A DNA stretch of 64,000 nucleotides from Pocillopora damicornis (Eukaryota): the NCBI RefSeq assembly GCF_003704095.1, contig NW_020846216.1, positions 124,001 through 188,000 of the forward strand, written 5' to 3'. Positions 1 to 64,000 of this stretch are shown here, piece by piece. A program made the position numbers and the translations under genes. The notes beneath the pieces were generated by a model that was not told the DNA's origin, did not search any database, and saw only the letters and a list, made by a program, of their open reading frames with translations. Position 1 is the stretch's first letter; every line of letters begins with the position of its first letter.

Positions 1-213
1 ACCCAGGGTTTAATTTTAATCCAAGTTTCTATATTTCTCTGTTCAAATGCTGTTTGGGGATAATGTTCCCAATTCTTTTCATTTTAGAGCATTCAATTAA
101 CAAATTGTACACAAATGGCCTTTAACTGAATTTATTTTAAAGCTTTCAGCTCTGAAATCAAATTTCACACTAACCCTTGATTATCTTAACCCAGCTCTCA
201 ACAACCTGGCCCA
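1..213. repeat. Terminal part of an interspersed repeat, probably a MITE end, truncated by the window edge
   Basis: Ends in ...TTATCTTAACCCAGCTCTCAACAACCTGGCCC, a TIR-like terminus. Non-coding. The partner end is not in the window, and the family assignment is from recall only. Confidence 0.35.
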
Positions 214-235
214 GGGAAAGAGAATATAGTTATTA

Positions 236-400
236 ACTTTCTAAAGAAACTGCGGTGCTGCATCCGAGGGAGGTATAACAAAATACTGTGGTTTTATCAA
301 TTGGGTTGATAATGTGAATTGGCCAAAGAAGTTAAGCCTTAGAAACCCTTTACTGTGTCCAATTTACATCATCATCAATTCAGTTGATAAAACCAAATTA
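236..400 (-). mobile_element. Degenerate fold-back remnant of a Penelope-like element 3' end
   Basis: TTTCTAAAGAAACTGCGGTGCTGC...TTATCAATTGGGTTGATAATGTGAATTGGCC is followed by an inverted copy (CCAATTTACATCATCATCAATTCAGTTGATAAAACC). Same family as 22049-22432 and 37371-37604. Confidence 0.6.
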
Positions 401-404
401 TCCA

Positions 405-595
405 GGGAATGGGGTTTGAGCTCAAGCCCTGATGGAGACATTGTATTGTGTTCTTTGAGAGGACACTTCACTCTCCGAGTGCATCTCTCTACTTGAGAAT
501 GTGACTGGGAATTGGTAAACATTCAGCAAAACCAGACAAAATGTTGGATGGTACCCTGCGAGGGAGCTAGCATCCCATCTGGCAGTACTACTCAG
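405..595 (+). mobile_element. Degenerate tRNA-derived SINE
   Basis: Shares blocks (TTGTGTTCTT..ACACTTCACTCTC..AGTGC.TCTCTCTAC; CTAGCATCCCATC) with copies at 19855-20100, 31745-31905 and, reversed, 62897-63190. Confidence 0.55.
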
Positions 596-1435
596 AGGGT
601 CTCCTATACCCCTGTGTAAAACACATTCATGTAAAAATAATTGGCCTCTTCAGGCATCACTATAATATCCAAAATTCTTCAACTTTCAAACAAAATTTGA
701 GATGATTACATTTCACATTACAATAAAAAAACAAATTCACAAATTAATTGTTTACTTTTCCTAATCTTGACCAGTCTTAATAAACAACATAAGATGATGT
801 AACGTCTTATCTTATTTTTTCAAGAACCATTTGTGGTCTGTTTTATAACTTTTATCAATCCATGTGAATAAAGTAGTCAGAAATTCATCATGCCAAACAA
901 AATTGCTCATGAATCAGGTTTAAATCAGCTCTTCATTTACAGGTATCAATTAAATAAAAAATTTGTTCACTTGGGCATGAATAAAGAAAAAGTGAAATCC
1001 TGATTCACCAGAAAGACAATCAACCAATCACTCTTAACCTTAGGCATTATTCTGAGTACTTTCATATTAATTTATCAATCAATGAATTGATTACAGTAAC
1101 CCAGACAACAATTGACCATTTCCCATTTAAGTATATTAGAAAATCTCTCTGCAAAAGATATTCGATAACTTAATCGACAGTTTTGTTTAAAGTTTAACAT
1201 AATTTGTACAAGTTTTCCATTTGTTTGTTTTTCTTGGAAATTTCATTGTGTTTTCCAACTCAGTTGGTAATCATACCTGTGATGAACAAAACATGCACCC
1301 ACCTAGTGGTATTGGTTGCTAGATTCTGTTTAATTATATGTATAGCCACAAACCCAATTGGACACCCCTTACTCCTAATACTAAAGTAAAATGACGTCTC
1401 TGGTTTTATGTCCTTTTGTCAATTTTCTGCAATTT

Positions 1436-1646
1436 TTAACCCTGTAACTCCCAAGATCTGAATGTTAATTCTCCCCTGTAGCTGCTACACATTTCCTTGT
1501 AAATTAGTTATGAGAACTTGATGCTAGATCAAGATAGCAGCTTCTACCTGACAAGTTTGAATATTCTCATTGCCTGTTTGCTGAAGAATGTGTGGATATT
1601 GTAGGGAGAAGTTTTATGTTAATCACTTCTGGGTGTTAAAGGGTTA
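1436..1646. mobile_element. TTAA-flanked (piggyBac-like) MITE, subfamily 1
   Basis: TIRs TTAACCCTGTAACTCCCA / TGGGTGTTAAAGGGTTA, about 210 bp. Homologous copies at 8959-9171 and, inverted, 15835-16047. Confidence 0.75.
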
Positions 1647-1714
1647 CGGGTAGACTATGGAATTTGGATATTTTGTACATTTTTTAAAAATATATGGAAA
1701 AATGGGTGCAAGGT

Positions 1715-3250
1715 TTATATTTGTTGAAAGTCCATTTCTTCCCATTCTTTCATTGCTGATATGAAGTTATCATAACCTGCTCTTGCATCTTCTCCTGGTC
1801 TCTGGAGGTATCTTAAGGGAAATTTACGAATGGCAGACACTTTGCTTGCAATTGAATGCAAGTGGTCCGTACTGCAATTTGCAAACAGGTTCAGTTCTGG
1901 GATGAAATAGTGAGGACATGAGCAAGTCAGCAAAGAATGTAACAAATCATCCACCAAACCCAGAAAGCACAATGCAACATTCTCATCTGACCATCTGTCT
2001 GGTGGGTACCTTTCACTAGCCCAGAGAAGGAGAGTCTTCAAGTGATAAGTTGTAACAAGCTTGCAAGTTGAGGTAATATTTTCTTTGATGGCCATTTTGA
2101 ACATGCGGTAACAGTAGTTTCTGTTTCCAAGACCCTTGGCTCTCATCAGTTTTCCTTCAGCTGTGGAGAAAGAGATGCGCCACTCAAGTTCTTCATTGCC
2201 TCCTAGAGATGCCTTTGGCACAAGATAAAAGCCTCCTTGGACAATTTCTTGCACCAGATCCTGTGGAGGCCAAGCTCTTTTTCTTTCCAACCATTCCTGG
2301 CAGCATTTTGGCCAGCTGGTAAACCTAATTGCAGGAACCAAGTCAAATGATAATGACAGATCTCCATCCTCAAATGTCTCATCAATTTGAACAGCTGGCC
2401 CATGAGGTGCTACTTTCATTTCAAAATCTTCATTTCCTGGTGTTTTATTGTCAACCACATCCGAAAACATCTTGAGGTCATAAATTATTTGATAAATCTC
2501 GCTTCTGAACTTTGCAGCAGACAGGTAGCACTTGGAATTTCTAAATGTTGTTAGCTTTAACAAATCTTCCTCACTGTCATCTGAGAATGAAGGAACCTCC
2601 ACAAAATAATATCCTGGGTATTTCGTTTTGGCAATGCACTGGTCTTGATCTTCAAGTCCCAAAGCTGTATGCGATACACTCATCATGATATCATACTCAG
2701 GATTGACATGTACCACACTGATGTTATCCTCATAGCTTACTTCCGGGACTTGTGCTATTTCAACCGAGCTGCCAGTCAAGTCAAACTGCCATTTCAACCA
2801 AGACATGCTAGGGCTATCCCGCAAAACTACTTTTAGTAAAGCTTCGAATGTTGCTATGTATTGAAACGGGCTTATGACGTAATTCCAGTTTTGATCCAAA
2901 CAAACAAGAAATGTCTCTACAAGTCTTTCTTGTAGTTCTCCGAGATCAAGACCAGAAACAAAGTCTGTAACTTTCAGTGCTCTACTTGCAGCTCCGTGCA
3001 GATTTTCCGTTGTTACTAAAACACTTCGGCTTTGTTCTTCACTAAGAGCCTCAATTTCCTCTCGACTGCAAAATCCAAAGTCGGTAATATACTTCTCGAA
3101 AGCTTTATTGGCGTCAACGTATGAAATGGCATGCTTTCTCCTCCTGTATGGATCGTCTAATCCTTCGGCAAACTTTACCAAAAACCGGAAGGGATTTTCA
3201 CTTGATTCGCTAAACCAAATCAAATCATTTACTTCGAATTCCCACTCCAT
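1715..3250 (-). CDS. MAB21-domain nucleotidyltransferase / cGAS-like receptor (cGLR), single exon, 511 aa
   Basis: Uninterrupted ORF. The first in-frame ATG is at 3250 (the ORF track starts at a GTG). Motifs: LTGSSVE (GS at 2773-2768), PEYDIM (E/D at 2698-2690), HGPAV, FDLVPAI (D at 2344-2342), GFYLVPK, EWRISFSTAE, TYHLKTLLLW and CPHYFIPELNLF, all typical of Mab21/cGLR proteins. Confidence 0.93.
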   Translation of the reverse strand: MEWEFEVNDLIWFSESSENPFRFLVKFAEGLDDPYRRRKHAISYVDANKAFEKYITDFGFCSREEIEALSEEQSRSVLVTTENLHGAASRALKVTDFVSGLDLGELQERLVETFLVCLDQNWNYVISPFQYIATFEALLKVVLRDSPSMSWLKWQFDLTGSSVEIAQVPEVSYEDNISVVHVNPEYDIMMSVSHTALGLEDQDQCIAKTKYPGYYFVEVPSFSDDSEEDLLKLTTFRNSKCYLSAAKFRSEIYQIIYDLKMFSDVVDNKTPGNEDFEMKVAPHGPAVQIDETFEDGDLSLSFDLVPAIRFTSWPKCCQEWLERKRAWPPQDLVQEIVQGGFYLVPKASLGGNEELEWRISFSTAEGKLMRAKGLGNRNYCYRMFKMAIKENITSTCKLVTTYHLKTLLLWASERYPPDRWSDENVALCFLGLVDDLLHSLLTCSCPHYFIPELNLFANCSTDHLHSIASKVSAIRKFPLRYLQRPGEDARAGYDNFISAMKEWEEMDFQQI

Positions 3251-3322
3251 AAGATAACGAAAATAAGTCCTAAACACTGGTTGAATTGGGCTTCCTCGAC
3301 AATGGGTTTGAAGTCTCCCTTT

Positions 3323-3475
3323 TTACGTTTCCATTAATCAACAATCTCGCATAACCCCGCCATCTTGAAGTAACGCGTTCCGAGGGGACTGGTTCGGGTA
3401 TATTGAGAAGATTGAAGCGATAGCGCTCACCAAGATACACTATATAGCGCTCACACTACGGTATAATTTTTCCAA
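3323..3475. promoter_or_regulatory. Probable bidirectional promoter / 5' leader between cGLR and STN1
   Basis: CpG-retaining segment between divergent genes. Contains a YY1-type motif CCGCCATCTTG (3357-3367) and the direct repeat ATAGCGCTCAC at 3420-3430 and 3444-3454. Confidence 0.45.
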
Positions 3476-3822
3476 GAAATGAACTAATGTGTGTTTCGCA
3501 TTATTTGACATGAAAGACTCATAATAAAATTGACTTGTTAGTTTTCACGTTGACCAACTTTCAGTGACTCTTCCTCTTTCTCTCAAATTGGTCTTGCTGA
3601 ATTTTAGCTTACATGACTGGTGCAGCATAGTACCAAACCTTTGAGTGGGAGGACCTCCCCTTATGAGGGATCATGTGAAGTGAACCACTCCTCTGTCAGC
3701 TATGTGAGTTTGTGCTGGTTCAAAGGGTATGGTTTTTAACTTTCAAAGCAATGTTGGTCAGAAAATTGGTGTAAGCTTATTATGGTTGTGAATTATGTAT
3801 GATTTTCAGAAGAACCATGATT

Positions 3823-3905
3823 NNNNNNNNNNNNNNNNNNNNNNNNNNNNNNNNNNNNNNNNNNNNNNNNNNNNNNNNNNNNNNNNNNNNNNNNNNNNNN
3901 NNNNN
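3823..3905. other. Assembly gap (N run)
   Basis: Run of N. Other gaps are at 4100-4199, 14056-14155, 22897-23143 and 47638-47676. Confidence 1.
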
Positions 3906-4653
3906 CCCCCCCCCCCCCCCATGGAACCATTACTCAGATGTTACTAATACAGTTTTAGGATGAGTAAGTTTTCCTGATGTTGCTCATGTGTTATGTTCAG
4001 CATCTGAGTCAAGGTTGTTCCACAGTTTGAACTCCTGGCAGAGCTAGGCTGGAAGAACAAATGTGCCATTTTAATTCTATTCACTGCAATGCTGAGCATN
4101 NNNNNNNNNNNNNNNNNNNNNNNNNNNNNNNNNNNNNNNNNNNNNNNNNNNNNNNNNNNNNNNNNNNNNNNNNNNNNNNNNNNNNNNNNNNNNNNNNNNA
4201 TAAAATTCATATCCCCGTGTGGCCATGTAATATCCTCAATGTTTTGATTGTCTATAAGACATTTTTGGCAACCCCTTCATTACAAAAATGTGGTTAAAGA
4301 AGAAATGGAAACACTTTGAAGCATAATAACTTTCTTTGTTAGATATCAGTAGGAACTTGTTGAGAGGAAAATAATATCTTGTCCACATGGGTAGTAAATC
4401 AGAGCACAGGATTTGCCCTGGATAGCTCATAACTATATGATTTTTGAATAGTTAAACACTAGGTTCAAACACATTTTTGATGAAATGGCAAAGGAACATG
4501 TCATTGGTTATTCCACCTCTCTGTTTTGGAACAAAGACTTGCTCCTTTCTCTTTGTCCTTGCTGGAATCATGATTCCTTCCCCATCATTCATCAGAGCAA
4601 AATGAGGTTGTTGACAATAACCTTTTATTCATTTTTCATGACAAACTATGTAG

Positions 4654-7600
4654 TTGATGATGGGAGTGGCACAATTTCCTGTTGTAAGTGGCATTCCCAA
4701 GATCTTAACACTGGACAAGAATCCTATGACCTTGGTCAGCTGGTGACAGTGCAAGGAAAGATTTCTGTTTTCAGAGAGCAGAGGCAACTCACTATTGATC
4801 TGATCTGTATCCAAACATTTTATCTATTAAACTATACTGTTGTTTTGCATCATAAATGTGGTATGAGAGACAATTAAATTAGGTGCATGCAGTAAGACAA
4901 CATATATTCAAGGAGTTTCAAGGACTAATTATTAGTTGCTGCTGATGGTCAAATAAGGTAACAGTAAAGTCTGTACTCCAGCATATTGGCCCACCCAGTC
5001 GGAGCTTATCTTGGTTTCCAAGTGGCATAAAGTGATCAGGAGTATTACAACTCCACCCTGTATGAGAGTCCATTGCAAGGTTACCAAAGATTTTTTTTAT
5101 GACCAGCAAACTGCTAGATAGCATTATCAAGAATTTATTGACATCCCCTGATTCATGAGTTAAATATGTACTTTTCCTCTCCCACCATATCAAGTGGAGG
5201 GGTATTATGTTCAAGTTACACTTAATTTTTACCCTGGGTTTGTAAGCTCTTTCAAACTATTGACAAACTCAAAAATACTCTTCCAAATAAATCTTATCAA
5301 GGGTCATTACATTAAATAAGGTTCTTGAATAACTGTCTTGTCAAAAAGCTTCATGCAGTTAATAGCAACAACCTGTTAATGTTTTCCACTAGTCCTAAAA
5401 ATAGATCAGATGCTATTGTAGGCGGGAAATCAAAGAACAATTTACTTACCAGATAAATGGTGACAGGAAAATCTGACAGTTTGGCACCCCATGATTTGCA
5501 TATTTCAATCTCTAATCTTCACTTTTGCGACAAAACCAAGTTTGCACTTGTGGAAACCATTTTGGAACAGTTAATATATAAATGACAACACTTAACTGTG
5601 ATCAGATCCAGAGAAAGACCCTAATGCTGAAGTCCTCTTCTGGCTAGAAGCAGTCAATCTTGGCAACACAGTTTACAAAGAACCATTCACTCCTTCACTC
5701 AAAGATTTTCAAACAGAAAATAGCTCTGTATCAAAGGAAACAGAACTGAAAAAAGCTATTTTGACACACATTAAGGAAAATAAGATTGTAACATTCCAGT
5801 TTCAGACTTTATGCTTTGAGCCTGATATACAACAACTGGCAAGGGAGGCAGCAAAGCAAAAATGTACCAGTGAGGTAAGTTTAACCCTTTGACTCCTAAG
5901 GGTGACCAGAATCTAATTTCTCCCTACAGTATCTCCACTGACTTAAGATCATGAGTATCGAGACTAAAGGAAATGATCACCAACTAAAGTAGCTCTGGAC
6001 CATTAAACAAATTCTCCTTGTCAGCACCTTGGGAAATGTATAGAGAACAGCATGGAGAATATGCCTTCTGATGTTAGGCAATAATTACATGATCCTTAAT
6101 TATTTTAGATAGCATTGGTTTCACTTTAGTTTTTTTCCTTGTAATTGGTTGAGAAAACTTGTACCCTTCTATCAACCAATCAAATGGGAACATGGTGTAC
6201 TTAGCATTTTTACCACAATGCCTCTTTTATTTGCATTCTCGTTGGCTCATAGTGGCTTGTACACTTTGAACTTCTTCATTACCTCATAATGGCATGACTC
6301 CATTAAGAAAATTTCCTTGGTTTATTGAGTACAGTCAACTCTCTGTTAAAGGACACCCTCAATCAACAAAACTCTGACCTTTTAAGAACGACAGAACAAC
6401 AAAGATTGGTTTTGTCAAATCTCCATTTTTCTGCAAGAAAGCAAGCTGTATGTTCTTTTGATATTAATCCATTAACCCCTAAGAGTGACTAACATCTAAT
6501 TTCTCCTTACAATACAATGCCTAGCACAAACATTAAGGTCATGAGAATAAAGGAAATGATCACCCATTAAGAAGCTCTTGATTGTTGTAAAAATACTCCT
6601 TGGCATCACCTAGGGAAATGAATAGAAAACAGAATGGAGAATTTGTATACTGATGTTAGGGTTCATGGAGTTAAAGAGAGACTGACATATGACTCTCCAT
6701 AAGTGGACATCCACCCTATTTTTTCTTTAGTTTCCTCTTGTAGGAATAATTCTTGAGAGCTGACAGTTATACTGATGGCCACTTTTTCCAATTTCTGAGG
6801 ATGGCTTTTCAAGAGAGCTAACTGTATTTGATTTGTACACAGTGTTCAAATTAATGGCCAAGGTTTTAAATTCAAAAAAATAATAATTTGACCTAAACAG
6901 GGGTTATAAAACAAGCTGGTGATTGCCAGAGTCCTGGTAAATAAAACTAAGTATAAAACTCAAGTCCTACTTTATCACATGTCAACAGTTACTCCGGTCA
7001 AAATAATCACCTTTTGGCCCTTAATGAACTTTTCCCAATCCCCTACTTTTGCCAAGTCTGACACCTACTTCAAAACATTTTGAGAGTCCCACTTTTACTT
7101 TGCTTAAGGTACAAAAGCTTGCTGTTACGTTAAACTGTGGGACCCCAAATTCCAGTTAATAATGGATTTCTGAACTCCACTTTCTGACACAATAGTGAAT
7201 GTCTCACAATCTTTTCTTAGCTGAAATGTTTTTTCTCTCTTTTCATTCTCTTTCAGGAGGAAGCCAAAATATGGAATGATTCTCATGAAGCAAAGAAAGT
7301 TATTAGACATATAATCAAAGATCTTGAGAAAGATGGCTTGGTGTATCTTAAAGACTCAAGAAGAGATCTTTACCAGGTATAAAACTCTTTCTGTTACCTG
7401 TTCATACTTGATATGCACCTCCATTGTACACAAGGGAGCTTGAAAATCAGAGAATATTCTGGCTGTTATCTGTCCATACTTGATATGCTCCTCCATTGTA
7501 TACAAGGGAGCTTGAAAATCAGAGAATATTCTGGCTGTTACCTGTCCATACTTGATATGCACCTTCGTAGTATACAAGGGAGCTTGAAAATCAGAGAATA

Positions 7601-8438
7601 TTCTGGCTGTTACCTGTCCATACTTGATATGCCCCTCCATTGTATACAAGGGAGCTTGAAAATCAGAGAATATTCTGGCTGTTACCTGTCCATACTTGAT
7701 GTGCACCTCCATAGTATACAAGGGAGCTTGAAAATCAGAGAATATTCTGGCTGTTACCTGTCCATACTTGATATGCACCTCTGTTGTGTATAAGGGAGCT
7801 TGAAAATCAAAGAATATTCTGGCTGCCAGAGTTTTCAATGACTTTGTAGTTTTTGGTCTTCTTTCTTATTGTACCTCGTGTTCATAATTATTTTTTGTAG
7901 GTTATAAGTCATGAGCACAATCTTGGATCTGCAATTTTAAAGGCAATGAGCAAAATTGCAGGTAAACTTCAAGATAGAGAATTTACCCAATCCCTTCCTA
8001 TTCATAATACCTGCCTAGCTGGCCTGATGGTAAGTGGGTCACTTCATCATTCAATCAACAACTGCCTCTGACCCAGTAATTTCATCATTTAGCTAGCCAG
8101 TTTATAACCCGAGTGTCAGTGAATCAGTCAGTCAGTGAGTCATTCAGTTAGTCCCTCAGTGATTCAGTCAGTTGGTCAGTCAGCAGTTTTGGCTGGAGTA
8201 CTTACCACTTAAGAAGTCACAGCAACAGTTATGACCATACCCATTGAAATGAAGTTTGCTCCTTTGTCTTTTAGAACCATCAGGTTTCTCAATCTCTAAA
8301 TGGGCCATTATAGATGTCCTTCATTCCTCAAACAAGTTTCAACATGTAACAATGAAACAGGTTGAGGAATCACTTGACAAACTTCTACAGAACAGTGATG
8401 TTTACAAACAGAGTGAGAATGAATACTGCTTAGTGTAA
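4654..8438 (+). CDS. STN1: CST complex subunit STN1 (OBFC1), 5' part missing
   Basis: GT-AG exons 4654-4806, 5606-5874, 7257-7376, 7901-7961 and 8275-8438 splice in frame. They encode an OB-fold (VDDGSGTISCCKW...GQLVTVQGKISVFREQRQL...DPNAEVLFWLEAVNLGNTVY) and two winged-helix-like segments (IKDLEKDGLVY; LDKLLQNSDVYKQSENEY). Two wHTH units favour STN1 over RPA2. N-terminal exons were not found and are probably in gaps 3823-3905 or 4100-4199. Confidence 0.85.
5881..6079. mobile_element. TTAA-type MITE, subfamily 2
   Basis: TTAACCCTTTGACTCCTAAGGGTGAC...TCTAATTTCTCC...CTGATGTTAGG. Homologues at 6464-6674, 10510-10683 and 63901-64000. Confidence 0.7.
6464..6674. mobile_element. TTAA-type MITE, subfamily 2
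   Basis: Bounded by TTAA at both ends. Internal sequence matches 5881-6079 and 10510-10683. Confidence 0.7.
7391..7826. repeat. 72-bp minisatellite, 6 copies, in an STN1 intron
   Basis: Unit CTGTTACCTGTCCATACTTGATATGCACCTCCATTGTATACAAGGGAGCTTGAAAATCAGAGAATATTCTGG starts at 7391, 7463, 7535, 7607, 7679 and 7751. Confidence 0.97.
8113..8183. repeat. Degenerate (CAGT)n microsatellite
   Basis: GTCAGTGAATCAGTCAGTCAGTGAGTCATTCAGTTAGTC... Confidence 0.7.
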
Positions 8439-8958
8439 CAGTCATAGAAAGTTCATGCAATACTTAGCTGTTTCATTGATACCACTTAAAAGAAATATGC
8501 TGGTCTAGACAGTTTTTTTAAGCACAATGATTTTAAGCCATGCCAGTGAACAGATGGTATTCAAACAACTTAGTTATTGAGTTTGTAAACAACAGAGAGA
8601 CTAATTGCCCTGCAAACAAAGTTAGAGAGAACAAAGAATACATGATAAGGTCCTGTTTATTTATAACTGTCAAGGATACATACAGAAGGACAGGTTTTTT
8701 TGTATGTTTGGTTGAGTTTTTGTTATGAATGTACAATACTGAGAAAACCATGAAACTGCAAATTACAATAACTCTCCAATTTATTTGGGCTGTGCTTGTG
8801 ACTTGCTATGCTTGAAAGAAGCTCTAGGAGCCAAAATGAAATTAAAAGTAATGACCGTCATGTAAATATCTGCTTGATATTAAAAACAAACCAACTTAGA
8901 AAAGTTTATGAAGACTCTAGTGAGAAATATCCATAGTAAACCAATAAGCAAACAATCT

Positions 8959-9171
8959 TTAACTGTTTAACTCCTATGATCTGATTTCTAATTCTCCCCT
9001 CTAGCTGCTAAACATTTTCTTTGTAAAGTAGCTGGGAGAATTTGGTGTTAGATCAAGATAACAACTTTAACCTAATACGTTTGAGTATTCTCATTACCTG
9101 TTTGCTAGATAATATATGGGTATTATAGGGAGAAGTTACATGTTAATCACTTCTGGAAGTTAAAGGGTCAA
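8959..9171. mobile_element. TTAA-type MITE, subfamily 1
   Basis: Colinear with 1436-1646 (AATTCTCCCCTCTAGCTGCTA...GTTAATCACTTCTGGAAGTTAAAGGG). Confidence 0.75.
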
Positions 9172-9651
9172 GGCTGAATTGCACACACATTCTGATTGGT
9201 GTTTACTTGTGATCTATTGGAGGACTGATGCATAGATGACATCTTCATTAACAACATTTTGCTTTTTTTATCATATAAACAGATAGATTTCATGTTGCCT
9301 TGGATCTGTACAGAAATAAATTACAGAAGACGTCAAATTTTGGTAAGAATATCAGAGATACACTCCCTGCACGGCAACATGAAATCTATTTGCTATGTGT
9401 CTGTTTGGCATCATTCGCAACTAGAGCTAAATAGAGAAAATGCCATTGCCTGGATGGAAAGAGTCAGTTATCAGAAGCAGCAACACCCATGTTGAATGCT
9501 AGTTGTTCAGAATGCATTGCACTGCTACCCTTTTCTGACCAGATACTGGCACTAAGAAATAAGTTAAGAAAACTACAAGTGTATGGTTACCAGTTCATCA
9601 AAATTTCTGCAGTTTTTATGAGACATGTTTCAAAAGAAGTGTTGAACTTCA

Positions 9652-12600
9652 TCACTCAACATCATCTTCATCCTCTTCACTGTTGGACTCTTCTGGACTT
9701 GACCCATCTTCTTCACTGCTGTCTTTCTCATCTTTTTCATCATTGCTCTCTTGTTCTGCTTCATTATCATCCTCTTTTAAATCTTCATCCTCGTCATCAT
9801 TATCATTTTCTAGGTTTCCATCCTCTTCTTCAATTTCAGCAGCTTCTTCACCTTCATCGTCCTCATCACCCTCTTCTTCTTCTTCCTCTTCCTCTTCTGC
9901 CACAGCTGTGTCCAGCTGATTCATACGCATTTCCTGAAGAACCAAAACCATTATCATAAGTAATAACACAAACCAAGGTGCTATAAATAGCGACATGTAA
10001 ACTTTTGACCTTGGTGCCTGATGAAGACTAGTAAGATAGCAGTCAAATTTTCCTGATCAATATACATATACAATTGATTATTCAATTCTTACATCGTGAG
10101 TCAGATGAACAGATTTTCTCTCTCCTCACAACATAAACTTATGAAACACATAAGCCCACTGGAAAATGGCTGCTGTACTAATTTCTTCAAATTAAAGGAC
10201 TTCTGATCAATGATTGAATGTTATTTTTATCACCAATTATGGCAAAATTAGGGAAAAGTAGCAGGGATATGATGGCAGACTAGCTGGTGGCTGTGGCTGA
10301 GCTCTTTTTGATGGCTCCTCACTCACCTGTGCCTTCTTTTCATTTTCATTCAATTCCCTGTGTTTCACCACTAGTTGAGAGACTGCAGATTGCACCCCAC
10401 CAGCACCACCACGAGCACGTCTCTTGCTCAGGTGAACTCTGCAATGAAATTTAATCTATGAATCACTGTGTACTGAAAAGTAAAAAATTCATATTCAATA
10501 TCAAAGAGCCCTTGACCCCAAAGGGTGATTAACATCCAATTTCTCCTTACAACATCACTCCCAAATCACACATTAAGGTCATGAGAATGAGAAGCTCTGG
10601 ATTATGAAACAAATTCTCCTCTTCAGCACCTAAGGGAGTGTATAGGGAACAGTACAAAGAGTATGCATACTGATGTTAGGGTGGTAAATCAGAACGTAGA
10701 CCTTACCTTGTTACCAGTTCATCATAGAAAACTCCTTCTCCCTCTCGGAACACAAAGAAGTAGTTTTCCTAGAAATGATAAGAGCAAATTAAGTTATTCT
10801 CACTGAAACTGCTACAGAAAGAAGAACATCAAACAGGAGAACAATTATGTCAATTAAACATCTCAAAAGTGACTCAAACCCTTTCGTCTTTACCTCATAA
10901 CCCTTGGTGGCCTTGTTCTTTACATTCCAATTGTATTCACGAGCCATTTTGTACTCATATCTGTGAAAAACAAAATAAAATAAGTATTCCCATGCAGGAT
11001 CTGATGTACAGAAAAAAAGGGATCTCCATGGTATTGATCTAATTTGGAAATGAAGACTCAAGGGGTTAAAAAATTCTCAACACCTGTATGTTTAATGCAA
11101 TTAAAAATGTATCAGGTAGAAACTGTTTCTTAATCTGACCCAGATTCTTGTAACTAAGGATGTGTGCAGCAGCTGAAGGGGAGAATTAACAATCAGATCT
11201 TGGGAGAATTTCTTCTTACAATATCAGCACAATATTAACCAGATAAGTGATGAGAATAAAGAAAACTATCAATTTGGGGATAATCAGTTGATCCAATACT
11301 AAATTCTTTGAACTAATGTTACAAGAATTGTATGGTTGACAATGAGGAGAATTAGAAATTTGATCTGGAAGTTAAAGGGTTAAAGTTGTATTTTACAGAG
11401 TAAATGGATACTTTATGTAAAAATACTCACTCTTCCTCCTCCATGTATTCTGTTTCACCTTCTTGGTCTCTTTTTCGTTTCCTGATTGTCTCTTTTGAGG
11501 GAAGGAAATATGCAACAAATTGATCTCCACTGGCATCCACCATACCTCTACAGGAGGAAAAAAACAATAGTCAGTTGAACTTAAAATGTGATTTAGTAAA
11601 TACTGCTTAGAAAAGAAGGCATTTAGTATCAGGTATAGCAATGAGCTGGTTTCTGTAGCACAGCACTGACTGCAAACTTGTCACAATAGAGGAATCCCTG
11701 ATTGAGCTAAATGACCTTTACCTGATCATTGCCTGCGACATTTCTTCATCCTCTGCTGGACCTCCTCTACCTCTTGGGGTAGGGTCAGTATCAAATATAA
11801 CATGAGCACAGGGCTGAGCCCACATCTAGAAATAAAAATTGAAAACACTTATAAGTTGATTAATAATAACTATTAATAATAACAAGTATGATGCAGTTTG
11901 TGGAGAAAAATATTAATTTTGAGCCTTCGGTTGAGTCAAGTAAAGTAGACTGGATTCAAAAATTCCCTTCCTATTAGACAGGGACCATGTTAGTCTAATA
12001 AGTTTTTTTAAAGTTAATCACAGGCTTGGTTATTTACATAAGATCTAACCAAAACTGCCATTTCATGCAAGCAGTAGACCTCTGTGATTTTCCATAAGAG
12101 GGTTGATTTGATGAAATAAATTTCCCTCCACTGTCAGCTTTCACCCCTCTTGACACAGTTCATAAAAATAAATGTTCAGATAAAAGGTTCGGCTAAACTG
12201 AAGATGGATTAGAATGCTGTTTTGCAAAACAACAGCTAAACTCTGTTAAAATGACTGGCCCTTAAACACTTTGCAAACCAGGTGAAGTCACTCTACATTT
12301 CTGTGATTGCATATTTACAGTTGTAATCACTATCAAGGAGATATCAAATGTTAACCATTTGTGGCCAAATGACCAAAAAGTTTGGGACATAATGGTTTTG
12401 TTTAATTCTGTTGCACCCCTTAAAATCAAATGCTTAATCTACTGACCTCTTGTAAATTAACGAATGACAAGTTAGTAAAAAACACATTAAGTGCGAAAAG
12501 TCACTGAAGAACAATTATACAATTATTTATTTACCTGGAAATCTGGAAACACTGGAAGAACTTCCAGAGGTGTTACACCAGGCTTTGTTGGATGGCGTAG

Positions 12601-14807
12601 AATCTGAAAAAATTCAGACAAAGTTTGGAAAGCAGGTCACAGAGGCTTCAACACTTTCTTTAAACAGGATGAACCTTCAAAACACTAAAATGATTTTTCA
12701 AGTCTATATGAACAAGGATTTGTAACATACAAGAACTGAAGCTATGCTTAACAATTGTCAAGAGTAATTATCAAACTCTATAAATCCATGAGGTTTTTTA
12801 GGTCAATGCAGACCTGGTTGTACAGTAATGCACCACATGACTGAATATGCCCTGGAAAAAGCTGCCAAATGCTTAACTAAATAGGGTGCTCTTTTCATCA
12901 GTTTACCTGCATAATAACCCACACGTAAAAAAAAATTTCTTTGTTTCTCGGAACATAATTCCACTAACAATAACTGTTCAAGGACGTTTTCATTCCAAAT
13001 GGGGGCCTTTGTTCAAATGTCTTTAGACGTTCATGGTCACTTACTGGTCTCTGAGCAGCATCAAATGTGCTTTCAATGGCAGAAATCTGACTTTCACGGT
13101 CCTACAAGAAAAATAAAGAGGAAAAAACTTGAGCCTTACTGCTGCTTCTTTGTTCCTCATAAACTAAATTATAAAAGATAAGTTTATATTTAGTGAATTA
13201 TAAGTCACCTTGTAAATATCTGTGCCTTGGAATTTCTTTTTCACATTGAATCCAACCCTGGAAACAGGCAAAAAAACTTAATACATAAATTTACAAAATA
13301 TAGACAAATGTCACACATACCACAAGAACATGACTCACTTTGTCTCCACCATTTCATTACTGGTGCGACTTCTGTTGTACTCAGTTGAAATGTATTCAGT
13401 TCTTCTCAGCCAGGACACATTCTTGTTATGGTGGGCTGTCCTGTAAACAACAGAAAGATGGATAAAGGAGTAACTTTCTAAAAACACTGTGGTGCTGCTT
13501 CAGTGGGAGAGTATAACAGGGTAATCTGGTTTTTGTCAACTGAGTTGATAACGTAAATTGGCCATCATAAAGAGTTACAAAGCTGAAGTTTCATGCATTA
13601 GCCCTTCGCCATTTGCTTTGACAAAGGGCCAACACTCAAAATGTCAGCCTTGTGACTATTTATGGTGGTGGATTTATGTTATTAACTCAGTTGATAATAT
13701 CAAATTACCTTGAAACACAAAGATGGTATGAGTTGCAAACTAAGTATCAGTTTCATTAAAAATCCCAAAATGTTTTGATGTACTTGTCAAATGTCTTAGC
13801 AATTATTGTCTTGATAGGATTCTCTGGGTGGACTTAACCCTTTCACTTCCATGAGTGACCAAAAAGTAAATTTCTCCTTACAATGTTGTTACATTTTCAA
13901 GTAAATGCAAGGAGAAGAAAGGAAATAAATTTTAGGATGTTGTTGGATAGTTAGTATGGAGTACAGTGAAGAGAATTGGTATTTTGATCTTTGGAGTGAA
14001 AGGCTGAAGGAGGTTTTGCTTCAGTTATTATTTCAATGCAAAAGGAATATAATCTNNNNNNNNNNNNNNNNNNNNNNNNNNNNNNNNNNNNNNNNNNNNN
14101 NNNNNNNNNNNNNNNNNNNNNNNNNNNNNNNNNNNNNNNNNNNNNNNNNNNNNNNTTTTGCTCTTGTAAAATGTATAACTAATTCTAAATTACCTGTTTG
14201 ATTCAAAAGGATAAGCAATGAACTTGGCATCAAAAGGAATATCTGGTAGATTGTTGTTATATTTAACCCGGGAAACAAAATCAGCCTTGCTGCAAATAAG
14301 AACACGCAGAGAAAAACAATTGTTGATAATTTGACAGAAAAATTGAAGGAATAAGGTAAATTTTTTTTCAATTTTAGATGAACTAATTAAGTGAAGAATA
14401 GTTAACAATCTAGTAAAAAGCTTACCTTACTGTTTGACGCAATGAACTTTGCCTGCAAAAGACGTAACATACAGGGTTACACCATTTTCTTGAGCAAATT
14501 TCAAAGTGAGACAGAATAACATCCTTTGTCGATCCTTACATCACTTCATACTGAAAGTAACCACGAAACCTGCTGACTGGCGGGTTAGTCTGACACATCA
14601 GTTCAGAACTACCTTACCAACAGTTGTATTTACTACTGTTAACCTGAGAGAAGTTAACGCAGAATATTATTTTGCATAAAGAAACAAACAACAAGCAACA
14701 GCGCTAGCATTACAACAAACTTTACGTCGCTGTCACTTTTCTCTCAGCTGGTCTAACCTTCTGTCCTGATCTCTGTTCTTTTGTCCATCCTGGATTGTTG
14801 GGGGCAT
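9652..14807 (-). CDS. PAF1: RNA polymerase II-associated factor 1 (PAF1); one or more exons lie in an assembly gap
   Basis: Exons 14807-14758, 14452-14426, 14289-14194, [gap 14056-14155], 13440-13339, 13257-13209, 13101-13045, 12603-12535, 11825-11722, 11547-11431, 10960-10894, 10768-10707, 10438-10327 and 9933-9652. Peptides [78 protein letters not shown] and RVHLSKRR, plus an acidic tail, match PAF1. Confidence 0.97.
10015..10050 (+). ncRNA. Degenerate minimal hammerhead ribozyme motif in the last PAF1 intron (antisense to PAF1)
   Basis: CTGATGA-A-GACT-agtaagatagc-AGTC-AAAT. The first core box and a 4-bp stem II are present; the GAAA box is mutated. Confidence 0.4.
10510..10683. mobile_element. 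TTAA-type MITE, subfamily 2 (degenerate)
   Basis: Homologous to 6464-6674. Confidence 0.65.
11205..11383. mobile_element. TTAA-type MITE, subfamily 3 (one end truncated)
   Basis: Homologous to 56813-57024 and, inverted, 61196-61405. Ends GAAGTTAAAGGGTTAA. Confidence 0.7.
13468..13710. mobile_element. Fold-back Penelope-like 3' remnant with two opposed decayed hammerhead motifs
   Basis: Inverted arms surround AGCTGAAGTTTCATGCATTAGCCCTTCGCCA / TTTGACAAAGGGCCAACACTCAAAATGTCAGC. These are CpG-decayed versions of CTGACGAAGGGCTAACGCTCGAAACGTCAGC. Confidence 0.7.
13834..14006. mobile_element. TTAA-type MITE, subfamily 3 (degenerate)
   Basis: TTAACCCTTTCACTTCCATGAGTGACC...GATCTTTGGAGTGAAAGG. Confidence 0.6.
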
Positions 14808-15365
14808 CTTGAATACGGACAGATTCCAAAGAAGATGAAAACACCTCTTAAAACAGTCGCTATGGCTCTACATGACTACAAGGTAACACATGTGCACTAT
14901 TCCCGAAACTAAATCCAAGATGGCTACCTACCGGTTGAGTAGAACTGGTAATGAGGCTAGACCCAGTATCTGCGCCGTAAACAGGATAATTGACTGCTGG
15001 TTCACATCTCGGATATTCCGAAAATTTATTGCTGCGTTACTTGCAGTTGCCGACCAACCTCGAAATAGATTTGAAACATCATATCGAGAAATAAAATCTT
15101 GTGCACATCGATTCTTTCTAAGGCTTTTTTGAAGCAAACAACTTACAATATTCAGGTAGCGAAACTAATGAGTACCCTTTGTCTGACACAATGTGCTCTC
15201 CTTTGAAAAATTCTGGCTACGCCCCTGCTTCCTTTATTCTAATTCGAAACGAGTTTAAAATGGAAAAATACAAGAGTTGGGATTCTTAAAAAGAATTTAT
15301 CACTATTTTTCAAACTACTTGCCACCGCTTTATTTCTGGTCATCCTCAAGGAGATTAAAGATCGC

Positions 15366-15488
15366 GGATCAATATCAACCCACCTACCTCTCCCCTAACC
15401 CAACATTAACCCTAGTTTATTATCAATAGACTGTTGTTGGGTTAGGGGTGGGGTAGGTGGGCAGGTGCCCAGATACTGATATTGATCC
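15366..15488. mobile_element. Palindromic (hairpin) MITE with a deletion in the left arm
   Basis: GGATCAATATCA...CCCACCTACCTCTCCCCTAACCCAACA / TGTTGGGTTAGGGGTGGGGTAGGTGGG...TGATATTGATCC. A full copy is at 33963-34099. Confidence 0.8.
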
Positions 15489-15834
15489 AAGATCGCACCC
15501 AAAAATATTAGAATATCTTTGACATTATATCAGCTTCTAACCCTACATGTCCTATACAAGCTGGAAAAACGCATAACATTGTAAGAAATGTATGACACAC
15601 AGTAAGGAGAATTACTAATGAGATCTCGGAAAGGGTTAAAATATTTCACGTGCAGGCTAAGGTGCTTGTCGTTTCAGCAAGATGGCCAGACATTCTTCCA
15701 CAAGAGCTCAGGGTCATCTATTCTTGGACGAGAACTACCATCTCCAGGATTCCGAATCTTGCTTCGAATTTTGTAGAGATCTTTATTCGGAGGCTTTGTT
15801 TTCTACCTTAAACTCTGACCAACCGTTTTCTAAC

Positions 15835-16047
15835 TTAATCCTTTAACTACAAGAAGTGATTAGCATGTGACTTCTCGCTGTAATATCCATACATTATCCA
15901 GTGAGCAGGTAATGAGAATACTCAAACTTATCAGGTACAACTTGCTATTTGATCTAACACAAAATTCTCAGAACTTATTTACCATGAAGTCTGTTACAGC
16001 TAAAGGGGAAAGTTAACAATAAGATTTTTTGAGAGTTGAAGGGTTAA
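15835..16047. mobile_element. TTAA-type MITE, subfamily 1 (inverted orientation)
   Basis: Reverse complement of 1436-1646, with TTAA at both ends. Confidence 0.7.
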
Positions 16048-17768
16048 AATAAAAGCAGCCGTGAACATCGATTAACACTTTTCTAAATTCATTTCTTACT
16101 CTCATGATCCATTTTTTTTTTTTTTTTACTAATCATTATTCTTATCCCAATCAAAGTGTTATTTAATTATTGTATCATTATCTATACATATATTATTTCC
16201 TATGTTTCTATGGCTTTGTGATGTGGAATTGATAATAATTGACAGCTATTTGCCGAAGTGGGAATGGCTAGTGATGGATATTTATTCCTGCAACGATTAC
16301 AATATTTTCTTTCCAAGGGACACACTGACTCGGCAGAGGCTCGAACCCAGACCTCTTAGCCCAGTGTCTGTCGCAAAAACTACATTACCATATATGTTGA
16401 CTCCTTTTATTGTGAAAACTGAAAAAAAAATTTTGCACCAGAAAGAAAAAGTGATCGTTATTACTTTTCTGTCTACAATGCTATATCTTTAACTATATCT
16501 TTAACAATATTTAATCAATAAAACCAAAAATTTCTTTAAATATTATTGAACTAAACTGGGCCTCGTTGTCCATATCAATCTTATCGTTATTTATCAAAAT
16601 CAAACCTCTACAGTTTCATTAAGGCTGGTGTTTGCTAAGGGAGGTCATTATTTGTTAACTAAAATGCTTTTGTGGGAGAAATTTTTTAGTGAAAGCTCGT
16701 TTGATTAACATGAATTCAACCACAACTATAAAAATCACGTTAAAAAATTGTGTTCTGTACATTTAAACCGTAAACTAAATACGATAAGATTTTCTTTACC
16801 TCAGATCTACGGTAAAGTTAATTTTTTTTCCATCTTAAGTTGTTTGCACAGCTAAAATAATAAAATTAACGGCCTTCGTTTGAACATCTTTGTACCTTTT
16901 TGTCTTTGAAAAAAATTATGGATATTTTTGTTTATGATAAAAGACAGAATTTGAACCAATTTTTGGTAAGAATAATTCAAGTCTCACAGTCTTTTTCAGC
17001 TTTTTTTGAAGATGATAGATCAGCGATCAGGATAACTTTGCTCACAAACCTGCACTAAATTATATGGCGGTTTGGTAATTATGACCAGATGTTTTTGGTA
17101 AAACTCATCACTTTCCAGAAATGAATAGAAAAATATAAAGTAGACTGGATCAAGTCAAAACTGAGGAAATCTCAAGAATAATCTATCTTAGTGATAACAT
17201 ATTTACTGCCTCAACTCTAGCCCATAATTTCAAGGGCACTTTACAGAATATTTACAATAAAACCTGTTAGTTATATCAATTTGCAGTAAAATCAAATAAA
17301 ATTGCGTTTTATGATATGAGGCGCGAGTAAACCTATCTTAAGAAAACCTACTCGTTTTTATTTCCAACGGGGAACTATTTTGAAGCACTATCAGGAAATG
17401 ACATGCTCCCAATTTCCGTTTCATTTACAATAGGTGTTAATTCAGCTTTTATTAATAATCCCCAGTGTACTTGGAAGCATCATATTTACTATTTGTTTTC
17501 AATTCATTTTCATCAGGAGTATTTGTCCTTAAAAACAAATATGACGGCAATATTCAAAGGCTGACAAAGATCAACAAACGCCTACAAAAAAAATTATCTT
17601 CTATGGTTTGTAACTCTGGATAAATTTTTGACGGTATCCTGTTACTTTCCTTTTTCTTGACATCAAACCAATTGACTTTCTCTCTGAATATTATTTAAAT
17701 ATATTCACGACAACTCATCTACTTTGTTTATTAAATATAGGGCTGCGATTTACACTTAGAAGGACACG

Positions 17769-20700
17769 ATGATAGGGTGGAAAGCCTTTTTCTGTGTGAT
17801 AAGCCTTCAACTTTTTGTCCTCCACTCGCAAGGTACGTTTTCATATTTTCCAAAGGGGCTTCATCTGACGGCCGGTACTCAATTCCACACGGATCCATTT
17901 GTAGATGTTATACTGTATTTTGTAGTACTCTGTGAATCACAGAGCTCAGTTTGAAAATAATAAGGCCTTTATAAACAGGTGTTTATGAACATTAGCCGAT
18001 AACAGTTACCATAAACTATAACATGTAGGACAAAACACTGGGAGCCTTCGTTATCTCATGATTTTGGACTTACAAATATATAGGCATCTTTTAGTGTAAC
18101 TTTCCCATCAAGCTTTGCTATTCGTCGGAAAATGTACTTTTGCTACTTGTACTTTTGTTCTAAAGTTTCTAGCGGTGGCACAGAGATACAACGGGACAAT
18201 GCTTGCTTAAGATATGCAAGATTGACGAAAGTTCATCATCGAGTAATCTTGTGTAATATTTACATACACCAAAATTGCGAAATACAAGTTTTCTAACTGT
18301 CCCTCTTTTTTTTTTTTACTTATTTAGGCTCATCAGAGTGGGACCAACTACGAGGTTTGACATAAAAATGGTCAAAAGTAATTTATCTATAATCATTTAC
18401 GCAGCAAATTGATTTCATTTATATCTTTCCAGTTCCAACAGTACTTATTATGCGATTGGTACTACATGATGGTATCATACACTGCACAGCATAAGAGCAG
18501 TAACATAGTGTTGTCCGTCAATAAATAGATAATTGATGAGATACCTGAGTTTCTTTTGTTTCGAGAAAGTGAAACCTTTACTTGTCGAGATATCAATGTT
18601 GTCATGGCAACCAGATTGTGAACACGGTTGATACTTACTTACTTCAGGGTAATGAATCTTTGATGAACAATTGATGACTGGCCCAAAGTGAAACAGTGAT
18701 TCGTGTTTCCCAGAGACCTTTAATATTTCTCGAGTGGAAGCCAAGGGGAACATTATGCGCCACCTATTTAATTAAGCAAAGATTAACCGTTGTTTAAAAA
18801 AAAACCACGCTCTTAACTATCTTCGATTTAGGTGAATTTTTTGTCTGTACATAGATTTTTGAGAACAGTTTCAAGAATGCCGCGAGCTAACGGTGAAAGA
18901 ACATTTATTTAATTAAATCAACCCTCTTATAGAGAGTATCCGCGGCCCATTGATTGCGTAAAACCGTGGTTTGGGTTAGACCTCGTGTAATAACTGTCCC
19001 TATGAGTCCAAGGAAAAAGAAACTCACTACAGGGGTCCTCTTGGGCCAATGGCGCGGTAGTAGTTTTGCTATGCCTCCCAACACAATAGCAGAAAGTGTT
19101 ACTGATTAAGAATAATAAATGAAAGCTCAGTTTATATATTTCTTGCAGTGACATTTATGAAGTTTACTTCCTATCCACTGACTTCCCAACAGGCAGTGCA
19201 GGCTGGCTGGAGGCAAGACGCGAAATGCTCAGGTACTGGGCCTGAACGAAGTACTCTGGCGTGTGAAGTGTTCAATCTATTATGCAGAAATTATACTTTC
19301 CTATTTCATGGTTACAATGTGCGGTTTCAAACATTTTCCTCTTCTCCCGTTGTTCGTCTATGATTTAGTCAGTTTTGTTGTGTTATGGAAACCGTCACCA
19401 CGGAAACTACAACCTAAACGAATGTCTCATGACTTTCCTTCTTACCCAGTTCTCCCTACAGACATGCGCGAAATATCAACATAGAATTGGATGTTGGACC
19501 TTAGCATACTTAGTACCACTATCTGACAGTCTTTAAACTTTTTAATTCAGATGTTACTTCGTTGTTTATCCTATACAGGAAAAGCCAAGTTTTTCTATGG
19601 CAATCGTTATTCCCAAAAGGACGATGATGCCACGAGGCTCATCTTTGACTGTGATGGGAGCTTGGCAGGAATGCAGGCAACGGTAAGAAAGTACATCAAT
19701 TTATGAACTTGTCAATCTGGTTGAAAGCACACCCCAAGGAGCACGTGCCCACTTCATTATATTTCTAGAGCACCACACGACTCGCGTAACGTGTTTGTTT
19801 TTGTCATACGTTAAATTTGGATCCATTGTTTGTCGTGAATATTTTTAAGAAAGGAGATAACCCCTGACTCCAGATCCAAATATCCAATTTCTAGGCCAGG
19901 TTGATGTGCTGTGTTCGTGGGTAAGACGCGTTGCAATTGCAACGTCCTTTTTCCCCCAGGAGTATGAAGGGGTAAAACTGTCCACCATATCCCGCGGGAT
20001 AAGGCTAGAAGGAACTCCGGGAACGAGACTGGGGGTGCAGACTGAAGCCTTTTTTCTGCATTTGAACCGGTGACCAGCTGAAGTAGCCAAGTGCACTTCC
20101 ACTTTGCATTTAAGCATCCATTTTGCAATTACATCCCATCACTTCATCGTAATCTGCATTTATTTCTCCTCGTGTACTTCCTCGATTATCTCAGATCTAT
20201 CAAACGAATGAATATCCGAACCCACATGACCGGTATCCGTGGATTTCACTCGATGATGGACGGGTGGCTGTCACTGTTTACTTCCGGGATCCAGACGAAA
20301 TTTGCGTCTGCAAAGGGAAGTGTAACAAGGGTGCAAATAACAAACCACCAATAGGAGACCGGGTGTGGATTCAAATGGCTGACTTCCGCCTAAAGAAAGA
20401 CGTCATGGTTGTGCCTCTTGATGCAAATCAGATTTCAGGGACGCCATGGGTTGAAGGAACTTGTATTCCTGGAATGGGTATAAATAATTTTAATTGAATA
20501 ATAAGCTTTGATATTTATTTCAAATCATGTACGAAATGGATTATTCAACACCCTGGGGAAGGAATTCCTGCCATTTACAGAAACCATCTTTCTGGAAATT
20601 TAATGAGTGACATTTCGTGGCTCAAACTGGCAAGCAACGCTGTGCTTCGGACTATGGCAACCTTCTGCATTTGTTTGAAAAAAAAAACAAAACAAAAAAA

Positions 20701-21513
20701 AGAAATGAAAAGAAAAATGAGAAAAAGAACGTCGGAATGAATCAGCTGCGAATCCTCTTAGCGCAGTTGGTCAATATACAAACTATTTTCTCCCTGTTCT
20801 TTCGACAGGTGTCCACTATCATTACAATATCTCTGTTGACTTGGATTGTTATAAAAGCCTGCCAGTCTTTCTGTTGTTCAGTCAGAAAACGAAATCTTTG
20901 ATTGGTTTTGGCTGGGGCGGACCAGTTGACGTCACAAGCGACGCATGGGAGAAGCCAGATCCGTCTCTTTTTGCGGTGAGTGCATAGCCAGTGTTACTAT
21001 CCTCAACCGCTCGTTGGTCATATCACGCAGCATACTCTGTTCCGCTTTGTTATTGCGTGACAAGACTAAATAACAGCTGTGACAACGACATTTTCTTCTT
21101 TCTTTTGCTGTTTTTACTTTTATTTTATTTTATGTTTTTTTCATCCGTTAATTAAACACAAGTTGATCATATCATTTCTCACCAGACTGACCATTCGCTA
21201 TTGTATAAAATGTTTACAGAGAAGCTAAGTACTCAGCTATCACGGAAGTGAAAGAGTTAACAACTCTTGGCTCTAAGAGTCACGCCTTCAGTTCTTTTAT
21301 CATAATCAGTGTGCATTTGCATGAGCATTTCAGTAGGGCCATGTTAGGACCTTTTGGAGTTAAGTGCTAATTTGCGGGAAAATATATTGGTCTGTATTTT
21401 TTTTTCAGAGATCGATGAAGCCAGAGACAACACCTGCTTGCCTGAAAGATCTCCAAATGGTGTCCGTTCAACATGTCTATTTTGTGGACCCTTTAAAAAT
21501 CGCTTGTGTTTAG
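17769..21513 (+). CDS. Uncharacterised secreted Cys-containing protein, paralog A (7 exons, 277 aa)
   Basis: Exons 17769-17832 (signal peptide MIGWKAFFCVISLQLFVLHSQG), 18328-18354, 19149-19232, 19579-19682, 20195-20477, 20809-20975 and 21409-21513 splice in frame with GT-AG. Every exon has a homologous, phase-matched exon in paralog B. Confidence 0.88.
19855..20100 (+). mobile_element. Degenerate tRNA-derived SINE
   Basis: CTGACTCCAGATCC...GTGCTGTGTTCGTGGGTAAGAC...CCCAGGAGTAT is shared with 31745-31905. Confidence 0.5.
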
Positions 21514-22048
21514 ACAGACATCTCGAAAACAATTTCTGCGATTTCCCTTCAACGTGACAATGATGTGACTGATCTTAAAAAAAAAAGATTCAAAATTACA
21601 TAAACTCAGCTTTATATTTAACGGATTAAAACTGAATTTACTTTAGTTTACTCTTCGTCATTGTAATTGTTGGCATGATTGACTCAATATATTCTTGTGA
21701 ACGACTAGCGTACAATATAGTTCATTTTTAAATAATTTCCCCCAAACTTTCAAGACCCAGTATTGGCTAGTATGCATTGCACGCCTCTTTTTTTTTTTTT
21801 TTTGGTTTTCACGAGAGCGAGGCTTGTATTGTTTTCCCGAAGCTTGTGGTATAATCAACATCGAGTTGATTGCCGCCGATGGCTAGCGCTGCCCGCAATG
21901 CATACTGGTCAAAAGTAGGTCCTTAAGGTCATTCTTCATTTGAATACTACATTGCGCATCCTAATGCGCATCATTTTCACGCATGAGTAGCGCGCGCATA
22001 CTTAAAAATGATTAGGTCGGAGTTCGCCAATCATTTAAATGAATGAAG

Positions 22049-22158
22049 GGGGTAAGTTTCTCAAGAAACAGTGGTGCTGCGTCGTTGGGAGAGTAAAGCA
22101 GTTAATTTAGTGTTCACAACTCAGTTGAAAACGTAAATTGGCCACCGTAAAGGGTAAA

Positions 22159-22193
<35 letters not shown>

Positions 22194-22432
22194 GCGACTG
22201 GAGGAATTATGGGTTGTGGGTGAGTTTATATGCAGAAAGTGGAGCTACGCTATTGGTGGGAATATGGTGACGAGAGAACAGGAATACATTAGTTAAATGA
22301 AAAGCGCTCGTTAATTCCGTGGGGATGAGGGTGCCGATTTGGAAGATAAATTTTTGCAATGTGCCAGTTTTTCGATAAACGTGGCTATCCTGTTTCTGGC
22401 GTCCAAGCGGGCCACCACCGTGCCCAACAACA
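22049..22432 (-). mobile_element. Truncated Penelope-like element with a 5' inversion
   Basis: Minus strand 22357-22290 reads QKFIFQIGTL.PHGINERFSFN* with a 1-nt frameshift, resembling a GIY-YIG C-terminus. It is followed by a 3' UTR with a hammerhead motif (22195-22162). Plus strand 22359-22430 reads MCQFFDKRGYPVSGVQAGHHRAQQ, resembling a PLE RT-thumb/linker, and is therefore inverted. Confidence 0.8.
22162..22195 (-). ncRNA. Minimal type I hammerhead ribozyme motif, G12 mutated
   Basis: GCT-CTGACGA-A-GGGC-taac-GCTC-AAAA-C-GTC-AGC. GAAA is changed to AAAA at 22172. Confidence 0.7.
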
Positions 22433-23677
22433 GTTTTATTAAGGCGTTATCGATGTAAGTATTTTTCCGTTTTATTTTGTTTGTACTTTATATTCTTCAT
22501 AAATTGTTTATCCTACGTAACTTATCTCTTATTTACGTTTTTAGTTTCAACCTTTCTGTTAGCTTTTTTCGTCAAAACAAAAGTTATTGTTGAGAAGATA
22601 ACGCTTTCGTTGTTACATTCGCAAACTTTCATGTTGATAGCTGCACACACAATTGTTTTAGCAGTTTCACCTACGTTCTTAACGAAACTGTCCGGCTTTG
22701 AAAAGTGTTGTTTATGCAGGCGACTGCAGTTGGACAAGGACTGTACATCTGGACGAAAGCAAAAGCTCCTGCTTTACAAGCTGTCAGCTGAGCTCAACTG
22801 GCCATAAAATACTTTGTTGAAACGGTCTTATAAAAACATTCGATGACAAAAACATTGACACCTACAAAGCGGATGATCGGTGGTTTTACGGGTCTGNNNN
22901 NNNNNNNNNNNNNNNNNNNNNNNNNNNNNNNNNNNNNNNNNNNNNNNNNNNNNNNNNNNNNNNNNNNNNNNNNNNNNNNNNNNNNNNNNNNNNNNNNNNN
23001 NNNNNNNNNNNNNNNNNNNNNNNNNNNNNNNNNNNNNNNNNNNNNNNNNNNNNNNNNNNNNNNNNNNNNNNNNNNNNNNNNNNNNNNNNNNNNNNNNNNN
23101 NNNNNNNNNNNNNNNNNNNNNNNNNNNNNNNNNNNNNNNNNNNCCCCAGCAATAAAAATACCGTCTCAATAGCGGACGACCTTTGTGATTGATAACTGTT
23201 CAGATTGCTGTGTATTAGTCGATTTATAATTGAACGATCGATTTTTTCTATGGGTAGGCTATACTTACGACCAACGATATTACAATATTGCAGCGAATTG
23301 CATTATTAGTTTCTATGGCAATTAAGTACGATGGGGAAATATGCTGAGAGGTATATATTATCTTTTTTGTCAAGTCTCATGGAAAGCCATGATCAAACAT
23401 TGTCAATTGATTTGTCGCACAAAGTTCGGACTATTATTGACATCTTGTCAACTTACTTGTAAACTGTCCAATGATAGTGTTATTTATCTTGTTTGAAAAG
23501 CGAACGTGTATGTCTTGACAGATTGGAGGAGTACATCTTTTTCCCGTCATCTGATCAAAGCTTACTTTCTCTGGAAAGCGTTTAACTACACACTCTATCA
23601 TCTTTTTTCAGTTAAGCACATTCCCCTGAGGACGTCAGCTGGCACAATAGGCAGAAGTGTGAATTAAAAAGGTCACA

Positions 23678-26600
23678 ATGTCAAAAACAAAGATATTTTT
23701 TGTCAGTGTAGTAGTTATCTATGCTGAGATAGTGGCGAGTTGTGGAGGCAAAGGTTAGTTATCCTCGAAAAACCCTATTACGTGAATTTTAAACGTTGAA
23801 ATGTTCGCAATTTCTTTGATGCAAATTATTGCATGAGGGCAACGCCACATAATGTTACTGCCTAGCGTCTTGCAGATGGATGGTCTGATAAACGGTTACA
23901 AATAGAAAGAAAATGTTTAATAGGTGGCATTTAGTAGCGACGTACGTTAGTTTATCAACAGCCGCATAGAAGAGGCTGAAGCATGAACCACTTTTTCTAT
24001 GACATGTTATTAGTTTGACAAAGTTTAACTTTTAGTCGTAAAAAAAAGTTAACCGTTGAAATTTCTTTTCAACAGTAACGGAAAGAATTTAACCGTTAGC
24101 CGCAAAATGGCTAGAATATTAACCGTTCGCCGTTAAAGCCATTAATCCATCGAGACAATATATAATATACAATATACATCATAAGTAATAATTTAAATCT
24201 TAATGTTCACACAAAAGGGCTTCTTCTCTGCCATGCCAATAATTTTTTAACCACTTTCTGAGAATAACAGAAATAACCGAATCACGATTCCGAATTACAT
24301 TCACAGCATGATAAATTACATGAGTTCACGTATTGTAAAATACCGTTTTAATCTCACACCAAATAACAAATGTTTCATTAGAACAAGGAATGGGAAATAT
24401 ATGGAAACTTTCAAGATGTTGATTTACTGGAGAAAATTTCAGAGGAAAATAAATTGTCCTAATTTTCTCTATTCTGAAGTTTGAAATATCTATACAAGAA
24501 ACAGGATGATAACAAGGAAAAAAACATGAAACTGGAAAATATGATATATTTTCTATTTAATTATCAATCCTGAAAATCTTTAGAAATTGGACTAGTTTCA
24601 TTTTGTACATTCAAAATATATCTGTCGCTTTTCTTCCGATGGCTTCAGGTGTTTGCTCCGAATAAGTGATTCAGCGAGGAATTTGATATCATTTCGCGTA
24701 CATCTAAGGAATCGCGCTGTTTTTTCTCACATCCTTCTTAGAACCAACGCAACTGAAGTAACTTCTTATTCCGGAAATGAAAAAGATTGTTAAATGTATT
24801 TGCAATCGTATGTGGTAACTTTTTATCGTTTGTTTTTAGGTTTTACCGTTAACAAATTTCATAATGTTTAAAAAGCCGTGATGATAATGCCACCCTTTTT
24901 TATCACAGTTGTTTGTTCCTATTCCTCTTTCACTGGGGATTAATTATATTTTATCCAATATTTGTAGAAACCTATAACATGAAAATTAAACGTTTGTTGT
25001 TATTATATACAGTCCTAAACAAGCAATCAGATGTTAGCTAGGAAAGGAGAGATAATAATTAGAAAGATACAATGAAGTTTTGTCGCTTACATTGGAAAGG
25101 TTTGTTTATTGATTCATCGATGCAAAAAAAATTTCCTTTTTCCCACGAGAAAACGCTTGGGAATAGTTATTTTAAGAAATGAATTTCGAATGGTTTACGT
25201 AGGTTATAGCGAACTAAAAAATTAAAAACTTTCTTTTTCAAGTCGGATTTGTGCAGCTGAAAGTTCATGCTATAGGCAGCGGATTCTTATTCAACTCCGG
25301 TAAACGCTCTCTCGCATTCAAATTGAGATCTTAGCTATTTGAATGTTATTATAAATATTATCAGCTAATCTTCGTCGCCATGGTTTTAATCTCGCACTTG
25401 CCTTTGGTTGTCGAGTGAATCGACTGTAATTCTATAAGAACTCTGCCTTCCTCTACGAAACTGCTTTTACACAGAAGTTTGGAAATCTCATAATTTCGTT
25501 GAGAGCAAACATTCCATATCTAATTTATTGTCTCAGTCTTCATTAGTATTTGTATTTGTTTTATAAACTGAGTTATACAAATAAAACTGCCATTTTGCTG
25601 AATTCCCTGTAAATCTAATTATTTTCGGGGTTACACGACTCACATTTAACGCATTTCTAAATAGAAAAACCTCAATTTGTAAACTCCGTAAATGCTTATG
25701 TTTAAGCAAAGTAAGAAAACTGTGAATTTACAGAACTTTGTAAATAAGATTGTTTTGAGATTCCGTATGTCCCTGACCTGGGTTGATGAGGTTATTATCC
25801 AGACTAAATGATATTAGGTGAAGCAATTTCCGTTTCTTTGTACTAAATGCCGTGGTGAAAACGTAAACGGACAATGCCTGAAAAGCTCATAACTTTTAAT
25901 TTACAAAATAACATGAGCTTCATTAATACACGCAAATTAATAATTATTTTAGTTTATCTAACGTGTTGAAGGCTGTTTCATTTCAAATCTTTTAAATTAA
26001 AATCTTAAATATAAACTGTCGAATGAGTACTCTAGCATAACATGTTTTTTTTTACCTAATAATTTTTCTTTCTTATACTTTAGGAAATAAATGGGATCGT
26101 TTGCTGGGTGAGTATCGAATGCAAATGATTCAGTCAATGTCTTTATAACGATTAAGTTGAAGGGAAAAGGAAAGAAAGATATCACTTTTACAGACAGCCT
26201 CTAAAAATCGTTTCAATATTTATTTCCTAGCCTAAGAACAACTATGCTTTACTAAGGCGGCAATAAAATCGCATACTCGTCGCTTACAGTTCCTCGCCCT
26301 AGTCATGATCTAAACTTGTGCAACGAAATACGACCCCTAAAACTTATTCTGCAGACTCTGAATGATGCCTTCGAAATTTCAAGAGGGCCGTAGCCTGCTG
26401 ATGTTGTTTTTTTTTCTGTTGTTGTTGTTGTTGCTTTTTCTATCACCGTTGAAATTTCTTGATCTAAGGTTTAGAGTAATTTGAGAAAAAGGGAAAATGC
26501 GTAACATGGAGAGTTTGTAACCCATTAACGTAAGGGTTTAATCTCGGTGACGCGAGAAAAGAAGGTACTGGAACGTCGCTTTTAGACTTGCTTTTACAGC

Positions 26601-28195
26601 CTCACACTTTTCGTGTATCGTTTGACAATGAGTGATTTCTCACTCTTTTATTTACCTACGTGATATATTCTTTGTCACTATTTTTTTTCTTCGTTCCTGC
26701 CCAGTGAATTTCCCGAATCTAACGCCACTTCCGCGGACGGAAGATCAAGCTTTAAAAGAGGGATGGAGAAACGACGCCTCGTGTGGTATTACAAGACATT
26801 TAGTTTGTTGAATAGATCGTACCTAGACACCGCACACATTCTTAGCATTGTAGATGTCTTCTTCTGACAAAAGTTTTTATTTTAACTGATAGTGATCTGG
26901 CCAAAGACAAAACAATTTTTTTAAGCTCCTCTTCTTTCTTTTCGTGGAACGCGGTCTCAACAGTTTTTCATTTCGTTGCAGAATCTCAAAATCCATTTTA
27001 TGGAAACAGATATGCTCTGGGCGATGATATTTCCACGAGGTTGTTATTTGATTCTGAAGGAAACCTCGCTGGAATACAAGGAACGGTGAGATTGCGATAG
27101 ATGCTTCAGCTCTTTGCGCGCATTGGACTATAGGCAGTTCCTCCTCTTCGGCATAGTCCATTAAGCAAGTTGAAAAAAATTGGCGAAATGATAAAAAAGA
27201 AGAAGAAAAGACTGATGTGAACGCACCGCACGGAGTTCTGGGAGAACTCTGTTTGTCTCACTCCCAGAGTTCCGTGTGGGGCGCTAACATCAGTTTTGTT
27301 TTGTATGTTCTTTTTTCTTTTTCTGATTGGCGCGACGGTCATCGGATGAAAGGAAGTAGTCTAAGTGCACACTAGCACAGCCAAATTGCTGAAAAACCCA
27401 GAGTTTAGTTGTAAAAACCACCTTTCGTAGTTGAGGTATTACTCAAAGTACTTGTAAAGACGGGAATTGTTGAAATATATGCTTTTGGAGTTGGGCAGTC
27501 TTCAATTCAATTTACTTAAGGCTAGTTTATCAACTTGGACCATTGGACCACCGTCTAATAAATTAATTACAATATGTGTTCCTCCCTACCCCTAAAAGAT
27601 TACAGAATCAGATGACCTTATCCTCTCACCCACCCGACCCCGACCGTCGGCTTTTGTCAAGGACGATCATGGCCACTACCTTTTCACGGCGTACTTCACT
27701 AAAAAGCCTCAAAACATCTGCAAGAAGAAGCCTCAACGTAAAGGCGAGGACACTCTTGTCATCCAGACTAGTGACGTCAGATTGTGTGGCAAACCGAGGT
27801 TTATGGAAATTCCTCTTGAGGAAAAGAAGCTGGACAGCAAATGGGTGCAGGGACAATGCTTTAGAAACATGGGTCAGAACAGTCAAATTCGTTTTTAAAT
27901 CGTCAATACTATTTGTCTTATTCTTTACGATACTTTTTCTTCAACTTTCAGCTGAGTTTATGAAAGCATGAGCTCGAATGAACAAGCGTTTTTTTTTCTT
28001 TTGTATTTTTCTGTTTCAGCTGAGGGGAGGCAAACACGAAAGGGATAGACACGCACTAGCTTTTAAATTTGCCGAGTAGAAAACTTTTTTATTAAGACGT
28101 GTTATATTTCTATACTGTTTTCACTTACTCCAGCACCTTTTAACCCCAAATCGGTATGCCAGTTTATGATATGAGAGAAAGTCGATTCCCCATAC

Positions 28196-28264
<69 letters not shown>

Positions 28265-29130
28265 GATTTACAATTAAAAACTTTTAATACAAAATCTCTG
28301 CTTTTCCAGGAGTCCATTACTGGTACGGTATTTCCGAAAACATGCACTGTGACCAGTCCTACCCAGTGTTTCTGTTGTACGATCCGGTGACTCGCCGGCT
28401 CAAGTCTTTTGGATGGGCGGCATTAGCTAACCTCACGAGTCCTATGTGGGAGCACCCTCCAATTCCGTTTCTATCGGTAAGGATGAGGCTGTTTCATCAA
28501 AAAATTTCTGGTGCTTTTCATTCGACAAGACCCCCTGGGAAAAAGGATGGAGGAAGTTGGGTCGGGAAGCATTCAAAGAAAGTGTGGGGTGTGCCGCCGG
28601 CTCTTAAAACCGTGAACCTATTTCAGGGAGAATCCCTTCGCTACTCTTAAGATAAGGATTTTTATGAATTGTGGTATATCAATCACATGGATGCATGCTT
28701 GTGATAGAGAAATTTTAAGATTAGACTTACCAGAAGCAGAAATACATATAACGCATCAACCCAATTTACAATTCGTTTAAGGCTTCTGATCCAGAACGAC
28801 AGCTTATTCAAAAGGCAAAACAGTCAGAGTCTGTACTCTGCTTGAGAATAATGACCCCGAAGGCCACACCCTTTTGGGTGGTGCATGCATTTGTTTGGCC
28901 GAAATAAAGAGTGCCCCACCCACCGGGTCTGACTGACCATTCGCATGAAGAATACTGTTTTTAATTGGATCTGAACGACCACAGGAATCACTTATTAAGT
29001 TAAATCCACTACTTTTGATTTTCAGCTCTTCTTCAAACCTCCGGTGCCAAAATGTCTGCTGAGCAGAAAAGTAATTTCAACTCAGCATATTTATCTCACC
29101 GATCCGAATCAGTTAATTTGCAGCAAGTAA
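23678..29130 (+). CDS. Uncharacterised secreted Cys-containing protein, paralog B (7 exons, 276 aa)
   Basis: Exons 23678-23753 (MSKTKIFFVSVVVIYAEIVASCGGKG), 26084-26107, 26705-26785, 26982-27085, 27599-27872, 28310-28476 and 29026-29130. Exons 4, 6 and 7 (104, 167 and 105 nt) are identical in length to those of paralog A. Shared motifs: FYGNRY, RLxFDxxGxLAGxQ, WVxGxCxxxMGVHY, PVFLL, FGW, WExP, QHxYxxDP. Confidence 0.88.
28195..28264. repeat. (TA)n microsatellite
   Basis: About 35 TA units with rare interruptions. Confidence 0.97.
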
Positions 29131-30648
29131 AAGAGTAATCATTTAATCACGTGATGGTGGAACACTTGACAAGTGCCTGAGTGCACGGGCTGCGCACATG
29201 ATTGCATTTACCCGATGGTCATTTCCGTTATGTGAATAAAAAAGAATAAGCTGATAAAGTAGCAGTTCTGTTGTTTTAGTTTGCTATTCTAGACATAGAT
29301 GCCATTGGAAAATTATCTAACAAGGGAAACCTAACTAAAAGGTCACTTTTTCGTATCAAGGTTGAGATATTTTTGAAATTCGAATCAGAAAAATTCATCA
29401 TTTTTAAGTCGTCCGTTTTGTGCTGGTTTTGTTCCCGTGCGCATCAATTCTCGATGATAAATTAGCTATCAAGATGCGTAAGTTTGTGAAGATATAAAAA
29501 TCGGAATCGCTGAACGAACAAAGAGTGATAATTCTAAATTTCTGTTCAGTTTTAAGACCTGATCTCCCTCTTAGTGCGCTAAACATGTTGATATTAATCA
29601 AGCTTTTATGAATGTATGGATTTTAAATTCAACCCTTGGTATCAGGAGTGTATTTTTCCAGAATCTTGACACTTCGCGTGGTCACGCTGCATGTTAAACC
29701 TTTTGCGTTATGTTAACATAAAGTTGCAATGCTTCCAATGCTAGTTCCAAACTAAACTAAATAGGGAAGATCTCTTAAAAGATGCTAAATAAATGGCTCT
29801 TTAGAACACCGTAAGGGTGAAATAAAATTGCTCATCAGGAACTTCCATATTTAACTTGAGAGTTGGATAAATCTTGCGAAATTCACTGCGCACTCATTCT
29901 TAAAAACCTGGCGCGCAATTGATTACGGGTAATTAATTTATGATAATTAATTTACACCTGCGCACGGACAGTTTGCGCTTGAAAAGAATTGAAAGAAGCT
30001 TCCGCGAAGAGAACGTGAAAAATGTTCGATAGTAACTCCAAATATCGTTAATCATGAACAGGTAAGCACATAATTAATCAGATTAGTTAGTTACAGGGCC
30101 GATTTGACCAGTAAGCAAAGCATTTCTAATCTACCGCTGTTTCTCAAGAAGCAGTTCAGTTTCTCATAGGCAATAGAGACCTTTATTATTTGTTCTCACG
30201 AACTGATAAACAATATTTAGTAATCTAATAGAGAGGCTTCTCCAAACTCGTAGATTTGAATGCAAAAAAACGCAGTTCTATAGTAATTTTTGTTAGCGCA
30301 AATACCAAAACGTCGTCAACGACAATAAATCGTAACTGTTACTGTATTTATAGGAAAATCCAAAACGTGATATGTATTTTTAATACCATGGGAATTTGTT
30401 TTAAACTGATTTTCAGTGGATTTTGAGCGTAACTTCGCAAGTTTTTAATCGAGTTCAAATTCTCGTTGACAACGCTGTACTTGTCCTACGAAATCTACAA
30501 ATAATTTTAGACTAATAAAATTAATCAGAGTTTATCATCAAGTTTTGAGGTTGGTCTATTGTTTTTCTCATTGTCTTTTTTGTGTTAAACAGGTCTTTTT
30601 GCCCTTCAGTTCTTACTAAACAATGTAATCGTGGATTGGACTAGCAGA

Positions 30649-33600
30649 ATGGTCCGTAAGGAGCCCTGTCCCAGCTATAAATTCTCAAAAAGGAAGAGAA
30701 CATGGTTAATACTCGTAATAACTTTGTCTACCATTGTTTTGATTAAAATCATCCAATCACCGTCATCGGATCAACTCAGAACTACTGACTTCATGAGACA
30801 GTGGTGTCGAATAAGACATATGCGAGTGGACTGGGAACAAATATTAAAACCTTGCCGTGGGAACCTAGCCTGGGGTGTTTCATTGCCGGGCTGGGAAGTG
30901 AAACACCGCACGGACCCCGATGTGAGTTACATTTCTATGTGGGACATTCGACCGTGTGGTGAATTTAGCAGGTTCAGCATCAGGACAGTGACGAGCAGTG
31001 GCCAGGGAAAGACAATCGGAGGAGACTCGTGGCGGGTACAGCTCAAGGGCCCTGCCTCAGTTGCTGGGACTGTTTTTGATCACATGAATGGAACCTATGA
31101 AATCGTGTTCCTTATTACGGAGCCCGGTAATTATCAGGTAGAAGCGGTTTTGGATCATTCGCTTTGCAATGGATTTAGAGATCCGCCTTCTGAATGGTTT
31201 ATTGTTGGTAAGTCAATCACTTCTAGTGCGGTTGTTGTTGTTGTCACCAAAGTGCCGAATAATTATAATATTTGCAATATTAGCGCTCAATAGCACAGCA
31301 TTAATATATATGAACAATCAAACTGAATTTCATTGTTTTTTTAACCTTTAATGTCTCTGGTGCTGTTAATCAATGAAATTTAAATTCCGAGAAATTACTA
31401 AACCTAAAGAACAATTTTCAACCTTTCAAGATTTTAACGCTCTCAGATTTTCGTAGAGAATGATCTAGCTGCAAGGATTAATTTTCACTTGATCATATTA
31501 AGAATAAGCGTAGCAAAATTACAGTTAAGCAGACGCACGCAGCTATCTTTTGATAATGCTAGAAATCCGGTAGTTCTCAATAAAAGAACCTAGAAGTAAG
31601 CCTCGTTGACCAAAAGAGGATCACTCCAAGGTTCAAATATCCCACACAGTACTCATTCCAAACGGAAAATTCCCCCTAGCTCTTTTGATAACCAAGATAT
31701 CTAACCTACAGGTGAAGGCATTATTTGTAACCCTAATGTTGCTAGGAGACGCGGTAGCTGAATAATTAGCACGCTGGACTCCAGGTCGAGAGGTCTGAGC
31801 TACAAACCTTGTTAGGTCAATGAGTCTTGTTCTTGAGCAAAACAGTTTACTCTCACAGTGCTTCTCTCTACCCAGGAGTATTTTAAGGGAACCGGTACAT
31901 TTTCAGCGAAAACGTTTGACAAATTTGATACTTTGAAGGAAACGCTCAAGGCAAAAACCAACAAGAGGGAGTACTGGGACCCACTAAACGTAAAGCTGAA
32001 CGGCCTTACATTCTGAAGCCCCTGAGATCTGGTAACCCTATATGGATTACCATACGTCCGATGCCTCCTGGGAAACAGCCTCTATATCAAGGTGAGGCGA
32101 TACATTAAAGCATAGTGGCACGCTGCGTGATCAAGGAAGTTACATATTGGTGGAAGGTTCTTTGGAAACCTTACTCTTGTTTAATGGTTCATTGTAATTA
32201 GGGAGAGCAATCTTCAATGATTATTTAAAGGGATGTAGAAGTATCCTTGGTTTTGCTCCACCGAGGATTATTTGACCCTTGAATAAAGTTCTAATTTAAA
32301 AACAAGTTTCTTCTTTCTGTTGGTGGTCGAGGAAACACAAATTATCTTCCTCATCAATCACACGTGAAACTAAAACCATTCACGACTTGATCACGTGCAT
32401 CGTTTCCCGCTCTTAAAGGTGCTTAATTTTGTTTGAGTTCTCAATGGCTCTTTGTGATTCTCCCTTTTCATCTGATTGGCCATTGCAAGGATTTTATTGC
32501 TTTGTAGCTGCATTTCTAGTTCTATTACTCCACCTGAGTGCTACCTTTTCAGAGCCAAAACAAAAAATCGATGAGCTCTGATTTGATCTCATTTCTTTTC
32601 AGTGGTGCAAACCGCAGCTTTCGACCTAACTTGTGGAATTCACTGCAAATTTCTTTGGGATGGATTTGGCAATTGGGTCAATGGTCGACAAGGGTCAGTC
32701 ACATGGCGGCCTTTCATAGGAGGAGACGGTGAGATGAAGACTCCTTTCCGGCTCTAACATTTTCTGGGTTATGTCACGCATTCGTTCGCCTGTGTCACGC
32801 GTTTTTACACCATGATCACACATTTGTATTCCATAGTCACCCCTACCTTTCTCACGGTCACGAGTTCTCACCTCATTGTCGGTTTGTCACGCGTTCCTTC
32901 CTTACTAGTTCGTGTGTTTGGAACGCACGACGAAGCCTAGGGATTGTCTAGATGGGTAGCCAATAGGAAACCGGAATAGATTCAAGATACAATCACAAAG
33001 ACTCACCATAGGTGTTGTGACAAATTGCGATAAAGCTACATTATAATAATTTCTCTTTATGAGAAGGCAGTCTCTTTGTCGATGGAAGTTGTTACTGACG
33101 TCTGAACAAACTGAGTGCAAGTCATCATCATCGAGAAAACTGAAAGAGCAAATTGTATTTTCCAACGAAACATCGTTGAGAGAACTAGTCTAACTGCTTC
33201 GTATAATTTTACTCCAGATAAAGACAGGCGCAGTTCCTTAGATCCTAGTCCTCTGCGGAGAGATAGTGTGCTGTGGATATATGGCGACTCGGTCAGTGAG
33301 CAGTTTTTCTGGGGAGTCAGGCCGAGACCGCTATGCACTAACGTTTTCAAGTGGTGCGGGCACACGTACAACTGGATATATCAGTTGAAAGGTGATGAAG
33401 TTTAATTCCAATATATTTCGAATTTCTACAAGATTTCTTAGTAAGATTTGGGGCTCGGTCACTCGGAAGGGGCTCACATTTCCAATGCTTTCTTTCTTTG
33501 TTGTTCGCAGGAAACATTTCTTCTGCTAAAACCGCAGATGACAATCTCGATTTTAATTTTATGAGAGTTGTTAGTGAACTTTTAGATGTCATATCCAAAC

Positions 33601-34330
33601 CATTTTTTGACAAGAACAGTGTTATCTTATTTAATGCCGGTCTACATTACTTGGAGAGTACAAACTTCTCCAACTATCAGAAGACAATTGAGTCGCTAAT
33701 AAGACTCGTCCAAGAAACAAAGATGGTGAAGAGGTCTGATGGAAATCTACTTTTTCCTGGAGAAATGATCTGGAGAACAACAACGGCCTTGAATAAACAA
33801 AAACTTGACGGGAAACACATTCAAGCTAGGAGATTTTTAACATACCAGGTATGAAATGTTCATTTATTAGGAGTACTTTCCTACAGATGTTATTCACTCG
33901 GATATATCTTCCATTTGTTTTTGACAATATTCGCATCAAACACCATTTCGTATTAATTTTTTGGATCTATATCAGTATCTGGGCAACTGCCCACCTACCC
34001 CTCCCCTAACCCAACATTAACCCTAACTTGTTATCAATTGACTGTTGTTGGGTTAGGGGAGGGGTAGGTGGGCAGTTGCCCAGATACTGATATTGATCTA
34101 ATTTTTTTTCTCAGCAGCGAGTCCTTCTCTTTAACGCATTCGCCACCTCAGCAATGTGTAGAGCCAATGTCCCTGTCCTGGACGTTCATCCGCTGACCGA
34201 TTCTTATCCATACGGGACGGGCACACCCTCCAGACCGAGAGACGCTGTGCACTATGAACATTTCGTATTCGAGTCGGCTGAGAGACTATTGGAAGATTAT
34301 TTTTACAGAACTTACAAGAGAGAAGGGTGA
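30649..34330 (+). CDS. NXPE-like / PC-esterase (SGNH) type II membrane protein, copy 1 (6 coding exons, about 520 aa)
   Basis: Exons 30649-31207, 31939-32091, 32603-32728, 33218-33391, 33511-33848 and 34118-34330. Signal anchor (WLILVITLSTIVLIKII), NXPE Ig-like GGDSWRV...VFDHMNGTYEIVF, WIYGDS (33283-33291), NAGLHY, IWRTT and DAVH (34241-34252). Confidence 0.88.
31745..31905 (+). mobile_element. tRNA-derived SINE, 5' part
   Basis: tRNA-like head GGAGACGCGGTAGCTGAATAATTAGCACGCTGGACTCCAGGTCGAGAGGTCTGAG followed by the family body. Confidence 0.6.
33963..34099. mobile_element. Palindromic (hairpin) MITE
   Basis: Near-perfect arms of about 53 bp: GGATCTATATCAGTATCTGGGCAACTGCCCACCTACCCCTCCCCTAACCCAACA and its reverse complement. 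Confidence 0.85.
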
Positions 34331-35861
34331 CAATTTTTGTCAACAGATAGCTTGTAATAAAATCATTTTCTTACCTGTGGTGTGCTACCATTTTCATTTC
34401 ATCGGAACCGGAACCGAAGAGTTAGAAAAAGAACAAAGCCAATCGGAAATAATTGGAGAACCGTCTACAATTAGACGGGACCGTTCAAAATCAGACGGAA
34501 CCGTCCAAGATTGAAATTAGACAGAACAGAGCATAATACTTATTTTTCTTCTGTTTTGTCAAGAAATTACTGTAGTACGCTTTGATTTATCGGCTTTTCT
34601 AGGATTTAAAACAAAATTTCTAACAACTCATCCGTTAGAGTCGACATTCTGGCATAGTTTTTGTCGAACGGATCTTAACACAAACTGCTAACTACCAGAA
34701 CAAATAAAGGATTATTTGTTTCCAATTATTTCTGATGTGAATAGAGCACCAAAACAGCGACTGGTACTAAAACATCACGTGCTATGGAAAGAACCTCATT
34801 ATATTTTTCCAGGTTAAATCAAACAAAAAGACTACAGGGACGACAGAAATTCAATTCGTTTGACGATCGTTTAATCCCTACCGCATGGAATGAAGCCATT
34901 TGATGTTTTTTGGGGACGAAGAAATCATACTTTTGAATTATCACAACAGAGGTTTGTCGACAATAATTTCAAATCAGTTAAAATTATATTTTTGCTGGTG
35001 TTACCGGTCGCAATACAAGCGTGACTGAACAAAACAAAGGTAATTTCATGTTTAGCGCTGAGATAGTTAATGAAGTTTCTTGAAGAACAGCCATGAAGAT
35101 TATTGCTTCGTTAGTAATAGCATTGATGGCCAAAATCTCGATTAAAGCTGAAAGAAAGCTGCGAAACTTTAAGAGTCGGTTTCTCTATTTTGCCTTAATC
35201 TTTCTAAGATTATTTTTGGAGGGTTACGAGTCAGGAATCTTGAAAATTGTGCAATTTAAGCATTGGGATCTTTGTTATTATTACAGTTTTATTCCAAAAA
35301 TTGAACCCGAGATCAGGTTGCCAGAAGTCGAGTGTCTTCAGAAGAACCAATGAGCTGAGTGTTAATTCTTATCGTCTCAAGAAGCAATATCCGTGTCTGA
35401 ATAAAAATAAATTAAGACCTTTTTTTACCCTAACATCAACAGGCATATTCTCCATACTGCTCTCTATACATTTTCTAAGGTGCTGACAAGGAGAGTCTGT
35501 TTAACAATCAAGAGCTTCTTAAATTGGCGGTCATTTCATATATTCTCTTGACCATAATGTGTTATTCTGAGGTGATGAGATAAGGAGAAAGTTCGTGCTG
35601 GTCTTTTCCAAACTATAATGATAGTTTCCATGAAGAAAGTCGCGAGTATAGCTGTCATTGATCGCGTTCACGAACCTCCTACTGTTAATTAATTGTTTTG
35701 TGGTTCTGTTTACTATTTTGTATAACAAAACTTTTCCTTAATAGACATTGTGTCTATGAGCCGTTAGCCATGCATTATCGTTGGTTTCTGACTCATTTCT
35801 GTTCATTTATCCTAGGCTCCTCTCATGTTCAAATCGCTCTTAGTTTTCAAGAGTGCTTTCT

Positions 35862-37553
35862 ATGACCGAGTCTCGCAGAGATGTTGATGTTTATCTGGAA
35901 CAGCGTGACGAACAAACCTATGCTAACAGCGCATCCCAGAATGCATTTTATGCATTTCTCCGCTGTCCTCCAGATTGGCGGCGCAACCTCACTCGATTCT
36001 GTGCTTCGGCCCAAATTCTTCTGACAAGAGGCAGAACTTTACGAAGTTTACCGAGGGTATTTATCCTGCGCAGAGTATTTTTTCTCTTTTGGATATTAAC
36101 AGTTATCCTGTTCGTGTACCTCAAGTGGTATTTTCCCTTATATCTGACGAGCACGGTAAATCGCAACAGTTTAGAGGAGTTCAGGTGGGACTGGTGTCGA
36201 GTGCGAAGGGTTTCGATAAACTGGGAATTACTAAGATCCCCTTGTGAAGGGAACACCAAATTTGGTAGAAGTCTACCTGGTTGGGGGATTGAAAACAGGA
36301 CTGACCCGAGGCAAAGCTTTATTCCTTATATGGATATCAGACCTGCAGGCGAGTTTAGTAGGTTCAGTATTCAGTCCCAAACGTCCAGTGGCCAACCTAA
36401 GGCAATCGGGGGTGACGATTGGCGGGTTCTTATATGGGGCCCATCAGTACAGGCACCGACAGTGATTGATCACAAAAATGGAACGTACGAGGTGTTGTTT
36501 CTTATACTGGAGCCTGGTACCTACTCTGGATTGATTGTTTTGGATTACTCCCTGTGCGACGGAATGAAAAATCCACCTGAATACTGGTTTATGATTGGTA
36601 AGTTGTGGTAGACGATTGTTTTCTATGAATCGTAAAGAATTTCTGAGAACCTCAAAAAAAAATTATCTTATGACATGGTTCCCGGAATCCTCTCAAGGAA
36701 GAAAAGCGATCAAACGTCTGAGTGAGCGAACGTTGTTTTGGCTAAGAGGTGTGCTTTCAGGCTGTCAGAACAAAGATTTGTTATTTCACCTATTGGAGCT
36801 ATAACCAGCCACGGACGTTTGTTATTCACGGTGTTTTAAAACTGTGTTTCCTTTTTCGTAGAGCTACAAATGAAATGGTCAGTCAACAGGACACCTGTTA
36901 TCGGAAAAGCTTTGTGTTCAGAGAGTCTCAAGTTTTCCTTTCTCCCATTTGTTCCTTACCAGATTTTATTTGAAGTATTTTATACTATTGTTTTACCTGA
37001 GAGAGATTTTTTGTATGTTTCCTTTCAAATTTTGCGTGAGAAGTCGGTGAAAATTGATCAACTCGCGCTTGTTCGACGCTTAGCCACCGTGTTCCCTCGG
37101 AAGCTGGGGGGCTGCCCTGGTTATAAATACATCGATCAGGAGTTACAGTCTGAGCGGGAAAGATTTAGTTCGTTTCTCTCTTTGTCCATCAGGAAATATC
37201 CATGGAAACGGGCAACCACACGGGACCCTAATGGAACCCTACGTCTATTTGCAAACTCCCCTTTGGGAAGGAATACCGCTGATAATAGAAGTGGCGTCAC
37301 CGGTTGGTCCTACAAGATATGAAGGTAGCGCACCTCTCATCACCTAGGTCGGCCCCGAGTTATTCTGAGAGGGTAATTTATTGTTAACAACTGAGTTGAA
37401 AACGCAAATTGGCCACCGTAAAGAGTAAAAAAACCGACGAGCGTCTATCGCTCTGACGAAGGGCTAACGATCGAAACGTCAGCTTTTTTACTCTTTACGG
37501 TGGCCAATTTACGTTTTAAACCCAGTTGTTAACACTATAAATTACCTGCTATA

Positions 37554-37602
<49 letters not shown>

Positions 37603-40345
37603 ATTCCGAGAGGGGATTGGTTTTTGATAAATAAAACGAATCCAGGTTTTAATTCCATAGGAAAAACTTTCATAGGGTGAAACCACACGTAGGTGGAGGT
37701 GAGAGTTCATGGACTGGATTACGCGCACTCAACTAATTGGAGCAAATTCCCATAAAACAGTCGGAAGAAATCTGAAATTGTTATGGTCAAAAGAAAAAGA
37801 ACGCTCGCACCACTTTCTTATCCAATCAGATTCAAAATTAAACCAACTGCGACTTGTTCACCAGCGCTTTCCCACGATTAAGACAATTTGCTTGTTTTGA
37901 CTTTGAGTTCTCATTGGCTCTCTGCGATATTTTCCTTCTTCTGATTGGCTGTCGTGATTACTTTAATTTTGGTTTTCAGCACTAAATCAAAAATCGCAAC
38001 TGGTCGGTTTTGGAAAATGTGGAAAAACCCTTCCCAATTTCAAATACGTTTAGTTAGGAAATTTTTGAAGGGAACTTTTACAGGTAAGTCACATTTTTGA
38101 CGATCAATATGTTGTCTCAAACCCGCTATAGACTAAAAAGTTAAAATATATTTTTAATGTGTGTTTAGTTGTGATCAACACTCTTTTGGAATATCTCAAT
38201 ACTCAATTATCAATCTTTTAGCTTTTTGGACAAATTCTAACGTCGTTCCACGCTTTCAGAATTTCTCAGTTATGGATTTGGTAATCCTCCTTCTTGCGGG
38301 GAGGATTGCAAATTCTTATGGGATGGCTTCGGCCGCTGGTCTAACGGAACCTGGAAACCACAAGTGGAAGGTAATGCAGGTCGTTTCACCAATATACAGC
38401 AAGGGGATCAAACCAGAGGCATACGTTCGCGTGAAATTCACATGTTTTCGGAAACTTCATTCTTTCTCATAGCCCGATCAAATTTACTGACCAGCCGCTA
38501 GTATTAAATCGCTGGAGACTTCACATCATCAGAAATCATTACTTGAAGGAATCAGGCTGCAATACAATCAGAGTTAGGGTAAAGAGATTTTTCTTGATTT
38601 ATAGAGCGAGTCTCAAAAACCCTCAATTTCAAAATATGACAAAATGTAAAGCCGATCTTGCTCGTTAAAATTATTTTTATTTGCACCAAAATAGAATTCA
38701 AAGCATTTTCACGTCAAAGATCTCCCACTTCTCCTCGTTTTGAAACGAATGCGCATGCCTTAGAGATCTCGAAAATAGCTTAATGTGAAATGGGCTGTTC
38801 TTTCAACTTCTACAGGTTTGTGGACGAAACATTCTCCAAGGAACCGCGAGGGTGTACTGTGGATCTATGGAGATTCAAATGCGGGTCGGTTTTATCGCTC
38901 TATCCGCCGAACTCCGCTGTGTAGAACGGTTTTCCGCGCTTGCAGTTTCTCGTACAACTGGATTTATCCAATTAAAAACGCTACAGTGGAAATGCAGCAA
39001 CAAAATTTTCTACCAATAAATGTGTCCCGAGTGTTGGACGCCATTGCGAAAGTAATTCATCTGCCACAAATGAACAACGAGAAAAGTGTCATTCTCTTAA
39101 ATCATGGTCTGCATTTTATGACTTCGACAAACTTCACAACATACCGCGAGGTTGTCAACGGAATAATAGATTTGTTTAAAGAGACAAGGACAGACAACAA
39201 AGGAAAAGAACTTAAGTTCCGAGGGAAAGTTATTTGGAAGACAACCTCTGCTATTCACCGCGAAAGGTTAAGATATCCCCATCATCACAAGCGAAGATTT
39301 TTAACTCGTCAGGTACGTCCATTGTGTAATTTCTGTAATGTTGAATTTAACAGTTTGCGCCAGAGATCAATTTGAAATACGTGGTTAAGTGAGTTGAATG
39401 ATCGGCAAAAATCAAACACTAATGAAATTTTAATGGTAGCTACCAGACCGCGCGCAAAATTATATGTTTGTGTTTACTCTTTGTGACTGAGTAAATCAAT
39501 GGCGAGTTCTATTGAACGTTAAGCGAGGTCGGGTTCAAAAGACCAAAATTCAACCAGTTACCACTACATGGTATATGATCGATAGAAACATGCACAAGCG
39601 TGGAAACAGTCTCGCGGAGATTCGTCGCCTGTTGTGTGCATACCAGGAATTGTACGCCTAAATTCATATTTAAAATCGAATTATGCTTCGTGTAACGCAT
39701 CGATCAAATGTTAAGCATGAACAAATTGATTCTATGGATTTTCTACGCCGAAAAAAAATCATGAAATAAAGTAAGGGAAAAGGAGAACTTTAAATTTTCG
39801 AACGCGAAGTTTATTCAGTTACAATATTCTGTTGATCCCTTTTGCTCAGAGTTTTACCAAAAAGCTACATGTTTTTAAAACAGTATGAATTACTGGATTT
39901 TCAATTATCTTAAGTTTCAATGAAAATTTTTGGCCGCCTCTTAGCCTTTTCAACTTCCGTACAAGCACAGACGTTTGACCGTTGTGTTCCTTTCTTCTAA
40001 AGAATGTAGGTCGATATAATGTGAACACTGAAAATAAATGATCAGTTGAATAAAACTGCCAGGAAGCATTGTCAGATAACTTGGAAATTCTCTTTTCAAA
40101 TTTACACCCTCTAGCGGGTACAACTGTACAACGCTTACTCCACCTGGGCTATGTGTCAAGCTGGTTTTGAGGTACTTGATGTGTACCCAATTAGTGCGTC
40201 TTTTCCAAACGGAACCGACAACAGCTTGGATCCTTACGATGCCGTCCACTACAAGGATTTGGTGATCAAGCCCGCGGAACACATTCTTCTCGAATACTTC
40301 AGCCCTCGGTGGACAACAGTCAATAACACAAACAGAGAAGTGTGA
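35862..40345 (+). CDS. NXPE-like / PC-esterase (SGNH) type II membrane protein, copy 2 (5 coding exons, about 568 aa)
   Basis: Exons 35862-36597, 37193-37324, 38260-38370, 38816-39312 and 40115-40345. TM segment VFFLFWILTVILFVYL, GGDDWRV...DHKNGTYEV, CGEDCKFLWDGFGRW, WIYGDS (38869-38877), NHGLHF and DAVH (40238-40249). Confidence 0.9.
37371..37604 (+). mobile_element. Fold-back Penelope-like 3' remnant carrying a hammerhead core
   Basis: Inverted arms of about 70 bp (37371-37439 and 37477-37547), then the family 3' end CTCCCACCGACGCAGCACCACAGTTTCTTTAGAAACTTACCCC. Confidence 0.8.
37450..37483 (+). ncRNA. Minimal type I hammerhead ribozyme motif, core intact
   Basis: GCT-CTGACGA-A-GGGC-taac-GATC-GAAA-C-GTC-AGC: 3-bp stem I, both core boxes, one mismatch in stem II and a palindromic ACGT stem III. 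Predicted cleavage is after C37480. Confidence 0.75.
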
Positions 40346-40379
40346 AGCCTTGGAGATGAACGAGTTTATTGTTACTTTC

Positions 40380-40610
40380 TTAAAAAATTTTTGTGGTGCG
40401 TTGGTGAAACAATTAGTTGGTTATCAACCACAAGTTGATGAAGGAAGTCTAATCGCCGAAGAGAATTTTGGAAAGCTGACGTTTTCGGCGTTTGCCCTCT
40501 CCAGGGAATTAAGATTATTGATAACATTTTATTTGCCCCACTTACGTTTAACACTCGAAACGTCAGGTTTTAGCTGGCGGTTTAACTGCCTTTACGAACT
40601 CATCTCCGAT
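40380..40610. mobile_element. Degenerate fold-back Penelope-like 3' remnant
   Basis: AGCTGACGTTTTCGGCGTTTGCCCT opposed to TTAACACTCGAAACGTCAGG, with decayed family arms. Confidence 0.5.
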
Positions 40611-42104
40611 AATCAGCAAATTTTAAAACCTGGAGAAATTTACGGTGTATGAAACAATCCAAGGAAATTGATTTATATTTAAGCTCTACTAAAAATATTT
40701 CTTTCATCCTTGATGATGCCGTTGATCGGTAACAGCTCGAATTTTTAAACTTTACCCCTGATTTTTTTTAAAGGCCTTATTCGAATTTTGATATTGTTTA
40801 TTTAAAAAATGTTACTGGAGGACGGCTGCAAAGATTATAAAAATTTTTTGGTTTTGCCACATTCTCTCACAAGTCTTAGCATACATTAACGAATGTCCAG
40901 TTCGCAGGCAGCCATTTTGGTTTTTTTTTTCCGCTGGCTGATTTTTCCCGATCATGTTGGTTCATCTGCCAAGTTGAATATACTTTCAGAGCTGCCCATC
41001 AAAGGGTTTTTTAAATTGTATTTCTCATTATTTCAGAGGCCCAACCCTGCAATAGAATTGACTTTCTTTTTTTCTTGTTATTTTAATAAATATGAAATGT
41101 TGTCACGGTCAATCAGTATTTCTAAATGTATTAGCTATACGGTTGGAAAAGAAATTCCATATCTACGCGCACCTATGTATTATTCTCTAAAATTATATAA
41201 TTTTTTTCATAGATTTCTTAAAATTGGGATAACTTGATAAACCTCGCATTACAGGATATAACATGTACTTCAGCGAGAAGTACTATAATCAAATAATATT
41301 CTTGTAATTCAACATTGAAATTATAACCAAGCTCGGACTCATGTCATTCTGTTTGTCATTTGTAAATTTTAATAGAAAATACATGAACGTTTAAGCTTTC
41401 AATGAAGAAAAAAAAATTGGAATTTCTTTATTTTCTTATGCACCTCAAGTTGAAAGTTTTGCTTAATTACAATCAATAGTTAAGGCGTGGTATAATCAAT
41501 GAGACCCGAGTAACTTAACAGGTCTTACGGCAGACGTCACAAATCACGTGACACGGATAACGACGGGTGAACAAAGAACAAAAAAATCAGCAAGTGAATT
41601 TTACGATTCACCGGTAAGGAGGATTCTATTATTCTCTTTTAATCACACCACCTGATGTCACTCACGAACAGATATTTCTAATATCTTGGAATTCGAAGAT
41701 GGGATAACGAGCAACAGAGAGAACAACTTCTTTCTTAAAGTTGAGAGGTAAGAGAAACGGCTTATTGATTAGCGCCGGTTAAGTAGCCGCTCTACCAGCA
41801 GTTTCAAGTATAGCATAGCTGGAATATCTTCATTGTCTCTGCGTACAATCTCTCAAATTAATTTGACTATGGTTTAGCTGCGAGTTCCATTGTGTTTGAA
41901 TGAAATCTATTTCGGGCGGGAGAAAATCGAAAGCAGGGACCGTAATTGTTTTGATAGCTCGGAGACGAGTGCAAAGGGGAACAGGTTGCTTTCAGACAGG
42001 TTCCATTCAACTGTTCAAGTGCCAATTTGTTTTTTTTTTGGAATTAGGTCATTTTTTCGTCTCTGGAGTGAACAATTTTTCTCTTTGTGTTGCGCGCAGA
42101 TCAT

Positions 42105-45100
42105 ATGAACGGAATTGATGAGGATGACCCAGATTTCATCATTACATCTTCTACTGACGACCAAAATTGTGACAGCATGCGAAGGAAAAAATTGATTCCG
42201 TCCATCCAGCAGTCCATCAAAACACGAGTACATAAAGTCGGAACTTTGAGAGGGTTGCCACGACTATTTCTATTACGACGAGCATTTTGCTTCTACTGGT
42301 GTGTGATAATATCGCTGTTTATTTACCTCAAGTGGTATTATCCACTATATCTGACAAGTAATGTCAACAGAAACACTTTAGAAGACTTTGGCAGGGACTG
42401 GTGTCGAATGCGCAATGCACGAGTAGATTGGGGACGGCTACAGGAACCTTGCATAGAAAACACGGTCTACGAAAATAATTTACCTGGATGGAATGTAGAA
42501 AACCGGACTAATGGGAGAATGAGTTTTGTTTCATCCACTGATATTCAACCTGCTGGACAGTTTAGCAGGATTATCATTCAGTCCCAGACTGTTGAGGACC
42601 TTCCAAAATCGGTCGGGGGGGACTATTGGCGAGTTTTTATCTCGGGTCCCACTGGGTTTGCGCCCACGGTAACTGACCTTGGTAACGGAGAATACGAGAT
42701 TCTGTTCTTGATCCTACATCCAGGGAATTATTGCTTGTCGGCGGTGTTGGATCATTCCCTATGTGACGGGATGAAAGACCCTCCGGATTATTGGTTTGTT
42801 TCAGGTAGGCAGGTAACCAAGAGAGGATTAAACGAACCTGTTCTGTTCTTTGGAATAAGCCAGGCGGACGGCCAATCTCATTGTATCATCTTCTCATATT
42901 GTTACTTAAAGCTGAAGTCGTATTTAATGTTACAGTGCGATTGCATCAACCAGGGAACAAAACCTTCTCAGAGTCCTTTCTCTCGAAAGAACAGGGGGGA
43001 GACTAAATACGATTTTAAAGTTTTAGACTAGTCATTATACAACTTCAAATACGGAGATTAAAACAGCTTAACCAATAAACCATTCTTTTTTCAGTGAACG
43101 GTAAAGGGTTAAGATTATCATCCATTATTGTCTCTTCTTCAGGGAACAGTCACGGAAGCAACCAGCCACAAGGAATTCTAAACGGAAAGCAAGTTTACTT
43201 AATGCAACCGCTTTCGGGAGGCGAGGAATTCTGTTTTGACGTGCCTGTGAGCAGCGGGCCAATGAGAAGAGATGGTATTAATTAGCGTGTTGGTTTTAAT
43301 TTTACGTTTTTTCAAACAACGTTGTTGTCTTGGGCACTTTTTATCTGAGCAAACTGATCTAATTGAAAAGATGTGAGCCATGTCGACAGATTTTGGAAGC
43401 GGTTCTCCAGTTATCAGACCATTTGTAATCATAATTAATCTCTCTTTTCCTTTGAAAAACTACGAGTTAAGCTTGTTCAACAATGGAAAAGGCGGTTTTT
43501 TTTATAATTTTGTGCATTCTTCAGGCAAAAGAAGGCAAGTGCGAAGTGAGAATTACGTGGAATTGCGTCACGCTCGCGGTTAACCCCGATCAATGAATCC
43601 TTACCGCTAAGGTTGTTAACATTTTACCCAATTCGCGCGGCATACTTGGTTCTTTCGGTCAAAATCATGGTTTTTCAGTATTGTCATTTTTCTTTTGCAG
43701 AATTTTTGAGTTACGGGCTTGGATACCCGTCATATTGTGGAACAAATTGTAAATTTCTATCGGATGGCTTCGGTTACTGGAGCAACAGGACTTGGGTACC
43801 ACACGCTCCTGGTAAGGTGTAGTACTTTCATTTAAGCTTGGTTATCGTTATACACTCACACATCTCTTCAAATTTTCTTAAGGTACAAAGACTTGAAAAA
43901 GTCTCAAGTTTAACCAGTCTCAGTTTTTTTGTGTGAGGGGTGGGAGGGGTGGGCCGAGTTTTCCCTCTGGACAAGTCATCCACAATTCTGCTTTAGGACA
44001 AAGGGCAGCGGAACTCAGGTACTATATAAATAATCGGGAGAAATCCCCGATATGGCAGTACAGATCCAAACATGTTTAATGACTGAGTGATCTATTGTAA
44101 CAGTTACATAATAGCAGTGCTTGCAACGCGTGAAGTGCGCGCAACGAAGCCCTATACTTATCAAAAATAGTGTACGACCGTACGACCGTACGACCGTACG
44201 AGGTGCTACTTTTGACATGCGTGGTCAACTGTACCGCGGGCACGCCAACGCCATGGCTTTGTCCAGTAGTCCAGTGGTCAGTGCACTGGGCTCCGAGTCG
44301 GACCACCGGGTTCTAGTTCTGGCCGGGGCAAGGCGTTGTGCCCTTGAGACGTGCGGGAAAAAAAAATGCGAGCTCCGCTTTTAGGCTTGGCTAAATCTAT
44401 ATATTAACCCATCAAGCTGAGAAAATTTTAGACTTTGTTTTGTTGTCATTTCGCATTTGACTATTTGAAAGGAGAATCACGAATGAAAGGAAAAACATCA
44501 ATATTTAGAGTGAACTTGCAATGGAGTCTGATTTTCCGTACCTACCAAATTAAGGGAATATTAACTGAGAAAACTTTCCACGTCTCCCTGACCCATATTA
44601 ATCTCTAAAGTCTATTTTAAATTTCGCGCCACGCAGGGAAGTTATACTTATTTATTCTTCCCATGATAACGTGGTTGATATTCTCTTGACCAAATGGACT
44701 GTAACAAAAAAAAAACCATGTTACTTATGGCGCACATTTTGAACCCTTATTTTTCAGAGAGATTATTCAAGAATTCTCCGCGTAAGAGGAAGGGAACTCT
44801 GTGGATCTATGGTGATTCATTAGCCTTGCGATTTTACGATTCTATTTACTACACATCTCTCTGCACGGAAATATTCAAGGCCTGTAATGTGACGTACACT
44901 TGGGTGTACAACATGATTGAACCAGTGGAAGTTGAAAAGTACAAAAGGACTTATCGAGATTTTGATCCTTCCCGCGTGTTACAAGAAATTAGAAACGTCA
45001 TTTATCTCCCTGAAATGGACGAAAACAGTGTGATAATTCTCAACTGTGGACTGCATTACGTATCCGCTTTAAAATTTGGAATTTATCGGAAGCTTATTGA

Positions 45101-45767
45101 TGCAATTATTGACATGTTTAAAGAGACTTGGGAGAATGAACATGGCGTGATCGAACTAAAGTTCAAAGGGAAACTGATTTGGAAAACGACGACAGCCATT
45201 CACAGAGAGAGATTTTTGTATCATGACCATCCAAGCCCGCGGTTCTTAACTCTTCAGGTGCGTTTAAGACCTATGTTCTAGTCAATTGATTATGTTTATC
45301 AAAACCAGTTTGCCGGTTCCCATATGGACACCCCGCCCGGTAAAACAGTGATGGCGTAAAACTTTTTAGAATATTGCAAAGCGAAGTAAATTAAAACCGG
45401 TACATGCAGTTAATGATTACTTTCGACACGTGCTTGAAAAATGATTATATTTTAATTGAATAATCAGTTTTATTCTGATCATTTTTTGCTCCTTGTTTCT
45501 CCACAGCGCATACAGTTGTACAATGCATACGCTGTTTGGGCCATGTGTAATGCGGGAATTGAGATTTTGGATGTTTTTCCGATGAGTTATTCGTTTCCGG
45601 AAGGAACCGACGGAAGTAGCGACAGATACGATGCTGTACATTATAAAAACATTGTCTTCAAACCAGCTGAACAGCTTTTGTATGAATATTTCAATCCTTA
45701 CATGGACAAACCAAGGAAGATTGGATTGTATTATTCTTTATTTGGAAATAAAACCGCCAACTTGTAA
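42105..45767 (+). CDS. NXPE-like / PC-esterase (SGNH) type II membrane protein, copy 3 (5 coding exons, about 567 aa)
   Basis: Exons 42105-42804, 43143-43274, 43701-43811, 44758-45257 and 45507-45767. TM segment AFCFYWCVIISLFIYL, GGDYWRV...DLGNGEYEI, CGTNCKFLSDGFGYW, WIYGDS (44811-44819), NCGLHY and DAVH (45630-45641). Confidence 0.9.
44022..44406 (+). mobile_element. Unclassified GC-rich insertion with an 8-bp tandem motif and an embedded tRNA-like segment
   Basis: Bounded by TATATA motifs. (CCGTACGA)x3 at 44172-44201. A-box-like TAGTCCAGTGG and B-box-like GGTTCTAGTTC at about 44267-44320. Confidence 0.5.
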
Positions 45768-48700
45768 ATAAAAATCGTTTGTTTTTGTTATAGAAGAAGC
45801 GACGCCAGGGGGAGAGGGGAGTGGAGTGTAGTCGAAGCATCTAAGATGATCTTCTATGTGGAACAGTTTACTACAGTTTACTATTACAGATGCTACATGC
45901 ATGTGAAAACAATCATCTCCAACTGCTTTTAGCAGATGTATAGTTCACGAAAAAAAAGAGTGCAGAAACCCACAGATTGCACGCAATCCAGTGTGTATTT
46001 GCCTCGAACCACCCACAAATTCAAATCTTGAAGCCGGATTTTAATTAAGTGAGATTGGTAGTTTAATAAAATTTTTGTAGATATTGTCTTATACAATTAA
46101 TTTCATAATATGAAGAACATGCAGGACAACCAAATAAAACAAATTTACTTCCCAGTTCTTAAATCAAAACTCACAGATTAGAAGTCTACATTAATGTTAG
46201 TAGATTTTCAAGATAGAAATACCATGCAACACGTTGATAAGGCTGTCGCTTCTCTTTAAGATCCACACTCTCATGTACATTACAATAAATTATCTCGCTT
46301 TTGCCCCCGAGAATCAAAGGTAGACTGGTGAGCATGCACATTCATCTTGTGAAGTTCCAGCAAGGGACTTATCACTCGTCGTGTAACAAAAGTAAAGAAG
46401 ATCTAGACGAAAAATTAAGTCCCTTTGTATCTATATCTGAGTGTAGTCGACACCCATCTTGATTCACAAACTACATCTGACATGTAGATTCAACGATCTA
46501 TAATAACGCATAGAAAATAAATGCGATATTTGAGGAAAACAGCCGTTAAATGAGTGGCGACTTTTTATTATTGCATGAACTTATCCAACCTTGCCCCGAA
46601 AAAGGGAGGAATTAGAAAAAAAATTATATTTAAATTTCTAGCGATAAATCCCTAAACTCATTAGCCGTCAAGTGCGATCAAAATAAAAACACTCCTTTGA
46701 ATTTTAATATACTGTCTAGCAGACGGATGTTAAGAATTGAGAAATGAAAAAGTATAGGAATATTTCATTATCTTAACACCAAACTGTCTGCACAGGCCTA
46801 CAAAGAAATTCCTGGTTAGAAAAACGGATTTTAGAAAATCACTTTTGATCCTTGAGAGTGGAAGATTCCAGTAAAAAAAATGTATTTTTGTATGCTTTCC
46901 CCGCATTTTCAAGTCTTTTAATTTTTCTGGTCTTTATCACCTAATTTTCTCCGCACGACACTTAAAAGCGCACGGAAGACCGCAGAGGACACCATCAGTT
47001 AATCAGTCAGCCAGTTAATCAAATAAGAAGTAATTTATCTTGACGCGTTTTTTCTCTCAAAGTATTGAGCTTTGCGAATTATGAATCAAAGTGTGGCACT
47101 TTTATTTTCAGTCGGTAGGGGCTGCGCTGATTCATGCTCTTGAGAAGAAACTTGGTGCTAATTTTACTGGAAAAACCAAAGAGTAGGAGTACTGTCTACA
47201 ATATTATTGCAGAACCTGTGAAGGAAGGAGCAAAGAAATCTCAATGAATGAGTGTGTTCCATATATGTCAAACAAGACTCAATGCCGCACGCTAATCTGT
47301 AACCTAGCCTCCGCTCTAGTTACCAGTTCTAACCGAGCGATTGAACTGGGTGAAGCATTTGATGGATCTCAAAATTTGATCCAGCTCAAAATTTGATGCA
47401 ACCTAAAATTTGATGTTAAGGGGACTTTTTAAGCATAAAATTCTTTTTATCACAGAATAGTTTGGGTATTGCATGGACCTCGCAGTATTAGGTATGTCTG
47501 GGGGCACTGGATGTACCCCGGGGGCAATGGACATAGTCCCGGATAAAAGGCACATGGCTTAGTGGACTTTGCATTGATAGTGGACTTTGCATCGATAAAC
47601 TATCATCGCCTGAGTGAAGGGGGGGGGGGGGGGGGGGNNNNNNNNNNNNNNNNNNNNNNNNNNNNNNNNNNNNNNNTGACTGATTCCCCTCCGTTCTCCA
47701 TGAAAACCATGTGATCCCCTAAAAATTCTCCACCTCCCAAAAGACTGGCCTCTAATCTGGCGGCAGGAAAACTTCCCATGAAAGTAAATGTTCATTAAAC
47801 GTTAAGTAAACGTTAAGTATTCATTTATTCCAGCTATTTATTGGTTTTCGTCGTATTTCATTCGGAAACGTAAGATCGCTATAGAAATCGGAACGCCCTT
47901 TGATGACATTGTGACAATTTTCTTTTGTTTATCGTCCAAAAACGAACAATAGCTTCAATTCCGAAAATTTTGCTTTTAATTTTTTAACCACACAGCAAGG
48001 AATGCCAAATTTGAAAGGCACTATAACTCAATAATAAAGCATGAGTTAATTAAAATGCCTCGCGAATGCACACGGCAAATGGCAAGAATTGAACTTTCAG
48101 CTTTTGGAGCAGTCCGTTCGCGTTTTTCAGTGATGAAACATTACAGACAGTAACAATGGCTTAAATGTAAACAACAGAAGTTTGGAGTTCATTGACAAAA
48201 ACGGCTCGCGAGCGTCCCAAAAACACTTCCTCCGCAATTGCTTTCAAAGGCTTCTGATGAATTTCAGAAAAGCTGTCAGACTCAAAGCTATCTAGTTCCT
48301 TAGATCGGACTTTCCTAAATTTCGATTGTGATCTAGCACGCGCTGTTCGGAATGTTCTCGAATGCACGACTTGCAAACACGCTTCACACGCACCTCATTC
48401 AAAGGTCTCTCTATAAAGCTCGCAAAATGCCCTTTTTTATTTTATGCAAATCAAGATTGAGAACATTTGGCGAAAAAAAAACTTTTCATGCATAAAATGC
48501 TGCAGTCATTCTTTGGAATTCATGCTTCACTCGCGCCGGTAAAAGGTGGCTGTGCAAAAATTAAAACGACAATAACAAGAAGTAAAATACGAACTTTGGC
48601 CCACAATCATCAAATATGCTTGTTCAAAGTCTCTATTTAAAGATTTGAAAATGCTCTGTTTTAATAAATACAAATCAAACTTGAAAACATTGAGCGAAAA

Positions 48701-50091
48701 CATATGAAGGCACAAAATATCTTCAATCATTTTTTGGAGTTCACTGACACGTCAAGGATACACTTGTAGACGCTGCCGCTCGAGGTCGCATAATTGCGTT
48801 TCTGTTTCATTCCTTTGAGTCTTTCTCCAAAAGATCTCACCTTTTCCAAAACGAATGAAACCGAACTTAGTCATTACGCTTTCGGCGGTTCTACGTGACC
48901 CCCCGAAGTGAATACCCAAAGGAATAAAGCGAGCCTTCTATGCACAAAATCCAGCAGTGACACCCATTTCTGAATGACACACTTACATCGACGTGAAGTT
49001 GTGATGAGCCCCAAGTTTGGAGAGTGGATTTCGTTGTTGTCGTAACCGAGTTGCGGTTATTATCCACTGGTCTGGTACTTTGCAAATATTACAGCAGCTT
49101 TCTCGACCTTTCTAAAACCTGAATGCTAATGTGTTGTAAATAACAAAGATCATGTCACAACGAAGATGTCACCTATAACACTCTACGAGTTATTTTGTGA
49201 CGTCACTCACTCGTGCGTCATGTAGGAGATTTTAGACTTTACAGCCTGATTAAAACTTGAGCTTTGTAAAATGGACCACTGAAACCTTCGAGTAAGCTTT
49301 TCTCGCACTTGAATTCAAACAGGGCAAATGGTGTATAACTCTGACAGATGTTTTGAACAGTACATTAACTACTGTCTATTTCACTTGTTCTAATGCAAAT
49401 TTTAAGACAGTAAGAATGTCATTAAAATAACACAGCCTGCAAAGTAAACAACGACGACTAAATAACTAGTCTCTTCAACTGTTGCCTTTGCTTTCAGCCA
49501 AAAGCACTTGGATTTAGTTTGGTTTCTGCGCATAAGCGATCAGATACGTACAAGTTGATTTGCTACAACAGCCACAGTCAAGATCTATCGGGGCGATAAA
49601 GGTACTTAGTTACCCAGTTTGGTTAAGTGTTTTGACTCCCTTCTGACTTGAATCTCGCTGCCATATAGCAAAAGGCTGATGAGAAAGACGCCCCTTCGAC
49701 GCAAATGCTTCCACGCAAATGACTTAACCTACAATCTTAGTTTTTGTATAAGCTTTCTAAAGTTCGTGATAAAAGTGGTTAGAACTCTTTTGTGATTGAA
49801 AAAGTTCTGTTTATTCTTTATGAAACCGAATACTTATTAGCATTTTTGATATGTTCATAAGTTGTCTTTTTAGCAAGAGTTCCCTTCCATTCCTGCGGTC
49901 TATCATAGACTCCAGGAATTCGTAAACACCGGAACATTTGGGTTTCCCTCTTGCGGACCATGGGGTTAAGATATTATCTGTAGGCGATATTTTTCTAAGC
50001 ATGATCAGGATTTTAGTATCGGTATTGTTGTGATTAAAAGCTTTTGATTTACGATAACTAACGCATAACAAGTCACAAGTTAATTTAATAT

Positions 50092-50228
50092 TATCAACCG
50101 AATTGATAACGGTAAATTGGCCACCGTAAATTGGCCTCCGTCATCAACTCAGTTGATATACCAAATTACCCTGTTATACTCTACCACTAACGCAGCACCA
50201 CAGTTTATTGAGAAACTTACCCCTTTTA
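50092..50228 (+). mobile_element. Short fold-back Penelope-like 3' remnant, hammerhead deleted
   Basis: TTATCAACCGAATTGATAACGG...TCATCAACTCAGTTGATA...CGCAGCACCACAGTTTATTGAGAAACTTACCCC. Confidence 0.65.
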
Positions 50229-51303
50229 TTAATTAGCAAACAAATTACACCGAATTCTTAACAGGACTTAGTAAAAGATAAAGTTAAGAATATTACAATA
50301 CGCTTGATCAGAACTGAAATGACGCCAAAATAGACAACTGACCTGCAAAGTCAATGGCTTCAAAACGAAATAAGTAAGTCACGTACCCCATTCACATCAA
50401 ATCTCAAACATGTTTTTAAGCTGGTTAAATCGATCTTTGTCAATTTATTTTTTTAATTTTGTGGGGGGGGAGGGGGAGGGGGGCTTCACTACCATGGCAA
50501 CAGGAAATAGTAAACAAAATGCAATTGATAAGGGGATCAAAAAGAAACCTCGCTAAAAAGCTTTTTTAATTTGTTGTAAACTGATTTAATTGGAACAACA
50601 AACCCTCTCTCGCTTACACAATTATTCCGACTAAAGAACAGTTCACTTAAACCTTTTTGTCTAAATTGATTTCTTTTTACGTGTAATATAACCTATTTTT
50701 GTCGTAGTGATTAATGAAAATCACATCTAGGCAACACGCCTTTAAAAATGTTAATCTTTTAACAACACGTTCTCTTGTTTCGAAACGACATTGTACAAAA
50801 TCACGACAAACTAACCGAACAGCTGGTAATATCACGCGAAGTTGGACAGCACGAGGGAAAAGATATGTTGAAAAAATACTGAAAACATCTAAACAAAACA
50901 GAACTTGAAAATACAAATATCAGGGCGCACGGTAAAGAAAAAGAACATTTTTACCAACGAAATTGGCTCTTTTAACTTACGTAACCTGACCTTTCGATCT
51001 AGAGATCCTGCTGGCCGGCTCCTCTTCCTTCTGCGATTCTTTTTTGTTTTACCCAAAATAAGGGGGAAAGCTCGGGACCCCCAGGCCCCTCCCCTAGATC
51101 CGCCACTGGGTAATGTAAATTGTTTCGAATTTAATTGTATTCGTGTTTCATTTCCTCATTCTCCCTGAGTTCGGTATGCCACAGACAACCCCTCAGAACC
51201 TTCTCTGAAGTGCTTTCCGGAGGTCACTAAAAGGAACCATGTGAATTGTCACGACCATGAATTACAACAATTCTTAATTCGTAATTTTAGTCTTAGTTCA
51301 AAG

Positions 51304-53683
51304 ATGGGATGCGGAGGTAGCAAGGCAGTGAGAACCAGAACAGCTCCAACACCGATCGCTCTCGATCAGGGACAAACTACCACCATTATTACTTCTTCCA
51401 AAGAGGAGACAAGCCCTTTAAACCACAGAGAACAGCCCGACGGTAAGACAACCGTTGATCAAACTGCGTCAGAGGGACACCAAGAAACCCAGAAGCCAGA
51501 TAATGAGGAACCAGTCACTCAGAAGCAGATTTCCTTGGTGCAAGAAACTTGGGGGCTAGTGAATGGTGATCTAGAAAAAGTTGGAGTAGACTTTTACATA
51601 AGGTAAAACATCTCAAATGTTATTGAATCAGCTTGCCCTTGGTCATCATATTAAGTTACAACAATTCAAGTTTAAAATGTTCCTAGTACATCCATGGGTT
51701 TATTGTATTCCAGCCGAAAAGTGAGACCCTTCAGTTTGCATGTGCTTTGAAGGAAACTTTCTCAGTGTATGGACACAGAAAGTCAGCAAAAAGATTTAAC
51801 AGAGTTCCCTAGATCTTATAGCAAGATGTCTGTATTTGTTTCGACTTTGATCCCTGAATGAAAAGCATGTTTTTCATCGTTCAATTTCTCCGTTATAGTC
51901 GGGCTCATTCGTATCATGATAAATTAGCGAGAAGCCGCATTTGATGAGGTAACAACTTTTTAAACTCACAAATCAAACCTAGTTTGATGAGAAAAGTATT
52001 TTGACCATGAAAAGATGTGCTGCCACGCCATGCAATGAGGTCAAGTTGCGAAATAATCTGTTTTTAGAACCCTGCGGTTTGACGCGATGCCGCATGTCAT
52101 TTGCCAGGCCGAGACTGCAAAAAAAAAAACAAAACAAAAAAAACACAACATTTGAAAAATACGTCATGAAGGATAGCCCCAACCAGCTCTCTACCGAGAA
52201 AAGTCACTAGTCTAGGCATGTTCTGTTCTGATCAACTGTGAAAATACCACGTCGGCATGGAGCACTTAGGTTACAGTCGCCTGCCCGTAACTGAAATCAT
52301 TAATCCAGTAACTTATTTACCACCTTTCATAAAACCTTTAATAATTGTTTGGCAATATGATGTAATCTTTAAAAAATTGCACCAGCTTATGCCAAGTGTT
52401 CTTGTGGACGCGGCGGGCGCGATAGTGGAGCAGAGCGAGATTAGTGGAACGCTTCTGACGCCTTTTACGTCCTCTTATCCTCTAGAGCACCCGTTTTTTC
52501 AACAGAGACAAAATTTGTAGAGCGCTTTTCACTAACTACTGAATGTTTTTGTCTCAGAAAGCAATTTTTGATTCTTTTTTTTTTTTCTCTAAGGTTGTTG
52601 AAGGCAGACTCAAATATTTTAGAACTGTTTTCATTCCGAGACATTGACAAATCATCCGATGACATCATGAGAGCCGATGATCGACTTAAAAGACAGGCGC
52701 TGGTAACAATGCAACACGTGGACTTGGCCGTGAACTCGCTCAACGATCTGGGCTCTATTGTTCCTGCTCTCAAGGACCTGGGAGGGAGACATACGATGTA
52801 CAAAGTCGAAGAACGTCATTACGTGGTATGCAATGAAATGTAAAGAAATGTATGTCACGTGAGTAAACAATTCGATATCTGCAGTCACACCCAAGTAGCC
52901 AATGAATACTCAAAGTAAAACCAAGGAAATAAGCAGAGAGGCGGGAGAACACGAGTCATTAAATTTCTGTATGGAAAGACTTCCTAAGTGAAATAACTAG
53001 CATTTATAGAGGTAAGAAATCGTACAAACGAAGCGATCGCAAGACTTCTTTGGGGTCAATTAAATATCTAGTTAGTCAAAAGTTCAGCAGTGACACTTCA
53101 GGTGGTAGCTCTTGGTCAAGTAGACTTGTGCCTCTATTTTTTAACTTTTAGGATCTTTTCATACTGAAATATACTCCACGCAAAAATATTCAGGTCGGAA
53201 AAAACTAAAATCTGGGAACACTTTTTATTCGTAGAGCGCTTTCAGATTGAGAGTTAAAAAACCAAAACCAAAGAGATTACAACAGCCAATCAGGAGAGAG
53301 AAAAACATTTTAGACAATAGGAACAATAAGAAAACGCGGGTGACCAAGTCGTGATTGGTTTTAGTTTTTTTGCATCTGATTGGTTGAGAAAGTGGTGCAA
53401 TTTTTTTGGACCCAATCACAGAGCAAAGTAAAGCGAAATCAATGCTATCCTGGATTATTTTCGACAGTCAATTGAGAATTGCCCTCGTTGTTTTCGTTTA
53501 ATTTAGATACATGTAGTTTTTTTTTTTTAATTATTTTAGGTTGCAGGATCTGCTTTACTCGACACTCTTAACAATGGTCTAGGGGACAAGTTTACTTCAG
53601 AGGTAAAAGAAGCGTGGACTGTTGTCTATGGAATCGTTGCGAACACGATGCAAGCAGGAGCCAAAGAAGTTTTGGAGGGATAG
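51304..53683 (+). CDS. N-terminally acylated (globin X-like) globin, 224 aa
   Basis: Exons 51304-51602, 52594-52825 and 53540-53683, with introns at the canonical B12.2 and G7.0 positions. MGCGGSK N-terminus, LVQETW (A helix), PheCD1 (LELFSF), proximal HisF8 (LGGRH) and AWTVVYGIV (H helix). Confidence 0.93.
53232..53485. mobile_element. CCAAT/ATTGG-rich MITE-like repeat
   Basis: TAGAGCGCTTTCAGATTGAG...TGATTGGTTGAGA...CCAATCA...CGACAGTCAATTGAGAATTGCCCT. Related pieces at about 6110-6260, 32340-32500, 37770-37995, 55260-55525, 57720-57890 and 60600-60872. Confidence 0.55.
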
Positions 53684-56670
53684 ACAAGGAAATATCAGTT
53701 CATATACTCTATACACAACCAAAAAATATTCTGAGAGGGTCTTTTATAGAACGTTTATTGCTGCGATTTCGCCTCATTCTGAAAACGTTAAAGAAACAGG
53801 AAACGTGCGCAAACTTTCATTGCTTTGTTTAAAACAAAACAATGCTGCCTGCTTCTCAGGCTTTAAAAATGTCTTAACTGCCTAGTTGGTCACGGCGACA
53901 AATGTAGACTCGAATATACTCAGTACCCTCTGAAGGAAATCGTCATCGATCAATTGTTAAAAGATTTTAAATATATGATTTGGCGAGCCAAGTATGCAGA
54001 CATGTAGGGCATTTTTCTTCAAAACCACATCTAGACCTTGACTTCTCCAGAGAAGCTGTTATATTGTCGTGCCTTTCAGGCAAGCTCATGTAAGGGTGAG
54101 GCGAACCTGCGTGCACGCGTGGCGCGTCCTAAGAGCGAGTGAAGTGCGAGACACGCGTGACGCGCGCCGAGTGGCACGGGTCCTCTCCCGCGTGATCCAC
54201 CCTCCACACTTGTCTACAGCTTTCCTCCGCTTCCCCGGAGGACGCCAAAAAATTACATCTCTCATGCAGGCTAATTCGTTGTCTTTGCTTTTACTTTTTC
54301 AAGGTTTATTTACCTATCGTGAGTTACTGATATACTTTTGCTGTCTTGCTAGTTTTTTTTAATTTATAATTCAGAAAGCTGATAGACTGACTGTTGATAA
54401 GACTGAGTGTCGCGCTTAAGAAAAACGAACACGATGATCATTAATTGCAAACAAGTTTTAGCGTAAATGTTTTTGTTCGTGGCTTTCGTTTTTTTCTTAG
54501 CTTAGTTTTCGCATCTGCGTAACTTTTGTTATCTTTTTTAATCAGGCATATATTGGTATTGTATTGAAGTATCGGTGGCAGAGTGTTAAAGTGCCTTTTG
54601 AAGGATCTCGAATATTAGTTGGTGTATTGTCCGACCACTGACGATCCTGTAACCTTCTTATTCCCAAGATCCAATAAGTTATACTCCCTTCTCATTGTAT
54701 TTCCTTATTGATTAAATCCGAAAATTTGGCCATAAATCACGATAACACTCTCTAAAAAAATTAGCCGGTCTGTTTTTATAACCTTTTTGTAAAATAGCAT
54801 ATTGGAATTACAAGGAGAACTTATATGTTAATCAGCCCTAAAAGCTAAAGGATAGGATTTCCGAAAAGGTTCACGGCTGCTGTGTCACAGATAATTCGTC
54901 GTGATGATTTTCCACTGGAAAGTGCCTTTATCCGCCATTGTTTGCTTGTTAATATGAATGATATACTAGCATTTGAATGCATACAATGCTTTAGTAACGA
55001 TAAACAAAAAAATTAGGTGGCAATCACCACCTGACTCTTATACAGTATATTTGTACAAACGATAACCAAAAAAAAATTAAATAAATAAATGAGAAGAAAG
55101 AGACCTTTAACAGCTGCCTCAGTTTTAAGGGGAATACATTCATAAAAATGCAAACGTGTTTTTTTTTTATTTTTATTTTTTTTTTACGTACATCCTTTCT
55201 GGAAAGGAAGCATTAAACAGAAATTATACTCGGTGGCTGTGGATCCTCAGGCTTGATTTACCAAAGTTGAGAACAGTTTTCGATTGCGTGTCAAAAAACC
55301 AAAAGGAAAATAATGGCAAAGGTCAATTCGAAAAAATTTAACATCATCTTAAGACAGTGAGGACGCTTAACAGACAAGCTGCTTGAAGAGTGGAAAGCGG
55401 AAGTGATCGAGTCACGTTTTGTTCTAGTTTTGCATCTGATTGGTTGAGAAAGATGGGGGAGTTTTTAGACCACTGAAACAAAAGAAACCCCGGATTACTC
55501 TCAAATTTTAACTGAAAATCGCTTATTCAACTAAACCGTTGTTCTGTTGAACAGAAGCTGGTTGGAATGCCTCGATCGACGGCACACAGTGCTGCAGTCC
55601 CACCGAAATTTCCCACAAATGCTCCCGGTCGGAAGTCATGGATCATTCTTTCAACTTGACCTCTCGGAACAAAACGAAGATGAGGACAAAGGAATTTTCG
55701 CGACAAGTCTAATCCGTAATTTTACTTTTAGTTTATATTAAGAATGGGATGCGGAGGAAGTAAGGCAGAGAGAATCAATACAGCACCAGTTCTGATCGCA
55801 GGACAGACTACTACGACCACATCGACCGCTACACGAGAGGAAACCAGCCCTTCAAACCCCAGACATCAGGTCGACGGTAGGATAATAGATGACCAAACTT
55901 CGACAGCGGATCGAGAAGAAACACAGAACCCCGGACACTGTGGTGGAAGATCTCATCGAGCCAGTCACTGAGAAGCAGATTGCCATGGTGCAAGAAACTT
56001 GGGGACTTGTGAAAGGTGATATAGAAAAAATGGGAGTAGAGTTCTACATGAGGTAACACATCTCCAATGAAATTAAACTCGACTAAGCCTTTGTTTTGTT
56101 AATCTAATACAATTCAACTAGTGTTTCCGCGACATTCATGGCTCTGCAGTATTCCATCCTAAACTTAGCCCCTTCGATTTTTACGTTCCTCCAGTGGGAA
56201 CCCTTGGAAATTTACAGACACAGTAAGTAGATAAAAGGATCTTATAAAGTTGTTCGTTTAAATTTTATAGCGAATTTAATCTTTTTCAGTGTTAAATCCT
56301 TCCGATACAGTTGCATATATGTGTATATATTTATTTACAGATAATTATATCATGGTAAATCATGACAACTTAATTATAGAGGAGCTGTCCATTAAGGAAT
56401 CGAACTTAATTGGTTACAAATTCTTGACTGTAACATAATGCGTTACAGAGAGTGCTACAAGATTATTTGGTTTTATTAACTGAGTTTATCACACATTGTA
56501 AACTGGCCACCGCTAACAGTTTCTAAAGCTGAACACCTATTTAATTACATCAGATTACCTCTACCAGTGAGAGGTCTTTAGGGAGCTGTGTATCCGGATT
56601 TTCATCTTTTTATTTTGTCTTGATAACTAATACTAACCTAAAAAAGCAAGTTTTTCATTAATTTTAAATT

Positions 56671-57346
56671 GGACATGGTTTGATGCTACTTTGGTTTAAA
56701 GATTTAATGAATGTAACCGAGAAGTTACAATTCATGGACCCAACGTTTCGACAGAGACAAAGAAGTTCTTTGTCCTAGGGAAGTATCTTCTCCGAGTCTC
56801 TCCTCCGCAACCTTAACCCTTTAACTCCCATAAGTGACCAAGACAGGATTTCTCCTTACAATATCAATACAATATCAAGCAGAAAAGTGTTGAGAATAAA
56901 GAAAAAAATCAATTAGGGGATTATAAATTGATCCAATCCCGAATTCTCCAAACTAGCATCACAAGAACTGTATGGCAGGCAGTAAGGAGAATTGCTAATG
57001 AGATCTTGGGAGTTTAAGGGTTAACGGCCTATTTGCCAAAAGAAATGGGATAAGTCTATAGTTATCACCATTAATCGGCGTTATCACCAGCGCCTTTGTT
57101 TGGAAGCCTGGCATATCAACTCCGCCCACGCTCCTTTAAATCGTGATGATGGCGGCTTATTTCCTGACGCCTATTTACACCTCGTCAGAAAAAAGGTCAG
57201 CTAATTAGTGAGCGTGTAAAAGGACCTCCTGTTGCAGCGTTTAGATGAAGGCACTAGTAAGGAGTGTCGAAACGTTGGGTCTATGAATCGTAACTTCTCG
57301 TTTACATTCATTAAATCTTTAAACCAGAATAACATCAAACCATGTC
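56671..57346. mobile_element. Element bounded by inverted repeats of about 82 bp, with a hammerhead-like motif and a nested TTAA MITE
   Basis: 56671-56753 is the reverse complement of 57265-57346. TAGATGA-A-GGCACT-agtaagg-AGTGTC-GAAA-CGTT lies at 57242-57276. Confidence 0.65.
56813..57024. mobile_element. TTAA-type MITE, subfamily 3 (complete)
   Basis: TIRs TTAACCCTTTAACTCCCA / TGGGAGTTTAAGGGTTAA. Confidence 0.85.
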
Positions 57347-57400
57347 TGAATGTCCACCTGGTTGCTATGTAAACTTTAATATATTTCAATTTTAAATCCT

Positions 57401-57426
57401 TCTCTCTCTCTCTCTCTCTCTCTCTC
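57401..57426. repeat. (TC)n microsatellite forming the polypyrimidine tract of the globin pseudogene exon 2
   Basis: About 13 TC units immediately before the acceptor at 57434. Confidence 0.9.
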
Positions 57427-58493
57427 GCTCTTAGGTTATTCAAAGTGAACCCAGAAACCTTAGAAATGTTTTCATTCAGAGACATTGATAAATCATCGTG
57501 TGACAAGATGAGAGCTGATGATCGACTTAAGAGGCAGGGACTGGTAACCAGGACTGGTAATCGGGGTTCTATTGCTCCTGCTCTAAAGGACTTGGGAGAG
57601 AGACATGCAAAATACAAAGTCGAAGAACATCATTATGGGGTATGGAAAAGCAAATTACTTAACGCGATCTTTGCAGCCAGTGAATTATCATACTGGAATA
57701 TGTCAAATGATCACGGTCAAATAGAACGTTTTTCGCAAAATCTAAACCAGAGTTATCGATAAGTTATTACAACAGCCAATCAGAGCGAATCAAGTAAAAC
57801 AAGGAGGTGAGAGAGTAAAAACAGTTAAATTGCCCGAAGCAAGGGAAATGCAATTGAAACAAAACGCGGACTACTTTCGACAGTCAATAAAAAAATTGAA
57901 ATAAGTGGTAGCAATCACGATGATAGCACAGGTCGAACACACTTTTAATTTTCTTTAATGGTCAATTTAAAATCTACTGGTCTTTCAATTATTCACCCCT
58001 GTCCACCTATCGACGGGCCATTGACGAACCAAATTAAAGTTATGTGGGCGGTATCGAGTTTTCTTTTAAGATCTCATTTAATTAAAACAAACTCCACGTA
58101 AAATTATCAAGGCTTACAATGCTTGAGATCTTGAAACACTTTTTGGGCCAAAATAAAAGTGCAATTTCATAGAATTTTGTCTTAAATTTATGTTATTTTT
58201 TAACTGAAAGCTTTTTGGGGTCGCTTTGCTTGACACTCTTGACAAAGACTCGAGAAAGAAGTTTACATTGGATTTAAAGAAGCATGGGTTTTCGTTTATG
58301 GAATTGTTGCGGACAAGATGCTAGCAGGAGCGAAAGACGTTCTCGAAGGATAGATCACAGATGACAAAAAAATTTCTGCACAGGTCCTTACAGTGATGGC
58401 GCTGAAAGAGTAAAACAGATGCATTCACTTTAACCGTCATGACTGCAAGCCGACTGGAAACATTTTTTCAATAACCACAGGCAGCCCAAGCTC

Positions 58494-58862
58494 ACGTATC
58501 GAGAAAAAGCCAACGATTAATTCATGAAAGCGTCACGCGCTGTGACGCGGTGTTAAGTTACGAGATTTAAACAGTAGGGGAAACGAAATATGGTCGTCGA
58601 TTTACAACGATAAATATTTCGAAATATGAACATTTTACACGTAAAATCAATAAAACTTACTCACATCCGGTGTGTCCGTTGTAGTTTCTGGCGATTTCTG
58701 CCCGTTTTAAGCTTGCTTTTCCATCACTGTTATTCCTGCCAAAAGGAATTCCTATTCCTTAAAACGTGTTCAAATTTTCAACGGTTCCTCTCGTAACTTA
58801 ACACCGAGTCACACAACGCGTGACGCTTTCATGAATTAATCGTTGGCTTTTTCTCGAGACGT
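58494..58862. mobile_element. MITE-like element with TIRs of about 70 bp upstream of SPTLC2
   Basis: TCGAGAAAAAGCCAACGATTAATTCATGAAAGCGTCACGCG...GTGTTAAGTTACGAGA (58499-58565) is mirrored at about 58789-58857. Confidence 0.8.
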
Positions 58863-59268
58863 TGCATAATGTCTGACATAGTGGCTTACATGTTTAATAA
58901 GCACTCCACAGTCGTGTCTATGTAAATATTAGGAAGCCCTTTCACGTGTTGTAATTGTATCTTTTTTTGGTTAAATACTAAGGATGATAATGTTTTCATT
59001 ATAAATATAAACACAAATTAAAATATTTTTAGCGATAAAGACGAACTAAATAAATGAGAAGCTATGAACTGTCAACAGCTGCTTGATTTGTGAGGAAAGG
59101 CTATTCATGACATAAAAACAGAGCTCTATCTGCATGAAAATAAAGTTAGTAAGTGTCTTGGAAATCACGATGACTTCAAAGTCGTTCAAAGGTCGTGTGT
59201 TACTCTGTCTTGTGATCCAGGGAGGTCTGGGCACTACGGCCGAAGTGACACAACACAACTGACTCAAA

Positions 59269-62200
59269 ATGGTCGCCGGAGCGTATGCAACGAACCCCAG
59301 AAGGCAGAAAACGTACAAAAATGGCTACTCTGCCAAAGCTAATGGATTTGCAGCTCACGAGCAAGCGAAACTTAAAGAGTTTAAAGAGTCTTTTACCGAG
59401 GATTTCGAGGATACACCGTTTCAAGTCGCTGTTTTAACGTATCTATCTTACTTCTTTTTGATTCTGTTCGGCTACTTACGTGACTTCATGCGAAAATACG
59501 GTTTGGAAAAGTCGAAAGCACCGAAAGAGGGCGGAAATGAGGTGAGAATGTGATCTAAAAGTGCTTTTACTTACAAAGAAATATTCATAGCTTCCTGAAA
59601 TCATTACGGATTTCAAGATCAGGCACAGTTCTCTGATGTCAGCTGTTGCTGTACAATCACGAATCGCTACACCACAATTTGAGGGCGTCGACCGAAATTA
59701 TTTTTAGTCAAAAACTTCCTTTCATCAAGCTTCGATTCTGTAACTATACTTCCCATAAAGAAAATTCGTCGATGGAGGAATTATTTTTTCTGGGAATGTG
59801 AATTTAATGCCCGAGTTATTCACAAAATATTCGTTCTCGTTCTTCGATCGATGCAGCGCGCTTCGTTTCGCAATGTTTTGACGGTGAGACGCATGGGCAA
59901 ATAGACTGATGTTGTCATTGAACAAGAATGTAGAGGCCTGTGGTCATTCATAAATTTAAAATAACGCAATGTGACAACATCTAGATGTTACATATTTCCC
60001 TGGCAGTATAATGTATCCGCTTAAAACCCGTACAATTATGATGTAAGTGCATGGTATTGCATAACTCAACACCTTGGAAAGATCACCATACCAAGATAAA
60101 ATGTGTCACTCAGGAAAATTAGCTCTCCTTTTTTTTCGATGAAAACAGTTACGTTAACCCCTAATCCACCAAGAGGTCTTTGACAAATTTCCTCTTTAGT
60201 TGTCTTGTGTTCATTCCTTATCTTCTCGTTTTCATCCTCTGTTTGTTGGATATAAATTTGCTGAGAGGTCACATGCTAATCACCTCAATAAGCCAAAGAG
60301 CTAAGGTTTGAAAATAAGGTCGGATTTTCATGAGGCCACATTTATCTATAACTTTAGGCTAAAACCTGATGTTTACAAATTGATAAAGAGGGTAATTTTG
60401 TAAAGAAACTACATGTACATGGGGTGGGGTGTAATTAGATAATTTGGTTTTGTCAGCTGACTTAATAATATGAATTGGCCTTGTCAAAATTTCTAAAGCT
60501 GATGTTTTGTGTGTTAGTCTTTTGTCAGAGTGAATTAGGTATTTCACGCAAGGCATTTTACACTGAGGTTTTTAATGTTAGCTTTTCATCAGAGAAATTA
60601 AGAGCTTATTTCAATCCAATGCTGATAAACCAAAATCATAGTAATCACAATTGCAAGTCTTAGCAAAGGGAGCAAGGGTCCAATGAGAATTCAGAGTGAA
60701 AGCAAGCTAACTTCTAATAGCATGGGAAACTGTGACCAACCAAGTCATGGTTTTTTTTGGTTTTTTGTTTAGATCTGATTGATGTCAGTTTTCTGAACCA
60801 ATCAAGTGGTGAAATAAAGCAGAACCAAATAAATCTTGGAATGCATACAACACTCAATTTAAAATTGCTCTAAAAAGGAGTGTTAAAATCAGGTTATTTT
60901 TTACTCTTTTTATTGTTCTTGGTATCCTGATATTTTATGTTTTTTTTTAGCATGCTTTATTCATTAGTACCTTGTTCTACTGCACTTGCCCTTCCTTATA
61001 CTCAGAACAATTTGACCCTTTAACTCTCATTAGTAATAACTGTGTATATACAATTCCTATGATGTTAACTCAGAGATAATGTTATTATATCAAACAGTAA
61101 TCCCATAAATTTAATTTTTTTTAAAATTGTTATTACTGGTTGTTATTGTATTGATTGTAACTAAAGGAGAAAATGCTCTTGGTTACTCCTGGGTGTTAAC
61201 CCTTTAACTCCCAGATCAAATTTGTAATTCTCCTTACTGTCAACCATGTAATTCTTATAATGTTAGTTCAGAGAATAAAGTATTGGATCAACTAATTATC
61301 CCAAATTGATATTTTTCTTTATTCTCATCACTTACCTGGTTGATATTGTATTGATAATGTGAGGAGAAATTCTGTTTTGGTCACTCATGGGAGTTAAAGG
61401 GTTAAAGGATTTGCAGTCTTAATAACTTACTGTTAAAAGTCGAGTAGACCTCATTTTCTCCAAACTACTTAACAAGACTTAAAGCAATGTTTAGTACAAA
61501 AGGAAAGGAAATAACACTTCAAAAGTGTGCCATGGAAAAGTGGGGTGAAATGACAAGCAGTTGGCTAGCTAAACCTAAGTTGTTAAACTAAGCTTAAAAA
61601 GTAAATCCTTTTAGCACATGTATCAAGCATGGCCTTGTTTTTCTTGATAACAAACACTTATAATACTGTGTAAAATACAATTTGGCCTAAGTGCATTAGA
61701 TATTTGTTTGTCAATGAATAATATTATTTTCTCATTGTTTGACCCTTAAATATTCAATATTTTACAGTTCATGTAACTCCTACACCTGCATGACTCTTTA
61801 ATTGATTTGTCCACCTGTCAGTGTGTCTTCATCACATTTTTACATGTAGAAGTTCACAGTTTTGTTTCAGAAACTAAAGGTTACTTGAGTCTCTTTCCTT
61901 TTTTTGTTTTGTTTTTCTTCAGGGTTTTGTCCCCCTTTATGCGGATTTTGAAAGTTTCTACACAAGGAATCTTTATACTCGAATAAGAGACTGCTGGAAC
62001 AGACCAATCTGCAGTGTTCCTGGTGCAGATATTGAAATTCTTGATAGAGTCACTGATAATTATGGGTGGTCTTTCAGGTATGATGTACATACCTAAGTTT
62101 TTAAAAATTGTTTTAAAGCGTTTTTTGCAAGGGACTTTCAAGGTCATAACTGCTTAAATTGTTGGTAATAATTATTGAAATACTTGCAGATACCAGAGAA

Positions 62201-63758
62201 GACAATGTGCCTCAGTTAACATGCCAAAAAAAAGCAAAAACTCAAAATTAAATTCATTTTTATGTATGTAAAAAACTGGACAAAATCTCCGGCTATCCAA
62301 GGAGTTGGGCAGAGCAAAACCTATATTTGATTGGACATTGACTGTTGACTAGCCATTATTCTGAGCCTTAATCTTGCATTCCCAAGTTAGCAGAGTCAAT
62401 TTAGAACATTACAGTTAGAATCTAAGTTACAGAACTACTGTAAGGCAGCTTTATTGATTACTGATTTTATTAATGACATACCTGGTGTATTTTTAAATTT
62501 CTTTTCTTAGAAAAACTGGAGAGACCACAAAAGCACTTAATCTTGGTTCTTATAACTACCTTGGCTTTGCGGAAAATGTGGGTCCATGTGCTGAGGCTGC
62601 TGAGAAAACAGTCCTTAAATATGGTCTGGGAGGCTGTAGTCCAAGACATGAATATGGTGAGCTAAACAACATTTCTGTAGCAGAAAATGATCAGTAGTAG
62701 AGCAAATGCCAACTCCTCTGGGGTTGGACTAGGACTTTGCATTTCACGTAGTACAGCGTGGGTGCCACAGGCTAGCAACTTTTATGTCTTTGGGGAACTG
62801 GTAAAACTTTACTTCTACAGAAGCTTTTTGAGTAGGGTATCTAGACGTTTTGTATCAGAGTCCTCAGTAATTTCTCCAAGAGTGCAAAGTTTGTAATTGA
62901 GCCCATACAGTCAGCACTTATCTTGGTTTCTGCAGTATGAAGTGCTTAGGAGAATTATTTCTCCTCCCTGGATGGGGATGCTAGTCTGCCTTAAGGTTAC
63001 CCCTAAGCACTTCATCAAACTTCCCAAACACTTTGCCAGTACTCATTTATACTCCTGGGTGGAGAGAAGAATTGTGAAAGGAAAGAGTTTTGCCTACAAA
63101 CACAATAATGACCCCAGTCAGTTCTTGAACTCAGAGCTCTTGACCCAAAGTCCAGCACATCAGCCATTGGGTCATTGCTTCCCCCAGATTGCTTTTCCAA
63201 GAGTGCAGCTGTGGTAATGCTGGTCCAGAGCAAGGTTGCCCATTAGGCAGTGTTTCCTCAGCTTTCCCTCACAAGTAATTGTTCAGAGGATTTTGTTTCC
63301 TCTCCAGGAACTCTTCACATTCATGATGAACTGGAAGCTCTTGTGGCGCGGTTTCTTAATAAGCCTGCAGCAATAGCTTTTGGAATGGGTTTTGCTACAA
63401 ACTCCACCAACATACCCACTCTTGTGGGGAAAGGTGATTTGATTGTCAGTGATGAGTTGAATCACTCCTCCCTTGTTCTGGGAGCCAGATTGTCTGGGGC
63501 TAAAATAAAAGTCTTCAAACATAATGGTAAGAATTGATGATTAATTTGATTAAAGAAATCTGGTAAATACTGCAGGCCATTTTACAAGGAATTCATCATA
63601 CTGTTAATCCAATGATTGGGTATTGTAGTGAGAAATTTTATTTGAATTTTAGACATGAAAAGCCTGGAGAATATTCTTCGCGAATCTGTTGTTCAGGGAC
63701 AGCCACGCACTCACAGACCTTGGGGAAAAATTCTCATCATTGTTGAAGGAATTTACAG
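59269..63758 (+). CDS. SPTLC2: Serine palmitoyltransferase catalytic subunit (SPTLC2/3, LCB2), 5' part; continues beyond the window
   Basis: Exons 59269-59541, 61923-62077, 62511-62656, 63308-63526 and 63653-63758 are in frame: [100 protein letters not shown]. Confidence 0.96.
60385..60525 (-). mobile_element. Highly decayed Penelope-like 3' remnant
   Basis: GGGTAATTTTGTAAAGAAACTAC...TAATTTGGTTTTGTCAGCTGACTTAATAATATGAATTGGCC...AAGCTGATGTTTTGTGTGTTAG. Confidence 0.5.
61012..61405. mobile_element. Two adjacent or nested TTAA-type MITEs
   Basis: A decayed copy (61012-61199) abuts a younger complete copy (61196-61405, TTAACCCTTTAACTCCCA / TGGGAGTTAAAGGGTTAA). They share the TTAA at 61196-61199. 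Confidence 0.75.
62897..63190 (-). mobile_element. tRNA-derived SINE in an SPTLC2 intron
   Basis: Reverse complement of the family body (CTCCCTGGATGGGGATGCTAGTC; CATTTATACTCCTGGGTGGAGAGA). Flanked by a possible TSD, TCCAAGAGTGCA (62875-62886 and 63196-63207). Confidence 0.6.
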
Positions 63759-63900
63759 GTATGTATTAACTGAGGTAAAATGCAAGTTGGACCAATGCAG
63801 ACTGAAGGCAATGCCAGCTGATGTTGTCATGTTAAAATTTAACATTGGTTGAATGAACTGGCAGGGTCTGTTGGGGTTTTACATCTCCACTGTGTTGACT

Positions 63901-64000
63901 GAACACTTTTAACCTGAAGAGTGACTAAAATCTAAGTTCTCCTTACAACATCACCCCTGAATCAAACATCAAGGTCATGAGAATAAAGAAAATGATCATC
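63901..64000. mobile_element. TTAA-type MITE, subfamily 2, cut by the window end
   Basis: AAGAGTGACTAAAATCTAAGTTCTCCTTACAACATCACC...AAGGTCATGAGAATAAAG. Confidence 0.7.

What the first reader, a model, noticed from the sequence alone, without database searches (positions are those of the whole stretch)
51304..53683. Membrane-anchored globin with a TyrB10/GlnE7/ThrE11 distal pocket
Seen: using the B12.2 intron (in the Arg of GVDFYIR) as register, B10 is Tyr. The E helix LKRQALVT gives Gln at E7 instead of His and Thr at E11. HisF8 and PheCD1 are intact. The MGCGGSK N-terminus predicts Gly2 myristoylation and Cys3 palmitoylation, followed by a disordered linker of about 60 aa. Known: typical globin X and neuroglobin are bis-His hexacoordinate. 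TyrB10/GlnE7 occurs in Ascaris Hb, Lucina HbII and flavohaemoglobins, and the Tyr/Gln/Thr trio in Cerebratulus nerve mini-Hb, where ThrE11 lowers O2 affinity. Inference: a pentacoordinate membrane-tethered globin, convergent on those pockets, suited to O2 buffering or sensing, or to NO dioxygenation at a membrane.
Basis: partly seen in the sequence, partly recalled or inferred. Interest (0 to 1): 0.7.

Follow-up and report, generated by a model that had tools for sequence, protein, structure and literature searches.

The report
Lipid-anchored coral globin, Tyr/Gln/Thr pocket
This is a real, spliced stony-coral globin gene whose haem pocket has tyrosine, glutamine and threonine where the coral's other globins have a histidine; it is predicted to hang on membranes by fatty acids, likely mops up nitric oxide there with bound oxygen, and likely belongs to a sea-anemone globin lineage already described in 2018, so only the coral-specific threonine is new.

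Summary
Observation confirmed. Three coding exons (51304-51602, 52594-52825, 53540-53683) give a 224-aa globin; RNA contigs bridge both introns. Tyr98=B10, Gln134=E7, Thr138=E11, His166=F8; the His of MQH is E14, not E7. The N-terminal MGCGGSK is the first ATG of the spliced message. The lineage is known: the nearest non-coral relative matches E.pallida_nvec7000121, the anthozoan Gln-E7 'pentacoordinate' lineage of Smith et al. 2018 (PMC6077788), and already has MGCGGSK, TyrB10 and GlnE7. What stony corals add is ThrE11, an apolar E10 and HisE14 (anemones Val, octocorals Leu at E11); my searches found no paper on these. Tyr/Gln/Thr also occurs in some bacterial and protist globins, and TyrB10/GlnE7 is lineage-wide, so only ThrE11 is shown to be derived. 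A deep-water coral without symbionts keeps the triad. Two decayed tandem copies flank the gene. Best guess: membrane-tethered, five-coordinate NO/O2 scavenger (about 45%); coordination, acylation and function are untested. The scan's earlier notes held nothing on this gene. Interest 0.38.

The parts
49433..49601 (+). 5' non-coding exon (start as far as contigs reach)
   Evidence: RNA contigs X2, X3 join 49599 to 51289, GT..AG at cut +2; no ATG in the leader
51292..51602 (+). Exon with ATG at 51304: acylation motif, linker, helix A and helix B up to Arg100
51304..51324 (+). MGCGGSK: predicted Gly2 myristoylation and Cys3 palmitoylation signal
   Evidence: sequence; MGCxxSK at position 1 in 12 of 12 coral/anemone rows; function by analogy with globin X (PMC3176823)
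51325..51507 (+). 61-aa polar linker, predicted disordered
51595..51597 (+). Tyr98 = B10
51603..52593 (+). Intron B12.2 (in the Arg100 codon)
52594..52825 (+). Coding exon 2: PheCD1 52628-52630, GlnE7 52694-52696, ValE10 52703-52705, ThrE11 52706-52708, HisE14 52715-52717, HisF8 52790-52792
   Evidence: (PF00042 above cut-off)
52826..53539 (+). Intron G7.0
53540..53683 (+). Coding exon 3 (helices G, H; stop); contigs run on to 54275 (X1) and 55093 (X2)
55744..58353 (+). Downstream tandem copy, broken but transcribed: frameshift in the linker exon, 27-bp deletion in helix E after ThrE11, frameshifts in the last exon
   Evidence: contigs span its exons; the helix-E deletion and shifted C-terminus recur in the 4 members read of a 29-member public cluster
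47102..47237 (+). Upstream decayed remnant of a last exon (third copy); a weak helix-E-like trace lies at 46221-46277
   Evidence: local score 54 versus at most 34 in 30 shuffles; the 46221 trace has tblastn E 0.5 only

Best explanation
This is an expressed stony-coral globin with a TyrB10/GlnE7/ThrE11 pocket, likely the coral orthologue of the anthozoan Gln-E7 lineage (nvec7000121), predicted to be tied to the cytoplasmic face of a membrane by myristate and palmitate, and likely working there as a five-coordinate O2-binding scavenger of nitric oxide. Shown: gene structure, splicing, pocket residues, fold (by model of the orthologue), conservation, and that it is the only intact Gln-E7 globin found in this genome. 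Inferred: with no distal His the haem iron is open; O2 is held by TyrB10 and GlnE7; ThrE11 would pull the TyrB10 hydroxyl away as in Cerebratulus mini-Hb and so speed O2 release and ligand turnover; the oxy form would convert NO to nitrate and be re-reduced by a separate reductase, none being fused; the 60-aa tether would let the globin sweep the layer under the membrane.
For: Pocket and register. Single intact Gln-E7 gene: of 19 other exon-2 globin matches in the genome 18 have His at E7 and 1 does not cover E7. Orthology: Exaiptasia AUV50087 (P0163) is the best non-scleractinian hit (E 3.4e-40, next 3.7e-28), 74 of 152 identical in the domain, same first seven residues; its 175 aa (528 nt) and Arg52 at B12 fit only the nvec7000121 row (528 nt, exon 1 of 155 nt) of the nine in Smith's supplementary table 6; corals plus anemones form one branch in 3 of 3 trees (94/63, 95/73, 82/79). 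Conservation: Tyr/Gln/Thr in 7 of 7 named stony-coral genera retrieved. Function by analogy: nearest solved sequence is the bacterial Tyr/Gln single-domain Hell's Gate globin I (E 3.6e-22); NO dioxygenation is a common, old globin role and membrane association may help re-reduction (PMC3820574, passages); Smith et al. proposed detoxification for this lineage; a membrane globin is argued to be non-respiratory (PMC3176823).
Against: No biochemistry exists in what I could read; PMC3820574 itself warns that NO dioxygenase function cannot be declared from sequence and needs an electron donor, and none is identified. The coral-plus-anemone branch is never starred, and the wider anthozoan clade is 96/90 but 67/71. 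ThrE11 lowers O2 affinity in CerHb, which suits storage or sensing as well as scavenging. One unnamed coral-clade pair (P0009, P0229) has Phe/Gln/Ile, and octocoral relatives lack the Gly2 motif, so neither triad nor anchor is universal. TyrB10 or another residue could still ligate the iron in some oxidation states (recalled for other globins).
Confidence: 0.45

Rival explanations
1. Membrane O2 or redox sensor: the open pocket, tuned by ThrE11 to myoglobin-like affinity, reports O2 level to a partner at the membrane.
For: Dual acylation is typical of signalling proteins and sensing is one of two roles proposed for globin X (PMC3176823); acylated GLB-26 acts in redox signalling (PMC3520999 abstract); very high conservation of helix E and the E-F corner across corals; one intact copy per genome here.
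Against: No output domain (globin only); no partner known; five-coordinate Tyr/Gln/Thr CerHb changes shape little on ligand binding (PMC3430218).
Confidence: 0.25
2. Protector of membrane lipids against peroxides or other oxidants (peroxidase-like), rather than an NO scavenger.
For: Proposed for globin X and bacterial membrane globins (PMC3176823); open polar pocket next to the bilayer.
Against: No distal His base; no direct evidence in any call.
Confidence: 0.15
3. Local O2 store or buffer, like Cerebratulus nerve mini-Hb, for night-time hypoxia.
For: Same Tyr/Gln/Thr triad, which gives CerHb myoglobin-like affinity and fast release (PMC3430218).
Against: A membrane anchor limits concentration and argues against respiratory use; CerHb also relies on loss of helix A and a tunnel, while this protein keeps helix A; the triad is kept in Desmophyllum, a deep-water coral without symbionts (recalled).
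Confidence: 0.1

Closest known systems
Anthozoan Gln-E7 'pentacoordinate' globin lineage, ortholog group nvec7000121 (Smith et al. 2018, PMC6077788); Exaiptasia AUV50087
   Same: GlnE7, TyrB10, PheCD1, HisF8, MGCGGSK start, introns B12.2 and G7.0, one intact copy; 49% identity in the globin domain; same branch in three trees.
   Different: ThrE11 for Val, Val/Ala for Arg at E10, His for Met at E14, and a linker of about 60 aa instead of about 15. The paper's text does not mention B10, E11, tyrosine or threonine and lists no Acropora gene under this group.
Globin X (zebrafish; Blank et al. 2011, PMC3176823)
   Same: Gly2/Cys3 acylation motif on an N-terminal extension before a 3/3 globin.
   Different: Globin X is six-coordinate with distal His; here E7 is Gln. 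Smith et al. place nvec7000121 outside the globin X and neuroglobin clades.
Cerebratulus lacteus nerve mini-haemoglobin (PMC3430218)
   Same: TyrB10/GlnE7/ThrE11 distal triad.
   Different: CerHb is a 109-aa soluble O2 store lacking helix A with an apolar tunnel; this is a full 3/3 globin with helix A and a predicted lipid anchor. It is not among the best sequence or fold matches listed.
Bacterial single-domain globins such as Hell's Gate globin I (PDB 3s1i) and flavohaemoglobin globin domains
   Same: TyrB10/GlnE7; best solved-sequence match (E 3.6e-22).
   Different: Usually LeuE11 (94 of 107 domains; Thr in 6), short CD region, no acylation motif, no introns.
Neuroglobin
   Same: Identical B10-CD1-E7-E11-F8 spacing, best fold matches (Z about 22); databases label the coral orthologues 'neuroglobin-like'.
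   Different: Phe/His/Val pocket, six-coordinate, cytosolic; about 29% identity.

Membership tests
3/3 globin superfamily (PF00042) | Globin profile match, PheCD1, HisF8, 3/3 helical fold | tested here: met
   (fold tested on the Stylophora orthologue, 132 of 155 identical in the domain)
Anthozoan Gln-E7 lineage nvec7000121 | Gln at E7 with PheCD1 and HisF8 | tested here: met
Anthozoan Gln-E7 lineage nvec7000121 | Introns at B12.2 and G7.0; MGC start | tested here: met
   paper text
Anthozoan Gln-E7 lineage nvec7000121 | Groups with the anemone member, apart from the His-E7 cnidarian globins | tested here: inconclusive
   One branch in 3 of 3 trees but unstarred (94/63, 95/73, 82/79); best non-coral hit by 12 orders of E-value. 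Only two anemone sequences were on hand; the Nematostella gene was not retrieved.
Anthozoan Gln-E7 lineage nvec7000121 | Five-coordinate haem | not testable with these tools
   Only predicted in the paper too; needs spectra
Globin X | N-terminal Gly2/Cys3 acylation motif | tested here: met
   (motif only; acylation not shown)
Globin X | Distal HisE7, bis-His coordination | tested here: not met
   Gln134 at E7
Globin X | Clade with vertebrate globin X | not tested
   No vertebrate globin X sequence was retrieved; Smith et al. place nvec7000121 outside
Neuroglobin | HisE7/HisF8 six-coordination, PheB10, ValE11 | tested here: not met
   Tyr/Gln/Thr
Cerebratulus-type mini-haemoglobin | TyrB10/GlnE7/ThrE11 triad | tested here: met
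Cerebratulus-type mini-haemoglobin | About 109 aa, helix A deleted | tested here: not met
   Helix A present, residues 71-84 of the model
NO dioxygenases | Catalytic O2-dependent NO turnover with an identified electron donor | not testable with these tools
   No reductase domain in the protein; criterion from PMC3820574

The most novel reading that the evidence does not exclude
Stony corals rebuilt an old anthozoan membrane globin into a fast-exchanging O2 device: ThrE11 independently reinvents the Cerebratulus affinity switch, and the coral-specific HisE14 beside the haem edge locks the haem (at the extreme by a covalent His-vinyl bond as in cyanobacterial GlbN, unknown to me in animals), giving corals a membrane-bound O2/NO gauge that matters for hypoxia and bleaching.
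Probability: 0.12. Interest if true: 0.72.

Novelty: new variant of a known kind. Interest (0 to 1): 0.38.

Why it matters
Acylated animal globins whose chemistry I could read about (globin X, GLB-26) are six-coordinate and their function is open. This coral protein is a natural open-pocket counterpart, with a ready series at E11 (octocoral Leu, anemone Val, stony coral Thr) that makes the role of membrane globins and of the ThrE11 switch directly testable. If it governs NO or O2 at coral membranes it would bear on reef hypoxia and bleaching. As it stands the lineage and its five-coordinate reading are published, and the new part is a pocket detail seen only in sequence.

Tried and rejected
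His141 (MQH) as E7: rejected; it is E14, 25 residues before F8 against 32 for E7. Upstream in-frame start that would bury Gly2: rejected for the leader seen, though database models of Acropora and others carry upstream extensions that I did not test. Bacterial contamination or recent transfer, raised by the bacterial best hit in the PDB: rejected (animal-type introns, spliced RNA, synteny with serine palmitoyltransferase 2 also in Stylophora). Assembly error as the cause of the broken downstream copy: rejected (same lesions in public proteins). Photosymbiosis-specific origin of ThrE11: not supported, Desmophyllum keeps it. Homodimer with haem: complex prediction gave no answer, no evidence either way. 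Covalent His-haem bond: no test possible; E14 corresponds to neuroglobin Val71, a V71C structure exists (title only), but my recollection that it bonds to a haem vinyl was not confirmed (0 of 7 papers held 'V71C'), and a Montipora paralogue has Tyr at E14 (4 of 44 coral Tyr/Gln/Thr rows). Upstream remnant: exon-1, exon-2 and leader alignments did not exceed shuffles, and none of three RNA runs covered 45870-47507 beyond a trace. Expression under hypoxia or day-night: no usable data (contigs only; searches; the one 'Neuroglobin' table row in PMC9357087 cannot be assigned to this gene). Three papers were not held (PMID 15161908, PMC3591606, PMC3030322).

Full report
Gene. The finding's span is a three-coding-exon gene on the + strand: 51304-51602, 52594-52825, 53540-53683, GT..AG introns, 224 aa. 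Exon 2 alone passes the Pfam globin cut-off. Contigs of 3 of 4 runs laid (X1, guessed RNA; X2 and X9, RNA; three studies) skip both introns at these places and the fourth, intron-covering run does not. A non-coding exon 49433-49601 joins upstream in 2 of 4 runs; the 181-nt leader has no ATG and has in-frame stops, so MGCGGSK is the N-terminus on that message. The host is a stony coral close to Stylophora: 132 of 155 residues identical in the domain, and serine palmitoyltransferase 2 follows from 59218, as in a fused Stylophora gene model.

Pocket. Y98, F112, Q134, T138, H141 and H166 lie at one constant offset from neuroglobin B10, CD1, E7, E11, E14 and F8 as numbered in the chain printed. A 70-sequence profile aligns neuroglobin and the window exon to the same helix-E columns without gaps. 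The AlphaFold model of the Stylophora orthologue has pLDDT 94-98 over the globin and 40-50 over the first 60 residues and matches neuroglobin, cytoglobin and myoglobin at Z about 22, rmsd 1.5-1.8; against 6h6c the range is 69..219 on 1..151. One result points the other way: the single-sequence alignment opens a one-residue gap in helix E and sets Arg on His64; it is outweighed by the three checks above and never sets the MQH His at E7. No residue-level structural alignment or haem geometry was available.

Relatives. All 10 hits of the exon-2 search have Gln at E7; the four that carry names are stony corals. Over 365 globin domains that cover B10, E7, E11 and F8 (206 of 276 proteins then in hand; 91 partial domains dropped), Tyr/Gln/Thr occurs in 49: 44 coral rows (redundant alleles and isoforms, 7 named genera plus the window) and 5 domains of 4 non-coral proteins, one a glaucophyte protein that also starts MGC. 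A further 6 of 107 domains, short bacterial-type proteins, have the triad while 94 have Tyr/Gln/Leu. Anemones (Exaiptasia, Actinostola) have Tyr/Gln/Val with MGCGGSK; octocorals (Dendronephthya, Paramuricea) have Tyr/Gln/Leu without Gly2. His at E14 occurs in 52 of 365 domains, 51 of them coral-clade; 4 of the 44 coral triad rows, a Montipora paralogue, have Tyr there. Exceptions in the coral clade: an unnamed pair with Phe/Gln/Ile and two Desmophyllum tandem models with Lys at E7. In this genome PF00042 gave 24 matches, 21 of them to exon 2; of the 19 outside this locus 18 have His at E7 and 1 does not reach it (a lower bound on the family).

Trees. Stony-coral proteins form a strong clade (100/99, 100/99, 99/99). 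It joins the two anemone proteins in all three trees, without a star (94/63 on exon 2, 95/73 and 82/79 on the full domain); adding octocorals gives 96/90 but 67/71. The His-E7 globins of this genome fall elsewhere. By parsimony ThrE11 arose in stony corals; TyrB10/GlnE7 is at least as old as the anthozoan lineage, and I cannot tell retention from convergence.

Prior art. Smith et al. 2018 (PMC6077788; read parts 1-4 of 5 of the text, part 2 of 2 of the supplement and term searches) report one anthozoan lineage, nvec7000121, with Gln at E7, model it as five-coordinate, note the MGC motif and the B12.2/G7.0 introns in anemone globins, and suggest detoxification. Exaiptasia AUV50087 fits their nvec7000121 row alone among nine by length (528 nt) and exon 1 (155 nt, ending in Arg52); this match is my inference from lengths. 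Their text has no mention of B10, E11, tyrosine or threonine. Searches for the residue triad, for cnidarian or coral globins and for neuroglobin with scleractinian or Aiptasia showed no paper on the coral pocket; the library lacks most subscription papers, three relevant ones were not held and Blank and Burmester 2012 was not looked up, so 'not in print' is limited. Other papers seen: PMC3430218 (part 1 of 4), PMC2867796 (passages), PMC3176823 (abstract and discussion), bioRxiv 10.1101/789214 (passages; acylated globins are common across animal clades), PMC7457136, PMC9357087, PMC3820574, PMC11951088, PMC12076554 (passages), PMC3520999 (abstract).

Mechanism. Shown: an intact, spliced, conserved globin with an open-type pocket and an acylation motif. 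Inferred from globin X: myristate on Gly2 and palmitate on Cys3 hold it on a cytoplasmic membrane face. Inferred from CerHb: TyrB10 and GlnE7 hydrogen-bond O2 and ThrE11 weakens that hold. I commit to an O2-dependent NO scavenger at the membrane (0.45), because the pocket resembles Tyr/Gln single-domain globins, a tethered protein is a poor O2 store, and the lineage was already read as detoxifying; sensing (0.25), lipid protection (0.15) and storage (0.10) are the rivals. No electron donor or partner is known. That NO matters in coral stress and that Desmophyllum lacks symbionts are recalled, not from calls. The coral-specific HisE14 sits at neuroglobin's Val71, at the haem edge by recall; a covalent His-haem bond like cyanobacterial GlbN's (PMC11951088) is not excluded but is unsupported, and Tyr replaces it in one paralogue.

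Neighbourhood. A second copy at 55744-58353 is frameshifted in its first and last coding exons and lacks 27 bp of helix E, yet contigs span its exons; public proteins carry the same lesions. A last-exon remnant at 47102-47237 scores 54 against at most 34 in 30 shuffles. Duplicates of this gene recur in corals (Stylophora remnant, Desmophyllum, Montipora) but here one copy is intact.

Verdict. Observation confirmed; interpretation partly supported; a stony-coral variant of a published anthozoan globin lineage. Interest 0.38.

Noticed in passing
window 55744-58353: Transcribed, spliced broken copy of the globin; a downstream ATG could give a 142-166-aa anchorless product lacking half of helix E (public cluster of 29 members, P0162).
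   Followed up: partly
window 53543-53545 and 52598-52600: The window protein has Ala at G8 (Val in all 17 other rows) and Leu at B14 (Phe in 16 of 17), two cavity-lining changes next to the distal pocket.
   Followed up: no
P0074 (Gloeochaete wittrockiana): A glaucophyte protein that starts MGC and has two globin domains, both Tyr/Gln/Thr: the same design outside animals.
   Followed up: partly
P0161, P0230 (Desmophyllum pertusum): Tandem paralogue models with Lys at E7 and no His at F8; may be gene-model errors or decayed copies.
   Followed up: no
P0265-P0268 (Montipora): Second paralogue with Tyr at E14; three of four models lack the acylation motif, one has it internally.
   Followed up: partly
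L011, L014, L017, L019, L020, L022, L024-L026 (G000 contigs C3534, C4130, C3410, C1997, C2157): A burst of near-identical His-E7 globin exon-2 copies, several partial or closely packed on both strands.
   Followed up: no
L016 (G000:C2278): His-E7 paralogue with Tyr at E11.
   Followed up: no
window 59218-64000: Serine palmitoyltransferase 2 gene directly downstream; a Stylophora database model (PFX27161) fuses it to the globin, probably in error.
   Followed up: partly
window 30589-45800: Tandem array of related multi-exon membrane-anchored genes (open frames at 30589, 33399, 35844, 38779, 42072, 44679); the last is spliced in RNA contigs; family not determined.
   Followed up: no
window 7359-7865: Tandem repeat of about 66 bp, open on both strands.
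   Followed up: no
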